A stretch of DNA of 64,000 bases, taken from a phage. Below the pieces are notes generated by a model. The model did no database searches. It was given only the letters and a program-made list of their open reading frames with translations, and was not told the origin of the DNA. Shown here piece by piece: positions 1 through 64,000 of the stretch. Position 1 is the first letter of the stretch. Each line of letters starts with the position of its first letter. The stretch lies in sequence record OZ346187.1. The stretch is one strand, 5' to 3'. The position numbers were made by a program, and so were the translations under genes.

Positions 1-13
1 GGCAGTTGTCCAG

Positions 14-232
14 TTGCCAGACCCAGAGTGCCGTGATTCTGATGTTGACTATTACGGATTTAGACAAATTACCGATGTGCATGTTTACCACAACGGTGAA
101 GAGGTGGACTTCCACCAACTGCCAAACGATTTGCGACACTCAATTTACAAACGTGCAGCCCGTGAACTAGAGTCCTATCTGGATGCAGCGACGACAGCAG
201 CTGCATTTGCTGAAGAAGTGGGAGGTTTCTGA
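14..232 (+). CDS. hypothetical protein (may be the 3' part of a gene starting upstream of the window)
   Basis: ORF-track ORF at window edge, same strand as downstream early genes; no recognisable motif. Confidence 0.3.
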   Translation: MPDPECRDSDVDYYGFRQITDVHVYHNGEEVDFHQLPNDLRHSIYKRAARELESYLDAATTAAAFAEEVGGF

Positions 233-627
233 TGATTACAGGTGTGAAGGTTATCCAATACCACTTAACCAAATTGGAAGATGCTGAAAAAGAGCTTGCA
301 GAAGTTCTGAATAGTGGATATACTTTGCTATCATGCGCCTGCTCAGACACCTACGCTGTGTGGACACTTATCCGGAAGGAGGAGCCTGCAGGGATCTTGG
401 TGCCAAACCCTAAGATTATCAGTGAAGTGGATGACTGCTCTCAGGACGGCCTGTCAGAAGGCTGGGAAGTATGGGAAGGTGGTGAAAACCCTGCACCAGG
501 TAAGTGGGTAAAATACAAACTACGTAGCGGTGCACAGCACGCTGGATACTCTGATAACCTGGACTGGAGTCATTCTTCACCGGAATCATTGGTAAGTGCA
601 TATGATATCGTTGCTTTTCAGGAATAA
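232..627 (+). CDS. hypothetical protein
   Basis: ORF-track ORF, tightly packed with neighbours; no recognisable motif. Confidence 0.45.
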   Translation: MITGVKVIQYHLTKLEDAEKELAEVLNSGYTLLSCACSDTYAVWTLIRKEEPAGILVPNPKIISEVDDCSQDGLSEGWEVWEGGENPAPGKWVKYKLRSGAQHAGYSDNLDWSHSSPESLVSAYDIVAFQE

Positions 628-639
628 GGAGAGAGTGTT

Positions 640-1122
640 ATGTCAGATTTTATGTGGAAAGTAGGTTATGCCTCTCCTGAAATGTGCGAGGCTTGCTTTG
701 TAAAAATAGGCCGCGAGGATATTGACAAAGTGATCTTTAAGTTTCGTGATGTATCTGTGATCGGCAACCGAGTGCTTAAGCACTTAAAGAATCTGAAGCT
801 CACCAAAAAGAAGTTCTTCGGACTTTTCGAAGAGAAAGTTGATGCTTGGACCCATTGCATTCAGGAAGCTAAATCTCACTACAGTGCTATCGTTACCCCA
901 GAACGGGTAGCCAAGATGGAAGGATTCATCAACAGCACAGAGTTTGAGTGCCTAAAGGCTGCCCTTAATAGTTATCCAAAGTGCCTCAAACACCTTGACA
1001 AGTATGTAGAAAAGGATGGGGAAATGTACCTAACCCTGGACGCATATTATGAGATGCAAGAAATTTTAAATTTAGATTTGACATTGGTATCCACCGAGTA
1101 TACAATAGGTATCCGGGTTTAA
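640..1122 (+). CDS. hypothetical protein
   Basis: ORF with ATG and upstream GGAGAGAG RBS-like sequence; followed by hairpin terminator. Confidence 0.5.
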   Translation: MSDFMWKVGYASPEMCEACFVKIGREDIDKVIFKFRDVSVIGNRVLKHLKNLKLTKKKFFGLFEEKVDAWTHCIQEAKSHYSAIVTPERVAKMEGFINSTEFECLKAALNSYPKCLKHLDKYVEKDGEMYLTLDAYYEMQEILNLDLTLVSTEYTIGIRV

Positions 1123-1128
1123 CACTAG

Positions 1129-1155
1129 GCCCTGCCCGAAAGGGTGGGGCTTTTT
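1129..1155 (+). terminator. rho-independent terminator hairpin GCCCTGCCC-GAAA-GGGTGGGGC followed by TTTTT (copy 1 of 2)
   Basis: GC stem, GAAA tetraloop, T-run; near-identical copy at 12508-12535. Confidence 0.6.
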
Positions 1156-1173
1156 GCATTAGGAGACAGCAAA

Positions 1174-1938
1174 TTGAAATTCATCTACAAAGAACACTAC
1201 CACAAAGGTGTTGTGTGGAGTCTATTTGACGGGTCTGGTGGTGCAGTTATTGACTGGGCAAAAGCTGGGTACCTGTGCCTGTGCTTTAATGCAGAAGGTG
1301 CTGACCACGGCAGTTATGCAGAGGTGATAACCGATCATCCTAACATTCACTATGTGGATTATTGGATTGACCCATGGTTCCCTCAGGAAACTTTTTGCAT
1401 GTATCCAGCTCCAGACTTTATTCTTGCATTTCCTCCGTGCACGCATTTAGCGGTATCAGGTGCTGCACATTTTAAGAAAAAGCTGGCTAAGGATCCTTTG
1501 ATCCAAATTAATGCTGTAAAGGATGCTCGGGTTGCGGAAGAGTTGGGAGAGATTTACGATTGCCCGTGGCATGTAGAGAATCCTGTAGGGGTTATGTCCA
1601 CACTGTGGCGAAAACCTGATTACCGTTTTCATCCTTCGGATTATGGTGGGTATTTACCGGAGGATGATGTAAACCCCTGGTTTCCTGAATTTATAGCTCC
1701 ACGTGATGCCTACCCAAAAATAACTTGCGGCTGGATAGGCAATGGATTTATAATCCCGGCCACAAAACCTGTCCCGCAAATAGTTGACGCGGTTAGCGGG
1801 TATTCCATGCAACACGCCAAGCTGGGTGGAAAGAGTGCAAGAACGAAGATGATCCGAAGCCTCACGCCACGTGGCTGGGCAAAAGCCGTATTCTTAGCAA
1901 ACGAGCCTGTAGTAAGGAGCAGAATTAATGGGAAGTAA
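1174..1938 (+). CDS. divergent C5-cytosine methyltransferase-like protein
   Basis: Motifs in canonical order: FDGSGG (motif I FxGxGG), FPPCTHLAVSG (motif IV PC-), WHVENPVG (motif VI ENV); probable TTG start after AGGAGA RBS (ORF-track start 1144 lies inside the terminator hairpin). Confidence 0.45.
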   Translation: MKFIYKEHYHKGVVWSLFDGSGGAVIDWAKAGYLCLCFNAEGADHGSYAEVITDHPNIHYVDYWIDPWFPQETFCMYPAPDFILAFPPCTHLAVSGAAHFKKKLAKDPLIQINAVKDARVAEELGEIYDCPWHVENPVGVMSTLWRKPDYRFHPSDYGGYLPEDDVNPWFPEFIAPRDAYPKITCGWIGNGFIIPATKPVPQIVDAVSGYSMQHAKLGGKSARTKMIRSLTPRGWAKAVFLANEPVVRSRINGK

Positions 1939-4006
1939 ATTTATGGCATCTGCATACAACCGTTTCGGTGAGCCAAACCCGAAAGCAATTAAGTATAAAA
2001 GTGGGGGAAGTGTGAAACGAGACTATCGTGATGAAAAAGAGGTTGAAACTGTAGAGACTGTTTTAGAAAATACTAAAATCGTCCCTGTCCCACAACAAAA
2101 TATCGGTCTGATGGCTGCACAATATTTTGGTGTGCGATCAGCATTGTCCCAAGAAGACGGTGTGACAGTCACTGCAACATATTTCCCATATTACGACCGA
2201 TACGGAAATCTGTCCGGTTTCAAAAAGCGTGACTGGACTATTCCTAAAGAACAAAGGGGCCACTTCTCCGTTGTTGGCATAGTAAAGGCCAACTCCCAGA
2301 TGTTTGGTCAAAAGCTGTGTGCATCTTCCAACAACCGTAAGCAGATTAACGTTTGTGAGGGAGAAGGTGATGTTATTGCAGCATGGCAGGCTGCATATCA
2401 GATACAAGTAAAAGGGATTCTCACCAACGCTAAAGCCCCGGCAAAGGTGAAGCAGTGGGCTAAAGAGGTCCAGGACGGGATCGACGCAGTTATCAACGGT
2501 GGTGATCTGGCAGGAAAACCCTGCCTGCCTTTTGTTGGAATTAACTGTGGATGTGCAAACGCAGTAGATACTTTTGCAAACAATGAGAAGTTTATCCGTA
2601 GCTATGGAACAGTTGTGCTGGCAATGGATAACGATGCAGCTAACGAGGTAGAGAAGCAAAAACACGTCATTAAAGGTGTTGAGGCCACGCACAATATCGC
2701 AGCATTTTTGATGGCTGATAACGTTTACCACGTAGAATACCCTGGTGAAGTAAATGACCCTGACGGGGTAAAAGATATCCGTGACATGCTGAAGGCTAAA
2801 AAGCTGGAAGATATTGTCAACATGTTCCGGCACCCTGTTAAATATGTGCCTGATGCTGTGTCGGATTTAGAAGACTTCTCTATCGAGTCTTTGCGGAAAA
2901 AGACTTCCAACGGGGTAGATATCAGCGCAGAGTTCCCAAAACTGCAAAAAATGCTAAAAGGCTTGCACAAAGGGACACTCGTAATGCTTACAGGGCCATC
3001 AGGGGGCGGTAAAACAACTGTAGCTAAAAAACTGGAACATTGTATTGCAAGATACCTAATGGACCCGACATGCCCGAAGGCTGATGACTATGAAGAGGAT
3101 GATCGTCTATGTATGATCCATCTTGAGGAGGACCCAGAGGAAGCAATTAACTCCTTGTATGCAAACCAGTTAGGGTTTGATGTTAAAGAGTTTGTTGAAG
3201 ATCCTAGCCAGTTTTTAACTGATCAAGAACACGCAGAGATTCACCAATCATGGGCAAAAGCTGGAAAAATCAAAGTGTTCAAACATTTCGGATCTATTCC
3301 GGTGGACGAGTTGATTACCAAGCTTAAGCAAATGGTTTGCCTGTACCATTGCCGTTATATTGTGCTGGATCACCTATCCATGGTAATTTCAGGGCTTAAT
3401 GTTAAGGATGAGCGAAAAGAACTGGACATGGCTATGACTCAGCTGGCTGCGTTTTGTAAGCAGTTTAACGTGTTTATCTTGGTGATCGCTCACCTCAAAC
3501 GTACAGAGATTGTGCCTCCTAAGGACAAGGATGGTAACCCGTTACCTTTCTGGTATCCTGTGCGAAAAGAGAATTTGCGAGGATCGGCGGGGCTTGAACA
3601 GTTGAGTTGGGTAGTCATAGGTGTCGAGGCCGAAGAAATGGTGGATCGTTCTCGTGGACGTGTCCGTCTGGTAGGTCTTAAAAACCGTCCAGCAAAAACT
3701 CTAGGTATTGCTGACACTTTGGTTATGGACCCGCACACAGGTAAGTTCCATGATGCCAGTAATTGGTACTGGGACAAAGAAATGCAAATGTTTACAGACG
3801 GAGAAGGTGGGGAGGTTGTTTGGAGACCTCAGGCTATGTTTGAGGATCAGGAGCATGCAGTTGTAGAAACACCTATGGGCAAGGTTGTGGCTGATAAGGT
3901 TGTAACTCCTACTGTTAAGCCTGTTGACACGCAGGAAGACCTCCAGTACGATGATCCATCCTCTGACCCGGTCCCTGGTTTTGAGGATGATGAAACGCCT
4001 TTTTAA
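1928..4006 (+). CDS. DNA primase-helicase (TOPRIM + DnaB-like helicase)
   Basis: TOPRIM-like NVCEGEGD; Walker A LTGPSGGGKTT; DnaB-like CRYIVLDHLSM; acidic C-terminal tail ending DDETPF. Confidence 0.8.
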   Translation: MGSKFMASAYNRFGEPNPKAIKYKSGGSVKRDYRDEKEVETVETVLENTKIVPVPQQNIGLMAAQYFGVRSALSQEDGVTVTATYFPYYDRYGNLSGFKKRDWTIPKEQRGHFSVVGIVKANSQMFGQKLCASSNNRKQINVCEGEGDVIAAWQAAYQIQVKGILTNAKAPAKVKQWAKEVQDGIDAVINGGDLAGKPCLPFVGINCGCANAVDTFANNEKFIRSYGTVVLAMDNDAANEVEKQKHVIKGVEATHNIAAFLMADNVYHVEYPGEVNDPDGVKDIRDMLKAKKLEDIVNMFRHPVKYVPDAVSDLEDFSIESLRKKTSNGVDISAEFPKLQKMLKGLHKGTLVMLTGPSGGGKTTVAKKLEHCIARYLMDPTCPKADDYEEDDRLCMIHLEEDPEEAINSLYANQLGFDVKEFVEDPSQFLTDQEHAEIHQSWAKAGKIKVFKHFGSIPVDELITKLKQMVCLYHCRYIVLDHLSMVISGLNVKDERKELDMAMTQLAAFCKQFNVFILVIAHLKRTEIVPPKDKDGNPLPFWYPVRKENLRGSAGLEQLSWVVIGVEAEEMVDRSRGRVRLVGLKNRPAKTLGIADTLVMDPHTGKFHDASNWYWDKEMQMFTDGEGGEVVWRPQAMFEDQEHAVVETPMGKVVADKVVTPTVKPVDTQEDLQYDDPSSDPVPGFEDDETPF

Positions 4007-4068
4007 TGTTTAACAAAGAGTGGGAGGGGTAGTACAACCGCCTCCCCTTTAAGGAGAACGTTTATACT

Positions 4069-7000
4069 ATGAGTATGTGGAATTTTGACTTTGAGGCCTC
4101 AGGTCTTCTGGACGAGGAAGATCTTTACTACCATTGTGGCCTGTTTAAAGAGTTGAATAAAAATAATTTTATGTTGTTTTTGCCTATCAATGATAGATCT
4201 CATTACAGTGAAGAGGAGGTTGAAAAAGCAAAACAATTTATGCTGGCAAAGCAAGATATCTATCCTAGCTGCTCTGTCCGTATTGCGGATTTCAGCCAGC
4301 TTGAATGGTGGTTAACCGGGAACTCCGATTGGTCACCCACATCATTAAGTTGTCACAACTGTTTTAGTTATGACTTTATCTTGATGGAGAAGCTGTCTGG
4401 TATTCATTTTGATATGTTCCGTGATCCCAAGTGTATGGGGACAATCAATAATCATCAGGTGAACCTGTTCGACACTCTGCCAATGAGTCGTATACTATGG
4501 CCCGACAGACCGTTACCTAAAGGATGCCCTGATTCTGTATACAATCCTGTTACAAAACGTATGCAGCAGGTAGGTCCTCATGGCCTAATGGCGTGGGGGT
4601 ACGCTTTAGGAAACCAGAAGGTTAAAATTGATGACTGGAGAAATTTACCTCTGTGGAAGTATGTTGATCGTGTATTCGAGGACGTTATCATCCAGGAGCT
4701 GCTCTGGAAAGAGCTGGTAGCGGAATCAAAAGGTGTATTCTACGGCAAATCTGACATGCAGAACTTTATGTACGATCCAGCCAAAGAGAAGCCGAAAGGG
4801 TTCAAGAAGATTACCTGGAAGAATGCATTACGCCGAGGCATGCTGCAGCACTTCCTGATGGAGCTGCAGGCCCGTCAGGGTGTATACTTCGACATAGATG
4901 GAGCTATTGCTTTACGTGACCGTTGCGATGCGTGGATGAAAGAAATCGCTGATCGTGTTGAACCACAACTACCTTTAAAAGAGCTGTCAATGTCTCAGCG
5001 GCCCAAGTTCCCTGAAAAGCCGTTTAACCAAGACGGGACAATCTCTAATAATGGTTGGAAATGGTTAAAAGATAAGCTTGGCTATCCTGTAGACATGAGT
5101 GCTTTAGAGTTCAAAGCCCCGCCTAAGCGAGCATTTACCTCTACAGGAGATGTCAGCAAGATGGGGATAAAATGGTGTGAAGAGATGGGCTGCAAAGACC
5201 CCGATAAGATGGCTGATTTCTTGAGAGGCTATATTAAGGGCACCTCCACACCACAACCCTTACCTAAAGAGCTGATGGATCAGGCAATAAGTGATCTGCA
5301 GCAGAAGCGAATGCCTGACTGCAAGATACCTATGAAAATCAGCAATCAGGACGACATCAAGCGATACCTAATCAGTGCTGGTTGGCTCCCAACAATGTGG
5401 AGAACTAAAGATGTAACTAAAGACAGCAAGAAGAAAGCTTTACCTGATGCAGATGTTGATGCACGAGTATATGCATATATGGACGAGCTTTTGGAGTCAG
5501 AGTATTGTGACCTAATTATCAACTTCTGGAACAAAACTGATGCTAAGTTCCAGACAACCGTGCACAAGTTCCGAAGCTTTCCTAACTCCGAAAGGATTAA
5601 AAAGGAAGTATTCGGGAAAATACGTAGAAAAGCCAGGGCACTTATTACTTCTCCGCAACTGAAAGATACGTTTGGACACCTATGCCCAAATCTTGAAAAA
5701 TTGAACGGAGAGATGGCTAAAGATATCGTCTTGTGGTTATCATTGCGAAACCGCAGATCGGTCCTTGATCCAATCAAGGAGGATAAGGTTGATACTGGTC
5801 TTCTTAATCACCCACGTTTGAAGATTGACCATAAGCTTCCTGCTAAAAGCTCTGGATTAACAAACACTTCCAGACAGAAACACAGTATTTGTGCAAACAT
5901 GCCTAAACCATCTCCTAAAGTGGTTATGGGTAAAGAGATGCGTAGTCTGTGGGGTGTTCCTCCGGGATACTTTGAGATCGGTATTGACGGGTCCAACTTA
6001 GAGCAGCTTATCGGGGCTTGGGGTGCCTTTGAGTTCGACAACGGCCTGTATTATGATGTTGTAAGTAATGGCGATGCACACTGTTATTCAGGAGATACAC
6101 AAATTCTCACGGAGAAAGGGTGGGTGAGGTTTGAAGATCTTGATCCGGGAACACAAGTGTTCCAGTACGATCACAACACCTCGTCAATGAACCTTGTTAC
6201 TCCATTAAATTACGTTAAGCGTAGTTATTGTGGGGATATGTATCATTTCCACAACAGTAGTGTGGATTTTATGGTTACAGATCAACACAGGATGCTGACT
6301 GTGGATCACAGAAGCAATAAATTGTTTGAAGATTTGGCAAAAGACCTGAAAGCAGGTAAAGGGTCTAATTCAGGAAGAAGGTTTATCCATGCGGCAGAGT
6401 TTTATGGGAATACAACCTTATCTCCTGCCCAGGTTAATTTGCTTATTGCTATTCACGATGATGGGCACTTGCATACAAATAAGGACGGCAGCATCGTGTG
6501 CAGGATTCAGGTCGGAAAGGGAAGAAAAGTTGCAACGCTTTTAGATACTTTTTCTGCTCTAAGCCTTAGTTATGTAGAGCAGAGCGGGAAAACCACAAAA
6601 GGGGGCTTACTGGCGAGAAGGTTCCAATTCCACGTTCCGTCCTGGGTATTTGAGTTTTTGGACAACAATAAGGATTTCACCTATAACCTGATGAACCTTG
6701 ATAAAGAATCTAAAAACCTGTTTATAGCTTCTTTATCTAACTGGGACGGGTGGGTATCTTCCGAAGGTGGAAAGGTTGCTTACTACTCCCAGGCCGAGTG
6801 CAGGAAGAAATCTGTAGAGGTGGTGTCTGCGCTGGCTACTCAGTGTGGTTTACGGAATAATACGGTGGCGATTCACAAAAAAGGTCGTGCCGTGCAGCAC
6901 AGAATCACAATTGGTAGCAAACAGAGAGCAGGGTTGCTGACACTATCTAAAGAGTCTGTCGAGGTGAGCGGTTCTTTGGTTTATTGCGTTACCGTCCCTT

Positions 7001-7401
7001 CTGGAGCAATCATTGTGAGAAGGAATGGTAAAGTGGCAGTGTGCGGTAACTGTAATAACGCCAAAGCTTACTCTTCTGTAGCAGGCAAGGAGATTTCCCG
7101 TAACGATGGTAAACCTATCACGTATGGGGTTATGTATGGGGCACAAAAAGATAAAGTTGCAGATATGCTGGACATCTCCCCAGAGTTGGGACAAAGGGTA
7201 ATCGATGCACTCTGGGATGCCAACCCAGGTCTTAAGGGGCGCAAAGAGGATCTGGAGAAATTCTGGGAAGCAACAGGTAAGAAGTTTATCTACTCTTTTG
7301 ATGGTCATGCTATCTGGACCCGATCTAAACACTCTTTACTTAATGCATACCAACAAAATGGCGGTGCATCGTTGTGTGACTTAGTTGGAATACTCATGCA
7401 C
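4069..7401 (+). CDS. DNA polymerase, family A, exon 1 (contains an in-frame intein; ORF reads through to a stop at 7467 inside the intron)
   Basis: 3'-5' exo motifs FDFEASGL (Exo I) and CHNCFSYDF (Exo II); motif B-like RNDGKPITYGVMYGAQ; ORF ends ...GILMH just before the expected HDE of motif C. Confidence 0.85.
6082..7050 (+). mobile_element. intein with LAGLIDADG homing-endonuclease domain inside DNA polymerase
   Basis: Starts CYSGDTQILTEKG (intein block A), TDQHRML (block B TxxH), LAGLIDADG-like LLIAIHDDGH and LFIASLSNWDGW, ends ...VAVCGN followed by Cys (+1). Confidence 0.65.
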
Positions 7402-7737
7402 CACCAGATGGTGAAGCGTGGGTGGTACGATGAAGGTGTTCGTCGTATTATTTATTACCATAAATAACATTGTGGCTTCATAGAGTAATCTATGTCGAAT
7501 AACCTCTTTAACTGCGGGAAGCCTAAACCTTATGGCAAGGTAATCCGCAACGAAGCGCTCAAAAGAGCGAACGCTCAGAGGCCATTCCGAAAGGAAGTAG
7601 ACCAGCAAGTGCGGTCGAAATGGGAGGATTCCTGTGGTTGCTTATCATAGGAATATGAGATGGTCCGATCCTACGTGAAAACGTATGGCTATGCACGTAA
7701 TGGTGCGGGGTAGCTTAACGACCTACCTGAACTATTG
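7402..7737 (+). mobile_element. group I intron without ORF, interrupting DNA polymerase at motif C (boundaries approximate)
   Basis: P-like AACTGCGGGAAG, Q-like AATCCGCAAC, R-like CTCAGAGGCCA, S-like AGATGGTCCGATCC; joining exons gives ...ILMH-DEYQLQV. Confidence 0.6.
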
Positions 7738-8091
7738 GATGAGTACCAACTTCAAGTGCCTGACACACCGAAGTATAAGACTGTGTACACCTTCGACACA
7801 ATTGAAGAACTGGAAGCATTTAAGGCAGAGCAGGAAGCCAAACTTCATGTGTTCGACGGTCATAAGTACAAAAAGGCACGCAAGGATGAGGACGGAAACG
7901 AAGTGGTTGACAGAGACGGAAACACGGTGTACGATCCTATCCTGAACGATGACGGAAAGCTTGAACTTATCTGGAGCCCTGTGGGTGAAATGGTGGTACA
8001 TTGCTTCTGGCAAGCTTCTAAAATGATGGGAGTCCCGTTCCAGATCACAGGTGAATACTTGTGTGGTCGTAATTGGGGTGATTGTCACTAA
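7738..8091 (+). CDS. DNA polymerase, family A, exon 2 (C-terminal part)
   Basis: Begins DEYQLQV (completes motif C HDE) and ends GRNWGDCH, the conserved C-terminal His of family-A polymerases. Confidence 0.7.
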   Translation, partial: DEYQLQVPDTPKYKTVYTFDTIEELEAFKAEQEAKLHVFDGHKYKKARKDEDGNEVVDRDGNTVYDPILNDDGKLELIWSPVGEMVVHCFWQASKMMGVPFQITGEYLCGRNWGDCH

Positions 8092-8140
8092 TGTAAACTA
8101 TCAACACATGGAAGTGTTGTTGAGCAAAGAGGAGACTTTT

Positions 8141-8425
8141 ATGGTAGTAGAACCAACAAAAACATTTACATCCATGACTATCCCTGTTATTATGCAGGTG
8201 GAGTGTGTTCAGGTATCTCAAGTGTGGCCTGGCACCAAAATCCCAACAGGGCCTGATTTCTTTCAGGTTGGGAAAGTGTACAATGTCTGGAAGGCACCAG
8301 ATTGTTACCCTTTCATTAAAGATGACCGTGGGATGCTGTGGTATCTTGGAAATGACTTGACACTGCACCTTGGGAATGCTATTATTGCAGTATTCAGACT
8401 TAACAAGAAGGAGACCGATCAATGA
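8141..8425 (+). CDS. hypothetical protein
   Basis: ORF-track 8051-8425; ATG at 8141 preceded by AGAGGAGA RBS. Confidence 0.45.
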   Translation: MVVEPTKTFTSMTIPVIMQVECVQVSQVWPGTKIPTGPDFFQVGKVYNVWKAPDCYPFIKDDRGMLWYLGNDLTLHLGNAIIAVFRLNKKETDQ

Positions 8426-8649
8426 CGACTTTGGTTAAAGCCACCTTTGTAGAAGAAAAGATGACAGACATGTCATTCTTTAAAGAAGGAAAGACCTACG
8501 AGGTTTATTCCGATAAAGCTCGTGCAAACAAAATGATTAAAGACGAGGAAGGGGTTGACTGGTATATCTCTCACCTGGCAAACGGTGAGTATCATATCTA
8601 CGGAACCACTTTGCTTGCCAAGTTTGTAGTTGTTGAAGAGGACCTATGA
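8422..8649 (+). CDS. hypothetical protein
   Basis: ORF overlapping neighbours by 4 nt (ATGA coupling). Confidence 0.45.
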   Translation: MTTLVKATFVEEKMTDMSFFKEGKTYEVYSDKARANKMIKDEEGVDWYISHLANGEYHIYGTTLLAKFVVVEEDL

Positions 8650-8840
8650 AAGTAAAGTATCTTGCTGAAGGTATGAATAGGTATTTTACCCTTGGTGAAG
8701 AATATTGGCCCTTTACAAACAACGGCGATGTCTACGTGAAAGATAATTTCGGCACGCCGTGGTTTCTGCACTCTAATGGGCTGGGATACTCCATTTACTG
8801 CGGTGCAGTGAACAACACAACTCTTGCAGAGTTCGTTTAG
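8646..8840 (+). CDS. hypothetical protein
   Basis: ORF, ATGA-type overlap with upstream gene. Confidence 0.45.
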   Translation: MKVKYLAEGMNRYFTLGEEYWPFTNNGDVYVKDNFGTPWFLHSNGLGYSIYCGAVNNTTLAEFV

Positions 8841-8850
8841 AGGAGGTAGG

Positions 8851-9222
8851 ATGTTAGTAAAAGGTACCCACACAGTCAAACAACGTATTGAAGTTGAGAT
8901 TGATGATTGTGAGCTGAAGCATATTTTACGGTCATGCTCCAACGTTTTGCTCCTTAGTATTCTTCAGGAGCGAGCGGAGAACGAGTTCTTAAATGCATTG
9001 GCAGGCCGTCCCGGTGACTTCTGTGTGCGTAAGCGTGGTGACAACAAGTCGTGGTTGTGGGAGATCGATGCCGACTGGGATTACCACAAAAATGAGGGTA
9101 TAGATGAGCCTATTCGTGAACTGACGGACAAAGAGATTCAGATGTACAATGAAGTTTGTCATTGGGCAACACGCCAACAAATTTACCTAGACCCTGTGTG
9201 GCTGATTGAAAATAGTCGTTGA
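8851..9222 (+). CDS. hypothetical protein
   Basis: ATG at 8851 preceded by AGGAGG RBS. Confidence 0.45.
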   Translation: MLVKGTHTVKQRIEVEIDDCELKHILRSCSNVLLLSILQERAENEFLNALAGRPGDFCVRKRGDNKSWLWEIDADWDYHKNEGIDEPIRELTDKEIQMYNEVCHWATRQQIYLDPVWLIENSR

Positions 9223-9247
9223 CAAGAAGTAAGGTTAGATGTAAGAT
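9219..9247 (+). promoter_or_regulatory. sigma70-like promoter TTGACA-17-TAAGAT
   Basis: -35 TTGACA and -10 TAAGAT with 17-nt spacer, upstream of ORF 9299. Confidence 0.55.
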
Positions 9248-9298
9248 ACTCCTCACAAACAGAGTATTGATTGTTAAATAATTAAGGAGACCTCTAAG

Positions 9299-9526
9299 AT
9301 GAAAATCATGTTGAAACCAGAATGCGTTGCAAACGACCGAGCTTTTAAAGATTGCACACTTGGCGCTACTTATGAAGCAGAGTTTTGTGAGAACCCTTTG
9401 GTAAAAGCCCTTTTGGAAGAAGTACTTTATCACAAGAAGAGCTTGATGAGCTGGAAAACTCAGCACAGTGCCTTACCTTTAAAGATGATGAAGGAGACTC
9501 TGTCTGGTGCACTGTTAACGAAGTAG
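9299..9526 (+). CDS. hypothetical protein
   Basis: ORF with AGGAGA RBS. Confidence 0.5.
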   Translation: MKIMLKPECVANDRAFKDCTLGATYEAEFCENPLVKALLEEVLYHKKSLMSWKTQHSALPLKMMKETLSGALLTK

Positions 9527-9552
9527 TTTTTGTAAAAACTGAACATTAATAC

Positions 9553-9590
9553 TTGACAACAGCGATAGGACCTAATACAATGGTCCTATC
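9553..9590 (+). promoter_or_regulatory. sigma70-like promoter TTGACA-17-TACAAT with overlapping inverted repeat GATAGGACC/GGTCCTATC (candidate operator)
   Basis: Consensus -35 and near-consensus -10; perfect 9-bp inverted repeat brackets the -10. Confidence 0.6.
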
Positions 9591-9612
9591 AAAACGAAAG
9601 GGGACCACAGCA

Positions 9613-9873
9613 ATGACCAAACAATATCAACGAATTAAAGCCAAGGTTAAGCCAGACTATCTAGAGAAGGACTCTGCTTTTCGGGACTGCACAGCTGACA
9701 AAGTTTACACAGGGGCCGTCCTGTTGAACGATAAACTTGAAGTAGATGTGCTGGGTAAAGAGGCCGTTATCGAGGATGACAACGGTGACTGTGTTTTCTG
9801 CACCACACGAGAGCTAGAAGTCTTAGAATATTTCGGTGAAATCTTCAACTCCTTAGACGACGAGGAAGCGTGA
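9613..9873 (+). CDS. hypothetical protein
   Basis: ORF-track 9553-9873; start moved to ATG 9613 downstream of promoter, with AAGGGGA RBS. Confidence 0.5.
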   Translation: MTKQYQRIKAKVKPDYLEKDSAFRDCTADKVYTGAVLLNDKLEVDVLGKEAVIEDDNGDCVFCTTRELEVLEYFGEIFNSLDDEEA

Positions 9874-10262
9874 TGAAAAATATTTGGGATATCGATATCT
9901 TTGAAGCCTCTAAGCTTGACGGTGCTGATGGAGTGATTATGGTGTCTGATGGCAAGGCAACACTAACTTCCGGAGATATCATCTATGCCTTGGACGAGCT
10001 GGCGCTTCTGAAATCTACCGGTAACACTTTGGAGGAGCGTCTTCAAGGATTCGCTTTCAAAGAAGGTACAAATACAGCCATGATGTGCACCACACGGACA
10101 GTTCAGGTTGGTAACGGTGTCTATATGATTATTGCTGTGTGTCCTAAATTCAGCAACGTCAACAAAGATGATGCTGACGCGGTCAACGATGTGGTTGTTC
10201 TCTTCGTGGGTGACGCTATGGCAGATCTGATGAATGCAGGAGAAGCAGCAAATGAAGACTGA
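9870..10262 (+). CDS. hypothetical protein
   Basis: ORF, ATGA overlap with upstream gene. Confidence 0.5.
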   Translation: MMKNIWDIDIFEASKLDGADGVIMVSDGKATLTSGDIIYALDELALLKSTGNTLEERLQGFAFKEGTNTAMMCTTRTVQVGNGVYMIIAVCPKFSNVNKDDADAVNDVVVLFVGDAMADLMNAGEAANED

Positions 10263-10554
10263 AAACATCACCCCAGCAGGGTTCTTAAAAGTATACCGTG
10301 AACTGCTATATACTACAGAGGACAGTGTTCTAGAGTATCCAGAATATCTTTTGCTGTATAAGTATCTGCAGGAGGCTGGTGAAAATCTGCCAGTTAGTGC
10401 AGAAGGTGGTCCAAACTGGATATACAGCGCATGGAGAAAGGTTGACATTCTCCCAGACCCAGGTAAAGATATGGTAGTTTGGCAGCTTATCAACAACATC
10501 GGGATTCCAATCTTTGATGAAGCTGTTAAAATCTATTTTGAACTTGACGATTAA
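10252..10554 (+). CDS. hypothetical protein
   Basis: ORF-track 10234-10554; ATG at 10252 after GCAGGAGAAG RBS. Confidence 0.45.
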   Translation: MKTENITPAGFLKVYRELLYTTEDSVLEYPEYLLLYKYLQEAGENLPVSAEGGPNWIYSAWRKVDILPDPGKDMVVWQLINNIGIPIFDEAVKIYFELDD

Positions 10555-10571
10555 TATCAGGAGACCTTAAG

Positions 10572-10817
10572 ATGACTGAAGCAGTTGCTCGCGCAGGACA
10601 GAAAGTACGTTGTGTTGAAGTAGGTTTTGGTGGCAAAGGGTGTCAAAACTTGACTCAAGGCAAGGAATATGCTGTTATCTCTGGTGGTGGCGACGAAAGT
10701 ATTGTGTTCGAGGGCCACATCCTGGATGCTGAAAACTTTGAAATCTTTGACGACGATGGGGATCCGATCACCTGCCTGCTGGACGGGAATTGGGGAACTT
10801 TCGAAGTGATTGGCTAA
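10572..10817 (+). CDS. hypothetical protein
   Basis: ORF with AGGAGA RBS. Confidence 0.5.
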   Translation: MTEAVARAGQKVRCVEVGFGGKGCQNLTQGKEYAVISGGGDESIVFEGHILDAENFEIFDDDGDPITCLLDGNWGTFEVIG

Positions 10818-10827
10818 CAAATACCTA

Positions 10828-10856
10828 TTGTAATTTACAGAAGGGGATGCTAAAAT
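10828..10856 (+). promoter_or_regulatory. sigma70-like promoter TTGTAA-17-TAAAAT
   Basis: -35/-10 hexamers with 17-nt spacer upstream of ORF 10901. Confidence 0.5.
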
Positions 10857-10900
10857 AGTGTCTCCTTCTATGTTGTTCAAATAAAATCGGAGATTCCATA

Positions 10901-11269
10901 ATGGAACAAATGAACGATCAAGAGTCGGTTGCGATGAACGAGCAAGAACAACCTCAAGAATTTTTCTTAGGGTTAAGTAAAGATCAAGTGTCTCTTTTGC
11001 TAGTGCTTTCTTCTTTCATGGGAAGACTTCAGGAGCTCACACAACAACCGGAGGCTGAACAATTATTTCAGGCTCTGCGTGAAGAAGAAAAATATCGTCG
11101 TTTGGACTATGCCTTAGGTTGGGTAGCTCAACAACGAGATATGCTGATGGCCCTCTCTGGGACCACAAGTTTTGCAATGGGCCTGTTGGCTCAAGTTCAG
11201 GACAAATTAATTCAAGCAGGGTTTGCACACACGGCAAACACTAACGAAGAACAAGGAGACAAAGAATGA
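10901..11269 (+). CDS. hypothetical protein
   Basis: ORF with GGAG RBS; no recognisable motif. Confidence 0.5.
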   Translation: MEQMNDQESVAMNEQEQPQEFFLGLSKDQVSLLLVLSSFMGRLQELTQQPEAEQLFQALREEEKYRRLDYALGWVAQQRDMLMALSGTTSFAMGLLAQVQDKLIQAGFAHTANTNEEQGDKE

Positions 11270-12492
11270 GCGTTATTCAACAATTCGCTAACCCGATGAA
11301 TCCGCGTGAAACTGTTTTACTGGCTCACGGCATGATTAAACGCGTCAGCATCAAGCCTATCAAAGGTGCTGATCCTACAACAGGTATTAAAACCACTGTG
11401 TGGCAAGGTAAGAAAATTGAATCCAGCCACACCATCTCTTTACTGATTTCTGAACTGGATTCCTCTGATAACCTACTTCAAGGTGGTGAAGAAGTTTGGA
11501 TCAGTATGGGCGATAAGCTGCTTAAACCGGGTCATCAAGACTCTGTCTCTGTTAAAATTGATGACAAGTGGGAAACCGTAACGCCAGGATGGATCGTAAA
11601 TATCCCTTTGAAGGCAAACGAGCATAACGGTAAGACCTACTACAAAGGCTCACTGGCTAAGATGGTTAAGCTGGGTGCAGGAGAGGCTCCAGCAGCGACT
11701 CAGCAGCAAAAACAGCAACAAGGTGCACAATCACAAGGCCAGAAGCAGAAACCTCAGCAGAATGCCAATCAGGACGTTTTACGCATCTATGGTGATGTGA
11801 CTCAGATTGTTGGCAACGTGGTTACTGTAAATGACCACAAGATTGGCGAAGGTGCTATGGTTGTAACTGATGAGCAGCTTAAAGACCTGGTGGTAGGTGG
11901 TCGTGTTGCAGCCATTGTTGACAAAGACACTGGAAACATTATCAGTGGTTTCAAGGCCTATCCTCCTAAGGCAGAGAACGGCACTCAAGGCTCCGGTGGC
12001 AAGCGTAAATCCTCTTACGACCCTATCGGTGTGGAAACGGGGCATAGCATCAATGCGTTGCAGATCATCCTGGATCGCGGGTTTAAGGTAGACGACCCAC
12101 TGGGCGTGGCTAAAACACTGCACGTAGTCACCATTGAGCTTAAGAAAGAGTATGCTCAAGCCACCAACCGAACTGAAGATGAAGTAGGTGCCAGTGTCGG
12201 TAATGCGGTGTTGAACGCTTGTCGCCGTATTGACAAGAAAACGAAAGTTGATGATTTTGCAGCGGCAATTACTGCAGAAGCAAAAGATGTCTTGACTAAT
12301 CTGGCTGAGCCGTTGTACGATTGGATCAAGAACGGTGCTGGGTCAACTGACCATCAAGAACCTCAGGCTGCCAAACAGGAAGCAGCTCCACAGCAAAACA
12401 CTGTAGACGCTCCTCCTGTAAATGATGGGGAAGATGACCCGATGGATCAGAATCCAGCACAGTACGCCTTTGATGATGACATCCCTTTTTAA
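11266..12492 (+). CDS. putative ssDNA-binding protein with SSB-type acidic C-terminal tip
   Basis: C-terminus ...AQYAFDDDIPF matches the E. coli SSB tail (DFDDDIPF); Gln-rich low-complexity linker QQQKQQQGAQSQGQKQKPQQ. Confidence 0.5.
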   Translation: MSVIQQFANPMNPRETVLLAHGMIKRVSIKPIKGADPTTGIKTTVWQGKKIESSHTISLLISELDSSDNLLQGGEEVWISMGDKLLKPGHQDSVSVKIDDKWETVTPGWIVNIPLKANEHNGKTYYKGSLAKMVKLGAGEAPAATQQQKQQQGAQSQGQKQKPQQNANQDVLRIYGDVTQIVGNVVTVNDHKIGEGAMVVTDEQLKDLVVGGRVAAIVDKDTGNIISGFKAYPPKAENGTQGSGGKRKSSYDPIGVETGHSINALQIILDRGFKVDDPLGVAKTLHVVTIELKKEYAQATNRTEDEVGASVGNAVLNACRRIDKKTKVDDFAAAITAEAKDVLTNLAEPLYDWIKNGAGSTDHQEPQAAKQEAAPQQNTVDAPPVNDGEDDPMDQNPAQYAFDDDIPF

Positions 12493-12507
12493 CAATTAGT
12501 TAACATA

Positions 12508-12535
12508 GCCCTGCCCGAAAGGGTGGGGCATTTTT
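12508..12535 (+). terminator. rho-independent terminator hairpin GCCCTGCCC-GAAA-GGGTGGGGC + T-run (copy 2 of 2)
   Basis: Same hairpin as at 1129-1155, directly downstream of the SSB-like gene. Confidence 0.6.
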
Positions 12536-12554
12536 GTATAAGGAGATCTGAAAA

Positions 12555-12971
12555 ATGACATTAGAAGATATCATTGTTAAACCTGAGAACTATGACCAAT
12601 ACAACCTGTCAACTCAATCTGTAGACCTTGGATGCGCCACAGTTAGTGCGTGGCTGGTTAATGGAAAAGAGCTGGACAAGTGCTTAGAAGCTCACATGTC
12701 TGTTAACAAGTTTCTGGATGAAAATACTCACTGGCTTGAGGGTGCTGGAGTATATGCTTCATGGTTGGAGAGCATGGGCTTTGACTATCAATCTGATGAA
12801 GGGTGGTGGAGCTATCTGGCTATCTGTCCAGAAACACTGCAATGCTTCATGAAATACTCTGAAGATCTTGAGTACCGAGCGGTGGTTGATAGTGCTATTG
12901 CCCGTTATAGCCGTAAACCTTTTTCCCATGACATTAAAACTGTGGAAGAATTTGTTGAAGTTTTCTGTTGA
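12555..12971 (+). CDS. hypothetical protein
   Basis: ORF with AGGAGA RBS. Confidence 0.5.
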   Translation: MTLEDIIVKPENYDQYNLSTQSVDLGCATVSAWLVNGKELDKCLEAHMSVNKFLDENTHWLEGAGVYASWLESMGFDYQSDEGWWSYLAICPETLQCFMKYSEDLEYRAVVDSAIARYSRKPFSHDIKTVEEFVEVFC

Positions 12972-12999
12972 CACAGGTTGAAAGGTGTGCAATTATAAC
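12968..12999 (+). promoter_or_regulatory. sigma70-like promoter (TTGACA -35; -10 around AATTATAAC)
   Basis: Consensus -35; A/T-rich -10 candidates at 17-20 nt. Confidence 0.45.
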
Positions 13000-13067
13000 T
13001 TCATAAAACGGGAGGACGCGATGAACGAAGAAAACTGGGATGTATAACTAACAGGAGACCACTGCCC

Positions 13068-13265
13068 ATGATTTATCGAATCCGTGTAAGAGAAGATGCA
13101 CCAGGCTGTTACTTTGACTGGCGTGGGTGGTGGTTTCTCCACCCAATGGATGGACTCACAGATAGAATGCTGGATGCTGCCCTTTATACAGATACCGACA
13201 TAGAATATAATCTCTATCTGAAGGACGGTATAGATAACGGTCTATTTGAAGCAATTCCTGTGTAA
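13068..13265 (+). CDS. hypothetical protein
   Basis: ORF with AGGAGA RBS. Confidence 0.45.
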   Translation: MIYRIRVREDAPGCYFDWRGWWFLHPMDGLTDRMLDAALYTDTDIEYNLYLKDGIDNGLFEAIPV

Positions 13266-13333
13266 GAGACTGTGATAGCCATGTTTTATGATCTTCCTGT
13301 AGCACCACCACCTGTTGAACCTGGAGAACTAAG

Positions 13334-13753
13334 ATGATCTATGAAATGCCAAAACTGATTCGTGACGATGCCCAAAACCACACCATTATTATGGGTAAAC
13401 GCATGAATATCCTTTGCCGTAACGATTTCTGTGGTGTAGAATACGTTGCAGACTACTTCGGTGAGAATGGTAAACACCCTGTTCAGTTCTTCCTTGACCA
13501 TGAGGATAACATTATCTGGGAGTTTGAAACTGAAGATATCCGCAACCTCTTCATCTTCCTCGGTGTCAAGGTTAAGGCCAATTTCGCGGAAGGTGAGTGC
13601 GACGATTGTGGATTTTATGAGGTGACAGACTTCTATCTCCCGAGTGGCAAGAACATTTACTATGAGAGTCACTTCGGAAACACCAACATGCCTCAAAGCT
13701 GGGAAGAATTTTTCAGTATCGTAGAAGAGGAGCTGGCATACCGTGATTATTGA
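13334..13753 (+). CDS. hypothetical protein (Cys-rich)
   Basis: ORF with GGAGAA RBS. Confidence 0.5.
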   Translation: MIYEMPKLIRDDAQNHTIIMGKRMNILCRNDFCGVEYVADYFGENGKHPVQFFLDHEDNIIWEFETEDIRNLFIFLGVKVKANFAEGECDDCGFYEVTDFYLPSGKNIYYESHFGNTNMPQSWEEFFSIVEEELAYRDY

Positions 13754-14201
13754 TACTGTAAAGGGAGATTTAATCTCCCTTTTTAAGAGCGGTGCTGGTC
13801 ACCTAATCCACGGTTGTAACTGCTTCCACACAATGGGTAAGGGCATAGCAAAACAGATTGCCCGTGAGTTTCCTCAAGCATTGTCAGCCGACAAAGAGAC
13901 CAGACACGGTTGCCTAAGTAAACTGGGTGCGTTCTCCCGATGGGAGCACTTATCTCCGAGAGGTATTGTCTACGGAATCAATCTGTATACTCAGTTCTAC
14001 CCAGGGCCTAATGCTGAATATTTCTCAATCCTGAAAGGCTTTGAGCTAGTCAATGAGGTATTCGAGGGATCGACTTTACCATTCTACATCCCTAAGATCG
14101 GATGCGGCATAGGCGGTTTGAAGTGGGAGCACGTAGAGGACGTTATTAACCTCGCCACTTTTGATATAGATATTATCGTGGTGGAGTACAAAGAGTGTTG
14201 A
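13743..14201 (+). CDS. macro-domain protein (ADP-ribose binding/hydrolase-like)
   Basis: LIHGCNCFHTMGKGIAKQIA and IPKIGCGIGGL resemble the two glycine-rich macro-domain signature loops. Confidence 0.55.
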   Translation: MIIDTVKGDLISLFKSGAGHLIHGCNCFHTMGKGIAKQIAREFPQALSADKETRHGCLSKLGAFSRWEHLSPRGIVYGINLYTQFYPGPNAEYFSILKGFELVNEVFEGSTLPFYIPKIGCGIGGLKWEHVEDVINLATFDIDIIVVEYKEC

Positions 14202-14226
14202 CAGCTGACTTTTGAGATGGTATAGT
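14198..14226 (+). promoter_or_regulatory. sigma70-like promoter TTGACA-17-TATAGT
   Basis: Consensus -35 and good -10 upstream of ORF 14258. Confidence 0.55.
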
Positions 14227-14257
14227 CACCACAACGATTGAGAGAGGGAGCACCACT

Positions 14258-14458
14258 ATGGAGACTAAAATCTTAATTCTGGCTGTGATAGATACGACCG
14301 AAGGGGCCGTGTTCGAATCTGCAGGAGGGTATTTCTACCTGCCCTACGGAAAAATAACTTCCGAACCGAGTAAAGATTCAATCCTTAAAGTGTTCCCTTG
14401 TGCTTTCTGGCTGGAGATTCTGGTAGAAGATTGCAGAGGATTGGGGAGAGAATTATGA
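14258..14458 (+). CDS. hypothetical protein
   Basis: ORF with GAGAGGGAG RBS. Confidence 0.4.
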   Translation: METKILILAVIDTTEGAVFESAGGYFYLPYGKITSEPSKDSILKVFPCAFWLEILVEDCRGLGREL

Positions 14459-14649
14459 GAAACAAGAAAGAGCTTTACTCTGGCGAGTGGATCAACGATC
14501 AACAGGTCGGAGAGGTAACCTGCTTCCGGTGTTTTACTCGGTACAATCTTAAAACTGCACCAAAAAGTGTTCCAAAGACTGACGGTTATTACATAAAAGA
14601 ACCTCATTGCCCAAAATGTAAATGCCGATTGTACTGGAGCAATCTATAA
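14455..14649 (+). CDS. small zinc-ribbon protein
   Basis: CFRC...CPKCKC pattern; ATG at 14455 after GGGGAGAG RBS. Confidence 0.45.
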   Translation: MRNKKELYSGEWINDQQVGEVTCFRCFTRYNLKTAPKSVPKTDGYYIKEPHCPKCKCRLYWSNL

Positions 14650-14653
14650 GAGG

Positions 14654-14681
14654 TTGACATCTGAAAACTGCAGTGTATAGT
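14654..14681 (+). promoter_or_regulatory. sigma70-like promoter TTGACA-16-TATAGT
   Basis: Consensus -35 and good -10 upstream of ORF 14713. Confidence 0.5.
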
Positions 14682-14712
14682 ATACACATAAACTAACAGA
14701 GAGCGATGTATT

Positions 14713-14904
14713 ATGGTAATTTTTAACCGGGATGGTATCATAGTTAGACAGCACCCGTTCCTTGAATACTATCAAATTGAGCAATGGTGCTACGGGGATT
14801 GCAGTCACTCCTATGGGCAAAGTTGGGGATATCGTACAGTTTTTGAATCAACAGACCTTGACAAAGTAAGACAGAAAGTTTTAGAACTTATTAACAACAA
14901 GTGA
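14713..14904 (+). CDS. hypothetical protein
   Basis: ORF-track ORF. Confidence 0.45.
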   Translation: MVIFNRDGIIVRQHPFLEYYQIEQWCYGDCSHSYGQSWGYRTVFESTDLDKVRQKVLELINNK

Positions 14905-14913
14905 GTATGATAT

Positions 14914-15246
14914 ATGGTAACATTAGAAAGACGTAAAGCTATCGCCGCCACACTGGCAGACATCTTTTGGGATTGCAACTTAAAAGATACCAGAAATTGT
15001 GGCGCATCTGTAGATGTATTATTCCCACGGCCCACCATTGTTGCAATGGGAAACCTGTTAAACGTAGTGTACGGAGCATGGGACAAAGAAGGTGGATTCT
15101 ATATCTGGCAACCTGACTACAGAGCCTGGAAAGAGGTAAGGGGTGCGGTTGACTTTGGGCCTGCAAGTGCTAAGATGGATGGCTGGGAAATTTATGTTGG
15201 AAACGACATGAAGCTGAAAGGCGAGATTGTTTACTGGTTACCTTAA
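14914..15246 (+). CDS. hypothetical protein
   Basis: ORF-track ORF. Confidence 0.5.
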   Translation: MVTLERRKAIAATLADIFWDCNLKDTRNCGASVDVLFPRPTIVAMGNLLNVVYGAWDKEGGFYIWQPDYRAWKEVRGAVDFGPASAKMDGWEIYVGNDMKLKGEIVYWLP

Positions 15247-15266
15247 GAGAATGCAGGAGATAAAGT

Positions 15267-15512
15267 ATGAACAAAGGGTGGACATTTGTAGACGGCGTTG
15301 AAAACATGCCTCTAGGAAAGTATATTGTAGCCATGGCAGATGAGAATGGCAAGGTTGATTTCGGAGCTTGCGAGGTTGTTCTTGCAGGATCTGGTGACTA
15401 TGCTCACAAAACTGGGATAATTAACGGTCATTTCTACTTTGATTACAACCCTGTTGTGGCGTATATGGCTATGCCAGAGTTCGAGCTCCCAAAGGAGGGT
15501 GCGGATGTTTAA
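15267..15512 (+). CDS. hypothetical protein
   Basis: ORF with AGGAGA RBS. Confidence 0.5.
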   Translation: MNKGWTFVDGVENMPLGKYIVAMADENGKVDFGACEVVLAGSGDYAHKTGIINGHFYFDYNPVVAYMAMPEFELPKEGADV

Positions 15513-15702
15513 GCTTAAATCTGCATGGAACATCGCTGTGGGGGACGAGATCCGCATCCCAGGTGGAAAGACCATTATGAAGATATCTCGTATCGAGTAC
15601 GAAGGTGATCGTGTATTTCATATCTTTGCAGAAGATGGTCGAGAAATTTATATACAGGCAGGCTCTCACATCTATATTCGTAAGAAAGGGGACGACAAAT
15701 GA
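15505..15702 (+). CDS. hypothetical protein
   Basis: ORF-track 15439-15702; ATG 15505 after AGGAGGG RBS. Confidence 0.45.
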   Translation: MFKLKSAWNIAVGDEIRIPGGKTIMKISRIEYEGDRVFHIFAEDGREIYIQAGSHIYIRKKGDDK

Positions 15703-16028
15703 CAGAGATCATCATTTCAACTGCAGGGTATGTGTTCCTGACAATCATTGCACTGACCATTTTGGTGGTGGTATATGGAATTGTTATTCTCCCTATTCTT
15801 GAGACAATTAGTTTGTGTCGGTGTTGGAGAAAGGCTTACGGTCCACAGCCGTGGAAGGACTGGCCCCACCTGGTGCACATAGCGTTCTCTTATGCTTATG
15901 ATCACGCCAGCAGTGCATGCATAACCGGGTATCACGCCCACAACTGGAGCTGGGAAGGGTTGAGGAAATGGAATGTTACAAAGACCATACCTCTGCGCAT
16001 GTACAAACCTAAAAACAAAGACAGCTGA
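15699..16028 (+). CDS. putative membrane protein
   Basis: Hydrophobic N-terminal segment YVFLTIIALTILVVVYGIVILPIL. Confidence 0.45.
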   Translation: MTEIIISTAGYVFLTIIALTILVVVYGIVILPILETISLCRCWRKAYGPQPWKDWPHLVHIAFSYAYDHASSACITGYHAHNWSWEGLRKWNVTKTIPLRMYKPKNKDS

Positions 16029-16057
16029 TACTTGAAAATCCCTGGCATATCAAGTGT

Positions 16058-16092
16058 AAGGAGGATTTCTAAAATGGATTTCCTCCTTTTGA
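16058..16092 (+). terminator. putative rho-independent terminator (AAGGAGGA ... TCCTCCTT + TTTT)
   Basis: 8-bp GC-rich stem followed by T-run at the end of the rightward gene block. Confidence 0.45.
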
Positions 16093-16344
16093 TATTTCAC
16101 CGGGCCAGATATTTTAAAATTCTTAGAAAATCAGGTCTTTGAAATGAAAAACAGATCGAGTACCGAAAGAGGATGTACAAATTTTCTGATAATAATGGAC
16201 TTATTGTTATAAAAGGTCAGAGGTAAGCTGGGAAAGTTCTGGTAGAAGGGTGAGAGTATGTGCGGAAAAATCTGGAATAGTGACTTAAAGTACGGTGCGA
16301 ACGATAAGGAATTGAGCAGCACATCTTATCGTGCCTGTATTTTG

Positions 16345-16730
16345 TGTGGATGAATGAGAATACCTATCATTGTGAGAACCATTATCATTACGGGCAATTT
16401 AACAGTACCGATTATGCGCACCACTGGCGATACATACAGGGATTGATAACATGGGTTACTGTTTACGCACATAACAATTGTATTTCTTACTATTTGTGTG
16501 GGCGTTTAGACGTTGACGGTCAGAAGTCTGCAGGTTAATATCTAATCTATTGGCTGCTAACTATATCCCACACAAATAGTAAGAAATACAATTGTTATGT
16601 GCGTAAACAGTAACCCATGTTATCAATCCCTGTATGCATGCCAGTGGTGCGCATAATGGGTATTATGTTAAATTGCCCGTAATGATAATGGTTCTCACAA
16701 TGATAGGTATTCTCATTCATCCACACAAAA
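16345..16730. repeat. long near-perfect inverted repeat (~160-bp arms 16345-16504 and 16569-16730, ~65-bp spacer)
   Basis: Arms are reverse complements; ORF-track ORFs 16344-16538(+) and 16595-16786(-) translate the same peptide (NENTYHCENHYHYGQFN) from both arms. Confidence 0.85.
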
Positions 16731-16959
16731 TAGATTGCAAATGTTGTGCCACTGTGTGAACGGCCTGGCCTATTAATTTGCCTCACTGCCTTGATATTTG
16801 AGAATTATTATAAGAATGAGAAGTATTCCCATTTCGTCCGCCTGGCAGCACTCCTGTAGGTCCTGCAAGGACTCTAGCTGAAAGCTAGACCCTTCGGGCC
16901 TCCCTGCAGGTCAGGTCAAAATCGTGGTAGAATTGGGCCTGTTCAGATATTTCTGGCTG

Positions 16960-17520
16960 ACTCTTCAGGTCTGTGTGGGAAAAGCCAACCTCTCCGGCGG
17001 GGCATGGGGTCATGACGGGAAAATTGCAGGTCAATTAAAAAATTTACGTGGTGTATGAAGCGCTCTTCAGGTAAGGCAGGTATTATGGGATGAAACCCTC
17101 TTCAGGCAATGATATTTGTGGGTGTGATATTTGCTGGAAAGCCAGATATGACGGGACTCCCGGCGGGGCAGGGGTAGTACAGACAGGGAAAATATGGAGG
17201 ATGTGGTTGGGTAAATTGATCAGGCAGGTAGAGTATGGAATATGTTACAGGTATGTTAAATAGGGAGGCTGAATATCTGTAGGATTTGTGTGTAAAATCA
17301 AAGACTTAAGTGGTGTTGTGGTATTTTCTATAAATAATTCAAGTTTAATAGGTAATATTTGTCTCTATTCGCTTTGTGTGGTAAACAGATTCAGATGAGA
17401 TTGGTTTACAAGTGTATACATAATATACAAATTAAAGATACAAGAAACCCCCCTCCCCCTTCGGCTACCATTCACCTTTTCCTCTGACTGGTACTTAAAC
17501 ACTTATTCAGACTCTTCAGG
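16960..17520. repeat. dispersed direct repeats: 4x CTCTTCAGG and 2x CTCC(C)GGCGGGGCA-GGGT...GGGAAAAT
   Basis: CTCTTCAGG near 16962, 17062, 17098, 17512; longer repeat at ~16992-17024 and ~17157-17193. Confidence 0.6.
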
Positions 17521-17870
17521 TTATCACCCATATATCATATGGCAGTGACTGGTGTCCTCCGGCCCCTCTTTCGTCACCCGTCCGCTTCGCCATGCTAATG
17601 CCATAGCCAATGGTTCGGTTGTTCACCCTGTTCACTCAGGTGTATCTCCATACCCCTTCAAACCGAAGAGAACAGAAAACCCGAATTACTCGGTAAAAGA
17701 AAAGAGAAGAACTTAATTTTATCAGGATAGGCAAGAATGTCAAGGCATGACTGCTCACTAAACAAGCAAACAGTCATGTGTGGAAGGTAAGTGATTGTGG
17801 TGGTAGGAAATTTAGTTGAAAGATGTGTTATAGGTGCTTCCAGCACTTTAGCCGGGCAGCTAATTGTGTG

Positions 17871-18086
17871 TCAGTCCAGCGGTTCATCCTCTACTTCACT
17901 GAAATCAATGTTCATGGTCTCTTCCCAACCATCGATCTCAGCACAAGAGTGGAGTTCTTTAGGGTTTACTCCCAAAGCCTCAGCAACAGAGTCTATATTT
18001 AACACCTCTGGCAGGTATGATTCATCGAATTCAAGGTAAATCAGGCCACGAGTGTTGTCAGCTCCACCAAATATCTCTATCTTCAT
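17871..18086 (-). CDS. hypothetical protein (acidic)
   Basis: ORF-track ORF, last gene of the leftward block. Confidence 0.4.
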   Translation of the reverse strand: MKIEIFGGADNTRGLIYLEFDESYLPEVLNIDSVAEALGVNPKELHSCAEIDGWEETMNIDFSEVEDEPLD

Positions 18087-18207
18087 GAAATCTCCTCTGG
18101 AAATGAGAGTGTGAACAGGGTTTTATACGTTCTAATGCACAGGAATTATACACGTTTGCCTCTTCAGGCCATGCTTTAGCATGAGGAACCTGTGTGGGCT
18201 CGGTGCT

Positions 18208-18420
18208 TCATAGTCTACCACCTCTGAACTCTTCGTGCTCAGGCATAATAGAGAACCAGATATCTACGATGTCCTCCCACGTCAGGTCATCAGCCTCAGG
18301 ATCTGTCTGGGACGAAGATGAAGAGTCCTCAGAATCTAAGTTTTCCTCTTTAACTGGCTCATCCAAGGGACATATGGTCACTCCTTCGGATGTCTCTTCA
18401 GATGCATGTGTGTTGATCAT
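18208..18420 (-). CDS. hypothetical protein (acidic)
   Basis: ORF-track ORF. Confidence 0.4.
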   Translation of the reverse strand: MINTHASEETSEGVTICPLDEPVKEENLDSEDSSSSSQTDPEADDLTWEDIVDIWFSIMPEHEEFRGGRL

Positions 18421-18727
18421 GTTCCCCCCGTGAGTATTCCGGCAACAGCCGCTATGGAAGTAATGATCATCAGGATCACCACTAAAACTTCAGACAATGT
18501 TCTCATTGTGTATTCCATATTCTCCAAACTGTGTGTGGATACTATCACGGGAGCGGTAATGTGTCAACAGCAACGCCGCGAGGGTTTGGTTAAAATCCGA
18601 GCGTATGGTGATTTGGGTCAAAACGGACGTGCGTTCTCGCTACGCTCGAAATATGGAGTTGTTTGTAGGGAGCTCTTAAACGCTCTGTAATGAGATTAAC
18701 TGCCCAAGGTATGCAATCGTGCACCAG

Positions 18728-18756
18728 ATAAAGAAAAGGACGCCACAGAGCGTCCT
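18728..18756 (-). terminator. putative terminator hairpin AGGACGC-N6-GCGTCCT + T-rich tail
   Basis: Perfect 7-bp stem downstream of ORF 18781-19092. Confidence 0.5.
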
Positions 18757-18780
18757 AGGTGTCTTAAATTTGATATTTTG

Positions 18781-19092
18781 CTATACCCACGAGGGCTTAT
18801 CAAGGTTGGAGTAGCTGAAAGGTGTCAAAAGGTGACTGTCAAAATCTCTCAAACTATCCAAATCTTTTTCCTCGTCCTGACACCATCTGTGCCTACATTT
18901 GTTGTTGTAGTGCATGGAATGCATAGCGTTCTGCAACTTAACAGGCACAAGTGATTCAGGAGTAGATAGTATTGTTGGGTATGCCAGAACCACCTCAAAC
19001 AGTGGAAACACATCGAAACTAAAGTCTACCTCTGCAGAGGTTGATGGCATGTAGGAGTATTTAGCCGCCTTTGTAGACATAATCCACCTCAC
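18781..19092 (-). CDS. hypothetical protein
   Basis: ORF-track ORF. Confidence 0.45.
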   Translation of the reverse strand: MRWIMSTKAAKYSYMPSTSAEVDFSFDVFPLFEVVLAYPTILSTPESLVPVKLQNAMHSMHYNNKCRHRWCQDEEKDLDSLRDFDSHLLTPFSYSNLDKPSWV

Positions 19093-19415
19093 ACAGGTTT
19101 GATAATACCTTCACCGAATAGCTCTTCGTATCTAATCTTGTCCGGATCCCACTCTTGGATAATTTCGAAGACAATATCCAACCCAGGGATAATCACTTCT
19201 CCAGTGTCAAGTTTGGCAAGAACAAAACCAGAAGGCTGAATGGTTTCCCAGTTGCGCCGATTGGAATAGAAGACCTCGAAAATATCGCCGACCTTTATCT
19301 GTTGATCAAGATGTTCAAGATTCTCTTTCATATAGACGCAGCGGATTTTTCGTGCAGGCCATAGACCACCTGCATCACGTTCATTTAGCTCTTTTACAGT
19401 AATCGGTATACCCAT
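19089..19415 (-). CDS. hypothetical protein
   Basis: ORF, 4-nt overlap with downstream gene. Confidence 0.5.
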   Translation of the reverse strand: MGIPITVKELNERDAGGLWPARKIRCVYMKENLEHLDQQIKVGDIFEVFYSNRRNWETIQPSGFVLAKLDTGEVIIPGLDIVFEIIQEWDPDKIRYEELFGEGIIKPV

Positions 19416-19435
19416 CTCAAATCTCCTTCATAGAT

Positions 19436-19466
19436 AGTAAAAAGAGGGGCCCAAGCCCCCCTCTTT
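19436..19466 (-). terminator. rho-independent terminator (GGGGC-CCAA-GCCCC core stem, T-run on minus strand)
   Basis: GC stem-loop flanked by A-run/T-run between ORFs 19471 and 19415. Confidence 0.55.
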
Positions 19467-19470
19467 GTCA

Positions 19471-19776
19471 TTATTCTACAGAGCGTTTGAACAGAATGTC
19501 TGCCTCAGACATGTGCTCAACCTCTTCTTCGATTTTAGCGCGACGTTTTTCAGCCTCATAGCGAATATCGAACTCGGTAGCCACCAGAGATTTGATGAAT
19601 TTAGGAGAATACAGGTGATCCTGCTTCTCAACGAGAATGATATCCTTAATGGCATCTTTCAGATCTTTAATCTGAAGTTGGAGTTCTACCAGTTCTTCGA
19701 TTGTTTTGCGAAGGCGATCACGCTCTGCAGTGTCAGAAGGAAGAGAGGTGAACAGTTCAACTTTAGATTTAGCCAT
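19471..19776 (-). CDS. hypothetical protein (predicted coiled-coil)
   Basis: ORF with AGGAGA RBS; heptad-like charged pattern. Confidence 0.5.
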   Translation of the reverse strand: MAKSKVELFTSLPSDTAERDRLRKTIEELVELQLQIKDLKDAIKDIILVEKQDHLYSPKFIKSLVATEFDIRYEAEKRRAKIEEEVEHMSEADILFKRSVE

Positions 19777-19804
19777 AGTAAGAGTCTCCTTATGTTGTTT
19801 TAAA

Positions 19805-20056
19805 TTAACGTTCTACAAAAATACCGTTCAGTTCAATAACCAGGAATTTCTGGTCTTCACTATCGTCTCGTGCCAGCACCTCACAGACGTATCGGTCATC
19901 CCCATCATCATCGCAGTAAAATACAAGACTGAGGACTTTATCATGGTAAACCTTCGCAACTACCGCCTCGTAAGTATTGCCGATTGTGAATCCAAGATAA
20001 TCTCCGATGCATTTGACAACAACATGGTCTCCAGCATTTAAGTCAATCTTCGTCAT
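19805..20056 (-). CDS. hypothetical protein
   Basis: ORF-track 19805-20122; internal ATG at 20056 with RBS is the more likely start. Confidence 0.5.
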   Translation of the reverse strand: MTKIDLNAGDHVVVKCIGDYLGFTIGNTYEAVVAKVYHDKVLSLVFYCDDDGDDRYVCEVLARDDSEDQKFLVIELNGIFVER

Positions 20057-20211
20057 TACTGCGCTCCTTGGGTAATAATACTGTATGTAAAACTTTAACC
20101 AGAGATGTGAATAACGCCCCAAAACACACCGATAGCGCTAAAACAGACAAGGCCATCATTAAAGCTTCAGTAAAATCAGTCATTCCTCACCTCTTGTTAG
20201 TCACTATACTA

Positions 20212-20475
20212 TCATTTATCCTTGTCGTCAAGAACTTTTTTAAATCTTTCAGGGATATCTCCCGTTCTTAGATAGTTCATGACCTCGCAAGGTTCCCACT
20301 TGAATTTCTTACAGAGCAGGGCGGCTGAGATTGTTTCATTGCGAAAAGAAAGGATATTAATATCCCACTCTGAGAACCCCAACTTCCGAAGGGTAGCTAC
20401 AGAAATCCTCACCGCAACCCAGCAGCAAAAACATGCAACAAACGCCACTGCTACAACCCACATCAGGATGTTCAT
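20212..20475 (-). CDS. putative membrane protein
   Basis: N-terminal hydrophobic helix MNILMWVVAVAFVACFCCWVAV. Confidence 0.45.
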   Translation of the reverse strand: MNILMWVVAVAFVACFCCWVAVRISVATLRKLGFSEWDINILSFRNETISAALLCKKFKWEPCEVMNYLRTGDIPERFKKVLDDKDK

Positions 20476-20564
20476 ATAAGCACCTTACTGAAATACAAGA
20501 CACAGTGTTAAGGTTACTGACCAGCAAATAATTAACAGTGCCGTTGCAACCTTGGCAAGATTTA

Positions 20565-20852
20565 TCATAGTGCCTCTAAGATTTCATATCCTTCGGGTCG
20601 GAATACAAGCCACTCCGTGGCTCCGTTTGGTCGATACGCTTTATACAGAACAACCTGGTCTCGGCACATGCACATGGCTACATAGTTTTCATCCACACCT
20701 GCAGCCTGCATTGCATCTTCTTCTCCGGCAACTGCTTTGCTTACAACTTCCTTGGTAGGCAGGTGTGCGATCAGCTCGTCACCATCATTAATTCCAAAAT
20801 GGCTGAGTTCGCCGTTGGTATCTTTAATCTTAATCTTAACCAGATCTTTCAT
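20565..20852 (-). CDS. hypothetical small acidic protein
   Basis: ORF-track ORF; MK-start, acidic composition. Confidence 0.5.
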   Translation of the reverse strand: MKDLVKIKIKDTNGELSHFGINDGDELIAHLPTKEVVSKAVAGEEDAMQAAGVDENYVAMCMCRDQVVLYKAYRPNGATEWLVFRPEGYEILEAL

Positions 20853-21181
20853 TAGTCTTCCCCCAGGTTCAAAGGTCCTAAGATTTCATATGCCAGATTA
20901 GAAGTTACAAGAGGGTCTTCTGCGTCTTTAGTATTATACCACCCGTGAATAACCAGAGTCCCACTTTGTTTCATGTCCAACTGGAACTCTTCTGCCGTTT
21001 CCTCATCCAGCTCCAAGATTTCCATAAGGTATTTGATGTTAGGGAGGTATGCAGCTGTTACAGTCCCCTCTACCAGACCTTCAGGCCAACCTACATCTGG
21101 ATGACAAGTAGGAACCAGATTGGTCAGCTTAATGGTGTACGCTTTTTCTGCACGAGCCTTCAGTAACGGGTCAATCTTCAT
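20852..21181 (-). CDS. hypothetical protein
   Basis: ORF-track ORF. Confidence 0.5.
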   Translation of the reverse strand: MKIDPLLKARAEKAYTIKLTNLVPTCHPDVGWPEGLVEGTVTAAYLPNIKYLMEILELDEETAEEFQLDMKQSGTLVIHGWYNTKDAEDPLVTSNLAYEILGPLNLGED

Positions 21182-21531
21182 TATTCGTCCTCCTCTTCGG
21201 TACCTGCTTCCAGTAATAAGTTAAGAATATCTTCTGCACAAGGCTCATAGAACTCTTGGCCTTCATTATCGATGATTTTGTAGTCATCTCCGCGAATAAT
21301 CAGAGGATCACTCTCAAAATTATCGAGACCTTTAACAACGACAACACGATCGATTGCCATCATTGTAAGAACTTTATCGACATCTTCCTCTGCTACACCA
21401 TACTGCAGCAGAATGTCTTTGGTAGGAGGAACAGCATCCACCACAACACCGTTACCAAAACCTTCCGGTAAGTTAGCTAAAATATCTTCCGGAACCACAC
21501 TAACATCAAAACCAGTAATTTCTACTTTCAT
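21181..21531 (-). CDS. hypothetical acidic protein
   Basis: ORF; starts MKVEITG, acidic C-terminus. Confidence 0.5.
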   Translation of the reverse strand: MKVEITGFDVSVVPEDILANLPEGFGNGVVVDAVPPTKDILLQYGVAEEDVDKVLTMMAIDRVVVVKGLDNFESDPLIIRGDDYKIIDNEGQEFYEPCAEDILNLLLEAGTEEEDE

Positions 21532-21792
21532 TTACAGCACCTCTTCGTCAACTACTTCATAAAAATGGCCTGGGATTGCAATAGCGTTCTCACCTTCACC
21601 TACAAACACAGTTCCGTCAAGAATCAACATCATAAGAGTTTCTGGAATATCCTCTTCCTGAACGTTGCCAAAACCTTTAATCAGCTCGTAGGTTGGAAGA
21701 TTTACCTCTAAGATGTCACCATCTTTAGAGCGGAAATCAACACCATCCTGAATCTCTGCCATTTCAAGGTTTTTCAGTTTAATCTTCATCAA
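21532..21792 (-). CDS. hypothetical small acidic protein
   Basis: ORF; starts MMKIKLK, ends VVDEEVL. Confidence 0.5.
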   Translation of the reverse strand: MMKIKLKNLEMAEIQDGVDFRSKDGDILEVNLPTYELIKGFGNVQEEDIPETLMMLILDGTVFVGEGENAIAIPGHFYEVVDEEVL

Positions 21793-21868
21793 TCAGTCTC
21801 CCGTCTTGTTAAGATGAAGGTATTATTTCACACAGGGTTGGCGTTGTCAACACCTGTGTGCAAGAAAA

Positions 21869-22264
21869 TTACTGAAACAGTGCGGATAAATTACCTTCTG
21901 GTGGGAACTTATCTGCCAAAAACGGTGTTAGCACAGTAGCCTTCTGAAGATCTGGGGTCCACTCGTTGTTCAGAACATCCCAGTAGTACGCAATGTTGCT
22001 GTGTGGGTGCCGCATTACGAACTTTTTCCCTTCGTAGTCATCTGAAACCTCTACAGAAGAAATAACAACAGAATCTTCAAGGGTTTCTTCATAGAAAGAT
22101 CCACCTTCAAATTTCCAACGAGATGCAAGAGCTCCTGCCTTGAACGCTGCAGATAACGGACTGTCTGCAAGAACATACATTTCTTGCACTCTGTCGCTGC
22201 GATCTTTGCTTCTTACGTTGTATACAGTATCTGAGCTATACTCAACACGGTATAGGCTTACCAT
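21869..22264 (-). CDS. hypothetical protein (paralog of 24071-24469)
   Basis: Shares HP.S...YW...W.P pattern with ORF 24071-24469. Confidence 0.5.
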   Translation of the reverse strand: MVSLYRVEYSSDTVYNVRSKDRSDRVQEMYVLADSPLSAAFKAGALASRWKFEGGSFYEETLEDSVVISSVEVSDDYEGKKFVMRHPHSNIAYYWDVLNNEWTPDLQKATVLTPFLADKFPPEGNLSALFQ

Positions 22265-22623
22265 TACCGCACCTCCTCAATAACTTCCACATCTGAGCCC
22301 ACCACAAATGCAAAAGGACAGGTTTCATGAAAGACATCCGGATCGCCGCCAAGCTTGCTAACAATCTCTCCACCACTAATAAACACAAGCTCACCGATAT
22401 TCATCAGATTGCTGAAATAGTACCCATAATGATTAAAGAATGCAGCAGGGTCAGGTAGACTAGTAGCCTCAAGCACTACATCAGTTGAGGTTACTTTCTT
22501 ATCATAACCTCTCGCCTTTTGAGATGCAAGATCTGCAGAATCCTCAGGCGACCGGAGATGCACAGGAATTGTTTCACCAATAAAGCGTACTTTCATATTA
22601 TCACCCAACAACCATAGCTTCAA
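22264..22623 (-). CDS. hypothetical protein
   Basis: ORF-track ORF. Confidence 0.5.
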   Translation of the reverse strand: MKLWLLGDNMKVRFIGETIPVHLRSPEDSADLASQKARGYDKKVTSTDVVLEATSLPDPAAFFNHYGYYFSNLMNIGELVFISGGEIVSKLGGDPDVFHETCPFAFVVGSDVEVIEEVR

Positions 22624-22864
22624 AAGGGGTCATGAACGAATAAACGGCATCATCATCTGCTTCAGGGAATGCTCCCAAAGACTTCATGTCTGAGCCCTTG
22701 ACAAATACAAGGTTTTGATCAAAAGCTTCTTGAGGATCAATCCGATACATATTTCGTAGAATATCGCCTACCTCCTCATCAAGAGGTGAGTATGCTGTGC
22801 ACGTTTTTCCGATCAAGCTTTGAGAATCAGGGTATCCACCTGAAGTTTTAAAATAAACAATCAT
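22601..22864 (-). CDS. hypothetical protein
   Basis: ORF-track ORF. Confidence 0.45.
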   Translation of the reverse strand: MIVYFKTSGGYPDSQSLIGKTCTAYSPLDEEVGDILRNMYRIDPQEAFDQNLVFVKGSDMKSLGAFPEADDDAVYSFMTPFEAMVVG

Positions 22865-22955
22865 ATAGTATCACCTCTGGTAAGAGATTGGGATTCCTTT
22901 CCCACAAATAATTACAAACCTTCCTTATCGAGGAAGTATGCTAATCCAAGCAGGA

Positions 22956-23225
22956 TTATTCCTCTACAATCTCATACACATCCGGAGTTACAATCAACTC
23001 TTCTCCGTTACCCGGTGCAACAAACACCACCATGCCTTCAGGTGTGTGCTTTTTAGCCATCTCGATAACATCTTCTCGCAGAGCTGGCTCCATCAGATCA
23101 AAACCTTCACCCAGGGCATCACGAACCACCTTCATATAGTCAACTGGTTGTGCTTCGACAATCATACCTTCAACCAGTCCACAGTTTTTGTCTGCCAGCT
23201 CAGTTTTGAATAATTTAATTTTCAT
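22956..23225 (-). CDS. hypothetical small acidic protein
   Basis: Starts MKIKLFK, ends EIVEE. Confidence 0.5.
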   Translation of the reverse strand: MKIKLFKTELADKNCGLVEGMIVEAQPVDYMKVVRDALGEGFDLMEPALREDVIEMAKKHTPEGMVVFVAPGNGEELIVTPDVYEIVEE

Positions 23226-23362
23226 TTAGAGGTCTCCTCAATTATTTGATATTAATAGCCGTAACCTAACACATTAACTACAACTGCGATTGCAAACATA
23301 ATTTCAAAGCATGCAATCTCTACATTTGGAACTAATTTCTTGATCACACCCATTGTAGCACC

Positions 23363-23680
23363 TCATTCTCTAAAGTCAATCTTTACTTTGCCTTTCCCCT
23401 TACCTTTCTTTCCACCGCATTTAGCCAGTTGACGTGCTGCAACATCTACCATACGGTCAGTTGCCTCGTAAGCATCACTGCCTTTAGCTTTGGCAATAAC
23501 TTCTTTTCCAGAATTGTCAAAAATGAACGCCATAACTTCCTGGTGATCATTTTCAACTTTTACACTCACACGTGCATAGTTGGCAGAGGGATGCAAACGC
23601 TCCAGCTTAGACATTTTGTGGGAAATGAAAGACACCATACCTTCAGTGATTTCTACGTTGCCAGTGATTTCAATTTGCAT
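23363..23680 (-). CDS. hpf: ribosome hibernation promoting factor / RaiA-family protein
   Basis: MQIEITGNVEITEGM...VSVKVEND...AKAKGSDAYEATDRMVDVAARQLAK aligns by eye with E. coli HPF (MQLNITGNNVEITEAL...ASAEGQDMYAAIDGLIDKLARQL). Confidence 0.7.
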   Translation of the reverse strand: MQIEITGNVEITEGMVSFISHKMSKLERLHPSANYARVSVKVENDHQEVMAFIFDNSGKEVIAKAKGSDAYEATDRMVDVAARQLAKCGGKKGKGKGKVKIDFRE

Positions 23681-23762
23681 AACGTGTTCCTTTTAAAGAA
23701 GAGGGAACCAAACCCTCTTTGAAAACAATGATACTAAATCTGAAGCGTTGTGTCAACAGTTT

Positions 23763-24053
23763 TTACAGATTGTTGTCGATAGTTTTTAAAATATCCACAG
23801 CAAGATCTGCCATTTTTCGAACATACTCTGCAAACTCAACAGGATCCTTGATCAAAGAATTCACAGGGTCGTACCCTAGAGCGTTCAAAATGGCTGCAGC
23901 ATCTACAACCTTCTCATCATTTGCGAAGATCTCTCCATCAAACTTGTAGGTCCATTTTGAGTCAATCTTGGCAGGGAATGATTGGTCAACGCTTGTTACA
24001 CCATCCTTTTTAAACGCTCCGGTGTTATCAGTGTCTAGAACTAAATCCATCAT
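23763..24053 (-). CDS. hypothetical protein
   Basis: ORF-track ORF. Confidence 0.5.
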   Translation of the reverse strand: MMDLVLDTDNTGAFKKDGVTSVDQSFPAKIDSKWTYKFDGEIFANDEKVVDAAAILNALGYDPVNSLIKDPVEFAEYVRKMADLAVDILKTIDNNL

Positions 24054-24070
24054 GTTAGTACCTCACCGTT

Positions 24071-24469
24071 TCAGTTTAGCTTTTCTTCAACAACCCCATA
24101 GCTCGGGACAGAGTCAAGAGCTTTCTGGTTTAAAAGTGGTGTAGCAGAATCTGCAAACGGTGTCCAAGTTTTTGTTCTGGCATTCCAGTAATGCTTCACT
24201 CTGGAATCTGGATGCACTATAACAAAAACTTTTTCACTTGTCAACACATTAATTTCTTCTACACCCTTGCTGATAATTTCTCCGTCATAGCCACCAGTCT
24301 GGTATCCTTCGTACCAGGTTCTTGCATATGCATAGCCAGCCTGCCAGCATGCAGCCTCCTCCGAGGTGGAGACTACGTAGAAGTCTTTCTCAAATTCTGG
24401 GATACGCCCTTGCTTTACGCTCCAAGCTCCGCGAATTTTCATTGTAACTTTGAACAGTTTATTTTTCAC
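24071..24469 (-). CDS. hypothetical protein (paralog of 21869-22264)
   Basis: Shared motif pattern with ORF 21869-22264. Confidence 0.5.
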   Translation of the reverse strand: MKNKLFKVTMKIRGAWSVKQGRIPEFEKDFYVVSTSEEAACWQAGYAYARTWYEGYQTGGYDGEIISKGVEEINVLTSEKVFVIVHPDSRVKHYWNARTKTWTPFADSATPLLNQKALDSVPSYGVVEEKLN

Positions 24470-24481
24470 AACGGTTACCCA

Positions 24482-24736
24482 TCACAGCTCTACAATCTCT
24501 GCATCTGACCCTGCCCCAAAGGCATAATAGGATTCTTCCCCGAAATAATATTCCGGTGCACCAGCAGCGATCAGGTCTGATCCCAAGATAAACACCACGT
24601 TGTGGCCTACATAACTGTGATGTTGCCGCACAGGATCATCCCACGGCAACCCTTCAAAGTATACCGCAGGAACGACCTTTCCCTTCAGGAAGGATTGTCC
24701 CAAGTAGACGTTAGAATCAAGAATTTTAACCTTCAT
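24482..24736 (-). CDS. small acidic protein, MKVK-family paralog
   Basis: MKVKILD start, GSDLIAAGA motif, acidic C-terminus EIVEL. Confidence 0.5.
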   Translation of the reverse strand: MKVKILDSNVYLGQSFLKGKVVPAVYFEGLPWDDPVRQHHSYVGHNVVFILGSDLIAAGAPEYYFGEESYYAFGAGSDAEIVEL

Positions 24737-24953
24737 TCTCGTCCTCCACTATCTCTACATCCTCACCAAGGGCAAAGTTGTAGGTCCACTGGCTGTCAAA
24801 GCAGTCCTGAGATGCACCAGCGGAAATAAGATCTGCACCTTTTATTTTTAAAAGGTCAGGATAATCTTCGTTAGGGATAGCGGTAAACACTTTCCCCACT
24901 AAGGGCTCCTGACCAATATAGAAGCTTGAATCTAAAACTTTAACTTTCATCAA
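24726..24953 (-). CDS. small acidic protein, MKVK-family paralog
   Basis: MMKVKVLD start, KGADLISAGA motif, EIVEDENEG tail. Confidence 0.5.
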   Translation of the reverse strand: MMKVKVLDSSFYIGQEPLVGKVFTAIPNEDYPDLLKIKGADLISAGASQDCFDSQWTYNFALGEDVEIVEDENEG

Positions 24954-25237
24954 CGGTCTCCCTCAGGCGGTTGTGGGACGTAAACACTGTTACGAATATC
25001 GTCAGCAGTGTAGTAATAAGTGGTTCCAACCCTATCTCGGGCTGCAATGTACTCTGCTATACCAATAAGTGCCATTGATTTGGTGGCGTATCTTCCCCAC
25101 TCGTTAGCTCCCCAGTAGAATTTAGACCAGTAGGGAATAATACCGAACAAATATACCTTTTGACGAACTTCCCAGTAAGTGCCTTTTCCGACAAGTTTAA
25201 ACTCTACTTCACTACTGTTAATCTTTTTCATTATCAA
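24950..25237 (-). CDS. hypothetical protein
   Basis: ORF-track ORF. Confidence 0.5.
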   Translation of the reverse strand: MIMKKINSSEVEFKLVGKGTYWEVRQKVYLFGIIPYWSKFYWGANEWGRYATKSMALIGIAEYIAARDRVGTTYYYTADDIRNSVYVPQPPEGDR

Positions 25238-25530
25238 TCTCCCTCTACCGTGGTCGGATTGTCAGTAAGAAATTGAGCATTGGCTGGAGGCACGCCTGAC
25301 ATTTTCCACACAACCATAAGTTTGTAACCAGGAACTCTATTAAGTGCAGATCGAGTAGAGTTTGTGCACGTATACTTTCGCTTTCCAAACCCGTTCTCCA
25401 TCATAATCCAGTACCCAGTATCTTTGTCACCAGGTATCGGTAGACCACCTTCATCAACCCACTGAATGGACCACGGCACGATGGCTACAGCTTTATATTT
25501 AAACTTTTTAAACCACTCAAAAAGTTTCAT
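25234..25530 (-). CDS. hypothetical protein
   Basis: ORF-track ORF. Confidence 0.5.
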   Translation of the reverse strand: MKLFEWFKKFKYKAVAIVPWSIQWVDEGGLPIPGDKDTGYWIMMENGFGKRKYTCTNSTRSALNRVPGYKLMVVWKMSGVPPANAQFLTDNPTTVEGD

Positions 25531-25625
25531 AATTCAGCCTCGCATAGACATAATCACTATAAACAGGCAAACAATGAATCCGAATGCCACGCCACCCATA
25601 AACGTTAATATTGATGCAATCATAG

Positions 25626-25811
25626 TCAATCAGCCTCGCTTGGCAACTCTTCTACCTTAACATGCCGAAAAGTGTTACCGTAATGGTTGATCCATGACAT
25701 CAGCTCGCTTTCTTGCTCTTCCTCTGGGATGAACTCTCGAATGCTGACAAGTTTTAAGAAAACCCAATCACAATCTGCACCCATTCTACCAGACAGGCAA
25801 TAGTGCTTCAT
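25626..25811 (-). CDS. hypothetical protein
   Basis: ORF-track ORF. Confidence 0.4.
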   Translation of the reverse strand: MKHYCLSGRMGADCDWVFLKLVSIREFIPEEEQESELMSWINHYGNTFRHVKVEELPSEAD

Positions 25812-25829
25812 AAAACCCCCCCACCTGGT

Positions 25830-26024
25830 TTAGAATATTGCTTCTTCCATTGCACCTGAGAGCAACAAAGAGGTGATCTGGCTAACATTCATCTCAGACT
25901 CTACTTCCTCCCCTTTGAAAGGTTCGCGGCAGAATAGGACTGTTTCAGGACTTTTACTTCGAACAATATAATACAAATCATTCAATGTGTTGTAGTAATA
26001 AGTGTTAAAACGTAAGTTTTTCAT
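25830..26024 (-). CDS. hypothetical protein
   Basis: ORF-track ORF. Confidence 0.4.
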   Translation of the reverse strand: MKNLRFNTYYYNTLNDLYYIVRSKSPETVLFCREPFKGEEVESEMNVSQITSLLLSGAMEEAIF

Positions 26025-26308
26025 TTTCTAGTCCCCTTCTTAGATTTTTGTGTAGAAACGCTTTCTGCAATACGAGACAAACGTTCTTCTGAAGCCTTGC
26101 CTATTCCAGGTTTTTTGAGTGGGTTATCTTTATGACCACAATCCAATTGGATATTGGATACCTCTCCAACCTTGTAAGTCAATTCTAGCAAAAGGTTGTC
26201 GTCCTTGTCAAATGTTCTTACGATAAATTTTTTATCGTTCTCCTGAACTTCGTATCGGGTACCCGCAGTATACAACATGGTGCCATCCGCATAGGATATC
26301 CAGATCAT
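26021..26308 (-). CDS. hypothetical protein
   Basis: ORF-track ORF. Confidence 0.45.
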   Translation of the reverse strand: MIWISYADGTMLYTAGTRYEVQENDKKFIVRTFDKDDNLLLELTYKVGEVSNIQLDCGHKDNPLKKPGIGKASEERLSRIAESVSTQKSKKGTRK

Positions 26309-26652
26309 TGAACCTCCTTCTGCTGCAACAGCATTAACTCTTTGTTGGAGATTTTTACTGCTGTTTTTATTGTTCCATCTTCACGAAACCACGACCAGAA
26401 CTCTACAGTGTCCCCACTGTCAAGCAAAGCATACCCGTGGTAGAAGTCTTTGTCCTTAGACAGTTTCTCATCTATGTCTGCATCGACACATTCGTGATCC
26501 ATAGCATTTTGCCTGAATGCATCGGTTATACCAATGCACGCCTTGCTCTCAAGACTGGTATATCCGATATCTTTTAATTCAGTTTCCCAAGTCCAGTACC
26601 CTATAAAAGCTAAAACAGCTACCCACATTAATAACGTTTTAATCTTTGGCAT
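26305..26652 (-). CDS. putative secreted or membrane-anchored protein
   Basis: N-terminal hydrophobic segment LLMWVAVLAFIGYWTW. Confidence 0.45.
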   Translation of the reverse strand: MPKIKTLLMWVAVLAFIGYWTWETELKDIGYTSLESKACIGITDAFRQNAMDHECVDADIDEKLSKDKDFYHGYALLDSGDTVEFWSWFREDGTIKTAVKISNKELMLLQQKEVQ

Positions 26653-26714
26653 TCTCTCTACCTCTTTCTTAGTTTATTTCACTATGGCACATCCTTTGTG
26701 CCATATCTCAACCA

Positions 26715-27176
26715 CTACTTAAATAGTAGTCCAAAATAGTGCAAAATTAACAGAAGTTGAACTACACCTAGTGCAACGGCGAGTATGTTAATCTTAGAAT
26801 CGAAAAACTTCTTAACTTTTACTCTAAAAGGTTCCTTAATGTCCTTTACGATCCTATTTATAGATGATTTCATATCCCTGATTACCATCCTAAACATTAG
26901 AGACGGATCTTCCTTCTCTGTAATAGAATCGAAAACATACTCTCTTCGGTCATAAGGACCTCCAGATCTGCGTATTAACCTCTCCACAGAGACCTCGTAC
27001 GACACACCTGTAACGTAATCATCTATGATAAGTAGTGACGGGTCTTTATCGTCCAAGGGTATTAAAGTTATCTTTCCAGATTTTGTTAAAATTTCTCCTT
27101 TTTCAAGCAAGGTGTACCAATGCTCTCTACCAAGATTGTTGAGGCACGTTTTTACATATTTAACAAACATCGTCAC
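26715..27176 (-). CDS. putative C-terminally membrane-anchored protein
   Basis: C-terminal hydrophobic helix ILAVALGVVQLLLILHYFGLLF. Confidence 0.45.
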   Translation of the reverse strand: MTMFVKYVKTCLNNLGREHWYTLLEKGEILTKSGKITLIPLDDKDPSLLIIDDYVTGVSYEVSVERLIRRSGGPYDRREYVFDSITEKEDPSLMFRMVIRDMKSSINRIVKDIKEPFRVKVKKFFDSKINILAVALGVVQLLLILHYFGLLFK

Positions 27177-27376
27177 CCCTCATAGCACGTCTGATATAAC
27201 CACTCTATGAAATCTTGATACCATTCGCCCTCTGAGCGCTCCGTAGGCCAATAATCTTCACCCTCTCGTGCATTAAAATCTGAGTATTCAACTTTCCACT
27301 CCTTTACCAGCTCGTGGAGAAGGTTTTCAGCCTGCTCTAAAGATTTATTTTTTGCCATTGCTGTCTCCTTTTTCAA
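27173..27376 (-). CDS. hypothetical protein
   Basis: ORF-track ORF. Confidence 0.4.
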   Translation of the reverse strand: MKKETAMAKNKSLEQAENLLHELVKEWKVEYSDFNAREGEDYWPTERSEGEWYQDFIEWLYQTCYEG

Positions 27377-27577
27377 GATAGTTATACATCAGAACTGCAC
27401 CACCTAAGATGGCTACCAGTAACAATATCCCAGATAGCATCTCAATAAACATGGCTTGAAACACTGGAAGGTCTCCCTAAATTAACGCACCATTTTAAAT
27501 ACATGCTCTTTTCCCATAAAGGTGCCTGGCTAAGATCTGCGTAGAACGCAATCTCTTTAAGAACAGTATAGATAGTT

Positions 27578-27805
27578 TTAGGTGCGGTCTCCATCCCTAC
27601 TCTCCTTCCTGATATTCTTGTAGTAATCAACTAGGCACATTATTACGATGAAGATAACAACAGGCCAAAAAGGTGCAGCAGTGATGATGGTGATAAAATC
27701 ATCAAACTTCACCCTTCGTCTGGACACGATGCATACACCTGTCAAGAATACCGCTGTTATAACGGACATTACCAGGTAACCTATTAGCACAACATTTATA
27801 CTCAT
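27578..27805 (-). CDS. putative small membrane protein
   Basis: ORF-track 27578-27895; internal ATG at 27805 gives a protein with two hydrophobic helices. Confidence 0.4.
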   Translation of the reverse strand: MSINVVLIGYLVMSVITAVFLTGVCIVSRRRVKFDDFITIITAAPFWPVVIFIVIMCLVDYYKNIRKESRDGDRT

Positions 27806-27836
27806 TGGTCCTCCCCTTTGTAGGTTAAATTGTATA

Positions 27837-28370
27837 CTACAAATGGTCGCTGAGGGTGTCAAGAAAATTATCCCGTTCTTTCTCAGAGTTTTCATGTGTG
27901 TAGCTGAAAAACATATCGAGAATAACCTTATTGATATATTCCAGCTCCTCTGTGTTCAGATGCTTAGCAGGATCTACAATGACATCCCAAATATCATACA
28001 GACCACACTCATGATACCCATAACGCCACTCAATTGTCAAGCTGAGCGGCAAATCTTTACCGTCACAAACAACCTTCCATCTACATATGTTGGTATCTGG
28101 TCGTACCTGTGCACGGTACACCTGTACAAAATCCAATTTGAATTTGAGGTACTCGTCATACAATTTAAGCACAAAGCTCTCGATTTGTGGAGACACTTTT
28201 GCAGCAAACTGTGCGTATTTGTACTTGCACTGGATGATCTTTCTGCGTTTTGCAGTTAAATTTTTTGCCGCCAGTTGTTCTTCAGTGTATCTCCACCTAC
28301 GATCAACAAACGCAACAGGGTCTTTGTCCCCATAGAGGTCTTCCCAGTTAATCAGAAGCATACCTGTCAC
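27837..28370 (-). CDS. hypothetical protein
   Basis: ORF-track ORF. Confidence 0.5.
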   Translation of the reverse strand: MTGMLLINWEDLYGDKDPVAFVDRRWRYTEEQLAAKNLTAKRRKIIQCKYKYAQFAAKVSPQIESFVLKLYDEYLKFKLDFVQVYRAQVRPDTNICRWKVVCDGKDLPLSLTIEWRYGYHECGLYDIWDVIVDPAKHLNTEELEYINKVILDMFFSYTHENSEKERDNFLDTLSDHL

Positions 28371-28600
28371 TCCTCCACAACTTCAAGGCCTTTACCGCCT
28401 CGCTCTGGCAGATTACTTAAAGATAGGTAATACATATAATCAGGAGAGATCCTGCCAGACTCTGCACCTGCAGCTAGTAAATCCTTCCCTTTAACCAGGA
28501 CAACATTCTCGTTTGCAGATAGCCGTTTTGCTTCCACAATTTTACCAACACAGTCAACCAAGGAAGGGTACCCTAAATCTGTAAGAAATTTAACTTTCAT
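28367..28600 (-). CDS. small acidic protein, MKVK-family paralog
   Basis: MKVKFLTD start, KGKDLLAAGA motif, ends LEVVEE. Confidence 0.5.
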   Translation of the reverse strand: MKVKFLTDLGYPSLVDCVGKIVEAKRLSANENVVLVKGKDLLAAGAESGRISPDYMYYLSLSNLPERGGKGLEVVEE

Positions 28601-28637
28601 GCTACCTCCTACCTACCATCCCTGGTAAGATAAATTA

Positions 28638-29036
28638 TTACTGAACAGAGCGCGGTGCTGGGAAGGATAACTCTTCTAAAGAGAAGATTTCATTTCCTAC
28701 CACCCAAGTTGCTGGGTCATCTGGATCAACAGGTTGGATAATCATTACCTCATCAGCCTCGCACACACGTTTCCCACCCATAGTAGCGTCAGCCACTAAC
28801 ATACGCGGCTCTTCAGAAATGCACAGGTAGCCACCTCGGCCCACTGTTCCTTCCACGGGATCCTGCCCTTTGACCACAATGAATACCTTCTCTCCTGTGG
28901 CGATATTACTTTTCACACTAACAGTTTGACCAACTTTAGATGTACCGATCTTGGTGGCTTCAAACATTAAATCCCGAATTACTGTTGCATAGTTGCCGGA
29001 CACTTTCTTACCTTCTTTAGTAATCTCAATCTTCAT
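28638..29036 (-). CDS. hypothetical protein
   Basis: ORF-track ORF. Confidence 0.5.
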   Translation of the reverse strand: MKIEITKEGKKVSGNYATVIRDLMFEATKIGTSKVGQTVSVKSNIATGEKVFIVVKGQDPVEGTVGRGGYLCISEEPRMLVADATMGGKRVCEADEVMIIQPVDPDDPATWVVGNEIFSLEELSFPAPRSVQ

Positions 29037-29272
29037 AATCTAGGCTCCTTAAATGAATCTATGTAATCAATTAAATCCCAAGCATCGCGATGGGCTGTCA
29101 GAGGGTATACTTCTCCGAGAGGGATCATAGCAATAAGTCTATCAAAAACCCAGTCTGGACGCAACATTTTATGGTGATATTCCCACTCACCTTCCACAGA
29201 TTTTTTCTGAGTTATCAGGATCTCTGTGTAGTGTTTCTCCTGTCTTGAGTAGATTGAAAATGACTTGTACAT
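29033..29272 (-). CDS. hypothetical protein
   Basis: ORF-track 29033-29308; internal ATG more likely. Confidence 0.4.
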   Translation of the reverse strand: MYKSFSIYSRQEKHYTEILITQKKSVEGEWEYHHKMLRPDWVFDRLIAMIPLGEVYPLTAHRDAWDLIDYIDSFKEPRL

Positions 29273-29308
29273 AAATGACCCCCTCTTGTTGAAAACAACA
29301 ATACACAA

Positions 29309-29593
29309 CTACCAGGTTACTGTCAAGTAGGCAACCGTATTATTTTTCTCTGGGGAGATGCCAACAACATCTACCTGCAGACCTCCTGCCCTTAAATCTC
29401 CAACAATGTGAGGGAAGTAATCTGAGAGATGCGAGGGTAGATTTATCGAAAATCCGCACCCCAGAAAGCCTGCTAACGCTTTATTTTGTATCTCCCCCAC
29501 AATCGCATCATAAATGGAGTTAAGCTCGTCAGGGAGCGTTACAGGACGTTTTAGCGCTAACTGGTGTAATTTGTCCTTAGCACTCATTTTCAT
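29309..29593 (-). CDS. hypothetical protein
   Basis: ORF-track 29309-29623; ATG at 29593 overlaps the stop of the upstream methyltransferase gene. Confidence 0.45.
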   Translation of the reverse strand: MKMSAKDKLHQLALKRPVTLPDELNSIYDAIVGEIQNKALAGFLGCGFSINLPSHLSDYFPHIVGDLRAGGLQVDVVGISPEKNNTVAYLTVTW

Positions 29594-30123
29594 TTCAGGT
29601 CTACCTCTGGAGGTGCCAACCACATAAACGGCGGCAAGTCTAAACGGTTTTTCTTATCCCACACAAAATATGCATATGCTTGCCCGTCAGTTCTGCCGTT
29701 TGATTGAAATGATGGACGCTTAGATATTGTGATCACAGTAGTAGGTGCATTATCAAGCCACCATTCAAATCTGGCTTTGCTTTCCAGAAAATTAAGACGC
29801 AAAAGCATAATAACTACGTCAGCATCTTTCAACGCCTTGTCTACAAACTCACGAGCCAGGCTGTATGGTGGGTTGGTGATAATACAGTCAACATGGTTGT
29901 ATTCTGTATTCAGATAGTCAACACCTTCTTGTATTTCTCCCCATGCAGATCCTAACGGCATACGGGAGTAGAACACACCTGAGGCACTATTCCTGCAAGG
30001 CTCTAAGTAGGTCCAGTCTTCTGGGAACGGAATAAGGTCATACAGCCCTTCTGCACACCACTCCGGTGTCACATACTCATCGTAGGCGTTACGTTGTTCA
30101 TCAGGTTTTCGAGCACAAGTCAT
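29590..30123 (-). CDS. DNA N6-adenine (or N4-cytosine) methyltransferase, small phage Dam-like
   Basis: Catalytic motif IITNPPYS (NPPY) with conserved acidic residue upstream. Confidence 0.65.
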   Translation of the reverse strand: MTCARKPDEQRNAYDEYVTPEWCAEGLYDLIPFPEDWTYLEPCRNSASGVFYSRMPLGSAWGEIQEGVDYLNTEYNHVDCIITNPPYSLAREFVDKALKDADVVIMLLRLNFLESKARFEWWLDNAPTTVITISKRPSFQSNGRTDGQAYAYFVWDKKNRLDLPPFMWLAPPEVDLK

Positions 30124-30140
30124 GCAAATCTCCAGATCAT

Positions 30141-30164
30141 AAAAGCCCTCCGAAGAGGGCTTTA
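30141..30164 (-). terminator. rho-independent terminator GCCCTC-CGAA-GAGGGC flanked by A/T runs
   Basis: Perfect 6-bp GC stem + tetraloop between ClpP-like gene and methyltransferase. Confidence 0.6.
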
Positions 30165-30174
30165 GAATTAATGT

Positions 30175-31224
30175 TTAAGCTTCTTCGACAATTCCTGCAC
30201 CCAGGATTTTTTCATTGAGCTCTTTTGCTGTTTTAATAATATTGTCCACCAGACGCTTGCGAGTCTTATCTTTTACCTTAACCTCTTCACCGCCGTTTAG
30301 GGTTGTCTTCAATTGGGACAAAATGTCTTGAAGTTCAACGACAGAGAATCGCTGCAGATCTTCTGAGGTAATCTCACCTAAGGCAATCTTAACGGTCTCA
30401 CCACTTTCCATCTGCAGGTTCAGGAACACAGTGTGAACATCACCTTTCGAACCACCAGCTTTTGCAGATTCAACAGCATGAACTAACTCATCTAAAGAGG
30501 TACACTGGTGAATCTCCGGGAGACCTGCTTCACCTAACACACCTTCTTCATCACCTTTTGCCAGAAGCTTTTTCGGTTTTTGTCCGTTCTGGATGCGTTG
30601 TATGTTACCTTCATCCAGAATGATAGCTCCAGTTCGAGCTGCCAGCTCCTCTCCGTCCAACCACACTTCACCACCAGCTGTGATGGATGCGATCTCATCT
30701 TCTGTCAGCACCCAACCGTAGTATTTTTCGATCAGGCGTTCGAAACGCTTTTTCCAGTAGCTGACCTGAGTATTCATGTTCACACCGTTACCATAAGTGC
30801 CACCTTGATAGTAGTGGAACATAAATTCTGTGTCCGGAGCCACAGTACGTTCTTTGCAACCCAGCCATAAGATTGTTCCCGCAGAGCAGCACATCCCTTC
30901 CGCATGTGCAACAACGCTTGCCTGAGACTCGCGGAATGCCTGCAGATAAGCCATCGCAATGTGCACGCAACCACCAGGGCTGTTAATGATCACTCGAATG
31001 CTTTCTTCAGGCTGAGCCATACGGATCGTCTGCAGGCGAGACATATGATCCTGCAGGTCTTCCAAATCGTCGATATAAAGAACGTGGTCAACAACAGGTG
31101 TTGGGTAGCTGTATGTCTCCATAATACCACCCGGCATACCGAACATTTTATTACTCATAGGTTCGAAACCGTTCTGTTTTTCTTTCATGCCGTGTACCAT
31201 GGTGCTGCGAGGTGTTAAATTCAT
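30175..31224 (-). CDS. ClpP-family serine peptidase-like protein with C-terminal extension
   Basis: INSPGG and GMCCSAG (active-site Ser context) resemble the ClpP/S14 fold. Confidence 0.6.
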   Translation of the reverse strand: MNLTPRSTMVHGMKEKQNGFEPMSNKMFGMPGGIMETYSYPTPVVDHVLYIDDLEDLQDHMSRLQTIRMAQPEESIRVIINSPGGCVHIAMAYLQAFRESQASVVAHAEGMCCSAGTILWLGCKERTVAPDTEFMFHYYQGGTYGNGVNMNTQVSYWKKRFERLIEKYYGWVLTEDEIASITAGGEVWLDGEELAARTGAIILDEGNIQRIQNGQKPKKLLAKGDEEGVLGEAGLPEIHQCTSLDELVHAVESAKAGGSKGDVHTVFLNLQMESGETVKIALGEITSEDLQRFSVVELQDILSQLKTTLNGGEEVKVKDKTRKRLVDNIIKTAKELNEKILGAGIVEEA

Positions 31225-31284
31225 GAGAAATCCTTAATATTGGAAGTTGAAAGCTATTTATTTAAACCTGATTCACATTTACCT

Positions 31285-31596
31285 TTATTTAGCAATCACT
31301 AGTGAATACTTACGATTGTCAGAAGCATCACAGCTCAATGATTGCCAGTCTACCACATACCACGTATCATTGTCAACAATTACTTTATCGCCTGTTCTGT
31401 AGCAGGTACTGCTTTCAATAATCCGAGACTCGATAAAGAATCTGTGTCGGCGCTCACGTAGCAACGCTAAGTTGATTATATTACCACCGCTGTCCTTGAT
31501 CCACACATTCTTGGATCCTTTATTTGCCAAAATTGTCTCGCCGTTGTAGACAAACAGGCAGTATATTTTATTCAGTTTCTCTTGTATTGTAGCCAT
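31285..31596 (-). CDS. hypothetical protein
   Basis: ORF-track ORF. Confidence 0.45.
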   Translation of the reverse strand: MATIQEKLNKIYCLFVYNGETILANKGSKNVWIKDSGGNIINLALLRERRHRFFIESRIIESSTCYRTGDKVIVDNDTWYVVDWQSLSCDASDNRKYSLVIAK

Positions 31597-31624
31597 ACTG
31601 TCCTTCTCTCTGTTTTGTCCGATA

Positions 31625-31653
31625 ATAATATCTAAAGCTTACCTATTTGTCAA
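31625..31653 (-). promoter_or_regulatory. sigma70-like promoter on minus strand (TTGACA-17-TATTAT)
   Basis: Reverse complement of 31625-31653 gives TTGACA ... TATTAT upstream of ORF 31596. Confidence 0.5.
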
Positions 31654-31697
31654 CAACTGTTTTAGATATTTAAGGGTGGAATAACCACCCTTCTGTA

Positions 31698-32486
31698 TTA
31701 CTCGGAAACAGGGGTCCAAATATGGTTTGCACGATCCTCAATAAGATTGAGTGCGATCTGACGACCCAACCCGGAACGAACGACATCGTCTGGACTATCA
31801 AAGCTGATCATTCCAACCTCAGGATCTGGATGACGAGTAAAGAAATCCGTCACCCATGCAAGGCCAGATTTACCAGGGATGTCACGTTGGCTATTATCAC
31901 CCATAATTACAAGGGTGGCCTGATCAGAGATCCTTGTGATAATTGACAACATTTCTTCAGGGTTAGTTTGCTGTGCCTCGTCAATCAGGACAAAGCATCG
32001 CTCATCGAAACTACGACCACGAATGCTTTCAACTTCACAAATCTCGATACGACTGTTCTGACCGTCTCCCAGCATTGCGGCAAAAGCACCTTTGCCAACA
32101 CGACGACAAATCGTGTCCATCATGCTTCGAAGATAGGGCCACAGTTTCTGCATTGCATTTCCGGGTTTAAATCCTGAAGTCTTTCCTGTCTGGACGTAAG
32201 GACGTGCAACAATGATCTTATCAATCTCGTTCTTACGCAGAAGATCACCTGCATATGCAGATGCCATAAATGTCTTACCGGATCCAAACACACCGTTTAC
32301 AATAATAATCTTACGTGACCCCAGATAATCAAGATACTTTTGCTGCTTCTTATTCATTGGTCGGAGAGCTGGAGCGGTGTGCTCTCTTTCGTCAGCAAAT
32401 TTCTCAGCAGCCTTACGCAGGCGATCAGATTTGCGAGCCTCTCTAGCTTCATCACGCATGCGTTTTGTTTCTTTAGCTCGACCCAT
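31698..32486 (-). CDS. phoH: PhoH-like ATPase
   Basis: Walker A GVFGSGKTF and PhoH-like downstream motifs. Confidence 0.8.
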   Translation of the reverse strand: MGRAKETKRMRDEAREARKSDRLRKAAEKFADEREHTAPALRPMNKKQQKYLDYLGSRKIIIVNGVFGSGKTFMASAYAGDLLRKNEIDKIIVARPYVQTGKTSGFKPGNAMQKLWPYLRSMMDTICRRVGKGAFAAMLGDGQNSRIEICEVESIRGRSFDERCFVLIDEAQQTNPEEMLSIITRISDQATLVIMGDNSQRDIPGKSGLAWVTDFFTRHPDPEVGMISFDSPDDVVRSGLGRQIALNLIEDRANHIWTPVSE

Positions 32487-32524
32487 GTTGGGACTCCTTT
32501 CAGATTGAGATGTGCCAAGTACTT

Positions 32525-32875
32525 TTACTGCAACAGTTTTTCAATAGCCGCTTCCATGCTGCTTGCAACAGCCTGAACTCGGATATTCATCTCTTCTTGG
32601 TGGATCAGCTCCTTAAGCTCTTTAATGGTAAATTCTTTAGAGAAACCTTCCACCATAATCTTGTGCAAGGCTTCTTGCGTGTCTACTTGCAAGAACTTTT
32701 CCAGTTTGTTGGCAGAGGCTTCTAAATCAGCCCGAATACGAGGGTCATCTGTGCGATTCAGCATTAGGCGTAAGCCATCAAGATTAGTAGAAATAGCATC
32801 TGCATGTTGAGTAACTAACCGTGGCAAAATGAGGTCTACAAACTTATTAGCCAAATCGATACGTTCTTGTGTCAC
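32525..32875 (-). CDS. hypothetical protein
   Basis: ORF-track ORF. Confidence 0.45.
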   Translation of the reverse strand: MTQERIDLANKFVDLILPRLVTQHADAISTNLDGLRLMLNRTDDPRIRADLEASANKLEKFLQVDTQEALHKIMVEGFSKEFTIKELKELIHQEEMNIRVQAVASSMEAAIEKLLQ

Positions 32876-33015
32876 TGTTGCACCCCCTCTTCATCTTCAT
32901 GATGTTTCTTTTCACGCTTGTGTTTTTTCTTAAGCTCAAGCGCAATCTCTTTTCTTGTACGCCTTCTTCAAGGCTTTTTTAGCCATTTGGCACCTCCTCT
33001 GCTTTCATTACGCTA

Positions 33016-33045
33016 ATTATAACCAACTTAACAAAACTTTGTCAA
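33016..33045 (-). promoter_or_regulatory. sigma70-like promoter on minus strand (TTGACA-18-TATAAT)
   Basis: Reverse complement gives consensus -35 and -10 upstream of ORF 32875. Confidence 0.55.
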
Positions 33046-33048
33046 CAA

Positions 33049-33522
33049 TTAGTCAACCTGAACCCAACCACCTGCTGCCTTTTTAAACATTCTTTGGTTA
33101 TCACTACCTCTGAAGGGTTTTTTGGTTGGGTTATCTTTTTCGTACTTACCATCCATAATGTAATCGACACTATCTTTAATGTAATCGGGAACCTCTTCAA
33201 ACAAATACCCTGTGTACACCCAGATAGTTTTTGTGTTGCCGAAGTGTTCACGGATAGCGCTAATGATCGAGTACATACCCTCAATATTGTAAGGCGCTAA
33301 AGGTTCGCCACCGCATAATGTAACGCCAGTAATGTGTTTCGGCTCTATAGAGTGAAGTATACTCTCAATAGTGTCATTTGTTAACGGTTCCCCTTTAGCT
33401 GGTGACCAAACACTTTTGTTTTGGCAACCGACGCAGTGATGTGGGCAACCAGAACAGAACACCGTTGTCCTAATGCCTGGGCCGTCAACCATGCTACACT
33501 CTATAATATTAACAACATTCAT
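33049..33522 (-). CDS. nrdG: anaerobic ribonucleotide reductase activating protein (radical SAM)
   Basis: CSGCPHHCVGC radical-SAM cysteine cluster; adjacent to nrdD. Confidence 0.8.
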   Translation of the reverse strand: MNVVNIIECSMVDGPGIRTTVFCSGCPHHCVGCQNKSVWSPAKGEPLTNDTIESILHSIEPKHITGVTLCGGEPLAPYNIEGMYSIISAIREHFGNTKTIWVYTGYLFEEVPDYIKDSVDYIMDGKYEKDNPTKKPFRGSDNQRMFKKAAGGWVQVD

Positions 33523-33755
33523 TCCTTATCCTCTTTTAGGTAAGGATATTCAGGCCCACAATAAGCTCTATCCAAGAAAACAGCTTCTTCCCCTCTGGAA
33601 TCAGTAGATCTATAATACCCATCACCATGGTAACTAACGAACCAGTGGCACCCATCATCGCTTTCTACTGTTGTGGCTCTGTCCGAATGAAAGATAATTT
33701 CGTAATCCTTACCGAATGTAAACCATCTGTTAGCTTTTACACAGACACCTATCAT
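33519..33755 (-). CDS. hypothetical protein
   Basis: ORF-track ORF. Confidence 0.45.
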   Translation of the reverse strand: MIGVCVKANRWFTFGKDYEIIFHSDRATTVESDDGCHWFVSYHGDGYYRSTDSRGEEAVFLDRAYCGPEYPYLKEDKE

Positions 33756-34086
33756 AAGGAACCTCTCTTCTGTGGTGTGCTTCTATTCAAGATAAACCTA
33801 TAAAAGTCCATTTGATGAAGCCGTATAACTTTTTATACTTACGCTTCAGTGCTAACAATTTTATCTTGATTTTCTTGATAGATTCCCGCATTTCGACCCC
33901 TTATGCTTATAAGTACTCCGCATCGCATTCAGGGCAATGCCAAATAAAATCGTCCAGTGCCTTGCACCAACGAAGATTGCAACGACAACCACACTTGCAA
34001 ATTTTATAAATACCTTTAGACATACTGTACCCCCCAGCTCACTGTGTGTCAATAATATGCCACATCCTTGTGGCTTTTGTCAAGTA

Positions 34087-35349
34087 TCAGCAACTACAAC
34101 TTCCATAGTGCTTAACTCGCTCGATAACTTCCGCTTGCTTACCTTTATTGTAAGGACGGGAGTTAGGACTGGAAAGGTATCCAGACACACGTCGAATTAC
34201 ACTGATCGTTCCCTCTTCATGGTTTCCACACTCTGGGCATACAAAGCCTTTAGCTGTTGCACTGAACTCACCAGAGAAACCACACTTGAGACATTTATCC
34301 ACAGGTTGGTTAATACCAAAATACATAATATGTTTATACCCGAAGTCAACAAGAGCCTCTAAAGCATCCAGGTTGTTTTTCAGGTTAGGTGTCTCTACGT
34401 ATCCAATGTTGCCACCAGAGGAGATCATAGCAAAACCTTCCTCATACTCCCACTTATCAAAAGGAGAGCTATTTATCCACACTGGCTGATGGAAACTGTT
34501 GGTGAGATATTCATGCTCGTGCTTTAACACTTCTGGATATTCACGATCCAGACAGGTTGCAGCTTTATAGCATAGACTCTCAGAAGGAGTGCCGTACAAG
34601 CTAAATGCTAGTCTACTTTCCTTCTTGTATCGCTCACAAGCATCTCTCATGTGCTGAAGGATTCCAAGAGCTAAAGCCTTGTCACCTTCTCTGCCCAAAA
34701 TCTGACAGGTTTCATACACACCAATATACCCAATACTGATGGAAGCGTACCCGTCATAGAAGAGTTTATCAATACTTTCTTCGGGATCCAGGCGAGCAAG
34801 AGCGCCTTCACACCACATGATGGGGTTCTGCCCTGCCTTTGTTCCTTTTAGACGGTTAACCCTTACAAGGTGAGCCTCGTATGCAAGATCCAAGTATTCG
34901 TCAAGAACTGCAAAGAAATCAACACATTCCGTCTTAGCTTTTGCCGCAATCATTGGCAGGTTAAGGCTAACAACACCCAAGTTGAATCTGCCGAGGTATT
35001 TCTCCTCACCTGTTTCCAAGTCATTGTATTTGCTAAGAAAACTCCGGCAACCCATACTCGTTACTTTGCCATCTGTCGAGCCTGTCACTTTACGATTTAG
35101 TGGAACAGAAACAAAGTCAGGATAAATCCGCTCTGCAGAGCATTCCAGAGCTAATCGTTTCAAATCATAGTTAGGATCTCCGGGGTTCATGTTGACACCC
35201 TCTTCTAGGAAGAACAGCACTTTAGGGAACACAGGTGTGATACGTTCTTCACCAAGACCCATTTTGTGGACTTTCAAGTAATTTTTGGTAATCATTCTAC
35301 CAAAGACCGAGGTATCCAGTCCTAAACTTAATGTGATGAATGGAGTCTG
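34087..35349 (-). CDS. nrdD: anaerobic ribonucleotide reductase NrdD, exon 2
   Basis: Glycyl-radical motif RRVSGYL; strong similarity to the T4 NrdD C-terminal half; exon begins QTPFITLSLG upstream of ORF-track start 35295. Confidence 0.85.
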   Translation of the reverse strand, partial: QTPFITLSLGLDTSVFGRMITKNYLKVHKMGLGEERITPVFPKVLFFLEEGVNMNPGDPNYDLKRLALECSAERIYPDFVSVPLNRKVTGSTDGKVTSMGCRSFLSKYNDLETGEEKYLGRFNLGVVSLNLPMIAAKAKTECVDFFAVLDEYLDLAYEAHLVRVNRLKGTKAGQNPIMWCEGALARLDPEESIDKLFYDGYASISIGYIGVYETCQILGREGDKALALGILQHMRDACERYKKESRLAFSLYGTPSESLCYKAATCLDREYPEVLKHEHEYLTNSFHQPVWINSSPFDKWEYEEGFAMISSGGNIGYVETPNLKNNLDALEALVDFGYKHIMYFGINQPVDKCLKCGFSGEFSATAKGFVCPECGNHEEGTISVIRRVSGYLSSPNSRPYNKGKQAEVIERVKHYGSCSC

Positions 35350-36146
35350 CTGTCTCCTCCCTGTGTTTCCACAGGGCCAGACTATCTATTACTCTACTTC
35401 AATAAGATAATAACCCTTTATTGTGAGATGCTTACCTTCGGCATTTCCTTCGATAGCCCTGTGAACGTTACCTACGTTCAAATTTAAGGCTTTTGCACAG
35501 GCGTAGAGTGAAGGATATTCACCCACCAAGATTTTCCCTTTGTATGCCTGCACTTTCCTATAGCACTTACCTGGACAAAGTCCTGTTCGGAAAGCATGTC
35601 TCTTATTATCTTCCGGCAAAACCCACTCTAGGTTAGACGGATGATCATTCAATGTATTGCCATCTTTATGATTCACTTCCCAGTTTTCAGGGTCTTCTGG
35701 GACATCTGGCAAACAATACAAGGCAACAACCCTTGAGGTTTGGATTCGAATCTTTTTACCTTTGTGGTTGAAAGAGTACATATAACGGCGTTTAACATGC
35801 TTATTACCTTTTCCATAACCTCCCCACAATATTGGGTGCAGCATTCCACGTTTTCCGTATACGTTTCCAACTTCATCAATCACATAGTTTGATTCTTCAC
35901 CATTAAGAATGATCTTTTTCATAGAGCCTCTCCATTTCGAAGTTAGTATTTCAACTAACCCCTACACTACTTGGTTCAGAAATGTTTGTCAAGCATCTCT
36001 GCCTTTCGTTAGTCGTTACAACCGTTCCAACTCCTGTAAGAACTAGTCACGGGATTGGCATAGCTTTCGCCTTAGCGTTCCCCGTTAGCCGGATTTACCG
36101 ACCCCTCTTATGAGGTTAGGAGAGTTTTACAACGGCCAGTTTGTTA
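35350..36146 (-). mobile_element. group I intron in nrdD carrying an HNH homing-endonuclease ORF
   Basis: 5' exon ends GGU, intron starts UAA; ACGGGGAAC and CAAUCCCGUG elements as in the T4 td/nrdD introns; S-like UAGAUAGUCUGG at the ORF stop; intron ends in G before CAG. Confidence 0.8.
35389..35922 (-). CDS. HNH homing endonuclease (intron-encoded)
   Basis: EVNHKDGNTLNDHPSNLEWV...NKRHA HNH motif; lies entirely inside the nrdD intron. Confidence 0.75.
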   Translation of the reverse strand: MKKIILNGEESNYVIDEVGNVYGKRGMLHPILWGGYGKGNKHVKRRYMYSFNHKGKKIRIQTSRVVALYCLPDVPEDPENWEVNHKDGNTLNDHPSNLEWVLPEDNKRHAFRTGLCPGKCYRKVQAYKGKILVGEYPSLYACAKALNLNVGNVHRAIEGNAEGKHLTIKGYYLIEVE

Positions 36147-37007
36147 ACCGTTGACAGAAGTTAACGTATTGATTTGATAGAGCAAAGTCTGCATGCTGTC
36201 AAATACGTCTTTATCTGTCATTTGCATTGCAACAGTCTCAGCATCTGGCAACCAATGTTCCTGGCAAAATTTAAGGTTCTTCTCATAAGTCGCCTCAGCA
36301 TACTGTGCCAAATAATGGTCAATATGGCTCATAGTCTGACCCCCATATTGAGCACTAGCTACTGCACTAGAGATTTGGCTAAGGATTGTTGTTGCAACCC
36401 CTATTGACTTCGGCTTACTGACATGGGCGTTACCAATGTTGAATCCGTTTTCCAACATATCTGGATAATTTACCAAACAACAGTTTGTTAACGGACTGAT
36501 CAAGTAGTCAAGATCATGCACATGGATGAAGCCTTTATTGTGCTCTTCTGAGACACGGTCTGGCAGGATCTGTGTTGATGCAAGGTGTTTGCTAAGGATG
36601 CCTGCAAGCAGGTCACGATGAGTGTGTACATGATTGGTAGGCTTATTTGCGTTTTCTTTTGTAAATTCATCACAAGTTCGATCCAAGAAGCCACTAATAT
36701 CTGCAAGCAGTTTTCCACCTGCCTCTCTGTTATTATCTCTTGTCTGTCTATACTGGATGTATTCTCTGGCTGCACATTTTAAACCCATATCCATAAGAGC
36801 ATCTTCAACAAGGATATGGATATTTTTTACAGAGATCGTGCACTGGTCGGTTGGTAGATTGTTAGCAACAACTTCATTAACCGCACAAGCGATCCGGTAA
36901 GCTTCTTCTTCAGTATGTCCAGACTCAAGTAAGGCGGACTCTGCCGCCTTGATCACCTTAATTCCGTTATAGACCTCTTCTCTACCGTCCCGTTTTACAA
37001 CTTTCAC
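36147..37007 (-). CDS. nrdD: anaerobic ribonucleotide reductase NrdD, exon 1
   Basis: GFIHVHDLDY, TNCCLVNYPDMLENGF, KSIGVATTILSQ match T4 NrdD; ends ...TLTSVNG at the splice site. Confidence 0.85.
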
Positions 37008-37282
37008 TTTTTCTCTCCAAAACCATTCTTAACAAAAGAGATGAAATCGTCGGCACCGCCTATATGGACACTTTCAAGATTGCTTTCTAAGAAGATCTGC
37101 GGCAACGTTCTGGGGACAATTGGACTACACTTCTCAATAAGCTCTTCTTTTGTGTAGCCCTCGCCAAGTGTCTTATATACAAAAGGCAGACCTTTGCTGA
37201 TTGCAAATTCTTTTGCTCTGACACAGTGTGGGCAGTTATCCTTACCGTAAATGATGATGAAAAAAGATTTTTCGCAGCTCAT
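37004..37282 (-). CDS. glutaredoxin/thioredoxin-like redoxin for RNR
   Basis: CPHC active site near N-terminus; adjacent to nrdB. Confidence 0.7.
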   Translation of the reverse strand: MSCEKSFFIIIYGKDNCPHCVRAKEFAISKGLPFVYKTLGEGYTKEELIEKCSPIVPRTLPQIFLESNLESVHIGGADDFISFVKNGFGEKK

Positions 37283-37285
37283 ATA

Positions 37286-38374
37286 TTAAAACTCCCAAAT
37301 TTCTTCTTCAGCGTCGTTAACAGTTGTGTTGACGCGGTAGTCAGTGTTCGACATTTCTTGGTTCGCCGTCTGTTGCAATGAAGGTTTCATCCACACCTGC
37401 ATAAACGGTAGCGGGTCCTTTGTTGGCGGCACAAAGTCTTTGTCGATGTCGTAGTAATCATAAATCGGTGAGCAGTTATAGTCAACCCATTCTTTAAGCA
37501 ACGGTGAGTTAAGACCTATAATCGCTCTTCCTTCGCTGAAAATATAGTCACTCCAACCGTACTCTTTGGTTCGCACTTCATCAAGAATCTCTTTTAACTC
37601 CCCTTTTATCTCAAGGAAGCTTTTCTCCCATGCGGGATCATTAAGCAGGATATCAATGATGGCAAAATCACCTTTCGAATGTAGCATTTCGTCAAGCATG
37701 ATTTTTTGAACAAGCTGCGCCACCTGAACAAAGATACCCTGTTCAGCTACTGCGAAAGTGCATGCAAAACTTGCAATAAACTCAATACTTTCCAGAGCTA
37801 AAAGTGCAAAAAGCGCTCTAAGAATGCATTTCCGCACAACATCTTCTTCAACACTAGAAGGATCCAGTCGGTATTTTGCACCAATAACCTCAAGCTCTTG
37901 CATGTATTTGACAATAACGCCGGATCTGCTCAGAACGTTTTGGTTTTCCTGAATCTCTTCTATAATCTCACGGGCATTGGGGAGGCATTGTCTAACAATC
38001 TCTGAGTAAGTTAGTGCGTGAAGAACTTCAATCTCCGACTGTTTCATCAATAGAGTGAAAAGCTCACTATTAGTGATGAATGGTGAAAAGAGGCAGATGA
38101 TCGATCTTGCCGCAACGCTATCAGCCTCCCATTGCCACATCAAGGTCTGAACCATCACATCATAAGTTGACTTTGAGCATGTTACAAAATCTGAAATAGA
38201 TTGCGACAAATCCACTTCATCCTCTGCCCAGTCTTGTTCTTTTTGTTTTTTGTACAGTTCGAACAGTTGTGGATATTTTTTGTTGATAGAGTCGTACATA
38301 CCCATTTGCTGTCCCAGAAACAGCGGATAGTCACCAGTTTTATGAGCGGTGTTCTCAGCATTAAATACAGCCAT
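37286..38374 (-). CDS. nrdB: ribonucleotide reductase class Ia small subunit
   Basis: Ferritin-like di-iron pattern, C-terminal ...EEEIWEF; ORF-track start 38434 trimmed to ATG 38374 after nrdA stop and hairpin. Confidence 0.9.
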   Translation of the reverse strand: MAVFNAENTAHKTGDYPLFLGQQMGMYDSINKKYPQLFELYKKQKEQDWAEDEVDLSQSISDFVTCSKSTYDVMVQTLMWQWEADSVAARSIICLFSPFITNSELFTLLMKQSEIEVLHALTYSEIVRQCLPNAREIIEEIQENQNVLSRSGVIVKYMQELEVIGAKYRLDPSSVEEDVVRKCILRALFALLALESIEFIASFACTFAVAEQGIFVQVAQLVQKIMLDEMLHSKGDFAIIDILLNDPAWEKSFLEIKGELKEILDEVRTKEYGWSDYIFSEGRAIIGLNSPLLKEWVDYNCSPIYDYYDIDKDFVPPTKDPLPFMQVWMKPSLQQTANQEMSNTDYRVNTTVNDAEEEIWEF

Positions 38375-38391
38375 TATTCTACCTCTAAAAT

Positions 38392-38405
38392 GGGGCCGAA
38401 GCCCC
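38392..38405 (-). promoter_or_regulatory. intergenic hairpin GGGGC-CGAA-GCCCC between nrdA and nrdB
   Basis: Perfect 5-bp GC stem with tetraloop in the 38-nt nrdA-nrdB spacer. Confidence 0.45.
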
Positions 38406-38412
38406 TTTAAAA

Positions 38413-40728
38413 TTATAGTGCACAGCTTTCGCAATACGGATCTTCAACTGAACTATCTGCAATCAAAGGATAGTTCTTTCTGGTTTCATCTTCAGCCTGT
38501 TTCTTGGCATGAAGTTCCTCTGCCAAGGAGTCACCCGCACCAACCCTAGAGTTTAAATAATACCATGTCTTCATTCCGAATTTAGTGGCACGGATAAGGT
38601 ACCCTAGCTGCTCCTTCATTGAAATTTTACCATCTTTCAACTTGGTGTAGTCTATGTATAAATCCGCGCTGATTGCCTGACCTGTGAATTTTTGAATCAC
38701 AGCATACATATCGATCATGTCGTTAGTATCAACGTCCCAAGCCGAAGTGTAATACTCTTTCAACTCATCATAGTCAGGAACGATAAACAGCACCTGCCCT
38801 TGTGGCGACTTTTTAAAGATAATGTGCTCACGGACAGGATAAACCCCGTTAGTGGTGTTTGTTGCCAGCGAAGAGCTTTCATTAGGCATATATGCTTCAA
38901 GAACGCTATTACGTAGCCCACCATTTTCAACGATTTCTTTACGTAACCCTTCCCAATCCTGTTTAAGAGAAGGATCTTTCACCACGCTATCGACCTCTTT
39001 GTTATAGGTGTCGATTGGTAACCAACCTTCTGGATATTTTGTTTTATGCATCCACTCGCAGACACCACGCTCTTTTGCCAACCGTAAACTTGCCTTATGC
39101 AAGCTGTAGCTGTGAAGTTCTGCAAGATCGTGAACGAGCTGTTTACTTTCAGGAGACCCGTAAGTAACCTTGTGGCTGGCAATAAAATGTGCAACATTGG
39201 TAAGGCCAACCCCGATGGATCTGCGTTTTTTAACTGTGCTTTCCATATTTTCATACGGATATGTCATGATTTCCATAACATTGTCAATCATAAGCACCGT
39301 ATAGTATGCAACATCCTCATACTCCTCTGGAGTAACCCTCCCAGCTACAAGAGATGACAGGAAGCACAATGCAACCTCTCCATCATCAGCATCGTACTTG
39401 AAGATATTACGCATATCTGAATAGCCTTTTGTCGGGAGGGCTATTTCTGCACACAGGTTGCTTGAATAGATCACATCTTTAAAAGGTGTATGTCTATTCA
39501 TCTCATCTGTCCAGTATACGTACAGCCTTCCCACCTCAGTGCGCTGCGTGATCAGTTCAACAGCAAGATCTCTAGCTCGGATCCATGTTTTAGGAATACT
39601 GTCATCTTTAGCAATACGATCAACCTCTGCATCAAACTCCTCTATAGACATGGTGAAGATACCCTCATGCAGTTGAGGCGCGTGCTTATAAGAAACAAGC
39701 ATCCAATCTAAATTCTTAGCCACACGGTTGATAAACGACCTATTAATACCGATGGAGTAGTCCATGGTGTTGATTCTTTTTGAAGCAACAGTCATAGGGT
39801 TTCTCAAACGGATTAGCTCATCAATCTGCGGGTCCAGTGCAAGGAATGATACTGTTGCAGAACCACCACGTGATTGTTGTCTGTTCTCCTTAACCCCAGC
39901 ATCAATACCTCGATAATATGGAATCTTACCCATATGTTTAATAGTGTTACCACGAACACCATCGCCTGCAGATCTTGAGGATAAGTAGTAGCCGATACCT
40001 GCTTGGTTAACCGTCATTGTGTACGCAACTTCACGTGCCACACCAATAGATTTTGCTGTATCGTCAGCTTTTATTACACAACAAGATGCATACCCTGTCT
40101 TACCTGTGCGCAGCCCGTTTAAGTACGGTGTCGGGGCATTGATCTTTAAGTCGGACAGGTAAGTGTATAATTTTACAACATCGTTGATACGACGTTCTTT
40201 CGGCATATTCTTCATGACAGCCATTGCTATCCCCATAAACATCATCTGGGGAGATTCAAACAAGGTGTCTTTAAGAGTATCCTTGATCCCGTATTTGTCG
40301 CGAAACTGTTTAAGGACTGCATAGCCATAACCGAGATCTTTACTGTGATCAATAACAGTGCCTAAAGTGTTTAACTCGGTAAAGCTATAACCCATATCCT
40401 CCCAATACCCTTTCTCAACCATGTCGTTGTAAAATGATGGTAAGGAAGGGATCTTTGTAAACCCTCCAAAAGCCTCTTTATAAATCTGACCAATAAGAAC
40501 ACGACCAGCCATACGGGAATGTGCTTCGTCTTTACGGCTAACACAGGAGTCTATGATAGCTTGGTTAACTTCTTTGGTTGTACATCCATCATACAGTCGT
40601 TTGTATGCATCCAGTGCAATGTGTGACCAATTGCCGTTACCGTCGTCACCGAAAATAGCTGCCTTATTTAAACGTTCTGGATCGAATGCCACTTCACATC
40701 CGTTGCTTTTAATTACCTTGGTGATCAA
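38413..40728 (-). CDS. nrdA: ribonucleotide reductase class Ia large subunit
   Basis: ATP-cone N-terminus, active-site NLCAEIALPT, C-terminal Cys pair CESC. Confidence 0.92.
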   Translation of the reverse strand: MITKVIKSNGCEVAFDPERLNKAAIFGDDGNGNWSHIALDAYKRLYDGCTTKEVNQAIIDSCVSRKDEAHSRMAGRVLIGQIYKEAFGGFTKIPSLPSFYNDMVEKGYWEDMGYSFTELNTLGTVIDHSKDLGYGYAVLKQFRDKYGIKDTLKDTLFESPQMMFMGIAMAVMKNMPKERRINDVVKLYTYLSDLKINAPTPYLNGLRTGKTGYASCCVIKADDTAKSIGVAREVAYTMTVNQAGIGYYLSSRSAGDGVRGNTIKHMGKIPYYRGIDAGVKENRQQSRGGSATVSFLALDPQIDELIRLRNPMTVASKRINTMDYSIGINRSFINRVAKNLDWMLVSYKHAPQLHEGIFTMSIEEFDAEVDRIAKDDSIPKTWIRARDLAVELITQRTEVGRLYVYWTDEMNRHTPFKDVIYSSNLCAEIALPTKGYSDMRNIFKYDADDGEVALCFLSSLVAGRVTPEEYEDVAYYTVLMIDNVMEIMTYPYENMESTVKKRRSIGVGLTNVAHFIASHKVTYGSPESKQLVHDLAELHSYSLHKASLRLAKERGVCEWMHKTKYPEGWLPIDTYNKEVDSVVKDPSLKQDWEGLRKEIVENGGLRNSVLEAYMPNESSSLATNTTNGVYPVREHIIFKKSPQGQVLFIVPDYDELKEYYTSAWDVDTNDMIDMYAVIQKFTGQAISADLYIDYTKLKDGKISMKEQLGYLIRATKFGMKTWYYLNSRVGAGDSLAEELHAKKQAEDETRKNYPLIADSSVEDPYCESCAL

Positions 40729-40955
40729 TTTGCTTCCTCCACTTCATTAACGTATTTATCAAGGCAGGTATCAGTATCTTGCTGGATAAAGGTATCCTCT
40801 TCTACAGAGATATTTATAATTTTACCTGTATACTCGTCATAATAAACATCATCATACATTTTAATATCGTTTGTCAGGCCGTTGAACCAAAGCCAACCAA
40901 CATACTCTGCCCGACTTGCAAAACCAAGATCCTTCCACTTGGAGTTATGACTCAT
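40725..40955 (-). CDS. hypothetical protein
   Basis: ORF-track 40725-41033; internal ATG preferred. Confidence 0.4.
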   Translation of the reverse strand: MSHNSKWKDLGFASRAEYVGWLWFNGLTNDIKMYDDVYYDEYTGKIINISVEEDTFIQQDTDTCLDKYVNEVEEAN

Positions 40956-40965
40956 CTTCACCACC

Positions 40966-41466
40966 TTAGCTTTCAATACCGAATAATTTTTCCAGGCGAT
41001 GCAGATCTTCAAAATTAAAAGGTTCATCAACAATATGAATATCTTCAGCCTTTTCAGATTGTTTTGTATACTTTCTTACATTAACACGATCCTCTACAGG
41101 GATATCATACGGAAGATCTTGAACAAGCATTGCCTCACCGGGTGCTTTATCTACATCTAAAATATCTACACCGTTATACATTTGCGGGTATCTAAAGTCT
41201 GCACGCATGACACCAGCAAATACATCTGCCTTTCGATAATGTGTTGGCTTATTTTTGCATCGAACGTTTTTTCCACGAAGAACATCAATACTTTTTAAAT
41301 CAAACCCTACGGCAAAGAGTGCAGCTCGGAGACCGTTTCGTGTGCGAACGTTAAACCCGGGAACGGTAGATAGGAAATCCAAAGTAACTGAAATAAATGT
41401 CTTTTTAGGAATCATAACATTACTCATATCTGTCTCCATTTCTGGCCCACTAACAAAGTGAGCCAT
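40966..41466 (-). CDS. hypothetical protein
   Basis: ORF downstream of a minus-strand promoter; no recognisable motif. Confidence 0.45.
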   Translation of the reverse strand: MAHFVSGPEMETDMSNVMIPKKTFISVTLDFLSTVPGFNVRTRNGLRAALFAVGFDLKSIDVLRGKNVRCKNKPTHYRKADVFAGVMRADFRYPQMYNGVDILDVDKAPGEAMLVQDLPYDIPVEDRVNVRKYTKQSEKAEDIHIVDEPFNFEDLHRLEKLFGIES

Positions 41467-41496
41467 TATTATAGATTATCTAATACTATTAGTCAA
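41467..41496 (-). promoter_or_regulatory. sigma70-like promoter on minus strand (TTGACT-18-TATAAT)
   Basis: Reverse complement gives TTGACT ... TATAAT upstream of ORF 41466. Confidence 0.5.
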
Positions 41497-41499
41497 CAC

Positions 41500-41524
41500 A
41501 AAAATTACCTATCGCTGTGATAGG
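41500..41524 (-). terminator. putative terminator hairpin CCTATC-N5-GATAGG + T-rich tail
   Basis: 6-bp inverted repeat immediately downstream of the thyX stop. Confidence 0.45.
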
Positions 41525-41525
41525 A

Positions 41526-42509
41526 TTAACCTTTCACGAAGTGGTTATTAAGCAGTTGTCTGTGCTGAACCCACCCACAAAAGTTGGCAGACCAGAATTT
41601 ACCATCACGATCTTGATGGGTTACACCTTCCTGCCAAGTACTGATGTCTTGTGTGATTTCACATGAAGACAGGTAGTAGTTTAAACGTTCCATTGCGTTA
41701 TCGTGATCCATAGGTGTCGCCTGGTGCTCGTAAGGGCTTGCATGAATACGATCCCCACCAATCAATTTTTTAGCCACACTGTCTGCCTTTTCAAACGTGC
41801 TGTCAATATTTCGATAAGATACTTGTGCACAGCAACTAGCACTGATAGACAGAGCTTCTTTAGTATCGAGAATGCAAAGCTTTCCTTCTGTGTCACGTAC
41901 AGCGTAGTTAAACTCTCCGTCCAAATAAACGTGCTCTACATATGGGGTGTGCCATTGACCCGGTTTAAGGATTTCAGGAGTGCTATTCCCAAGAGCCTCC
42001 CACATACAATTAGCCAACATCTGAATCGTAGGATCCGCATCGTGCCAGCAACGGAGGTGGAAAAAATTATTCCACTCGGTGCTTGTTACAACTGTTTTCA
42101 TGCGCTGGAATGGCTCCACTAAGCGGTTACATACTTGCTTATGGTAACCAGCAAGGGCGAACTTCTCTGCATGCCAAGCGGCGTTTTTTGCAGCTTCTTT
42201 CCAAAACTCTTCAGGAGTTAGCTCCATGTCAGTGTACTCTACACGGATCTTTTGATCGTGTTCCCCACCATCTTCCATTCCTCGCTTATTTACACCGAAG
42301 CGAACTGGCATTGCCGGATTCTCCACAATCTGTTGCAGCATCTTGCCGACAGGTACTGCACGGGAAGACATGGCGTTTCGGCTGAACACTCGGTGCGTCA
42401 TAAGCTCTGAGTGAATAATTCGAGGATACTCTAGTTCAAAAGTGGTGATACGCTTACCTTTCTCGGAAATGCTGTCAGCAATAATCTTTGCAGTGCACAG
42501 TTTTAGCAT
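41526..42509 (-). CDS. thyX: flavin-dependent thymidylate synthase
   Basis: ThyX-like signature THRVFSRNAMSSRA (RHR-x7-S-type motif). Confidence 0.6.
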   Translation of the reverse strand: MLKLCTAKIIADSISEKGKRITTFELEYPRIIHSELMTHRVFSRNAMSSRAVPVGKMLQQIVENPAMPVRFGVNKRGMEDGGEHDQKIRVEYTDMELTPEEFWKEAAKNAAWHAEKFALAGYHKQVCNRLVEPFQRMKTVVTSTEWNNFFHLRCWHDADPTIQMLANCMWEALGNSTPEILKPGQWHTPYVEHVYLDGEFNYAVRDTEGKLCILDTKEALSISASCCAQVSYRNIDSTFEKADSVAKKLIGGDRIHASPYEHQATPMDHDNAMERLNYYLSSCEITQDISTWQEGVTHQDRDGKFWSANFCGWVQHRQLLNNHFVKG

Positions 42510-42709
42510 TATTTAGCTCTCCTTGTTTTAATTTTGGAAATTTCGTCTGGGTTTATGTTGGCCTTAAATGCAAGGTATCTGTTGAACATGTCAGAGCACA
42601 TATCTTGGGTGATCCTAGAGGCATACACTAGCTTACCTCCTAGATCATACACCTCTAGCCAGTCACCGTATCTGACTACAGGATCGCCACCTTTAGAACA
42701 TCTGCCCAT
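42509..42709 (-). CDS. hypothetical protein
   Basis: ORF-track ORF. Confidence 0.4.
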   Translation of the reverse strand: MGRCSKGGDPVVRYGDWLEVYDLGGKLVYASRITQDMCSDMFNRYLAFKANINPDEISKIKTRRAK

Positions 42710-42710
42710 T

Positions 42711-43304
42711 TCAAATACCTTCTAAAAATTTTCCTATTTTATACCAGCTATTAGCGGTATAGTCAACACTGACCTTTAACTCCTCGAATTGCTCATAAGG
42801 CGTATCTTTTAGGATTTTAATAACTTCAGGTCGTGAAGCGAATTGGTTCAGGTATTCATGCCTGTCGTCAATTATAACATCTACAGCCACATTCCCTTTG
42901 AAATGTGTGGCGTAGAAGCCGTGGCCCTGGGTGTGATCGTCCAGATCCATAAAATCACTGGTCCAACGCTTTAAGAACCTTGATTTAGATGCAAGGTGAC
43001 CTTTCTTGCATACCGAGATAAATGCAAGCTTGTGACCACGAGCCACCAAATCTTTCATAACCTCAATAGCCCCCTCTTCAGGCTTAAGGAAGTCGTAGAG
43101 GAACGGATCACTCCAGAAATCAAAAGGTCCTATGATGTTTTCTTTGGGACGATCAGGCCAATACTTTGACAGATCGTAGTACATTAGCCCATTAGAAGGT
43201 TTAGCTACTGTCTTACTGGCTGGACCATACAAACGCTCCAACCACTCCCACCATGCTGTTCCTGAATCTACCAGTGTCAGATCTACATCAATTCCGATTA
43301 ACAT
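42711..43304 (-). CDS. HAD-family phosphatase, likely 5'-deoxynucleotidase
   Basis: HAD motif I IGIDVDLTL (DxDxT). Confidence 0.5.
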   Translation of the reverse strand: MLIGIDVDLTLVDSGTAWWEWLERLYGPASKTVAKPSNGLMYYDLSKYWPDRPKENIIGPFDFWSDPFLYDFLKPEEGAIEVMKDLVARGHKLAFISVCKKGHLASKSRFLKRWTSDFMDLDDHTQGHGFYATHFKGNVAVDVIIDDRHEYLNQFASRPEVIKILKDTPYEQFEELKVSVDYTANSWYKIGKFLEGI

Positions 43305-43912
43305 TCTTCTTGGGCCTCTTTAGCATCAATATACTTGCACACAATCTCCGATGCACACTCCCAAGGTGCACCTTCAGGGTTTACAACATCAAACTCAACC
43401 CCTTTTATTCCGTTCTTTTCCAGACTTAGATAGGTTCTGGAATCATTTCCCCAGTCATATCCTACACGGTGAATACGGAACAACAACAGATCTCCACCTG
43501 TGCTGTATGCGTACTCGCTAAGGCATGCCAGCTCCTCTTTGAATCCCCCATCGGAGTAAACAATAACCCCTTTACCTTCAGGGAAATCTTTCTTCAAAGA
43601 TGCGACTGAGGCTTTACCGAAAGCATCTTCACCAAAGATAGGTTTAATCAGATTTTCACTACAATGGATCATCCATTCTCGCGGAGAAACATGCTTGCCG
43701 TCTATCATTAAGAAAGGGCAAGGCTCTTCTTTGTAGTGGCGGTCATAAAGTGCATTCCAGAGTTGAGGAGTTACACCAGCTGCCTTAATTGCCACACTGA
43801 AGAGCATTTCCTTAACCTCACGGTGGTGTGAGTTAGGAATAGCTTCCAACAAGAGATCTGCAATGTGATCCTTACCACTGCTGGGTGGGGCGTTAAGAAC
43901 AATAATATCCAT
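43298..43912 (-). CDS. deoxynucleoside monophosphate kinase
   Basis: P-loop LNAPPSSGKD near N-terminus, resembling T4 gp1 dNMP kinase. Confidence 0.6.
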   Translation of the reverse strand: MDIIVLNAPPSSGKDHIADLLLEAIPNSHHREVKEMLFSVAIKAAGVTPQLWNALYDRHYKEEPCPFLMIDGKHVSPREWMIHCSENLIKPIFGEDAFGKASVASLKKDFPEGKGVIVYSDGGFKEELACLSEYAYSTGGDLLLFRIHRVGYDWGNDSRTYLSLEKNGIKGVEFDVVNPEGAPWECASEIVCKYIDAKEAQEEC

Positions 43913-44115
43913 TAAAAACCTCCGTGGTATTCTTCAACTGCATCAATAATACTTTTACACTTATCTACCAGCTCGTTAGCCACTACAGCATCGTCTTCCC
44001 AAACAGCCTCCTCAATCTGATCAAGCAATGATCGCATCTTACTCATCATTTCTGGGATAAAGTTTTCTGAAAAGCTGTCTGGAATTGTTAACTCTAGTGT
44101 CATTTCGGTCTCCAA
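43912..44115 (-). CDS. hypothetical acidic protein
   Basis: ORF-track ORF. Confidence 0.4.
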   Translation of the reverse strand: METEMTLELTIPDSFSENFIPEMMSKMRSLLDQIEEAVWEDDAVVANELVDKCKSIIDAVEEYHGGF

Positions 44116-44130
44116 TCATACTATGCGTTA

Positions 44131-44589
44131 TTAGAAGTTTGTTTTTACACGTCCCTTCTCATCAACCTCGTTGTTAGCTAAAAGCGTTACAAAGTCTGTG
44201 AAACGAACATGAAGAACCCTTTTCTTATCAAGGTATCCTAAAGCCACCCCTGAGAAATTTAGCATCAAAGGGGCTAAAGAAGCTCTGGCACTGAAATGCT
44301 GTTGTTCTACCCTTCCAACACCCTTAGTGTAGGATGGGTTAAGATTGTAAGTTCTGAATCCCAGTTTTGTTGGAGCTTTAGAATTAAAAACGACTTTATA
44401 GCGTTTCTTACTCAACTTATGCTCCAGGATAAGCATTCCCTTATCACCTTTGATAAGTTGAAAATCTGTAAAGTGCTCTTTTAAGACGAAAGGTAGTGCC
44501 AGTCCCATCGCCTGTCCTCTTTGTACCGCTGTCTCACCAAAAGCTTTTGCATCAGTAAGTTCTTTGGTCAAGTCTATGCTTTTGATCAT
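44131..44589 (-). CDS. hypothetical protein
   Basis: ORF-track ORF. Confidence 0.45.
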   Translation of the reverse strand: MIKSIDLTKELTDAKAFGETAVQRGQAMGLALPFVLKEHFTDFQLIKGDKGMLILEHKLSKKRYKVVFNSKAPTKLGFRTYNLNPSYTKGVGRVEQQHFSARASLAPLMLNFSGVALGYLDKKRVLHVRFTDFVTLLANNEVDEKGRVKTNF

Positions 44590-45400
44590 ACCTGGTCTCC
44601 AAAATGTATTGTAGTTCTTTCTTACCTATACTCTTCATTCCAGCAGTCTTACCTGCTTCTTCTTGAAAAGAAGAATAGCATTCAGCAAACACTCTGTCAA
44701 CACCGTTAACTAAAGATTTTATGAAATATGTTGATTCTTCAGATTTTGGGTCATCATCCCCCAATACTTTTCCAGCATTATACCCAACACGTCTTACACA
44801 GAAGTCGTAGTCATCTGGTGTGCTAAAAGAAAATAACTTATTCTCTCCAATCTCTACAGGATCCCTATTGCACGCCTTTTTCTCCCAAATTTGGAAAACA
44901 CATGGCACGTCATAAGGTTTGCCATTAAGTAAAAACGAATTCTTAGGGCACCTTTCGCTGTAGACAAGGTGCATCGACATGTCCAGTTTGTTTGCAAAAA
45001 ATATTTTTTCAAATGTCCGTGGCAAGATGAAGGCTATAGCCCCTCCAAGCTCTAGCAATGATGCACAATGGTTAAAGAATTTGCAAGCTAAGGATGAATT
45101 CTTGCCAAATGGTGGGTTACCTATGAAGACATCTGCCTTGGGATGCACCTCCAAGAAGTTTGCCTGAATGCACGGTGTTGGTCCTTCAAATTCAGGATCT
45201 GGTACTAAATCGTACGACAGTATCTCTGAAAATAGTTTTGAAAAAGAACCCCTTCCAGCAGAAGGCTCAACGTATGCACAATTCCCATACTTATCTTTTA
45301 CTTTACCAACAAGATATTCTGCATACTCAGGGTTTGTGTAGTATTTGTCGTTGGACTCTTTCTTGCTCAAAGTGCCTCCAAAAGGAAAAGGGAGGCGCAA
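44552..45400 (-). CDS. DNA N6-adenine methyltransferase (start codon uncertain)
   Basis: AdoMet motif VEPSAGRGSF and catalytic motif IGNPPFG (NPPF). Confidence 0.65.
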   Translation of the reverse strand: MRLPFPFGGTLSKKESNDKYYTNPEYAEYLVGKVKDKYGNCAYVEPSAGRGSFSKLFSEILSYDLVPDPEFEGPTPCIQANFLEVHPKADVFIGNPPFGKNSSLACKFFNHCASLLELGGAIAFILPRTFEKIFFANKLDMSMHLVYSERCPKNSFLLNGKPYDVPCVFQIWEKKACNRDPVEIGENKLFSFSTPDDYDFCVRRVGYNAGKVLGDDDPKSEESTYFIKSLVNGVDRVFAECYSSFQEEAGKTAGMKSIGKKELQYILETRYDQKHRLDQRTY

Positions 45401-45407
45401 GCCTCCC
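45381..45407 (-). terminator. rho-independent terminator GGGAGGC-GCAA-GCCTCCC + T-run (minus strand)
   Basis: Perfect 7-bp stem and T-rich tail downstream of the exonuclease gene. Confidence 0.55.
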
Positions 45408-45415
45408 TATAATTG

Positions 45416-46399
45416 TTAGATTATCTGAATCAGGGTATTTTTCATTTCTTCTCTGGTGCGGATGTTGTTACGGTCACGAACAACAGATCCACAACCTTCG
45501 CAGCGGTATGTTTTAAATGCACTCAGTTGAGTATACGCCAAAGCTTCTTCCTCGTGAAGGTGTTCTCCACCACAGCGTGGGCAACGAACTTTTGGCTCCT
45601 CATCCTGGTAGTACAATGACATGTTGGGGTGCTGCTTAGCAAACGGGCGAGCCAGCAAATACAGGCCTTCCAGAGATAGGATATCGCCAACATTGTACTC
45701 CCGCATCTGTTTAAACGCCTCAAGATCACCGTGAACACACTTGATCCACATTTCAAATGTGTGGTCAATCAGTTTCTGTCGGGCAAGTTGGAAGTATTTG
45801 CATGCATACTCCAAAGTGTTTGCATTCAAACGGAATGCCTTCTTGATCATTTTAAGGGTGTCAACCTCTTTGTAGGGGCTTGTTGGAGGCAATCCGTGAA
45901 ATGCAAATCGTTGGTTGGCCCACCCACAGTCAAAACCTGAATTGTGGGCTACTGCGACATCACATTTATCCAGATAATACCACAAATCCTGAATCAATTC
46001 GAGATCATTGTGAATATCCTCATCCCACATTTTGTAATCAGGAAGAGCGCAGTCAACCACACTAGGACTGTCTAACCACTTACCTGCGAAAGTTAGCATG
46101 TAGGGCATAATTTCAATACCGCAGGTTTGAATGTTGGTCTTATAGTGCCCAAAGAACCAGCCGTTTGTTGGAGATGTCTCTGTATCATACACCCAAACTT
46201 TAGCACCTTTGTGCTCTTCAAGGAAGCGCTCCGTTGCTTCTCCTACAATCTCTGACATATTCTCTTGTGCACGTTTAAGCTGTAGTCGGATCCAGCTCTC
46301 ACGTGACTCACGGCCTAAAAATTCACGAGCAATTTGTCTATTAGTGTATCCCTGTTGCTTTAGTGTTAAAATTTGCTCAAGAGTTAACTTTGTCATCAT
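45416..46399 (-). CDS. DEDD-family 3'-5' exonuclease (DnaQ-like) with N-terminal HTH-like region
   Basis: Exo I VWVYDTETS, Exo II VAHNSGFD, Exo III YNVGDI. Confidence 0.6.
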   Translation of the reverse strand: MMTKLTLEQILTLKQQGYTNRQIAREFLGRESRESWIRLQLKRAQENMSEIVGEATERFLEEHKGAKVWVYDTETSPTNGWFFGHYKTNIQTCGIEIMPYMLTFAGKWLDSPSVVDCALPDYKMWDEDIHNDLELIQDLWYYLDKCDVAVAHNSGFDCGWANQRFAFHGLPPTSPYKEVDTLKMIKKAFRLNANTLEYACKYFQLARQKLIDHTFEMWIKCVHGDLEAFKQMREYNVGDILSLEGLYLLARPFAKQHPNMSLYYQDEEPKVRCPRCGGEHLHEEEALAYTQLSAFKTYRCEGCGSVVRDRNNIRTREEMKNTLIQII

Positions 46400-46411
46400 C
46401 GTTAAGATTCC

Positions 46412-46633
46412 TTAGTAAAACTGAAGAATGTCTTTTAAAGCGAAGTCACGATATTCGCCCTTGTCTACATCGAAGGCACGCATCAACCACTGCTCTTCTT
46501 TATGATACTCTGTAGAGCCAAACCATAAATTAGGCTCAGTAACGCAGCGATCTGCAACAACACCTTTCCAGTTACGGTATTTCATCCTGATCAGGACTGA
46601 GTCGCAAGGATTGAATACCTTTTTCATCCCCAT
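46412..46633 (-). CDS. hypothetical protein
   Basis: ORF-track ORF. Confidence 0.4.
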   Translation of the reverse strand: MGMKKVFNPCDSVLIRMKYRNWKGVVADRCVTEPNLWFGSTEYHKEEQWLMRAFDVDKGEYRDFALKDILQFY

Positions 46634-47177
46634 AGAAATCTCTCTCCTCAGTTTTCTTTATAAACTCCTGCATGTAGGACTCAATAGCCTCATGCTTGGT
46701 GCACTCTGGATTAATGACAAGATTGAGATCTGATTCTGCTCGTGCAATGATCGTAGCTTTAGAGCATCTCCTCAAGAACTTTGTCATATCATCTCTGTAG
46801 TTTTTGTGGAGCGGGAAGTCGCTGTAGTCTTTCTCCAAATAGTCAGCCATCCGGCGCAACGCCTCTGATAAACTGCAATCTGTATACTCGTTACAGTATT
46901 TCATCCAGTATTTAAGCACATACCCCTCAAAGGTATTAGTGCATTGTGACAAAACACCCCTGCAACGACCAGTCAGATGGTCATGATCCAAACAAGGCTT
47001 ACGAAGTGGCTCGCACAAGATCGGATCAAGACCATCCTGCTCCTCTGACAATTCTTTTCGAAAGTTGGCTATGTCCTTAGAATCTTTTAGCCACCCGCTA
47101 TGAACGGGGGCTTTGACAGCTTTCTTTCTTATTTTACGCTTTGCGATAACCCCTCCAGATGCGCCCTGCCTATCCAA
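46572..47177 (-). CDS. endonuclease VII-family (HNH-like) nuclease
   Basis: CLDHDHLTGRCRGVL matches the T4 endonuclease VII core (DHDH-TG-RG). Confidence 0.6.
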   Translation of the reverse strand: MDRQGASGGVIAKRKIRKKAVKAPVHSGWLKDSKDIANFRKELSEEQDGLDPILCEPLRKPCLDHDHLTGRCRGVLSQCTNTFEGYVLKYWMKYCNEYTDCSLSEALRRMADYLEKDYSDFPLHKNYRDDMTKFLRRCSKATIIARAESDLNLVINPECTKHEAIESYMQEFIKKTEERDFYGDEKGIQSLRLSPDQDEIP

Positions 47178-47758
47178 TAAGCATCGGCGAGATCGGCCTT
47201 ACCTTGTACCAAATTGATCCCATCTAGGAACCCAGGTTCAGATACTTCGCAGGCCTTAACCATCAACTTTTTATCCATCGTAACAGGTTTCTTCACAGTA
47301 TGCTCTTTACCTGTCTTTTTGTCAAGCTTTTTCTTCTCCTCAAAAGCAAGTTCCTCAGGAAGATGACTACGAGCAAACTTTTTGGCAGTTGTTGGTGTCA
47401 CGGTGTGGACCTTAAACAGGCCGTCATTTTCACAATCAGCTAAAGCATCCCAAAGCATAACTTCAAGACCGTAAAACAACCCAGCCAGTTCGCGTGTGGC
47501 ATCCCCGCGTGATCCAAAGGAAAGCCCTTCCATAACCACGGTGTCAACGCCGTGCGTGTGGATGTAATATCTGACCTGTTTGCAGATCCAGTCAATACGC
47601 TCAGCAGCTGTTGCAAAAGAAACCGTCCCTGGTTTCTTCTCTTTTGCAGATGAGCTTTGAGTTCGTAACACAACCTTATGAACAGGCTTTCCATCGTCCC
47701 ATACAACGCAAGCTGTGTGTGTCAACGACTGGTCTATGGATAATAGACGCTCTCTCAT
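47129..47758 (-). CDS. RuvC-like Holliday junction resolvase
   Basis: LLSIDQSLTHTACVVWDD and TVVMEGLSFG resemble RuvC catalytic motifs. Confidence 0.55.
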   Translation of the reverse strand: MRERLLSIDQSLTHTACVVWDDGKPVHKVVLRTQSSSAKEKKPGTVSFATAAERIDWICKQVRYYIHTHGVDTVVMEGLSFGSRGDATRELAGLFYGLEVMLWDALADCENDGLFKVHTVTPTTAKKFARSHLPEELAFEEKKKLDKKTGKEHTVKKPVTMDKKLMVKACEVSEPGFLDGINLVQGKADLADAYWIGRAHLEGLSQSVK

Positions 47759-48087
47759 GCTTCCTCGTCCTCCTCTCCTTCATCAGGAGCATAAGCCTTA
47801 TCTTTGAACAAGACGAGAGAGCAAAGCTTAACATCTGTTTCCACACTGGTGAACATGCATAACCGCTCGCCCTCAATCAGCTCACAATCCTCTTTTAAAA
47901 CAGCAGACCATACACGGTCATCTGCGTAATCATCCGTGTACAGGATGTATGAAATGGTGTCATCTTCATACAACCGCCACATACCTGTGGCAACAACGAA
48001 TGTATTTTTTGTTTTAAGTGTCCCTGTTGTGTGATCATCCTCAAAAACAGCTTCCATAATTGCGTTATCTACAGCATTTTTAGTCAT
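47755..48087 (-). CDS. hypothetical acidic protein
   Basis: ORF-track ORF. Confidence 0.45.
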   Translation of the reverse strand: MTKNAVDNAIMEAVFEDDHTTGTLKTKNTFVVATGMWRLYEDDTISYILYTDDYADDRVWSAVLKEDCELIEGERLCMFTSVETDVKLCSLVLFKDKAYAPDEGEEDEEA

Positions 48088-49226
48088 CAGATTGCTCCAA
48101 CATTTCTAAGAACGTTAACAAGTTTTGTCTGGTCATTAAATGTCCGCTTCATATACAAACAGTCAAAAATTATACTCATCCATTGACCTACGGAAATTCT
48201 ACGATCAATACCATTGAAGTCAGTATACTTAACAACACCTTTCGGGAACCACTTCTTGTACTGATCAATAATAGCCACCCACATCTCCTTTGGAGTGCTG
48301 CACTGAGACAGTAGGTAGAATGCTGAGGCATCCCCGAACTTACCCTTACCGATAAGTCCTTGATACGGCTTGATGTTGTCAGCAGAGTCACCACACAGCA
48401 TTTGGTATCCGAAGAACAGCATCCCGTAACCGCCAACCTCTCCATTAGGCTTCATGAAGATGTTCCCCATACCGTTATCGATCAGCATAGGGGTTTCCCT
48501 TACAAAATCTCCCTTATCGTTTCGCATGGGATCGAACACAAGCCCCGGTAGTGTTCTTTGGTCCTTATCAATAGAGATAATAAACTTGTTGAACTTACCT
48601 GTTTTTTGGTAGTGGTTCCAACCTTCAAATTGCTGGATAGCTAACCAGTCGTCAGCCTCGATACCGTTGATCACTTGAGCATTATACTGCTTTTGGAGAT
48701 ACTGTCTTGCATCTCCAAGCAGCAGTGGTCTAAGAGTATTGTTACGGTTGGCTTTATATCTTTCCGGCATGGGAAGATCTAGTCTGAAATTACCTGTGCC
48801 TCCAAGTACCCCCACGCACCGATCTTCCGGAATACCGAGATAATTAAGGACTGCATTAGCTTTACACTTAATTGTGTGCAAGCAGTTCTCTACAGGATCA
48901 GGGGTTTGGATATCCAAGACATCGAAATCTTCTCGTGTCCACGGAATAAACTCCTTGCCAGCCTTTTTACATGCAGCTTCACGGTTGGTATTCTCAGCTT
49001 TTAACCAACCACCAACGGTGTTCTTCTGCCGCCCCCAGAACTCTGTTCGTGTTTTAAACATCTTCTTACGTCCGGAGGCTTTGTGTGTTACCTCAATTGT
49101 CCTTTTTTCACAACTTGCTGCAGCTTGATATGCAACCTGATCGAAGTCATAATAAACTATAGCGTCAGGTTCAAGAAGATCAGCTAGACAATCTATGGAC
49201 TCAATAAGTGGATATTCTCTACTCAA
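48087..49226 (-). CDS. 5'-3' exonuclease / flap endonuclease
   Basis: NGIEADDWLA matches the FEN/5'-nuclease GxEADD motif. Confidence 0.65.
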   Translation of the reverse strand: MSREYPLIESIDCLADLLEPDAIVYYDFDQVAYQAAASCEKRTIEVTHKASGRKKMFKTRTEFWGRQKNTVGGWLKAENTNREAACKKAGKEFIPWTREDFDVLDIQTPDPVENCLHTIKCKANAVLNYLGIPEDRCVGVLGGTGNFRLDLPMPERYKANRNNTLRPLLLGDARQYLQKQYNAQVINGIEADDWLAIQQFEGWNHYQKTGKFNKFIISIDKDQRTLPGLVFDPMRNDKGDFVRETPMLIDNGMGNIFMKPNGEVGGYGMLFFGYQMLCGDSADNIKPYQGLIGKGKFGDASAFYLLSQCSTPKEMWVAIIDQYKKWFPKGVVKYTDFNGIDRRISVGQWMSIIFDCLYMKRTFNDQTKLVNVLRNVGAI

Positions 49227-49527
49227 AGACCCTCCTGTTAGTTATTCTGCAAGATGGTTGGATGCTGTAATGAAATGCATCATCACTCTCTGCAATAAGT
49301 GACTCAACATCCCAATACTTTTCAAAAAGGAACGGATTAGACCCCCAGTGGTGGGTTATTTTCATCAATGAGTCTGGTAGCAGATAGCCACAGATCTTAA
49401 TTACATCACCAGGTTGAATTGTGTTTTCATAGAGGTTGCTTTCCTTCTTCAGAATAATACCTTTATGATTCTCGTTTGCATACAACTGGACAATATCTTT
49501 ATCTTCAACAATAAAAATTTTAAGCAT
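49219..49527 (-). CDS. hypothetical protein
   Basis: ORF-track ORF. Confidence 0.45.
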   Translation of the reverse strand: MLKIFIVEDKDIVQLYANENHKGIILKKESNLYENTIQPGDVIKICGYLLPDSLMKITHHWGSNPFLFEKYWDVESLIAESDDAFHYSIQPSCRITNRRVFE

Positions 49528-49560
49528 GTCTAGTTCTCCTAGTTTATAAATATCTGACTG

Positions 49561-49590
49561 ATAATATCAGATTAATAACACTTTTGTCAA
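49561..49590 (-). promoter_or_regulatory. sigma70-like promoter on minus strand (TTGACA-18-TATTAT) with palindrome CTGATATTATCAG over the -10
   Basis: Reverse complement gives consensus -35; -10 sits inside a 13-bp palindrome. Confidence 0.5.
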
Positions 49591-49883
49591 GACTTTTTAG
49601 TCTTTCTTGGAGAGCTTTTTGTTGATCTTTTCCTTTTGTGGTAGATTCCAAGTGCAGCGTTTTCTTGGGCGCACGTTTTAACAGTTCTCAGAGAAGAACT
49701 TTCAGCTTTAGGCAGGTTTAACTCCCACCAACCGAGCCAGTAAAGTTCTGATTCCGACAGCTGCTCAGATTCAGCCTTCCGATACAATGATTGCATACCT
49801 CTAATGATGTCGTCCAGAGGTGTATCGAATACAAAAGCTGTCTTATCAAATTTCTCTTTTACAGGTTTCTTAGCCATGCTCAC
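49587..49883 (-). CDS. hypothetical basic protein
   Basis: ORF-track ORF; Lys/Arg-rich C-terminus. Confidence 0.45.
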   Translation of the reverse strand: MSMAKKPVKEKFDKTAFVFDTPLDDIIRGMQSLYRKAESEQLSESELYWLGWWELNLPKAESSSLRTVKTCAQENAALGIYHKRKRSTKSSPRKTKKS

Positions 49884-50754
49884 CTCTCACACAATCATCC
49901 ACTGACTTCATAAACTCTTGCACCCAAAGTGCCCCTATTTGAGGAACTATGGCGTTACCGAAGCCTTTGTGGCGAGACAATCCCATTGGGGTGGATAGCC
50001 CATCAACCAACAAGGGAATGCCGGGTTCAGGAAGTTTACGCCATTTTCCGTCTCGGCATAGATACTGTCTTGTATGCTCCCACACCCGTAATACATCCTC
50101 ACCTGCTCCCACAGATTCCCAGGACTTAATGACTTCCTGCCAGTTGCTAAGCGTTGTTGCTTGCGCCTTTCCATCGCTTCCTGAGATCTGCACCCTACCT
50201 GAGTTACCGTAGGGGTTAACCACGTTGCTAACTGCCCCGAAGTAAAGTCGTTCGCGGCGGTGCGGGGCGTTGAGGATTGCAGCATTAAGTATGGAAGCCC
50301 CGAAGCTGTAACCAGCGTTTTCCATTTCATTCTGCATATCGTCGAGCCATCCGGATTCAATCGCTTTTGCAACCTGCTCTCCAAACATGAACTCAGGTTT
50401 AAGCTGTTTAACGAGCCGGAGGTATGTTGGTGCAAGATGTCTTGGGTCAAATTTTCCACGTTGCTTACCTGCTTGAGAGAAAGGTTGGCAGCACGGAGAT
50501 CCTGTGCATACCGACCAAGTTTCTGGAATGCCAGCAAGTTTCAAGGCCAAAGGCCATCCACCTATACCAGCGAAGAAGTGCCACTGTGTGAAACCTCTAA
50601 GATCTTCTACAGTAACCTCTGTAATAGAACGATCATCCACCTCGCCTTGAGGAAGTAGTCCTAAAGATATTAGATTCTTCAACCAAGCAACTGCATCTTT
50701 ATCATTGTCATTGTAGTATACCACACTTAATTCTCCAAATACTGATGTATCCAA
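49870..50754 (-). CDS. dcm: DNA C5-cytosine methyltransferase
   Basis: Motif I HFFAGIGG, motif IV GSPCCQPFSQAG, ENV-like FGEQV, RRER, motif X GNAIVPQ. Confidence 0.8.
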   Translation of the reverse strand: MDTSVFGELSVVYYNDNDKDAVAWLKNLISLGLLPQGEVDDRSITEVTVEDLRGFTQWHFFAGIGGWPLALKLAGIPETWSVCTGSPCCQPFSQAGKQRGKFDPRHLAPTYLRLVKQLKPEFMFGEQVAKAIESGWLDDMQNEMENAGYSFGASILNAAILNAPHRRERLYFGAVSNVVNPYGNSGRVQISGSDGKAQATTLSNWQEVIKSWESVGAGEDVLRVWEHTRQYLCRDGKWRKLPEPGIPLLVDGLSTPMGLSRHKGFGNAIVPQIGALWVQEFMKSVDDCVRGEHG

Positions 50755-51242
50755 GAAAAGTCAGTCTTCCATTCCGGAACCTTGCTAAGCTCCCGCCACT
50801 CTGCAAAGCAGTCTCGATAATAAGCCTCTGCCATGCCCTTGGTGATCTTATTCACCTTAGCCAACTGATTAACTGCCTGAGCATACTTTCCACGGATATT
50901 TGCTAACCCAGGGTGCACCGATGTGTGACAATCCGGGCACAACGCTATCAGTCCGACAAGACGGATCACTCCATCTTCGAAAGTGTAAAGTTCATGACAC
51001 TCCACTGGGTGTTTGCTGCCCTTACCGCCGCACACCTCACAAGTGTAGTTGGCTTCTCTGTAGCACTTCTTACGGATCTTATCCCACTCACTCTTCTTCA
51101 CAGCGTTTCGGAGGTTATTATACCAAGCTGTTTCTGGGATCAGTTGCACAATAAGCCTGCGTTCAGACTTCATTAAACGTCCGTCTTCCACGTGTTCTCC
51201 CTCATTCAAAGAAATGGGTGCGAGGGCAGGAACCTGCCTCAC
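50727..51242 (-). CDS. putative HNH endonuclease (free-standing)
   Basis: CEVCGG...HPVECHEL...CPDCH zinc-finger/HNH-like pattern. Confidence 0.5.
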   Translation of the reverse strand: MRQVPALAPISLNEGEHVEDGRLMKSERRLIVQLIPETAWYNNLRNAVKKSEWDKIRKKCYREANYTCEVCGGKGSKHPVECHELYTFEDGVIRLVGLIALCPDCHTSVHPGLANIRGKYAQAVNQLAKVNKITKGMAEAYYRDCFAEWRELSKVPEWKTDFSWIHQYLEN

Positions 51243-51408
51243 CTTGTTTCACAAGCTCGTAGAGCTCACCTTGGCCTGTCTCATAAAGGCAAATACGTTT
51301 ACCATTGTCCCGATATACATCGACAAGATACGCTGTTTCACCTGCAAACACGACACCACAGGCCAGACATGCTGTCATGAACAAAATTGCCAACAGAAAA
51401 TCTTTCAT
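51202..51408 (-). CDS. putative small lipoprotein
   Basis: Signal peptide with lipobox-like LAILFMTACLACG. Confidence 0.4.
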   Translation of the reverse strand: MKDFLLAILFMTACLACGVVFAGETAYLVDVYRDNGKRICLYETGQGELYELVKQGEAGSCPRTHFFE

Positions 51409-51471
51409 GGTTAAACCCTCCTAAACATTTTATGAGGTAACAATACCACGTCCGTGTGGTTATGTCAATGA

Positions 51472-51942
51472 TCAATCCAGGACAACGCCACCTGCTTTTT
51501 TAAACACATCGATCAACTTCTCGATCTTCTGTTCATGCTGACCATATCCAGCACCAGGTAGCGAAGCCCAGCGGGAACGGCATTTGTGGATAGCTTCGTG
51601 GATACGCCCTTCGTCAATGTCAGCGAGAGCCTTGCACTCACGGATCAGTTGCAACGCAATCTTGTCCTGACTGGCAGGGCCAAAATCTGGTAATCCTAGC
51701 TGCTTCATATAGTGTTTAGCGAACTTCTCCAAAACCTGGTAACGCCCAGCAGCGGAGGAGGTAAGTTTAGCATTTAGCTTAACGTAAACACCGGGATGCT
51801 TGCTGTAATCGCTGAACAGCTTGCCACCGACTATGACATCGTATCCACGATCCTTGGTAGGTTGTCTACCATTATCTGTGCCTTCCGAATATGCGATCAT
51901 ATCCAAGAAAGCTTTTCGTTGAACATTTTTATCAAGTTTCAT
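51472..51942 (-). CDS. endolysin, lambda R-like lytic transglycosylase
   Basis: QRKAFLDMIAYSEGTDNGRQPTKDRGYDVIVGG...WASLPGAGYGQ is near-collinear with lambda R. Confidence 0.85.
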   Translation of the reverse strand: MKLDKNVQRKAFLDMIAYSEGTDNGRQPTKDRGYDVIVGGKLFSDYSKHPGVYVKLNAKLTSSAAGRYQVLEKFAKHYMKQLGLPDFGPASQDKIALQLIRECKALADIDEGRIHEAIHKCRSRWASLPGAGYGQHEQKIEKLIDVFKKAGGVVLD

Positions 51943-52066
51943 TTTTCATACTCTCCAGTTTACTCATAACTAACCCGATCAACAACACTGCATAGTGTGG
52001 TTATGTAGGTGCCAATTGAAAAACCATCATTCAATTGACTACCGTTGCCTACTAAACCTTCCTACA

Positions 52067-53350
52067 TCATTCCAGCACCTCCCAAGTGTCTGGGTTAACA
52101 TTCCGGACGCAGATACCGACAGGGAATTGGTAGTTGTTGTCTTCTGTCCTTGCTTGATATTTGAAGGTGACAAACTTGCCGATCATTTCCTGCATTCTGT
52201 CATAGCTACGCTCCTCGTGCGTACCTTTCATCTTCATTTTAACAACAACACCTTCCTTGTCAACACAGATAAGAACACCTTCATCATTCTTATCTTTCTC
52301 AACGTCAATAACTTTCACCTCTGCGTCGTTGAACTTTTTCCATTTCAATGCTTCAGATGTTCGCTGACCATACTCATATTTACCGCAGAAATTACGCATG
52401 ATAGTACCTTCATATCCTTCGGACATGAATATACCAACAGATTCTTCGCAATGATCAACTGTGTACGCAAGCTCTGCGTCAACAACCTTGATATGATCAA
52501 GCATCAGAGTGGTAACGGTATCCTCTGCATCCATAAGATCCTTGCAGCGTCCAGACTCTGTTTCTGGATCCCACCACACCTTGTCGCTAGGAATATCAAA
52601 AATGTGATACTCCAGATCGTAGCTACAGTATCCACCGTAACGCAAATCATCACGAACAGGCTCAACATCGACAGGAATATCTACCTTGTTGAAGTTTTTG
52701 TATGTTGATAAGCCTGCCTTAATTGCTGCATGACGGCGTTTTTTATCTGCCTCATAGTCTTTATCGATCTCGGCCTGAATCTCTTCCTGTGTGCGCCACC
52801 GTTTAGCAAGAGACACTATTTTCTGCAAAGGAAGACCATGAATGTATAGTTCCCCATCAAGTTGTTTAATCCCAGTGGTAGAATGGAAAGAACGAAGTTG
52901 CTCTAAAAGCTTTCCTTGAATAGGGTAGGACTTATTACCACGGGAAATAAATTTAGGCTCACCATTTTGGAAAACAACAAGCAGACGAAGGCCATCTAAC
53001 TTACGCAAGATCCAGCAAGGTAATTTAAGTGCCTTGCCACGCTTCAGGTAGTCATGCACCAGCATAGGTAAAAGATCAACACCCTGCTCGCAATCTTCCA
53101 TGTTTTCAACATACCCCAGACGGACTTGTTTTTCCCACTTGCTGATAGCCTCAAGCTCGGCCTGTTGCTCAGCTGTAGTCTCGTTGGCACGACCTACGTT
53201 TTTAGGTGTGCATACCGTCTCTTTGTACTGCAATTTACCGTCAAGCTTGCCAAACTCTACGATAACCTTTTCGCCATCAGTGAATACTTTCCACTGTTGG
53301 TAGCTGCCATCTTTGTTCAGTGCGTACAGTGTTGTTTTGATTTGATGCAT
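52067..53350 (-). CDS. ATP-dependent DNA ligase
   Basis: Adenylation motif I RKLDGLR (KxDGxR). Confidence 0.7.
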   Translation of the reverse strand: MHQIKTTLYALNKDGSYQQWKVFTDGEKVIVEFGKLDGKLQYKETVCTPKNVGRANETTAEQQAELEAISKWEKQVRLGYVENMEDCEQGVDLLPMLVHDYLKRGKALKLPCWILRKLDGLRLLVVFQNGEPKFISRGNKSYPIQGKLLEQLRSFHSTTGIKQLDGELYIHGLPLQKIVSLAKRWRTQEEIQAEIDKDYEADKKRRHAAIKAGLSTYKNFNKVDIPVDVEPVRDDLRYGGYCSYDLEYHIFDIPSDKVWWDPETESGRCKDLMDAEDTVTTLMLDHIKVVDAELAYTVDHCEESVGIFMSEGYEGTIMRNFCGKYEYGQRTSEALKWKKFNDAEVKVIDVEKDKNDEGVLICVDKEGVVVKMKMKGTHEERSYDRMQEMIGKFVTFKYQARTEDNNYQFPVGICVRNVNPDTWEVLE

Positions 53351-53619
53351 TACTCGGCCTCTTCCTTAAAAATTTTAAACATCTCTTCTTTACTCATTAC
53401 CAACCAGTCTCCCATAAAGTCAACTAACCAATCTCCCTGGTACAAAACCAAGTTGCCAAACGGCTCAACAAGCTCACACATGCGACGAATATCTCTGGTC
53501 CGAACAGGTGACGATGTAAACACACCTGTATCAATCCACCGTTGCAGATCAGATACTGATGAAGAGCTTCCATCAAACTGGTGTGCTTCTACAGGTTTAG
53601 CAAGATTAAATAACGGCAT
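53350..53619 (-). CDS. hypothetical protein
   Basis: ORF-track ORF. Confidence 0.4.
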   Translation of the reverse strand: MPLFNLAKPVEAHQFDGSSSSVSDLQRWIDTGVFTSSPVRTRDIRRMCELVEPFGNLVLYQGDWLVDFMGDWLVMSKEEMFKIFKEEAE

Positions 53620-53914
53620 TGCAGTCCTCCTTCTGTAGTAGGTCTTTTATAGGATAAACAAGTAAGTGTGGATCGGAATAACGTATAGTCCTATTCTGCC
53701 ATACTATGAACTTTATTACAACCAAATTTACAATATCTTTATCACCATGTAGCCCAACACACACATTTGTCCATATTTTGTGGTTGAAGATCTTGCTATC
53801 GATGTAGATTTTAGTGTCAAACTTATCTTCCATTCTACCTATAAGTTTGATCAGCTCCTTCATCTGGTCGCCAAACACAGCATCTTTTTCAAGATCTCTG
53901 GAATGCTTGTACAT
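53606..53914 (-). CDS. hypothetical protein
   Basis: ORF-track ORF. Confidence 0.4.
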   Translation of the reverse strand: MYKHSRDLEKDAVFGDQMKELIKLIGRMEDKFDTKIYIDSKIFNHKIWTNVCVGLHGDKDIVNLVVIKFIVWQNRTIRYSDPHLLVYPIKDLLQKEDCNAVI

Positions 53915-53976
53915 AACTAACTACCTCACTGCATACTTTCCATAATAAGTAAAGCCGGGTAATCCCGGCTATGTTG

Positions 53977-54690
53977 TTAAATATACTCTGTTACATCCTT
54001 GAAGCTCGAAGGCTTCATAATCTTACCTTTACTGTCAAGGAATATAATAGCTTTATTACCGTTGTAGAACTCCTCTTTAGCAACGAAACCTTCGTAGCGA
54101 CCACCAAAACGACGCTCAAGATCTTCAATCTCTAACTCTATGAGCAATTCAGTAGACATATCTGCACTGGCACCGTGAGAATATCGTAGATGGTTGATCC
54201 GTGCAAACTTGCTGTCATTAGATTTGAGAACCTTCCGCATCATCCCACACACATCGCCGCGAAGCTGGAACAGCAAAGCTGTTGACAACTCCGCTAAGCG
54301 GTAAGCTGACGCTCTTTGCTTGGATGTGTTTTTCGCAGCGATCAGTGTATCATAGAACTCACCGATCTTGAACTTAAGACCTCGTGGATTATCAAACAGG
54401 TTTGACCACTTTTCGTGATTATCATTAACAAGATAAGCGGCATAACTTGTGACAACGTGAAGATCGCAGGCCTCTTTTAGCAGGTGATCTCCACCATCAC
54501 CTTTCTCCAGCTCTTCCAAAACCTCATTGAACTCTTCCTCAATGAAGCTAAGCTGTAATTCGAATGGTGTGTATGATTTTTTCACTTTAGCTGCCACACG
54601 GTTCCAGTTTTCCACCCAGTTGGCAGACCAAAGGTAGTTTTCAGGCTGAGACAGTTTTTCCAGGTTGTCGATCAGTTTAGTATTCAGCAT
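53977..54690 (-). CDS. hypothetical protein, possibly MazG-like NTP pyrophosphohydrolase
   Basis: Acidic helix FIEEEFNEVLEELEKGD...KEACDL resembles the MazG EExxE...D motif; weak. Confidence 0.35.
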   Translation of the reverse strand: MLNTKLIDNLEKLSQPENYLWSANWVENWNRVAAKVKKSYTPFELQLSFIEEEFNEVLEELEKGDGGDHLLKEACDLHVVTSYAAYLVNDNHEKWSNLFDNPRGLKFKIGEFYDTLIAAKNTSKQRASAYRLAELSTALLFQLRGDVCGMMRKVLKSNDSKFARINHLRYSHGASADMSTELLIELEIEDLERRFGGRYEGFVAKEEFYNGNKAIIFLDSKGKIMKPSSFKDVTEYI

Positions 54691-54703
54691 TGAAGGTCTC
54701 CTT

Positions 54704-55465
54704 TTAAAGTTCCATAAAGTTTTCTACAGTTTCAATAAATGCTTTATCAGAGAAAGCGTCAACAGCACCGTTAAACCATACAGGGATCCCGCGATCCTCA
54801 TATTGATAAAGGTCGCTACGTGAAATGCCACTTCCATCTGCACTCTGCGAGTCATACTTGTTTACAATCAGCAGTTTTGTGCCTTTACAAGTAGCAGGAA
54901 ACAATTCCCAGTTAAAATTAATAACTGTGTTAGAACAACCTACTAGGATCACCATATCATTGCTTGTGAGAGATGTCAACAGGTCATACATGTCTGTATA
55001 CTTAGGAGCAACCTCACCGAAGAACACTACATTGGGCTTAACCCAGGTATACTTGCCTGTATCTACCTCCGTGTATCCGATATTTTTAATTACATCATTA
55101 CCTTCAGCATCTTCGTAGGTGATTTCAGGCAAATACCCGTGGACATGTAAAATATCTTCATGTTTTACACCAGCACGCTCCAGCAAATCATCTACATTGG
55201 TGGTAAGGTTGATCACACGACCAGACCAGCGGGAATACCACTCAGCGATCCGAAGATGTGCAAGGTTAGGATCAACACTGCCCAGAGCTACACGACGTGC
55301 ATTGTAAAAGTCATGCACCTTATAGTAATTCTTGGCAAAGGTGTGAATGTTGCACACCTCATCGATGCTGAAATTCTCCCACATTGCAGTGCTACCAGAT
55401 CGGAAAGTGGGAATACCAGATTCAGCGCTCAAACCAGCACCGGAGATAATAATCAGTCGTCGCAT
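54704..55465 (-). CDS. Sir2-family NAD-dependent protein (sirtuin-like)
   Basis: GAGLSAESGIPTFR matches the sirtuin NAD-binding motif; HG and VVFFGE downstream; no CxxC zinc module seen. Confidence 0.7.
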   Translation of the reverse strand: MRRLIIISGAGLSAESGIPTFRSGSTAMWENFSIDEVCNIHTFAKNYYKVHDFYNARRVALGSVDPNLAHLRIAEWYSRWSGRVINLTTNVDDLLERAGVKHEDILHVHGYLPEITYEDAEGNDVIKNIGYTEVDTGKYTWVKPNVVFFGEVAPKYTDMYDLLTSLTSNDMVILVGCSNTVINFNWELFPATCKGTKLLIVNKYDSQSADGSGISRSDLYQYEDRGIPVWFNGAVDAFSDKAFIETVENFMEL

Positions 55466-55473
55466 AAGTGTCC

Positions 55474-55824
55474 TCAGTAGATGTTTTGTTTAATCTCTAT
55501 TCCAAACTTCTTGAATGAGTCAGCAGCAAGCATAAATTTACGAGCTGCCGATGGATTAGAAGTATGCACGAAAATAATCACGTTGTCAATAAGTGGTGGC
55601 TTTCCGAATACAAGTTTCTCCTCTAGCGCAGAGAAGCAGTCGTACCCTTCAAGCACTTCACCTAGATCATTGTCAAAATACCACTCAGATACGCGTCTGT
55701 AGAGCTTTCTCTTATCATTAAGAAAATCCATAAACTCAGAAGAATTCTTTAGCCACAGAGCGTCTGGGAGTCCATAATCTGACGGATCTCTAAAATCATC
55801 AAGCCACACAATCCACTTCTTCAT
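55474..55824 (-). CDS. hypothetical protein
   Basis: ORF-track ORF. Confidence 0.45.
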   Translation of the reverse strand: MKKWIVWLDDFRDPSDYGLPDALWLKNSSEFMDFLNDKRKLYRRVSEWYFDNDLGEVLEGYDCFSALEEKLVFGKPPLIDNVIIFVHTSNPSAARKFMLAADSFKKFGIEIKQNIY

Positions 55825-56756
55825 TGCATATAGTCCTCGTTGTGGAAATAGTAGTCCAGTATCTCACGACGCTCCTGCTCTAATAAGCAATTCCACACAT
55901 CTTCTGTATAGTTGCTACGAATAAATTTTACCATACCGTAAAACTCTTCGTCAACACGTTTAAAGATATCATCATCCCAAATCTTCCAAGCTTTACCCCT
56001 CATTACTGCCTTCTGTGCCAGATAGTATGGAGACTTGATCTTCAGCTGCAGATCATAAGGGTAGTAAGGCTTACGAATCATATACCCTTCACCTCTTGTT
56101 TCTGCAGCTAATTCTTTTGCATAGCTGAACGGAATTTCACGCACAGTGTTAGGACGTTTTGCACCAAGGTATTTGGCAATCCCATCTAAAGCTGCTTCTG
56201 GTAGCATTATTCCAGAATCATTATATCTGCAACCTATCAAATATGCGCCATGGTCTTCTTGAACAATATGCGGATCTGAAGGGTGACAAATTTCAAACAT
56301 GAATGTCATGTTTTCATTGCCCATAACCTTCTTGATAAGATCTAAATTACCACATTGCTCTTGGATGGTTTCCTTTGCAAGGTTACAATATGGAGAATCA
56401 AGAGACCCGGTTGTTGAGAACAATAGGTCACCTTTATGAGATGATACCACACCAAGGAATCCGTTCTTTTTCTCTACCGCAGTCACAAGCTTATTGTCAG
56501 GCAGGTTGGTGGAGTTTTCTCCCAAGTTAAACACTTTTGTGAAGGGCCATGCCACAACATTTCCTTCATTACCTACAACAATGCCTCGGCACTCCAGTAA
56601 ACGAGGGGACAAATGCCATAAATTGTTGTAAAATACTTTTCTAGCATATTTATAGATCTTTAACCCGAGATCTGGGTAATACCTACTGGTTGCAAGACCT
56701 TTGTCAACTAGGTCGTCTGCATTAAAATACTTCATTATATGTTCCTCATTTGTCAT
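55821..56756 (-). CDS. putative RNA ligase (nucleotidyltransferase KxNG)
   Basis: VEKKNGFLG fits the ligase lysine motif K-x-(D/N)-G; a DNA ligase is encoded separately. Confidence 0.5.
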   Translation of the reverse strand: MTNEEHIMKYFNADDLVDKGLATSRYYPDLGLKIYKYARKVFYNNLWHLSPRLLECRGIVVGNEGNVVAWPFTKVFNLGENSTNLPDNKLVTAVEKKNGFLGVVSSHKGDLLFSTTGSLDSPYCNLAKETIQEQCGNLDLIKKVMGNENMTFMFEICHPSDPHIVQEDHGAYLIGCRYNDSGIMLPEAALDGIAKYLGAKRPNTVREIPFSYAKELAAETRGEGYMIRKPYYPYDLQLKIKSPYYLAQKAVMRGKAWKIWDDDIFKRVDEEFYGMVKFIRSNYTEDVWNCLLEQERREILDYYFHNEDYMQ

Positions 56757-56799
56757 TTTGTCAGTCTATCCTGCCACACAAATAACTTAGTGTCAACAC

Positions 56800-56828
56800 T
56801 TGAAATTAACAAAACAGTTAGGTATACT
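56800..56828 (+). promoter_or_regulatory. sigma70-like promoter TTGAAA-17-TATACT
   Basis: -35/-10 hexamers with 17-nt spacer ~29 nt upstream of the kinase ATG. Confidence 0.5.
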
Positions 56829-56856
56829 ACCGTTGAAATTAAAACGGAGGGTCGCT

Positions 56857-57267
56857 ATGTCTAAAATGCTATATATCGTGCGTGGTCTACCAGGGTCTGG
56901 CAAATCAACACTGGCAAATGCGCTATCTTTAGAGGGTCTGTATCCACATTTTGAGAACGACATGTTCTGGTATGACGATGACGGCAATTACAACTGGGAT
57001 GCAAGTAAAGTAACACTCGCAGCAAAATGGTGCAAAGATAACGTAGAAGATATGATGCGTATGGGATACGACCGTATCGTGGTAAGTAATACGTTTACAA
57101 AAGAAAAACATGTGCAGGAATATGTTGACATGGCAATCACTCATGGGTATAGTTATACCGTGATCGTGGTTGAAAACCGCCACGGCAATAAAAGCATTCA
57201 TGATGTTCCAGACAAGGTTGTGGATCGTATGGAACGCCAGCTTAAAAACTGCATTAAACTTAAATGA
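56857..57267 (+). CDS. P-loop polynucleotide kinase-like protein
   Basis: Walker A GLPGSGKST at residues 9-17; ORF-track start 56800 trimmed to ATG 56857 after GGAGGG RBS. Confidence 0.6.
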   Translation: MSKMLYIVRGLPGSGKSTLANALSLEGLYPHFENDMFWYDDDGNYNWDASKVTLAAKWCKDNVEDMMRMGYDRIVVSNTFTKEKHVQEYVDMAITHGYSYTVIVVENRHGNKSIHDVPDKVVDRMERQLKNCIKLK

Positions 57268-57274
57268 GGAATGT

Positions 57275-57829
57275 ATGAAATACTTTGTAACAAGCGACAC
57301 ACACTTTCTCCACCAGCGGGTCATGGAGTTTGATTCATGTCAAAAACACAGATCTCAGTATGATCACAATCTTGACAGTATGAATGCGGGAATCATCACC
57401 AAGTGGAACTCTGTTGTGTCACCTGCAGACACTGTGTTCCACTTGGGAGATATTGCATGCACTAATGATAAGAATATCAACAAATTGCTCCCAGATATTC
57501 TAAATATGTTGAACGGACATATTATTCTTGTTCGTGGCAACCATGACACAAGGACGACTGTCAAAATTATGAAAGAGTTCGGTCATGAGGTTGTAGATTA
57601 TTACGAGCTTCGCCACAACAAGAATTTGATCTGTATGAGCCATTACCAGTTTGCAAAGTGGAACAGAAAGCCTCACGGATCAGTCCAACTGTTCGGTCAT
57701 GCTCACGGAACCACACAACAGTTGTTTGGCAGGCAGCTTGATGTCGGTTGGGATGTGTGGGGGAGACTCTTACCATTAGAAGAGGCATACCGTATTGCAA
57801 TGAGTTTTGATATTGACAGCAGGGAGTAA
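57275..57829 (+). CDS. calcineurin-like metallophosphoesterase
   Basis: VTSDTHF, HLGDI, RGNHD, GHAHG motifs; ORF-track start 57170 trimmed to ATG 57275. Confidence 0.6.
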   Translation: MKYFVTSDTHFLHQRVMEFDSCQKHRSQYDHNLDSMNAGIITKWNSVVSPADTVFHLGDIACTNDKNINKLLPDILNMLNGHIILVRGNHDTRTTVKIMKEFGHEVVDYYELRHNKNLICMSHYQFAKWNRKPHGSVQLFGHAHGTTQQLFGRQLDVGWDVWGRLLPLEEAYRIAMSFDIDSRE

Positions 57830-57876
57830 TCCCTGCTATTTTAAAGAAAATTGCCACACAAGGAGAATCAGGAGAT

Positions 57877-58227
57877 ATGAAAGATGGGGATAAGCTGCTA
57901 TATCTTAAAGTCCCCCTTGAAATACTATCTATGTCAAAAGTTTTGAATGACACAACTGGGGAGGTTGTTGTTCTTGACTTGTATGACAAGATCGTATACT
58001 GCTACCTGCACAACTGGTATAAGCTTGGAGGAAATTCACGCTTCACACCAAGCACAAGGAAAATTGCAGCAGATGTTGGGATAAAGAAAACAAAAGCAGC
58101 AGCGTGCGTTAAAACTTTAGAATGTGCAGGAGTGGTTGAAACATCCACACAAGGGAGAGGTAAAAGATGCACATTTTCCAAAGTTTTGCCACCAGAAGAA
58201 GTTATTCGGATGTCAACAACTGGTTAG
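57877..58227 (+). CDS. putative DNA-binding protein (winged HTH)
   Basis: STRKIAADVGIKKTKAAACVKTLECAGVVE looks like an HTH recognition helix; lies just upstream of tandem palindromic repeats. Confidence 0.45.
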   Translation: MKDGDKLLYLKVPLEILSMSKVLNDTTGEVVVLDLYDKIVYCYLHNWYKLGGNSRFTPSTRKIAADVGIKKTKAAACVKTLECAGVVETSTQGRGKRCTFSKVLPPEEVIRMSTTG

Positions 58228-58303
58228 ACCAGTAAAAACTTAAATATCTGTACTATAAGGATTCGTATGTTTTATGTTCGCCATGGAACGGATACTATTA
58301 ACT

Positions 58304-58363
58304 GTCCGTGATACGGACACATCTGCCCGTAATACGGACACTAACTGTCCGTGATACGGACAC
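58304..58363. repeat. three tandem palindromic sites GTCCGTGATACGGACAC / GCCCGTAATACGGACAC / GTCCGTGATACGGACAC at 21-22 bp spacing
   Basis: Each unit is a 6-bp inverted repeat GTCCGT..ACGGAC with 3-bp spacer; followed by a very AT-rich stretch. Confidence 0.8.
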
Positions 58364-58866
58364 ATAAAGAATATAACTAAAATAACTAAATAATAAAAAA
58401 TAAAAGATCTAGTACTTATGGTACTAAGTACATATACTTAACTTATGTAGAATATACTAGATCCTAAGTACCATGTTTTAAATTTATTACTTACTATGGG
58501 CAGTGTCGGCCCTTCATTGGCACTCGCCTACGAGGGGCGAGATGCCGGGCCTCCTTGGTGCACACAATAACAGAAGTTCATACATGCAGGTCTGTTAACA
58601 TGTGTGGGAGCGAAGCGATAGCGCAGGCCAAAGGCCGAGCACTGATGTGGGCCACCGACGAAAGCTTGCCAGCGCCGTAAGGAGTCGGTTGAGAGTCTCC
58701 CGCACGAGCTTGGATGAAGTTTATGTGTGGAAACTGACAAGAAGGCCCCTAAATCGCTCCACAGCTATATAAACTATACCAGGTAATGCAATCGCACCAG
58801 TTTGATAGAAAAGCTCGTTACAAAGCGATACAGTGAGTTTTTCTATAACTTGAAGAGGAGGCAGCT

Positions 58867-59445
58867 ATGGGTTCACGCAAAGATGACCGTGAAAAGATTG
58901 CAAAACGTTATCAGAATGAAGAACAGATGGAGAAAACTTTCAAGTGGAAGCCAGGTTTCCAGCGTAATCATTCTAACGCTCGTGATCGTAAGCATCCGGA
59001 TAAGTGGTTAACACCGCCAAATGATGGCATGCAGGTTGGGGATGAGAAGGAGCTGTCACCTGGAAAAGATGGCAACTACATTCGCACTAAGGAAGCAGGT
59101 CCAAAGGATGACAGCTATCTTGTAGATAAGGTTCTTGACGGTGTTGATGTAGGTGTTGACACTGTACGAAACCTTTTTCTTGGTTGGTATCGCACAGGGT
59201 TTTTCGACATCAAGGCTATTCGTCGTGTTTGTGATATTAAAAAGTCTGCCTACGATGATGATTCCCTACATCGCACTCTGAGACAATACTCAGAGAGGTA
59301 CGGTCATCCAGTTATCACTCTTGACGATATTAACGAAGTTATGTATCATGTAGAGGTTGTTGCAGGTAGGTTCGGTGATGCATATCTCGGTATTCTTTCT
59401 GCAAAGGATGAGGTAATGTTAAATAAGATTTACTATGAACGCTGA
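58867..59445 (+). CDS. hypothetical protein
   Basis: ORF with GAGGAGG RBS. Confidence 0.5.
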   Translation: MGSRKDDREKIAKRYQNEEQMEKTFKWKPGFQRNHSNARDRKHPDKWLTPPNDGMQVGDEKELSPGKDGNYIRTKEAGPKDDSYLVDKVLDGVDVGVDTVRNLFLGWYRTGFFDIKAIRRVCDIKKSAYDDDSLHRTLRQYSERYGHPVITLDDINEVMYHVEVVAGRFGDAYLGILSAKDEVMLNKIYYER

Positions 59446-59640
59446 GGGGCGATTAATGAACAATCCGGTAGCAAAGAACTGTAATAAATTCAACAAGTCT
59501 GCGATTCACACTGACAGGAAAAAGAGTTGGTTTCCTGACATTGACGAGGAGCTTGAGAGTTACTTTGAAGATTTAGTCACCAATGCAGATGAGGTTGCGA
59601 TTAAAGAATACGCAGACAGGAGGGATAAGGCCGGAATCTG

Positions 59641-59669
59641 TTGACAAAAATAATGTTACCTGATAAGAT
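59641..59669 (+). promoter_or_regulatory. sigma70-like promoter TTGACA-17-TAAGAT
   Basis: Consensus -35, good -10, upstream of ORF 59721. Confidence 0.55.
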
Positions 59670-59720
59670 CTGCAATATGATGTGATACAATTTTAACTTA
59701 CGAGGTCTACAGGTAATGCT

Positions 59721-59963
59721 ATGTTTAAGGTTAAGCTCGTTTTTCGTTCCATGAATGAGGATTATTTAGAAGATGAAGGTGAATTTCGTGCACTGGATGA
59801 TGCAATAGATTTTGCCAACGACTTAGCTTGTATGAATACGGGTTATGGGCTATGCTGTTGGGATGGTGGTGTTCAGATCGGTGATAGCAAGATCTTCTAC
59901 TTCTACCCTGAGCCTGATAACAAACAAATTAAGTATGTTTTATTTATTTGTGCTTTACAATGA
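59721..59963 (+). CDS. hypothetical protein
   Basis: ORF-track ORF downstream of promoter. Confidence 0.45.
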   Translation: MFKVKLVFRSMNEDYLEDEGEFRALDDAIDFANDLACMNTGYGLCCWDGGVQIGDSKIFYFYPEPDNKQIKYVLFICALQ

Positions 59964-60250
59964 GGTTGTTTTCGTGTATCATGATGAATATCCAATTTAA
60001 AGATGAATTTGATGGCTTTATCTCCGGATGCTTTGAAACAGGGTTCGGAGAAGGCTGAGTTCCCCTTAGAGGGCTTGATAGTGCACCACACTTAAAATGG
60101 TAGGGGCAGCCAGCACATGACGATGTGACCCCAGCCAACCTGTAATAAGGTCGAGCCAAAGTGCGGTAATGGGCTCTGGTAACCCACTTGTTGGGTCTTG
60201 CTGGTCCAGGACGCTGGACAAGTCGCAGGGAATACCACCCTGCGGCGAAC

Positions 60251-60296
60251 TTGACAATCAGTATTTGCTATGATAAAATCCACCTATCACGTGATA
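60251..60296 (+). promoter_or_regulatory. sigma70-like promoter TTGACA-17-TAAAAT followed by palindrome TATCACGTGATA (candidate operator)
   Basis: Consensus -35, -10 TAAAAT; perfect 12-bp palindrome at 60285-60296 between -10 and start codon. Confidence 0.55.
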
Positions 60297-60307
60297 ATGG
60301 AGGAAAC

Positions 60308-60646
60308 ATGGCGGATACAACTAAAAAGCGTCGCCGTAGAGGCAGACCTCTGAAAGAGGAGTCCAACGCCATTCAGCTAGAGAAGAACATCCTTGATATG
60401 AAGGAATCTTTTATAGCGATGGTTCCAGAAGCTCACAAAGTTTTAAGAGAGCTGATGTTGGACCCGAAAACCAAACAAAATATTCGTCAAAGCATTGCAG
60501 AGTATGTTCTTGATAAGGCAGACCGAATGCAGGAAGAATATGATGAGATGTTTGGTGAAGAGGAAGAGGTGGTAGTGGAAGAGGCTGAAAAACCAGCACC
60601 TTTTATGCCATTTACTACAGAAATACAGCCTGTTAGCAATAGCTAA
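60308..60646 (+). CDS. hypothetical protein (basic N-terminus, acidic C-terminus)
   Basis: ORF-track 60188-60646 trimmed to ATG 60308 downstream of promoter; GGAGGAAAC RBS. Confidence 0.5.
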   Translation: MADTTKKRRRRGRPLKEESNAIQLEKNILDMKESFIAMVPEAHKVLRELMLDPKTKQNIRQSIAEYVLDKADRMQEEYDEMFGEEEEVVVEEAEKPAPFMPFTTEIQPVSNS

Positions 60647-60655
60647 AATATTTTC

Positions 60656-60684
60656 TTGACAAACTTTGCTTAACAGTGTAATAT
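60656..60684 (+). promoter_or_regulatory. sigma70-like promoter TTGACA-17-TAATAT upstream of the tRNA cluster
   Basis: Consensus -35 and A/T -10 about 60 nt upstream of the first tRNA. Confidence 0.55.
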
Positions 60685-60742
60685 TGTAAACATGGTCTCC
60701 CACCTTTTCTGGCGGCTAAGGTGTAAAAGAAAGCCACCCAGT

Positions 60743-60817
60743 GCCCTGTTAGCTTAGTGGATAAAGCAGCGGCCTTCTAAGCCGTTGACACTGGTTCGAG
60801 TCCAGTACGGGGTGCCA
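60743..60817 (+). tRNA. tRNA-Arg (anticodon TCT), CCA encoded
   Basis: Cloverleaf: acceptor GCCCTGT/ACGGGGT, D-arm GCTT..AAGC, anticodon loop CTTCTAA, T-arm ACTGG-TTCGAGT-CCAGT. Confidence 0.8.
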
Positions 60818-60821
60818 AATT

Positions 60822-60908
60822 GGGGAGTTATCCCGTAGAGGTAGCGGTGTAGACTGTAAATCTATTGTCATTGCGACTCGGGTGGTTCGACTCCACCACT
60901 CCCCACCA
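60822..60908 (+). tRNA. tRNA-Tyr (anticodon GTA), long variable arm, CCA encoded
   Basis: Acceptor GGGGAGT/ACTCCCC, anticodon arm GTAGA-CTGTAAA-TCTAT (GACUGUAAAUC as in E. coli tRNA-Tyr), T-arm GGTGG-TTCGACT-CCACC. Confidence 0.8.
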
Positions 60909-61022
60909 AATTTATATTTTTAGATGCATAAATAATACAGATAATGGCATTGATATTTATCGTCGTTTATACTAGTCACTAACTGCTCGAAAATCAGTGT
61001 CATTATCAGTATAATTTATAAA

Positions 61023-61113
61023 GGAGGGTAGGGAGCAATGGTGCTCAAGCGGTCTTGAAAACCGTCCCGTTGAGGATGACTCGATGATGGTTCGATTCCA
61101 TTACTCTCCGCCA
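61023..61113 (+). tRNA. tRNA-Ser (anticodon TGA), type II, CCA encoded
   Basis: Acceptor GGAGGGT/ACTCTCC, anticodon arm GCGGT-CTTGAAA-ACCGT, long variable arm, T-arm GATGG-TTCGATT-CCATT. Confidence 0.75.
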
Positions 61114-61211
61114 CATTGTTGACCTTGTAATTAAGCGAAAGCCGGAAGCAGAACCGGATTATCAAATGTTACAGTCGTCATCGCCGACTAGCAACATGGT
61201 CAACATACTGA

Positions 61212-61310
61212 GCTAGGTAAGCCCTTTGGCAAGGGCGAGGATTTTTAATCCTGAAAATAGACGAGGTAGTCGTTGAATACATAGGTGGTTCGATTCCATC
61301 ACCTAGCACC
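61212..61310 (+). tRNA. atypical tRNA-like gene (possible tRNA-Lys TTT with ~30-nt extra arm) or tRNA pseudogene
   Basis: Perfect acceptor GCTAGGT/ACCTAGC, D-arm GCCC-TTTGGCAA-GGGC, T-arm GGTGG-TTCGATT-CCATC, but 47 nt between D and T arms; loop TTTTTAA on a 4-bp stem. Confidence 0.4.
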
Positions 61311-61315
61311 TTTTT

Positions 61316-61391
61316 GCTGATGTAGCACAATCGGTAGTGCAATTGATTTGTAATCAATAGGTTGTAGGTTCAAGTCCTGCCATCAGCACCA
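61316..61391 (+). tRNA. tRNA-Thr (anticodon TGT), CCA encoded
   Basis: Acceptor GCTGATG/CATCAGC, D-arm GCAC..GTGC, anticodon arm ATTGA-TTTGTAA-TCAAT, T-arm GTAGG-TTCAAGT-CCTGC. Confidence 0.8.
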
Positions 61392-61392
61392 A

Positions 61393-61467
61393 GGCCCTGT
61401 AGCTGGAAGGTTCAAGCAAGCGACTCATAATCGCCAGACGGTGGTTCAATTCCACCCAGGGCCACCA
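61393..61467 (+). tRNA. tRNA-Met or Ile2 (anticodon CAT), elongator-type, CCA encoded
   Basis: Acceptor GGCCCTG/CAGGGCC with G1-C72 pair, anticodon loop CTCATAA, T-arm GGTGG-TTCAATT-CCACC. Confidence 0.75.
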
Positions 61468-61478
61468 AATAGTAAATA

Positions 61479-61555
61479 CTCCGCGTAGCTCAGCTTGGTA
61501 GAGCGCCTGATTTGGGATCAGGAGGTCGAGTGTTCGAATCACTCCGTGGAGACCA
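61479..61555 (+). tRNA. tRNA-Pro (anticodon TGG), CCA encoded
   Basis: Acceptor CTCCGCG/CGTGGAG, D-arm GCTC-AGCTTGGTA-GAGC, anticodon arm CCTGA-TTTGGGA-TCAGG, T-arm GAGTG-TTCGAAT-CACTC. Confidence 0.8.
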
Positions 61556-61601
61556 CTTTCAGTTATACTTTAAACATATATAAACAAAAGGAACCTTTAA
61601 A

Positions 61602-61871
61602 ATGTATACACTTAAAATTGTAGAGCGTGTAAATCCAACTCATACCGTAGATTTTCGTGACGATTTCAATCCTCTGGCTGTAAATCTTCGAGAGTCATAT
61701 CATGAACTCAGCTGCGATGCAGTGGTGGTCTTTTTTGAAGACAACTCTGAAGGGGCGGTAGCTTGTGTTGTTGATAGTGAGCAGAAGTTTTATATTTACA
61801 GAGATGTAGATGCATACTTGATGAATGAAAATGCAGTTACTGTTAGAATCATCCACCGAGTGCCTCGATAA
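61602..61871 (+). CDS. hypothetical protein
   Basis: ORF after tRNA cluster with AAAGGAAC RBS-like sequence; followed by terminator. Confidence 0.5.
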   Translation: MYTLKIVERVNPTHTVDFRDDFNPLAVNLRESYHELSCDAVVVFFEDNSEGAVACVVDSEQKFYIYRDVDAYLMNENAVTVRIIHRVPR

Positions 61872-61928
61872 GTATTAGTCTCCTTTTAGTTAGTTTCGAT
61901 CTATTTAGGTTACTCAATTTTAACCCGC

Positions 61929-61959
61929 CCCGTTAGCTGTATAGCTGCGGGGTTTTTTC
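61929..61959 (+). terminator. rho-independent terminator (CCCCG..AGCT-GTAT-AGCT..CGGGG + TTTTTT)
   Basis: GC-rich hairpin followed by six Ts. Confidence 0.6.
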
Positions 61960-61976
61960 GTTTCTGGAGCCTTAAA

Positions 61977-62375
61977 ATGATTTCAGTTTTAACATGGCTG
62001 AGCAGGTATAAAGGGATCATAAAAGGTTTAGTTTTTGCAGCTGCGATAGGTACAGCTTATCTTGGGGCCGTGTATTGGTTTAACTCTAAGCTTAATGATG
62101 CCTACCAAGAAGGTGTGTCAGCAACAGAGTTAAAGTGGGAACGGATCCTTGATCAGCAACAAAAGCAGGCCGACAAAATTAAAATGGGCCACGCAGAGGA
62201 GGTTAAAAACCTTGAAAAATCCCTTTCTGATCTGCAGGATAAATTAAATATAGCTGAGAAGGCAGGTAAAGAAAAGCAGATTATCTACCTCCAGTCACCT
62301 GAAGGCAAGAAGTCAACACTTCCTGATCAGCTTATAGATATTTATAATGAGAGTATCAATCAGGAGGATCAATGA
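61977..62375 (+). CDS. putative i-spanin (Rz-like)
   Basis: N-terminal TM helix LVFAAAIGTAYLGAVYWF then charged coiled-coil; overlaps downstream lipoprotein gene. Confidence 0.5.
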   Translation: MISVLTWLSRYKGIIKGLVFAAAIGTAYLGAVYWFNSKLNDAYQEGVSATELKWERILDQQQKQADKIKMGHAEEVKNLEKSLSDLQDKLNIAEKAGKEKQIIYLQSPEGKKSTLPDQLIDIYNESINQEDQ

Positions 62376-62659
62376 GAGTTGCTACACTGTTTATTGTGTG
62401 CTTGTTATTATGTGGGTGTGCAACCAGCGTTGAGAGAGAATACAAGATTGACCCTCCTGATGTAGGAAGGTTGATTGTTAAACCCCCGGAAGGTGCCATG
62501 AAACCACCTGCTAAAGCTATGCCTTTGAAGAAAGGTGCGCCAGATGCAGTGAATTCTGGCATTATGAGGGATAATAATCTGTCTTGTAGCAATGATAGAG
62601 CTAAATTGATCATTTTGCAAGACTATATTAGAACACTTTTTCCAAAGGAGAGAGGTTAA
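62372..62659 (+). CDS. putative o-spanin (Rz1-like lipoprotein)
   Basis: Lipobox-type signal MRVATLFIVCLLLCGCAT; Pro-rich; 4-nt overlap with the i-spanin candidate. Confidence 0.5.
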   Translation: MRVATLFIVCLLLCGCATSVEREYKIDPPDVGRLIVKPPEGAMKPPAKAMPLKKGAPDAVNSGIMRDNNLSCSNDRAKLIILQDYIRTLFPKERG

Positions 62660-63084
62660 TGTCTAAGATTTACGGACCGTGTTCTGAAAAGCAGAAGATG
62701 ATCCTAGAAAACGATGCAGATATTTTGGTAATCGGCGGTGCCGCAGGGTCTGGCAAGTCGTTCCTCTTGCAATTGATGCCACTTAAAATTATTGATGACC
62801 CCCACAGCTCTGTGGTTATGTTCCGAAGAACAACCCCACAGTTGGAAGGTGAGGGTGGATTATGGCCTAAAGCAGTAGCTATTTATAGTGATCTGCCTGA
62901 AAACATTAAGCCAAAGTTTAGAGAGAAGGATCATAAGTTCATTTTTCCACGGTTTGATCCGAACACTGGCAAGTGGGATAGAAGCAAAAAGGGAGCTGTT
63001 GTAAAATACTGCCACATGGAGTATGTACAAGATAAGCTTAACCATCAGGGGCTTGAGTACACCATGGTTTGCTTCGATGAGGGT
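62659..63084 (+). CDS. terL: terminase large subunit, exon 1 (N-terminal ATPase; interrupted by intron)
   Basis: Walker A VIGGAAGSGKS; Walker B MVCFDEG immediately before the stop at the intron start. Confidence 0.7.
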
Positions 63085-63134
63085 TAATTTGTAGCTCTCG
63101 TAAAACCTCCCTAATTGCGGGGAAATCTTTATTA

Positions 63135-63163
63135 TTGACACCACCAACCTGTCATGGTAACAT
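63135..63163 (+). promoter_or_regulatory. promoter-like TTGACA-17-TAACAT inside the terL intron, upstream of the endonuclease ORF
   Basis: Consensus -35 and plausible -10; overlaps palindrome TGTCATGGTAACATGACA. Confidence 0.35.
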
Positions 63164-63302
63164 GACAGAGGCTTCGAAGAGAGATCGAAGGTATGGTAAC
63201 AGTGTGTTAATTTAGATAATCCGCAGCGAAGCATCCGAGAGGATGAACGTTCAACGACTAGTCGAAAGACGTAGAATCAAGCGATTCGAAACGGGAGGGT
63301 GA

Positions 63303-63893
63303 ATGTGTAATACTAAGAAATGTATGGATTGCCAAAGAGTTCTACCTATTGATGATTTCTTTTTATCATCTAAGAGCAAGGATGGATACTCAGGTACATG
63401 CAAGGAATGCTATATGTACTACAGGAAGGGTGGATCTCGTAAAAACAAAAATATGGTTAAGAGAGATGATGCAGCATTGTTTATTCAAGACTTGCTGAAG
63501 AAAGGTGAACTTTTTGAATGCAAATCTTGTCATGAAAGTATGCTCGCTGATAGTTTTTACACAAAACGTGACTATGGTAAAGTATATCTGGTTACGAACA
63601 GGTGTAAGATGTGTGAAAAGTTTTATCAGATTGAGAAGAAATTTAACATAACAAAAGATGAATACTATCGTCTACTCTCAGATCAAGATCATAAGTGTGC
63701 CATTTGTAGAATATCCCTTGATGAGTATAGGACGCAAGGGTATAGAGATTTCTTTTGTGTTGATCATGACCATAAAACTGGTGCTGTAAGAGGGTTGCTT
63801 TGTGATAAATGCAACAGAGCTTTAGGTTTCTTCCAAGAGGATGAGGAAACTATTCTTAGAGCGGCAGAGTATTTACACATTCATAAGATATAG
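63303..63893 (+). CDS. endonuclease VII-family (HNH-like) homing endonuclease, intron-encoded
   Basis: FCVDHDHKTGAVRGLLCDKCNRALG matches the endonuclease VII core; several CxxC pairs; inside the terL intron. Confidence 0.7.
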   Translation: MCNTKKCMDCQRVLPIDDFFLSSKSKDGYSGTCKECYMYYRKGGSRKNKNMVKRDDAALFIQDLLKKGELFECKSCHESMLADSFYTKRDYGKVYLVTNRCKMCEKFYQIEKKFNITKDEYYRLLSDQDHKCAICRISLDEYRTQGYRDFFCVDHDHKTGAVRGLLCDKCNRALGFFQEDEETILRAAEYLHIHKI

Positions 63894-64000
63894 TCTGGTC
63901 TGCATGGAGACATGCAGCTGCCTGAAAATGGCGGGGCAAGACTAGCGACCTTGCCCGAACATAAACGACACAATTCGAATGGGAGCAGATAGACTACCTG

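Follow-up and report, generated by a model that had tools for sequence, protein, structure and literature searches.

A stand-alone ALC1-like macrodomain in an rV5-like phage, assigned to the Tk.4/AdfM family and predicted to act against DarTG2

The stretch of DNA analysed here (64,000 nucleotides of record OZ346187.1, hereafter the window) comes from an rV5-like Escherichia myovirus (Vequintavirus) that is 98.6% identical to the BASEL phage Bas57, and it encodes a stand-alone macrodomain protein of the ALC1-like (TARG1/DarG/SCO6735) class, a predicted hydrolase. Our analysis suggests that the protein most likely removes ADP-ribose from the DNA of the phage and would thereby defeat DarTG2, while the gene is not tied to the Sir2 gene of the same phage. 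The features concerned are the following.

12508-12529: strong terminator-like hairpin, upstream of both promoter matches
12968-12996 and 13183-13211, plus strand: two sigma-70-like promoter matches (10/12 each; consensus scan)
13727..13732, plus strand: Shine-Dalgarno-like GAGGAG, 10 nt 5' of the GTG start (read from the sequence)
13743..14201, plus strand: macrodomain CDS, Tk.4/AdfM family, PHROG 335 (ORF, Pfam, PHROG, T4 Tk.4 alignment, AlphaFold2 (AF2), Foldseek)
13809..13850, plus strand: Loop 1, HGCNCFHTMGKGIA, residues 23-36 (family alignment, SCO6735 register)
13980..13994, plus strand: NLYTQ motif, residues 80-84 (family, cross-family and HMMER alignments)
14097..14120, plus strand: Loop 2 (phosphate-binding), IGCGIGGL, residues 119-126 (family alignment)
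54704..55465, minus strand: Sir2 gene (PF02146, E=7e-28)

The macrodomain ORF (from the ORF list and the sequence, stop included) begins with GTG and encodes 152 aa, and from this start its N-terminus matches those of the homologues residue for residue (T4 Tk.4 starts with MIVKYIKGD). The 3'-terminal part of the preceding ORF (13334..13753) contains the Shine-Dalgarno-like sequence and overlaps the start of the macrodomain gene by 11 nt, an overlap that is annotated likewise in Bas57 and Bas58. A first-pass annotation had described a 152-aa ORF with two glycine-rich macro loops, the coordinates of which proved exact and both motifs of which were found. It had also called the protein stand-alone, which is correct because the macrodomain (residues 1-150 of 152) occupies the entire protein.

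The macrodomain call itself was borne out, with a margin that excludes chance. The profile search against macro-domain families that had been proposed gave a match to Pfam Macro (PF01661) at 28.5 bits (E=1.6e-6), above the gathering cut-off of that family (22), and PHROG 335 was matched at E=2.9e-60 and 205.6 bits, compared to 223.2 bits for T4 Tk.4. Structure prediction, which could have spoken against a macro fold, yielded an AF2 model (pLDDT 96.9, pTM 0.91) that, together with Foldseek, displays the three-layer alpha/beta/alpha architecture of macrodomains. The hallmarks of the superfamily (N26 after strand 2, G32-K33-G34 and G120-C-G122-I-G-G125) are present and are invariant or nearly so in 80 homologues. 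Of the 166 Foldseek matches in the PDB at E<=0.001, solved macrodomains head the list, with TARG1, Poa1p, the Taq and Mtb DarG, BT1257 and SCO6735 at the top; these are all ALC1-like (TM 0.72-0.77) and occupy ranks 1-20 and 23, the probability being 1.00 and the TM ~0.75 for the TARG1, Poa1p and DarG macrodomains. MacroD-type and viral macrodomains rank lower (E>=3e-6). When PDB sequences were compared with a profile of the phage family, BT1257 (8e-19), SCO6735 (5e-17), TARG1 (1e-16) and DarG (3e-16) were found. By sequence and structure alike, the protein thus belongs to the ALC1-like class, its nearest neighbours not being of the MacroD, viral X-domain or PARG types. No second macrodomain was found in the 64-kb window by tblastn and profile search.

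Within this class, the closest characterised relative is found in phage T4. Tk.4 of T4 aligns with the window protein over its full length (153 columns, 40% identity, E=8e-42), and PHROG 335 is matched by T4 Tk.4 and PhiKZ gp104 as well. The Tk.4 of Krischvirus Skers, the gene of which lies between vs and tk in a T4-like arrangement, shares 70% identity with the window protein but only 44% with T4 Tk.4, and therefore the window protein falls inside the spread of syntenic Tk.4 orthologues. Judged by its sequence, the gene represents, in Vequintavirus, the Tk.4/AdfM family of phages (AdfM standing for 'anti-DarT factor, macrodomain'), homologues of which occur in 2727 phage records from many hosts. 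It has the traits of that family, being a single-domain orphan with PHROGs of unknown function as its neighbours. Like T4 Tk.4, the protein is a stand-alone macrodomain of ~150 aa with NLYTQ...PGPN, a Gln at the position of the DarG Lys and an HGCNCFHTMG loop. It differs in that the T4 gene lies between vs and tk.3, whereas the window gene sits among Vequintavirus-specific small ORFs after phrog_8157; moreover, the sequences have diverged by 60%, and the anti-DarTG2 phenotype is that of T4 alone. The DNA of T4 is glucosyl-hydroxymethylated.

T4 Tk.4 received the name AdfM in 2025, for the DarTG2 sensitivity that its knockout brings about in T4. Transposon screening of the whole T4 genome under DarTG2 gave tk.4 as the single significant hit, and a clean tk.4 knockout was DarTG2-sensitive; this evidence is genetic and comes from a preprint, DNA de-ADP-ribosylation being the inference of its authors (bioRxiv 10.1101/2025.11.20.689424). 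The earlier suggestion to challenge the protein with DarT-like toxins therefore points in the right direction, since the T4 homologue is conditionally required to withstand DarTG2. On the host used as reference in these screens, E. coli K-12, 31/31 TA sites of bas54_0092 and 45/46 of T4 tk.4 were disrupted (bas54_0092 being considered orthologous by its identical gene lengths, gene order and 11-nt overlap), and the dispensability of both genes fits an accessory counter-defence function. DarTG2 is not among the screens of the Bas54 library, and a literature search found no paper in which Vequintavirinae were tested against DarTG2.

The other protein called AdfM, gp104 of the chimallivirus PhiKZ, is likewise an orphan phage macrodomain of PHROG 335, and in vitro it takes the ADP-ribose added by DarT2 off DNA, while in cells it relieves DarT2 toxicity (Cell Rep 2026, PMC13309987). 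Its identity to the window protein is only 20%, it has retained the FPTK lysine of DarG, it reaches 133 bits on the PADLOC DarG model (where the window protein scores 51 bits), and it enters the phage nucleus by import. Vequintaviruses presumably lack such a nucleus. The name AdfM covers two distinct branches, i.e. a PhiKZ type with the DarG lysine and a T4/Vequintavirus type with an invariant Gln.

This Gln is central to the predicted active site. Q84 falls in the column of the catalytic Lys of DarG (K80), of TARG1 K84 and of SCO6735 Gln85, and both N80 and Q84 are invariant in the 80 homologues. In Loop 1, H23, G24, N26 and the G32-K33-G34 loop correspond to H24, V25, N27 and K34 of SCO6735, with G24, N26, G34 and A36 invariant and H23 and G32 conserved in at least 90% of the homologues. 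In Loop 2, G120 (invariant) and G122 correspond to Gly126 and Gly128 of SCO6735, G122 and G125 are conserved in at least 90%, and G124 occupies the position of TARG1 Asp125. The complete SCO6735-type Gln site (Q85, N27, H24, G126, G128) is thus represented by Q84, N26, H23, G120 and G122, in a register (chain offset 20) that was confirmed with four residues named in the SCO6735 paper. The extended mobile loop of SCO6735 is missing, the loop of the window protein being 5 residues shorter and without a Lys (QFYPGPN vs QHGMKTGSKGAP). SCO6735 cleaves DarT-made thymidine-ADP-ribose on DNA and shields cells from DarT, and its Q85A, Q85E and N27S variants are inactive or almost so; the mutagenesis also took in K34 and H24, and G128E lowers activity (PMC9411070). 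The active site thus has the Gln of SCO6735 and is not DarG-like (Lys), and catalysis is probably of the SCO6735 type rather than the DarG type. The window protein is mildly acidic (net charge -3), whereas SCO6735, with its electropositive DNA groove, is basic (+6). As a case against DNA binding, net charge was dropped as uninformative, since the PhiKZ AdfM, which does act on DNA, lies further to the acidic side (-6).

Among solved structures, SCO6735 (5E3B) and BT1257 (2FG1/2AFC) are also the best profile matches, sharing with the window protein the catalytic-site Gln and its locking Asn, the His and the phosphate-binding loop (Gly126/Gly128). Cleavage of thymidine-linked ADP-ribose (T-ADPr) on DNA without a catalytic Lys is a feature of SCO6735. 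Both are, however, cellular proteins (SCO6735 is induced by DNA damage) of ~26% identity to the window protein, with a mobile loop that is ~5 residues longer and carries Lys89, and with a basic surface. TARG1/OARD1 (4J5R/4J5S), also a stand-alone macrodomain of ~150 aa, is the best Foldseek match (E=5e-10, TM 0.75-0.82); it reverses T-ADPr and U-ADPr, and the window protein is predicted to do likewise for T-ADPr. Unlike the window protein, TARG1 is eukaryotic, and its Lys84/Asp125 dyad is replaced by Q84 and G124 in the phage protein. Poa1p (6LFQ-6LFU), the yeast ADP-ribose-1''-phosphate phosphatase, is of the same class with good fold and sequence matches, but acts on a small-molecule substrate of tRNA splicing and is longer (~180 aa, with insertions); the name 'phosphatase' given to PHROG 335 probably derives from it.

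With DarG (5M31/5M3E/5M3I, 7OMU), the window protein has the ALC1-like fold (TM ~0.75) and the predicted substrate and reaction in common. It is nevertheless not a DarG antitoxin, an identity that fails on architecture, catalytic Lys and toxin linkage. At 152 aa, compared to ~330-340 aa for DarG, it lacks the C-terminal DarT-binding domain; the NCBIfam DarG equivalog is matched at 48.5 bits against a cut-off of 250, over model positions 2-143 of 338, and the PADLOC DarG model (at the score given above) over positions 3-141 of 329. The catalytic lysine of the DarG FPTK motif (K80 in Taq DarG) is replaced by Gln84, which is invariant in the phage family. Finally, no darT lies beside the macrodomain gene, the flanking ORFs being phage PHROGs of unknown function.

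The first-pass annotation had placed the gene in an early region. This is plausible, no more, given that a DnaB-like helicase and a series of small ORFs share its strand and that sigma-70-like sites are enriched in the consensus scan (20 found vs 10.8 +/- 4.4 in shuffles). The promoter matches at 12968-13211 are candidate starts of the macrodomain transcript. The upstream ORF is Cys-rich and belongs to phrog_8157 (177 phage records vs 2727 for the macrodomain); it has no Pfam match and no similarity to T4 Vs (E=0.057), of which it had been considered a possible homologue. As a conserved partner it was rejected, both on these record counts and because Krischvirus Tk.4 is preceded by vs instead. 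Domains of the NADAR, ART and Nudix types are absent from the 49 window ORFs scanned against Pfam, which comprise most of those of at least 100 aa. Some Vequintavirinae (Bas60-62) do have a NADAR protein, which acts against DarTG1.

The explanation that we consider probable, though by no means certain, is that the protein is an anti-DarTG2 macrodomain that removes ADP-ribose from phage DNA as an SCO6735-type orphan antitoxin. It would be made from a block of small, probably early, genes and would come into play once the DarTG2 of the host is triggered, at which point DarT2 would attach ADP-ribose to thymidine N3 within the TNTC motifs of phage ssDNA and so halt replication. The macrodomain is proposed to bind the ADP-ribose through its two glycine-rich loops and to cut the bond between ribose and thymine, upon which ADP-ribose would be freed and the DNA restored. 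The invariant Q84, locked by the invariant N26, may position the distal ribose and a water network, so that catalysis would proceed without a Lys as nucleophile or base. The general idea of the first-pass annotation, i.e. that the macrodomain protein removes ADP-ribose, seems right as a prediction of its activity.

Several observations bear on T-ADPr on single-stranded DNA as the probable substrate. Hydrolysis of thymidine-linked ADP-ribose on ssDNA has been described for TARG1, DarG, SCO6735 and PhiKZ gp104; among the human, Drosophila and bacterial hydrolases tested, T-ADPr and U-ADPr are cleaved by essentially only TARG1-like macrodomains, NADAR and most MacroD and ARH enzymes being inactive or showing negligible activity. 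Phage T5 is DarTG2-sensitive and its genome holds no macrodomain homologue (the family profile reaches at most 8.6 bits, compared to 45-167 bits for distant control macrodomains), which is consistent with an anti-DarTG2 role. ALC1-like macrodomains are promiscuous, accepting Glu-linked protein ADP-ribose, O-acetyl-ADP-ribose, ADP-ribose-1''-phosphate and RNA uracil-ADP-ribose, so the physiological substrate of the window protein could differ or be broader.

The Sir2-like gene that had been noted elsewhere in the window is real; the ADP-ribose axis that the first-pass annotation drew between it and the macrodomain gene is not supported. The two genes lie ~41 kb apart on opposite strands, i.e. 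neither adjacent nor in one operon, and Sir2 is part of a contiguous block of its own (pyrophosphohydrolase (phrog_671), Sir2, cREC (PF20274) and Rnl1-type RNA ligase), while a published survey describes this sirtuin clade as not macro-coupled. This Sir2 occurs in 1012 phage records vs 2727 for the macrodomain, so that at least 1715 of the latter (at least 63%) are without it; the make-up in hosts and lineages differs, and the distributions of the two genes are independent. In T5, a Sir2 of 57% identity occurs without a macrodomain. T4 carries Tk.4 and is not known to encode a Sir2. Distance, strand, the Sir2 module with its published description, the distributions and T5 led us to reject a coupling. 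A Sir2-linked, Poa1p-like clean-up of small molecules, with deacetylation of O-acyl-ADP-ribose or dephosphorylation of ADP-ribose-1''-phosphate or ADPr>P from tRNA repair (2'-phosphate removal) by Sir2, cREC and RNA ligase, is unlikely. Sir2 is indeed present in the same genome, Poa1p ranks high among the matches by sequence and by fold, and the KptA-like proposal published for these sirtuins implies an ADPr>P by-product that needs processing. Yet candidate enzymes for that processing (cREC and the pyrophosphohydrolase) are already found beside Sir2, the only known phenotype of the macrodomain family is directed against DarTG2, and the 'phosphatase' and 'O-acetyl-ADP-ribose deacetylase' labels on PHROG 335 and many GenBank records, which could be taken as support, are transferred names and not tested activities. 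A dual role, in which de-ADP-ribosylation of DNA is combined with clearing ADP-ribose-1''-phosphate, ADPr>P or O-acyl-ADP-ribose of the Sir2-cREC-RNA ligase module, is very unlikely; if true, two distant loci would form one NAD-dependent RNA-repair/detoxification pathway in rV5-like phages.

Other substrates can be weighed against DNA. That the protein counters nucleic-acid ADP-ribosyltransferases more widely (e.g. those acting on RNA uracil or other bases), with DarT2 as one target or not the main one, is unlikely: TARG1, DarG and SCO6735 do cleave uracil-ADP-ribose on ssRNA, at which the Gln-type SCO6735 beats DarG, and the spread over 2727 phage records and many hosts suggests pressure from more than one system, but the literature describes no bacterial defence acting through reversible U-ADPr on RNA, CmdT is reported to ADP-ribosylate RNA bases irreversibly, and tk.4 was recovered in the T4 screen specifically with DarTG2. 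SCO6735 and TARG1 also hydrolyse Glu/Asp-linked mono-ADP-ribose on proteins, and T4, as a carrier of Tk.4, encodes the ADP-ribosyltransferases Alt and ModA, which raises the thought that the protein undoes marks of host toxins on phage or host proteins, or tunes a phage enzyme in the manner of T4 Alt/Mod. This seems highly improbable, however, as the scanned window ORFs contain no ART domain, the Lys84/Asp125 dyad that TARG1 uses for protein substrates is missing and DarG-type enzymes are DNA-only. Least of all would we expect a mainly stoichiometric inhibitor that binds DarT2 or sequesters ADP-ribose signals without any need for catalysis. The catalytically dead SCO6735 Q85A (the strongest), DarG K80A and TARG1 K84A do inhibit DarT in vitro by interaction; still, the DarT-binding C-terminal domain of DarG is absent here, mutation of the catalytic Asn of the PhiKZ AdfM cuts its activity, and the phage family retains, without variation, every residue that SCO6735 needs for catalysis, which speaks for enzyme activity being under selection.

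The gene is thus a genuine, if unremarkable, member of a counter-defence family described only recently, with a predicted role. Should the anti-DarTG2 assignment be right, the rV5-like phages, often isolated and used as candidates for therapy and biocontrol of E. coli, would come equipped with a means of overcoming DarTG2, and this would help host-range prediction on pathogenic E. coli with DarTG. It would also provide a function for a gene that over 100 Vequintavirus genomes, and many of the phage records with a homologue, list as 'hypothetical protein' or under the wrong name of 'phosphatase' or 'O-acetyl-ADP-ribose deacetylase'. With their invariant Gln, the AdfM proteins of the T4/Vequintavirus type would therefore be natural test cases for the proposed lysine-independent de-ADP-ribosylation of thymidine.

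The macro gene encodes a 152-aa protein from a GTG start at 13743..14201 (+), as the first-pass annotation had placed it, and both motifs quoted there are present (HGCNCFHTMGKGIA, residues 23-36; IGCGIGGL, residues 119-126). The start is sound, since the N-terminal residues (MIIDTVKGDL) line up with those of homologues; a Shine-Dalgarno sequence (GAGGAG) lies 10 nt 5' of the GTG, and the gene shares its first 11 nt with the end of the upstream ORF, as is also annotated in relatives. The surrounding 3 kb shares 98.6% identity with Escherichia phage MaxTheCat (BASEL phage Bas57), whose orthologue bas57_0089 is annotated as "hypothetical protein", and the macro gene region is 92-98% identical in ~100 other rV5-like phages (genus Vequintavirus). 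Orthologues are variously labelled hypothetical protein, macro domain protein, phosphatase or O-acetyl-ADP-ribose deacetylase. Around the gene, the following features were found:

12508-12529, strong terminator-like hairpin, upstream of the macro gene
12968-12996 and 13183-13211, sigma-70-like sites, upstream of the macro gene
13334-13753 (+), upstream ORF, Cys-rich (CRNDFC ... CDDC), phrog_8157
14198-14226, sigma-70-like site (11/12 match), overlapping the macro gene stop codon

Sigma-70-like sites occur at about twice the frequency seen in shuffled sequence, and the arrangement is compatible with (but no proof of) early transcription of the macro gene by the host polymerase. All flanking ORFs fall in PHROGs without assigned function. 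The Cys motifs of the upstream ORF, which has no Pfam match, possibly form a zinc ribbon. Comparison with Vs led to its rejection as a Vs homologue, and it was likewise rejected as a partner of the macro gene, its homologues being confined to 177 records of Vequintavirus and Krischvirus phages (36-48% identity in Krischvirus), i.e. it is a lineage-specific neighbour. In Bas54 and Bas58, a putative homing endonuclease lies directly 5' of the orthologue of ORF 12555-12971; it is absent from the window and Bas57.

Several other features of the window were recorded. A large palindrome of ~395 bp (16338-16732, centre ~16535), made up of a near-perfect inverted repeat, lies in a stretch without ORFs of at least 100 aa, between the plus-strand small-gene block (last such ORF ending at 16028) and the first minus-strand ORF of this size (18781). 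Transposon screening of Bas54 (HIDEN-SEQ) found a ~2-kb intergenic region with zero tolerated insertions (bioRxiv 10.1101/2025.11.20.689424). Anaerobic ribonucleotide reductase (NrdD) is divided over two ORFs (34087-37007, minus strand) separated by an HNH endonuclease ORF, an arrangement suggestive of a homing-endonuclease insertion. The palindrome arms and NrdD parts are:

16338-16404 / 16666-16732, outer palindrome arms, 67 nt, 100% complementary
16430-16502 / 16567-16639, inner palindrome arms, 73 nt, 99%
34087-35295 (-), NrdD C-terminal and glycyl-radical domain
35389-35922 (-), HNH endonuclease
36144-37007 (-), ATP-cone and NrdD N-terminal domain

A cluster of seven tRNAs is predicted at 60743-61555 (+), with Arg-tct, Tyr, Ser, Thr, Met and Pro represented; one of the seven is an odd call (61212-61310; 99 nt, four-base anticodon atcc, no amino-acid assignment). 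The 1132-aa ORF at 4069-7467 (+), 3' of a DnaB-like helicase, has no Pfam match except a sub-threshold Hint_2 (residues 672-706), and may represent a replication protein that retains the remnant of an intein.

That the 152-aa protein is a stand-alone macrodomain, as first proposed from its glycine-rich loops, is borne out by profile, structure and PDB sequence searches. Pfam Macro (PF01661) scores 28.5 bits (gathering threshold 22), PHROG 335 matches over the full protein length (E=2.9e-60), and the AlphaFold2 model, built from an 80-sequence alignment, has a mean pLDDT of 96.9 and a pTM of 0.91. The top Foldseek matches in the PDB are TARG1 (E=5e-10, TM 0.75-0.82), Poa1p, the Thermus and Mycobacterium DarG macrodomains, BT1257 and SCO6735, whereas MacroD-type and viral X domains rank lower with weaker scores. 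PDB sequence searches returned the same set (chain 5m3i carries the name "RNase III inhibitor" in the sequence table, but its Foldseek description identifies it as the macrodomain of M. tuberculosis DarG). These results place the protein in the ALC1-like (TARG1-like) class.

In the family alignment of 80 sequences, G24, N26, G34, A36, N80, Q84 and G120 are invariant, and H23, C27, M31, G32, Y82, T83, G122 and G125 nearly so. The Q84 column holds the catalytic Lys in DarG (FPTK), TARG1 (K84) and PhiKZ gp104, versus Gln in T4 Tk.4, BT1257 and SCO6735, so that, judged by alignment, the active site is SCO6735-like rather than DarG-like. SCO6735, a Streptomyces coelicolor macrodomain without catalytic Lys or Asp, cleaves DarT-generated thymidine-ADP-ribose on DNA and shields E. 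coli and Streptomyces from DarT; its activity is abolished by Q85A and Q85E and nearly abolished by N27S, and its authors proposed that Gln85, locked by Asn27, places the distal ribose, with a backbone-held water as proton donor (PMC9411070). The numbering of the PDB chain differs by 20 from that in the paper; with this correction, H24, V25, N27, K34, Q85, K89, G126 and G128 are in register. The equivalents here are H23, N26, K33, Q84, G120 and G122; at the V25 position the window protein has G24, a minor change because the proposed role of V25 is through its backbone, and the longer mobile loop bearing K89 is absent.

In two recent studies, in which many hydrolases were tested, T-ADPr and U-ADPr were cleaved by TARG1-like macrodomains only. 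Taken together, the invariant residues, the Q84 alignment, the activity of SCO6735 and this specificity support a reading of the protein as a putative Gln-type DNA glycohydrolase acting on thymidine-ADP-ribose. Its net charge (-3, slightly acidic, compared to +6 for SCO6735) is uninformative on this point, because the more acidic PhiKZ AdfM is active on DNA. The biochemically characterised relatives are distant, and since ALC1-like enzymes are promiscuous, other or additional substrates (U-ADPr RNA, protein Glu-ADPr, OAADPr, Appr-1''-p) are possible beside or instead of thymidine-ADP-ribose.

The first-pass annotation also hinted at a link of the macrodomain to a Sir2-like gene in an ADP-ribose axis. 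The Sir2 gene is real, and lies in a contiguous block:

53977-54690 (-), phrog_671 pyrophosphohydrolase
54704-55465 (-), Sir2 (PF02146, E=7e-28; phrog_2162, E=1.5e-108)
55474-55824 (-), cREC domain protein (PF20274, E=9e-14)
55821-56756 (-), Rnl1-type RNA ligase (PF09511)

This block (53977-56756) fits the sirtuin neighbourhood described with "Escherichia phage V5" as prototype, for which a KptA-like RNA repair role was proposed, without coupling of the sirtuin to a macro gene (Iyer et al. 2022). The axis itself is unsupported, the two genes being ~41 kb apart on opposite strands, with Sir2 in its own block and differing distributions. Macro homologues occur in 2727 phage records (tblastn), mostly of T4-like phages, and this type of Sir2 in 1012, chiefly of T5-like phages and Vequintavirinae, so that at least 1715 macro-bearing records have no Sir2. 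The complete T5 genome encodes Sir2 (57% identity, E=1e-98) and no macrodomain (best tblastn E=0.75); with all filters off, the macro family profile reached at most 8.6 bits on T5, compared to 45-167 bits on PhiKZ gp104, Mtb DarG, SCO6735 and T4 Tk.4.

In T4-like phages, the macro homologue is Tk.4, adjoining vs. T-even phages were known to withstand DarTG2, a DNA-ADP-ribosylating defence, via an unknown factor, with T5 as the sensitive reference. In HIDEN-SEQ, tk.4 was the sole T4 gene with significant depletion on a DarTG2 host, and a clean knockout rendered T4 DarTG2-sensitive, hence its name adfM; this evidence, from a preprint, is genetic only, and removal of DNA ADP-ribose is its authors' inference (bioRxiv 10.1101/2025.11.20.689424). 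The sensitivity of T5, which has no macrodomain, fits a role as AdfM. A literature search found no published DarTG2 challenge of Vequintavirinae. According to the supplementary tables, T4 tk.4 (TA sites hit 45/46) and bas54_0092 (31/31) are both non-essential on K-12 (bioRxiv 10.1101/2025.11.20.689424), the latter being taken to be the macro orthologue on the basis of its length, its place in the gene order and the 11-nt overlap. PhiKZ gp104 (AdfM) removes the ADP-ribose that DarT2 attaches to a TNTC oligonucleotide, and neutralises DarT2 (PMC13309987). It matches PHROG 335, as the window protein does, but they share only 20% identity and gp104 is much nearer DarG (bit scores on the PADLOC DarG model: gp104 133, window protein 51, T4 Tk.4 36).

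With T4 Tk.4, the window protein shares 40% identity along its full length (E=8e-42). Its nearest relative outside Vequintavirus is Tk.4 of Krischvirus phage Skers (70% identity), which lies in a canonical locus (regB-vs.1-vs-tk.4-...-tk) and shares only 44% identity with T4 Tk.4, so that the divergence of the window protein is no greater than that seen among true Tk.4 orthologues. The macro gene was probably transferred between unrelated coliphage lineages, and its product is, by sequence, a member of AdfM/Tk.4, a phage counter-defence family named only recently, with a putative role of this kind in Vequintavirus.

Follow-up and report, generated by a model that had tools for sequence, protein, structure and literature searches.

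What is a near-perfect inverted repeat of about 160 bp doing at the point where two blocks of phage genes run towards each other? The question arises from sequence record OZ346187.1, of which a stretch of 64,000 nucleotides, called the window in the following, was analyzed. An earlier note, drawn up from the letters of this DNA, had described two arms lying about 65 bp apart and had considered a replication origin or terminus, a bidirectional terminator and a recombination site as possible explanations. Here, the repeat is placed in the context of related phage genomes, and these proposals are weighed against the formation of the repeat by a rearrangement and against its origin in the laboratory.

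The inverted repeat and its surroundings

The repeat itself was confirmed. A repeat search of the window returned three gapless inverted blocks, 16338-16404/16666-16732 (100% identity), 16406-16428/16640-16662 (96%) and 16430-16502/16567-16639 (99%). By gapped alignment these blocks merge into a left arm of 165 nt (16338-16502) and a right arm of 166 nt (16567-16732), which are identical in 161 of 167 alignment columns (96.4%) and are separated by a spacer of 64 nt (16503-16566); the coordinates given earlier agree with these to within about 7 nt. An inverted repeat of this kind is far above chance expectation. Folded as single-stranded DNA, the palindrome region reaches -193.9 kcal/mol as compared to -44.4 +/- 4.5 kcal/mol for dinucleotide shuffles (z = -33), and none of the 100 shuffles folds as well. 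The arms are AT-rich, with a GC content of 37%. A single short variable patch had been noted as the difference between the arms. Divergence of this type is present, but it is found in two patches, one in the left arm at 16404-16411 and one in the right arm at about 16628-16633.

The setting was also described correctly. According to the gene calls and the annotation of the related phage Alma, the rightward genes end at 16028 and the leftward genes at 17871, so that 1.8 kb between the converging blocks are gene-free. A protein-coding reading of the arms was rejected: their ORFs (64 aa, 16344-16538, plus strand; 63 aa, 16595-16786, minus strand) are mirror images that result from the repeat, and the patches shift the frames. 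None of 10 candidate products of the region exists among 15 billion proteins.

Both gene blocks have a terminator-like hairpin of their own well ahead of the palindrome. On the plus strand, the hairpin at 16058-16095 lies 3' of the last rightward gene (15699-16028) and consists of AAGGAGGA...TCCTCCTT followed by TTTTGATATTT. It is conserved together with the left flank in relatives and was read from the sequence only; it is missing from the consensus terminator scan because of its long loop. The hairpin of the leftward block (17693-17681, minus strand) was detected by the terminator scan.

The window carries the terminal repeat of a Vequintavirus

Sequence similarity assigns the window to the rV5-like coliphages (Vequintavirus), with matches at 90-98% identity in more than 120 phage records, none of which is the same genome. 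On the left, MaxTheCat comes closest (98.6%), and on the right, nomine and APECc02 do (about 98%); the flanks of the locus align cleanly with MaxTheCat, over 6081 nt without gaps and over 9061 nt with 2 gap openings.

Vequintaviruses have linear genomes with a direct terminal repeat of 458-459 bp in the gene-free zone between the converging blocks. For Gotham (vB_EcoM_Gotham, MT682716) a direct terminal repeat of 459 bp has been described (PMC7471380), which is annotated at both ends of the record, and EdH4 and HdK5 have a terminal redundancy of 458 bp (PMC6563267). Except between 16134 and 16495, the window and the reverse complement of Gotham are collinear through the terminal repeat of Gotham. 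Homology to the 458-459-bp repeat, which has been defined experimentally, is found where the blocks converge: on the minus strand, positions 16495-16842 correspond to Gotham 351 to 1 with 95.4-95.7% identity. The right arm and the spacer thus belong to the normal sequence of the terminal repeat. For the left arm, the match is to Gotham 111-277 in the orientation opposite to the native one, which makes this arm a second copy of a terminal-repeat segment of 165 bp, in inverted orientation. The outer end of the repeat is the same as in Gotham (GGCGGACG...), and position 16842/16843 of the window corresponds to the point at which the genomes of Gotham, EdH4, HdK5 and ECP2309 physically end, several records starting at that base. 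The terminal repeat is present in the window as one collapsed copy. Its inner boundary is missing, as the inner 108 bp, Gotham 352-459, are without counterpart anywhere in the 64-kb window.

With 7 copies in the window as compared to 0.75 expected, the motif TTTGTGTGG is over-represented. Five of the seven copies lie at 16341-17381, the others at 29659 and 56774. The 165-bp terminal-repeat segment has native copies on either side, and another one at 17373 has the opposite orientation; the motif is possibly a candidate protein-binding site in or near the terminal repeat. In addition, degenerate motifs are found in the gene-free DNA just outside the terminal repeat (16843-17220) and at 18159, namely CTCTTCAGG at 16957, 17064, 17099 and 18161, CCGGCGGGGCAKGGG at 16994 and 17160, and TGCAGGTCA at 16905 and 17025. 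A tandem array was not called in this motif region. Packaging or replication signals are a possible reading of these motifs.

Across the region of the locus, about 16-20 unannotated GenBank records named 'Campylobacter phage' (MG065635-MG065682; host C. jejuni) share 95-97% identity with Vequintaviruses of E. coli, which suggests that these records are mislabelled or contaminating coliphages.

Two further features of the window lie away from the locus. The ORF of the family-A DNA polymerase (4069-7467, plus strand) contains an in-frame insertion of about 1 kb at approximately 6082-7077, absent from Gotham and MaxTheCat, due to which it reaches 1132 aa. The insertion starts with CYSGDTQILTEKGW, ends with ...VCGNCN and gives a weak match to the Hint domain (E = 9e-4, below the Pfam cut-off), and it is probably an intein. 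The exact intein-bearing polymerase was not found in the collection of 15 billion proteins. Furthermore, seven tRNA calls (Arg, Tyr, Ser, Thr, Met, Pro) cluster at 60743-61555, among which the call at 61212-61310 is odd, with a length of 99 nt and a four-base anticodon.

The left arm is restricted to this genome

The segment forming the right arm occurs once per relative. In Alma, there is a single copy of the arm and no large inverted repeat. None of the 121 records matching 16040-16800 covers 80% or more of this region, and the matches end at 16494/16495. A single arm copy was likewise found in all of 10 further assemblies from ENA, Logan and NCBI that span the region, and in 10 other assemblies, which centre on the last gene of the left block, the small genes follow downstream as usual. 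The neighbouring proteins of 109 aa and 71 aa are widespread (309 and 1315 blocks, respectively), with the normal layout in 20 of the 20 contigs listed. Junction 19- to 25-mers of the palindrome are absent from IMG/VR. The junction 19-mer has one match each in the metagenome and GTDB collections; as one of these aligns to the window over 20 nt only and the other shows no significant similarity, both are regarded as chance matches. One arm is hence ancestral and the other lineage-specific, and since the relatives hold one arm only, the palindrome is specific to this genome.

This distribution bears on the functions that had been proposed for the palindrome. If it were a conserved cis-acting element, it could serve as a replication origin or terminus or as a bidirectional terminator at the convergence of the blocks, and its position in a 1.8-kb gene-free zone with converging transcription and a flip of the GC skew would fit such a role, as would the very stable hairpin that it could form. 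However, the palindrome is missing from every relative examined, all of which carry one arm only, and it can therefore not be the origin, the replication terminus or the terminator of the family. The GC skew changes its sign at about 17-19 kb, which is 1-2 kb to the right of the palindrome, and simply follows gene orientation. Against termination in particular, the arms are 165 nt long with 37% GC instead of forming a short G+C-rich stem, T-runs are lacking in the flanks (...CGTGCCTG and GATTGCAAATG...), the terminator scan is empty at this place, and each block already has its terminator-like hairpin. A conserved cis-element is accordingly the explanation to which we give least credence, and the proposals of an origin or terminus and of a bidirectional terminator were dropped.

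Three other types of element were considered and rejected. A conserved regulatory RNA is contradicted by the single arm in relatives and by the lack of a meaningful Rfam match; in Rfam 15 no match reached the gathering score, the lone one, to a vertebrate element, having 22 bits where the gathering score is 120. A transposable element with terminal inverted repeats (MITE-like) does not fit, since the relatives all possess the right arm and the interior as native sequence and the left arm alone is extra; moreover, the flanks CCTG and GATT are not a target-site duplication. Finally, a hairpin-telomere resolution site (protelomerase target) would have a perfect central dyad, whereas the centre here is a non-palindromic spacer of 64 nt.

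Each arm carries a private patch

The two patches were compared with the sequence of the family. In the left arm, positions 16404-16411 read AAC--AGTACCG as compared to AACATAATACCC in the family, and in the right arm, positions 16628-16633 or thereabouts read GGC-ATGCAT as compared to GGCGATACAT. With 49-nt probes, neither patch was found in any of 120 related records (best matches 96.0% and 92.2%); each arm has one derived patch. IMG/VR contains one match for the ancestral form; this collection is poor in such phages and hence uninformative on the patches. In contrast to the patches, the allele AATTGTATT is common to both arms. It is a minority allele also present in MaxTheCat, which indicates that the copy was made from this phage's own lineage.

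Sequences resembling the patches recur nearby, AGTACCGA at 16159-16166 and GCATGCATA at 15917-15925. They were considered as possible patch donors and are short matches of a kind expected by chance. The spacer shows a private change as well: with 64 nt as compared to 67 nt, it is 3 nt shorter at the centre of the palindrome than in all 6 relatives compared (GACGTTGACGG vs GACGTCTGGACGG).

The palindrome lies at a deletion with three strand-switch joints

Between positions 16134 and 16495 of the window, the relatives carry 11.2-12.8 kb of DNA, namely Gotham 352-11818, ECP2309 352-13137 and MaxTheCat (locus L009) 15469-28275. The endpoint of the left flank, 16134, corresponds to Gotham 11819, ECP2309 13138 and MaxTheCat 15468, and the terminal repeat resumes at position 351 of Gotham and ECP2309 and at 28276 of MaxTheCat. 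In nine other relatives for which both anchors are listed, the anchor-to-anchor distance amounts arithmetically to 11.5-12.8 kb. About 11.2-12.8 kb are therefore absent, including the inner 108 bp of the terminal repeat, and apart from an inverted segment described below this DNA was not found elsewhere in the 64-kb window. In the deleted span, 30 small genes are annotated in Gotham and 35 in MaxTheCat. All of the 10 lost proteins tested belong to PHROGs without known function, including a 'putative holin' of MaxTheCat (BASEL label). A report of deletions in Vequintavirus was not found in a literature search.

The left flank is followed by a non-coding segment of 203 bp (16135-16337; 226 bp if the shared joint bases are included), which has the opposite orientation in relatives and is located there directly after the last genes of the left block. 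It matches ECP2309 12884-13106 (88%) and Gotham 11565-11755 (74%). From left to right, the window thus has the left block, the non-coding piece in inverted orientation, the extra copy of the terminal-repeat segment, likewise inverted, the native terminal repeat and the right block. The relatives have a gene-free gap of about 1 kb after the 109-aa gene (15699-16028 in the window), in the middle of the block of small genes (10331-11348 in locus L010; 12157-13090 in ECP2309). The left endpoint of the deletion and the inverted segment both fall into this gap of the intact relatives.

All three new joints are strand switches at a microhomology of about 7-10 nt. At joint 1 (16116-16134) the microhomology is of the AGAAAATCAG type, a run that flanks the non-coding segment in inverted orientation in the relatives. 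Joint 2 is located at about 16333-16341 (CCTGT.TT vs CCTATCTT). Joint 3 (16495-16502, plus strand) consists of TGTGTGGG, which pairs with CCCACACA at 16567-16574 as an inverted repeat of 8 bp. Homology to the relatives switches strand exactly at this joint, the normal orientation beginning at 16495. The TGTGTGGG/CCCACACA repeat is older than the palindrome, as it is present with a distance of about 64-67 nt in Alma, Gotham, ECP2309 and MaxTheCat. In navn and in one IMG/VR contig it is imperfect without a compensating change. Instead of a conserved hairpin, it is probably just a pair of TTTGTGTGG-type motifs. At their inner ends, the arms accordingly coincide with a pre-existing short inverted repeat, and the spacer between them is native.

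Fold-back priming as the probable origin of the palindrome

Fold-back priming at short inverted repeats beside DNA breaks is known to make palindromes centred on the old repeat and its spacer (PMC7999016). The pre-existing 8-bp inverted repeat at the inner arm ends is the signature of this process. With moderate confidence, we therefore read the palindrome as a strain-specific rearrangement scar that arose by fold-back priming at the genome end, followed by template switches. Among the options of the earlier note, the recombination site comes nearest to this reading, inasmuch as the palindrome is a rearrangement joint in the region of the genome end; the part that did not stand is a role as origin or terminator.

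The following course of events can be envisaged. A DNA end within the terminal repeat, about 108 nt from the inner boundary, would have been resected, exposing a 3' end (CCCACACA). This end could then fold back, pair with the native TGTGTGGG at a distance of about 64-67 nt and prime synthesis along its own strand for 165 nt. Subsequently, the growing end would switch template twice at short microhomologies, copying first the 203-bp non-coding piece in inverted orientation and then entering the left block, whereby the chromosome would be rejoined in the non-coding gap after the gene at 15699-16028. As a net outcome, about 11-12.6 kb would be lost, comprising 30-35 small genes and the inner portion of the terminal repeat, and the joint would carry a palindrome of 165 bp. 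The starting end would lie near the physical end of the genome and might be a natural free end, present after injection or during the processing of concatemers. The three joints may have been formed in one event or in several. We infer this order of events from the sequence comparison, as well as their occurrence in vivo, their start at a genome end or break and the viability of the phage.

Several observations speak against a scar of this kind. The joint rests on a single sequence, an independent assembly of this phage not having been found in the protein and contig collections searched, and the divergence of the arms, two complex patches without simple substitutions, is an odd pattern. Packaging might depend on the inner boundary of the repeat, which is lost, and a viable phage would have to cut elsewhere. 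Furthermore, three consecutive strand switches within 400 nt are also typical of chimeras formed by strand displacement in vitro.

The last point leads to the possibility that the structure originated in the library or in the assembly, either as a strand-displacing or snap-back chimera made in vitro, for example by multiple displacement amplification (MDA) or by fill-in during end repair, or through an assembler that joined sequences wrongly close to the collapsed terminal repeat. In this case, the real phage would have the layout of its relatives. Chimeras from MDA and other in-vitro amplification are typically inverted and joined at microhomology, as are the three switches seen here within 400 nt. 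No other of more than 130 related genomes and assemblies has the joint, the site lies in a terminal repeat, which assemblers handle badly, and the deletion of the inner boundary puts the viability of such a phage in doubt. However, single chimeras are rare and differ from each other, so that they seldom win the consensus, and about 12 kb with read coverage would not silently vanish from within a contig during assembly. Moreover, the arms are not identical and have one derived patch each, whereas the mechanical duplication of one read set would yield identical arms, and the remainder of the window is of high quality. Fixed-end packaging should also tolerate a chromosome that is about 9% shorter. 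Taken together, we regard an artefact as a possibility to be taken seriously, if a rather unlikely one.

If the rearrangement is a scar formed by fold-back priming, a stronger form of this reading holds that hairpin-primed synthesis took place in vivo at the phage's own terminal repeat and that the deletion mutant is viable with a redefined repeat. We consider this combination doubtful. Were it true, the locus would provide natural evidence for snap-back at TGTGTGG(G) motifs in the end processing or repair of Vequintaviruses, and the inner repeat boundary as well as about 30-35 early genes would be dispensable. The scar itself would be expected to create a site prone to hairpin or cruciform formation, and the inner boundary of the terminal repeat must then have moved.

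It is also conceivable that a real rearrangement has acquired a role, for example by replacing the lost inner boundary or by acting as a hairpin primer for the duplication of the terminal repeat during concatemer processing, the mutant still being packaged. A hairpin intermediate was once proposed for terminal-repeat duplication in T7. The formation of such termini is still poorly understood (PMC13595956). In favour of an acquired role, the phage was presumably propagated and sequenced despite the loss of Gotham 352-459, the left arm adds copies of the over-represented motif TTTGTGTGG, and the point 459 bp in from 16842 falls by arithmetic at about 16384, inside the left arm. The imperfect state of the native 8-bp repeat in navn and the IMG/VR contig argues against it, and overall an acquired role seems quite unlikely to us.

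Implications

Should the rearrangement be real, an rV5-like phage would be able to dispense with about 12 kb containing 30-35 genes of unknown function, which would be useful for minimising or engineering therapeutic candidates. The inner 108 bp of the terminal repeat would then not be needed in their usual place, which bears on how fixed-end repeats are cut and duplicated. If the structure is an artefact, the record needs to be corrected, and large inverted repeats beside collapsed terminal repeats need a check of the reads before they are read as origins or terminators.

Comparison with known systems

The locus can be compared to the terminal repeat of other Vequintaviruses, since 16495-16842 is 95% identical to Gotham 351-1, in the same place and with the same outer end. 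It differs from them by the lack of the inner 108 bp, by a second copy of a 165-bp piece in inverted orientation and by the absence of the adjoining 11-12.6 kb.

Inverted chimeras from MDA resemble the locus in their strand-switch joints at microhomology and in partner segments that lie within about 10 kb of each other. They are, however, rare single molecules, in contrast to the consensus structure with diverged arms found here.

Heat-stable deletion mutants of T5 are an example of viable deletions in phages that package unit-length DNA between fixed ends. As in these mutants, a block of small non-essential early genes beside the terminal repeat would be lost here, and the chromosome would be about 9% shorter. 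Unlike in T5, the deletion enters the terminal repeat and leaves a palindrome, and viability is presumed.

Serial template switching (FoSTeS/MMBIR) has been described mainly for human and yeast chromosomes. It shares with the present locus several joints at few-base microhomology and the combination of deletion, inversion and duplication in one small region; the differences are that phage DNA is concerned here and that a single event for the three joints is conjecture.

Fold-back priming is known from yeast, Tetrahymena and mammalian cells, and the seeds in the classic experiments were 42-229 bp long, as compared to 8 bp here (PMC7999016). It acted on eukaryotic chromosomes instead of the end of a phage genome, and a giant palindromic molecule is not formed in the present case, where the palindrome would end after 165 nt because of the further template switches. 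Common to both are a centre consisting of a pre-existing short inverted repeat with its native spacer, arms that begin exactly at this repeat, one arm that is ancestral, and the loss of DNA on one side.

Follow-up and report, generated by a model that had tools for sequence, protein, structure and literature searches.

The closest described counterparts of the locus studied here are signals beside sites of chromosome cutting, origins primed by a transcript, and a phage-encoded RNA. In phage lambda, cosB carries the terminase-binding repeats R1 to R3 next to cosN, and in T7, arrays of short repeats, reportedly described by Dunn and Studier in 1983, are said to flank the terminal repetition at the concatemer junction. 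Origins primed by an R-loop or a transcript include ColE1 RNA II, the mitochondrial LSP-CSB II system, T4 oriF and oriG, and the primary origin of T7; human CSB II reads G6AG8. The rV5-like phages are widely isolated and have been used in therapy and biocontrol cocktails. PhiTE, a member of the Vequintavirinae, carries a pseudo-ToxI RNA, a non-coding transcript that acts in trans against host systems and is built as a tandem repeat of ~36 nt mimicking a known antitoxin (PMC3475682). The map of rV5 published in 2013 shows a "non-coding" box, and its authors anticipated bidirectional termination at the junction of genes 163 and 164; the only place where they located expected terminators was between genes 26 and 27 (PMC3606486). 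Direct terminal repeats (DTRs) of 458/459 bp have been reported (PMC6563267, PMC7471380).

The window that we analyzed, a 64,000-nt stretch of record OZ346187.1, is the genome of a Vequintavirus, an rV5-like phage of E. coli. We focused on positions 16843 to 17870, between the DTR and the last leftward gene, a region matched by at least 120 Vequintavirus records. This kilobase sits at a junction of convergent transcription, that of rV5 genes 163 and 164, with the genes converging on the site, and it lies without annotation in most relatives' records among those listed. It falls within the non-coding box of the rV5 map (PMC3606486). That box, roughly 2.5 kb long, has never been dissected since 2013. 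The retained part of the DTR spans 16494 to 16842 (unstranded), and its right boundary is the physical chromosome end, between 16842 and 16843 (GCC followed by TGGCAGC). We mapped this boundary from HdK5 and bov11CS3, and the phage's own ends are inferred by homology. HdK5 has the same 459 bp at both ends, positions 108-459 of its DTR align with 16494-16842 of the window, and the bov11CS3 record stops exactly at the equivalent of 16843. The left DTR boundary is absent from the studied genome. KPP-1, a phage of a different genus, also has its DTR inside a convergent non-coding gap (PMC9862379). Directly outside the boundary lies an indel-prone, unstranded segment of low identity and many gaps (16843-16935; mean pairwise identity 0.60-0.64, gaps 25-31%, flanks about 0.95). 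The rest of the region is organized in three modules, one G-rich on the + strand (16936-17300), one AT-rich (17325-17447), and one near-invariant (17448-17709). The kilobase is a conserved, essentially protein-free stretch beside a physical chromosome end.

The initial annotation had noticed a 9-bp box, CTCTTCAGG, occurring four times and a longer unit occurring twice about 165 bp apart, and had proposed conservation among related phages as a check. Both repeats are there. We found exact copies of the box at 16961-16969, 17063-17071, 17098-17106 and 17512-17520, all on the + strand, and a fifth clustered copy, also +, at 18160-18168. The 64-kb window contains 7 copies where 0.52 would be expected, a count that none of 100 shuffles reached. 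The five clustered copies occupy homologous positions in 13 of 16 relatives; FV3, IMG16 and gut30 each lack one. The repeats greatly exceed chance expectation, and on the proposed check they are conserved in evolution. Their spacing is irregular (102, 35 and 414 nt). Box 1 is followed 2 nt later by TGTGTGGG and box 3, 10 nt later, by TGTGGGTGTG; box 4 is inside the near-invariant module, and box 5, in the gap between the first two leftward genes, is followed by TGTGTGGG 22 nt later. The conserved G-rich module (16936-17300, +) combines CTCTTCAGG boxes, TGTGKGG boxes and two G-tract units; its + strand GC skew rises to +0.5, and a leftward transcript of it would be C-rich. The G-tract units are the longer repeat, which we placed at 16990-17024 (CTCTCCGGCGGGGCATGGGG...GGGAAAAT, +) and 17157-17193 (CTCCCGGCGGGGCAGGGG...GGGAAAAT, +). 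Their core, CCGGCGGGGCA(T)GGG, is a 15-nt repeat with copies 93% identical and 166 nt apart. The 3′ half of unit 1 is variable and is gone in 9 of 13 aligned relatives; unit 2 is conserved and has a counterpart, CCCTCCGGGCGGGGGAGGGGTGGG, in PVP-SE1. Tandem Repeats Finder (score 30) detected no tandem repeats in 16000-18300. A reading of the boxes as -35-like elements was rejected, since on inspection only the 17098 and 18160 copies of CTCTTCAGG have a -10-like hexamer at a usable distance. As DnaA boxes, the TGTGTGG motifs give only 1-mismatch matches to a relaxed consensus.

We then compared the corresponding loci of PVP-SE1 (Seunavirus), KPP-1 (Mydovirus) and CR3. Arrays of CTTCAGG recur in PVP-SE1 and KPP-1, two of the three other genera examined, and the same comparison found no boxes in CR3. 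The non-coding region of PVP-SE1 holds 5 copies (0.5 expected), and their relative orientation matches that in the window. In KPP-1, 2 copies that agree in side and orientation stand about 200-310 bp beyond the DTR, and 2 more, inverted, lie within it. TGTGTG and G runs are likewise present in both non-coding regions in the same relative orientation, and the G-tract unit recurs in PVP-SE1. These shared motifs suggest, at the level of sequence, a cis element that several genera of the subfamily have in common. The homologue of rV5 gp153 was rejected as an anchor for the region; the gene is located elsewhere in Seunavirus and Mydovirus.

Similar to the arrays of lambda cosB and T7, the boxes are short, share one orientation within about 100-300 bp of a putative end-cutting site (at 119, 221 and 256 bp from the boundary that HdK5 and bov11CS3 imply for the DTR), and lie in non-coding DNA conserved among relatives. 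Unlike those arrays, they are irregularly spaced and have further copies 670 and 1320 bp away from the chromosome end, and their sequence is unrelated to the lambda R sites or the T7 heptamers. A terminase recognition site should lie beside a chromosome end; given the inferred DTR boundary, these boxes do, as do those of KPP-1 (PMC9862379). A single box-binding protein is not obvious, because the spacing is irregular, one box is in the near-invariant block and another between genes, and CR3 has none. At the other DTR boundary, relatives carry a different array, of TGTCA heptamers.

Next to the G-rich module is the AT-rich tract (17325-17447, unstranded, 25% GC), which is indel-prone and variable in sequence and constant in composition. 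Its description in the initial annotation, at ~17330-17440, is borne out: that stretch has 25.2% GC, which is the 0.1 percentile of 110-nt windows. Among 120-nt stretches of the window, only one is more AT-rich than the tract. Its GC content stays at 24-31% in 19 of 19 sequences, four of them merely 52-59% identical to the window there, and the nearest box of the CTCTTCAGG cluster is 220 nt away.

The strongest signal of the region is not the repeats; it is an ultra-conserved, putatively promoter-driven block at 17448-17815. Identity over 17440-17790 is at least 97% in 119 records. Windows within 17469-17768 are 98-100% identical pairwise, compared with 83-99% for the flanking genes, and few stretches of the 4 kb compared are as conserved as the 260-nt block. 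We consider 17448-17709 on the - strand a candidate non-coding RNA of about 262 nt, with a predicted transcription start as its 5′ end and a G5AG6 run (C6TC5 on the + strand, 17448-17459) as its 3′ end. There are only 11 variable sites among 20 sequences, and conservation drops sharply at two edges, the G run and the predicted start. Immediately upstream is a sigma-70-type promoter (17743-17716, -) with TTGACA, a 16-nt spacer and TGn-TAAAAT, which is near consensus, with 11 of 12 matches plus the extended -10 TG. In L015, the most divergent relative, the spacer has gained 2 nt and differs at 8 of its 16 positions, and the hexamers and the TG are unchanged. The candidate RNA gene has its own promoter, and this is conserved as a promoter. 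Strong promoter matches in the window are oriented like the local genes in 32 of 32 cases. Conservation continues upstream of the promoter (17744-17815, unstranded) over a stretch with an inverted repeat, CATGACTG/CAGTCATG, at 17746-17753 and 17771-17778. L015 has 7 changes in these 70 nt versus 3 in the 260 nt of the predicted transcript, which is about 8 times less variable. No intrinsic terminator (a hairpin with a U tract) was found at the proposed 3′ end, 17440-17460, and relatives do not keep the U tract past the G run. Just one site resembles a terminator, a weak hairpin of 5 bp located 17-29 nt past the predicted start (17693-17681).

The folding potential of the block depends on the strand. 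The 5′ domain of the candidate RNA (17621-17698, -) is predicted to form an imperfect 30-bp hairpin with a minimum free energy (MFE) of -29.3 kcal/mol (z = -3.8; 0 of 200 shuffles equally stable); the + strand folds differently and more weakly, at -16.5 kcal/mol. For the whole block the MFE is -82.7 kcal/mol on the - strand versus -53.8 on the +, with a z-score for the whole RNA of only -1.4. The predicted fold is closed by a helix between the 5′ and 3′ ends and contains 16 G.U pairs, which would become C.A mismatches on the opposite strand. Six of the 11 variable sites fall in predicted unpaired positions, one keeps its pair (U.G to U-A), two form a compensatory change from C-G to U-A, and two break pairs. 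That compensatory pair (columns 97:128) is the only one in the covariation check, a result reached by 24 of 500 shuffles, and 73 of 85 pairs are invariant.

Searches for relatives of the block outside the genus returned none. In Rfam 15, no family reached its gathering score in the region, and at an E-value limit of 5 the stretch 16000-18300 gave two spurious sub-threshold matches, both outside the block. A tRNA/tmRNA scan found none in the region. By blastn, with the E limit raised to 1, the block matched Vequintavirus only; profiles built from the block and from the G-rich module found nothing with nhmmer in the PVP-SE1, KPP-1 and CR3 loci at E up to 100, and none of 5,426 E. coli genomes matched the block. 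When metagenome contigs were scanned with 18-mers, most matches were due to chance, with true relatives at 5 of 95 loci. The results listed in a literature search on Vequintavirus transcription or small RNAs held nothing relevant. A hammerhead ribozyme in CCUGAAGAG, which contains CUGANGA, was rejected: there was no family match at E up to 5, and on inspection the core pairing fails, with a G-G pair closing helix II. The candidate resembles pseudo-ToxI of PhiTE in being a non-coding transcript, here a predicted one, from an intergenic locus of a virulent rV5-like myophage. It differs in having no tandem repeat, no Rfam similarity and no match in E. coli DNA; a ToxI-like antitoxin array was rejected, with no tandem repeats of about 34-36 nt in 16000-18300. 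Since the block has no detectable homologue outside the genus, no Rfam family and no E. coli match, no function can be transferred to it. On the sequence evidence, the block is probably a so far unannotated gene for a non-coding RNA of ~260 nt.

According to the initial annotation, the region has no credible ORF of 60 codons or more, and we agree, as the candidates are broken or change non-synonymously in relatives. The longest ORFs in 16843-17870 encode 62 aa (17658-17846, -, GTG start), 57 aa (17090-17263, +), 54 aa and 49 aa. The 62-aa ORF crosses the promoter, and one relative has a 2-nt insertion that breaks it; in relatives, frameshifts or stops also interrupt the 57-, 49- and 44-aa ORFs. 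In the 54-aa ORF, 7 of 8 substitutions are non-synonymous. In the 17448-17846 block, the two main candidate ORFs have 7 of 9 and 7 of 8 non-synonymous substitutions and a third gains a stop, so the block has no coding signature. The description of the kilobase as non-coding holds for this block and is less certain for the ORF at 17090, whose codons 1-35 show a synonymous excess. The initial annotation had regarded repeats within small coding sequences as evidence against it; one CTCTTCAGG box does lie within these 35 codons, which define a possible micro-ORF (17090-17194, +, MKPSSGNDICGCDICWKARYDGTPGGAGVVQTGKIW...) whose frame is lost past about codon 35 in many relatives. The putative microprotein sequence is MKPSSGNDICGCDICWK....

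The explanation that we prefer, with about even confidence, is an essentially protein-free control region just inside the chromosome end that combines cis-acting signals with a new non-coding RNA gene. The 16936-17300 module would function at the DNA level, offering an array of binding sites to the machinery that recognizes and processes the chromosome end, such as the small terminase subunit at a cosB- or pac-like site. The same module may double as a Rho-loading zone, because it is C-rich in leftward RNA, and would then halt leftward transcription before the end. Similar to Rho-dependent terminators, which have C-rich, G-poor rut regions, both converging directions run into DNA whose transcript in that direction would be C-rich (+ strand GC skew of +0.5 at 17000-17300 and -0.37 at 17400-17600). 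Unlike Rho rut sites, which are degenerate, the module has exact 9-mers, and Rho loading leaves 260 invariant bases unexplained. The AT-rich tract would be a spacer between the DTR-proximal module and the RNA gene. From the extended -10 promoter, host RNA polymerase would make the ~262-nt RNA (17709 to 17448, -), and the helix closing its 5′ and 3′ ends may define a stable, probably trans-acting molecule.

Several other explanations bear on the same observations. Part of the region might encode microproteins, with the repeated ATGAARCSCTCTTCAGG being the duplicated start of small ORFs, and a 12-codon ORF (17055-17093) overlaps the ORF at 17090 through ATGA, as in coupled genes. Codons 1-35 of the latter have 9 synonymous and 8 non-synonymous distinct substitutions (9/17), against synonymous shares of 38-72% in control genes and 6-31% in four unrelated frames of the same stretch, and these 35 residues are near-constant in 14 genomes. 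An antisense frame sharing wobble positions with this ORF scores similarly, with 8 of 16 synonymous. The sample is small (P about 0.01-0.04 by a binomial estimate), roughly half of the relatives lose the frame past about codon 35, and many tblastn matches need two pieces. The putative ribosome-binding stretch is variable, there is no relative outside the genus, and the ORF has no PHROG family, whereas a neighboring 71-aa gene has one. Microproteins would also account for at most 2 of the 5 boxes, and not for the 17448-17709 block. We consider this explanation improbable. The idea that the kilobase is a leftover without function, relaxed DNA where genes converge, with repeats produced by chance or slippage, would fit the variable, indel-prone 16843-16935 and 17325-17447. 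It is contradicted by the conservation data and we give it almost no credence: the CTCTTCAGG count is far above chance, the boxes keep their positions across the genus and recur in two other genera, and the 260-nt block ranks with the most conserved DNA compared. The conserved block might instead work as double-stranded DNA, as a packaging site or the site of a DNA-binding regulator. The block is 600-870 bp from the mapped chromosome end and holds a CTCTTCAGG box, conservation runs 70 nt upstream of the promoter and includes the inverted repeat, and the RNA covariation is statistically weak. Yet conservation has its edge right at the predicted transcription start, the transcribed part is far less variable in L015, and the promoter elements are selectively kept. 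The potential to fold belongs to the strand that the promoter would transcribe and depends on the 16 G.U pairs, and protein sites rarely need 260 invariant bases. A DNA site is unlikely in our estimate, and equally so the notion that the promoter match merely opens or marks it.

A replication origin was implied by the initial annotation, and it is disfavored by the cumulative GC-skew maximum and the convergent transcription at the site. An iteron-type origin was rejected, as the boxes are 9 bp and irregularly spaced, with no phased repeats of ~17-22 bp. In a transcription-primed (R-loop) origin, the RNA that host polymerase starts at 17709 would stay on its template and prime a T7-like replisome, which we judge to have a small chance of being correct; the G-rich RNA ending in G5AG6 would be hybridized to its C-rich template beside the AT-rich unwinding tract, a detail that we hold just as doubtful. 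The order of elements matches that of known R-loop origins: a strong promoter, a G-rich transcript (+ strand skew of -0.37), the G5AG6 run exactly at the conservation edge, and then 120 nt of AT-rich DNA whose composition is kept despite 52-59% sequence identity. Phages of the rV5 type encode a primase-helicase and a Pol A-type polymerase and no RNA polymerase (PMC3606486). The position, in contrast, is not that of an origin. Genes converge at a cumulative GC-skew maximum, and a leftward primer would meet the chromosome end within about 600 nt. The skew minimum (about 56 kb), divergent promoters and the AT-richest spot of the window (20% GC at 58366) lie at 56-58 kb. In addition, 260 near-invariant nt exceed the needs of an R-loop spacer, and the boxes are not helically phased iterons (102- and 35-nt spacings). 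In a more speculative version, which we rate slightly lower again, the 262-nt RNA would form a persistent R-loop and prime DNA synthesis or recombination, by which the terminal repeats would be regenerated or joined. It is similarly a long shot that the CSB II-like G5AG6 run would hold the RNA on its template at the edge of the AT-rich tract. If true, this would be a primer of the mitochondrial or ColE1 style in a virulent phage whose replisome is of the T7 type and which encodes no RNA polymerase.

The placement of the control region we favor beside a chromosome end offers a guide for engineering, namely, which DNA to keep when deleting or inserting near the ends, and for correct genome orientation and annotation. 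It also points to experiments on end cutting and on the role of a candidate non-coding RNA transcribed early by the host enzyme. Just left of the region, a 395-bp palindrome is present, and left of the palindrome a 109-aa protein is encoded; contigs with this protein show the standard gene order only.

The region at 16843-17870, flagged earlier from sequence alone as a repeat-rich, non-coding kilobase, is real and functional; what that function is, we infer. A search with 16300-18100 matched 122 phage records at 90 to 99% identity, all of them from Vequintavirus, the rV5-like E. coli myophages. Nineteen matching GenBank records (MG0656xx, e.g., L009 and L011) are named "Campylobacter phage," at the same 90 to 99% identity as the E. 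coli vequintavirus records; the two we fetched are marked UNVERIFIED and have no annotation. These host labels are probably wrong. To the left of the region, + strand genes stop at 16028, and to the right, - strand genes start at 17871-18086, so this is a convergent intergenic gap. Most records among the matches listed have no annotation in this stretch. The map of rV5 already shows it as a grey box, noted as non-coding (PMC3606486); in the rV5 record, the gap from ORF 164 to ORF 163 is 2.6 kb. The authors of the rV5 paper had expected genes 163 and 164 to be separated by a bidirectional terminator, but the one convergent junction at which they could locate such terminators was the other, genes 26/27; they also placed a GC-skew change at 104425-105475 (PMC3606486). 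We found no earlier description of the content of this box in the literature searched.

Terminal redundancies of 458 bp were reported by Korf et al. for the vequintaviruses HdK5 and EdH4 (PMC6563267), and for Gotham, Dias et al. described terminal repeats of 459 bp, with packaging that starts at a fixed point (PMC7471380). In the HdK5 record, both ends are identical across 459 bp, and positions 108-459 of this direct terminal repeat (DTR) align with 16494-16842. The right DTR boundary falls at 16842|16843, reading ...CGTCCGCC|TGGCAGC, and the bov11CS3 record terminates exactly at the equivalent position. This places the region directly after the DTR, as a sub-terminal kilobase adjoining it. 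For the window genome itself, we take the boundary from these relatives. In KPP-1, a Klebsiella phage of the genus Mydovirus, the DTR, published as 514 bp (PMC9862379), also lies within a convergent non-coding gap. The left DTR boundary of standard vequintaviruses has an array of (T/G)TGTCA heptamers in front of it (L007, ~3000-3031; L006, ~28477-28506; also L005/L004) and is cut within a palindromic TGTCA|GACA, while the right boundary lies within GCC|TGGC.

Our first alignment covered 16494-20500 in 13 diverse vequintaviruses; a later set of 19 sequences included metagenome relatives. Compared in this way across related phages, as the initial annotation had suggested, conservation is modular. 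An indel-prone segment at 16843-16935 (identity, 0.60 to 0.64) is followed by a conserved module at 16936-17300, mostly at 0.88 to 0.97 apart from the 3′ half of the first of two G-tract units (unit 1, 16990-17024), which is missing in 9 of the 13 aligned vequintaviruses. Next comes a variable AT-rich tract at 17325-17447, which had been pointed out before and at 25% GC indeed stands at the 0.1 percentile of the window. The most conserved windows of the 4 kb compared lie at 17469-17768 (0.98 to 1.00), with flanking genes at 0.83 to 0.997. All 119 records are at least 97.2% identical over 17440-17790. In L102, a metagenome relative, identity falls to 52% in the AT-rich tract, 4 positions differ across 17460-17709, and divergence resumes past ~17815.

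The conserved block (17448-17709, - strand) is a probable new promoter-driven non-coding RNA gene of ~260 nt. A near-consensus sigma-70 promoter on the - strand has TTGACA at 17743-17738, a 16-nt spacer, and TGnTAAAAT ending at 17716. The window has 32 strong matches to promoters, all co-directional with local genes, so a match of this kind carries meaning in this genome. Among full-length relatives, L015 diverges the most; its spacer has 2 extra nt and changes at 8 of the 16 positions, yet the TG and both hexamers are retained unchanged. Variation is seen at 17710, 17711, and 17715, whereas 17709 and everything downstream are conserved, so conservation begins where transcription is predicted to start. 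It ends at a C6TC5 run at 17448-17459 (G5AG6 in the RNA) that shows length slippage only. Between them, 17461-17709 has 11 variable sites in 20 sequences. Three ORFs overlap these sites; the substitutions are non-synonymous in 7 of 9 and 7 of 8 cases or create a stop, and the block is thus non-coding.

The - strand of the block folds at -82.7 kcal/mol, versus -53.8 for the + strand. The z-score of the whole molecule is only -1.4; that of the 5′ domain, a 30-bp hairpin at 17621-17698, is -3.8. The consensus fold pairs the first 11 nt with the last 11 preceding the G run. On this fold, six variable sites are unpaired, one changes U.G to U-A, two break pairs, and the remaining two make a compensatory C-G to U-A pair in L015. 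Since this was the single covarying pair, and 24 of 500 shuffles matched it in a control, we present the fold as a proposal. The region matches no Rfam family, the block had no match in a search of E. coli sequences, and we detected no homologue of it outside Vequintavirus.

The order of promoter, G-rich RNA, G5AG6, and AT-rich tract has the look of a transcript-primed origin, and the tract holds 24 to 31% GC although its sequence has diverged to 52 to 59% identity. Such an origin is unlikely here, however, as genes and strong promoters converge on the region and cumulative GC skew peaks at it. The skew minimum is at ~56 kb, and no other 120 nt in the window are as AT-rich as those at 58366 (20% GC), in a divergent promoter region; with these features, ~56000-58500 is the better origin candidate. 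Protein coding is another alternative. It had been claimed that no ORF of at least 60 codons is credible, and this stands: the longest have 62, 57, 54, and 49 codons, three of the longest are interrupted in relatives, and nearly all substitutions in the 54-codon ORF are non-synonymous. An ORF at 17090 might encode a microprotein, given that its first 35 residues are kept in 14 genomes and that its distinct substitutions are 9 synonymous versus 8 non-synonymous (three control genes, 38 to 72% synonymous; four unrelated frames of the same stretch, 6 to 31%). But about half of the relatives lose the frame past ~codon 35, the ORF has no PHROG family whereas the flanking 71-amino-acid gene has one, and nothing similar to its product was found outside Vequintavirus. 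A microprotein could also explain two of the repeat boxes at most.

These boxes and the longer units bear out the initial annotation, whose observation as a whole (repeats, longer unit, AT-rich tract, lack of ORFs) was confirmed. The 9-nt motif CTCTTCAGG occurs exactly at the four sites expected, 16961, 17063, 17098 (boxes 1 to 3), and 17512, all on the + strand, and a fifth + strand copy is at 18160. The window has 7 copies versus 0.52 expected; the other two, also exact and on the + strand, are far from the cluster, at 42207 and 43074. The longer unit is present twice, at 16990-17024 and 17157-17193, 166 nt apart and with a 15-nt core that is 93% identical. We found no tandem repeats in the region. 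The five clustered boxes keep their homologous positions and strand in 13 of 16 relatives, and the other three miss one copy each. In standard genomes, copies are confined to this side of the DTR.

Box arrays are common to two of the three other genera examined. The non-coding gap of the Salmonella phage PVP-SE1 (Seunavirus) is enriched in the CTTCAG(G) core, with 5 copies (0.5 expected) that keep the same relative orientation. In KPP-1, two copies lie beyond the DTR on the corresponding side, at distances of ~200 and ~310 bp, and two inverted copies lie within it; the core is absent from the Cronobacter phage CR3. In the window genome, PVP-SE1, and KPP-1 alike, boxes are often followed by TGTGTG(G) within 2 to 22 nt. 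G runs are on the same strand as the boxes, and PVP-SE1 CCCTCCGGGCGGGGGAGGGGTGGG is near the window's unit. Since the regions are otherwise not alignable, the common motifs have been kept by selection. Boxes 1 to 3 lie 119 to 256 bp from the chromosome end in a single orientation, resembling in both respects terminase recognition arrays such as lambda cosB, and the array may be a candidate for that role. The box module is C-rich in the leftward RNA, a composition that would fit a Rho-dependent stop to transcription of the long block of leftward genes before the chromosome end. TGTGTGG itself is over-represented in the window (33 copies versus 9.7 expected) and frequently comes after CTTCAGG, in PVP-SE1 and KPP-1 too. 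Its + strand copies at 16495, 16972, 17375, 17777, 18191, and 18532 are ~400 bp apart in the sub-terminal region, and rV5, APECc02, and Alma conserve their positions; a second cluster is at 55804-58730.

Next to the region lies a near-perfect 395-bp palindrome (16338-16732), whose arms, 16338-16502 and 16567-16732, are inverted copies of each other on either side of a 64-nt center. It sits at the junction of a deletion that sets this genome apart from all other vequintaviruses. Compared with APECc02, 22664-34614 is missing from the window. These ~12 kb comprise small genes on the + strand, the non-coding kilobase on the left, and the initial 107 bp of the DTR together with the left DTR boundary, TGTCA|GACAAG. 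We found no match across the junction in ~120 phage records, and 8 further contigs with the adjacent gene had the standard gene order only. The arms have common derived states, yet each carries private changes (divergence at ~5 positions), so the palindrome is not a fresh assembly artifact. Its inner junction makes use of an inverted repeat of 9 bp that is native to the DTR and lies inside it, TTGTGTGGG/CCCACACAA. Standard relatives (L117-L124, locus ~4331-5346) have another ~1 kb without called genes downstream of a 109-amino-acid gene, which ends at 16028 in the window; the deletion begins inside that stretch.

Elsewhere in the window, Rfam detected a group I intron at 7452-7687 (64.7 bits), and ~1 kb at 6082-7077 has no APECc02 counterpart, inside the stretch corresponding to the DNA polymerase gene of that phage. 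A cluster of seven tRNA genes lies at 60743-61555. For one of them, 61212-61310, ARAGORN gives a four-base anticodon, "atcc," without an amino acid assignment, and Rfam scores it as a tRNA at 35.5 bits.
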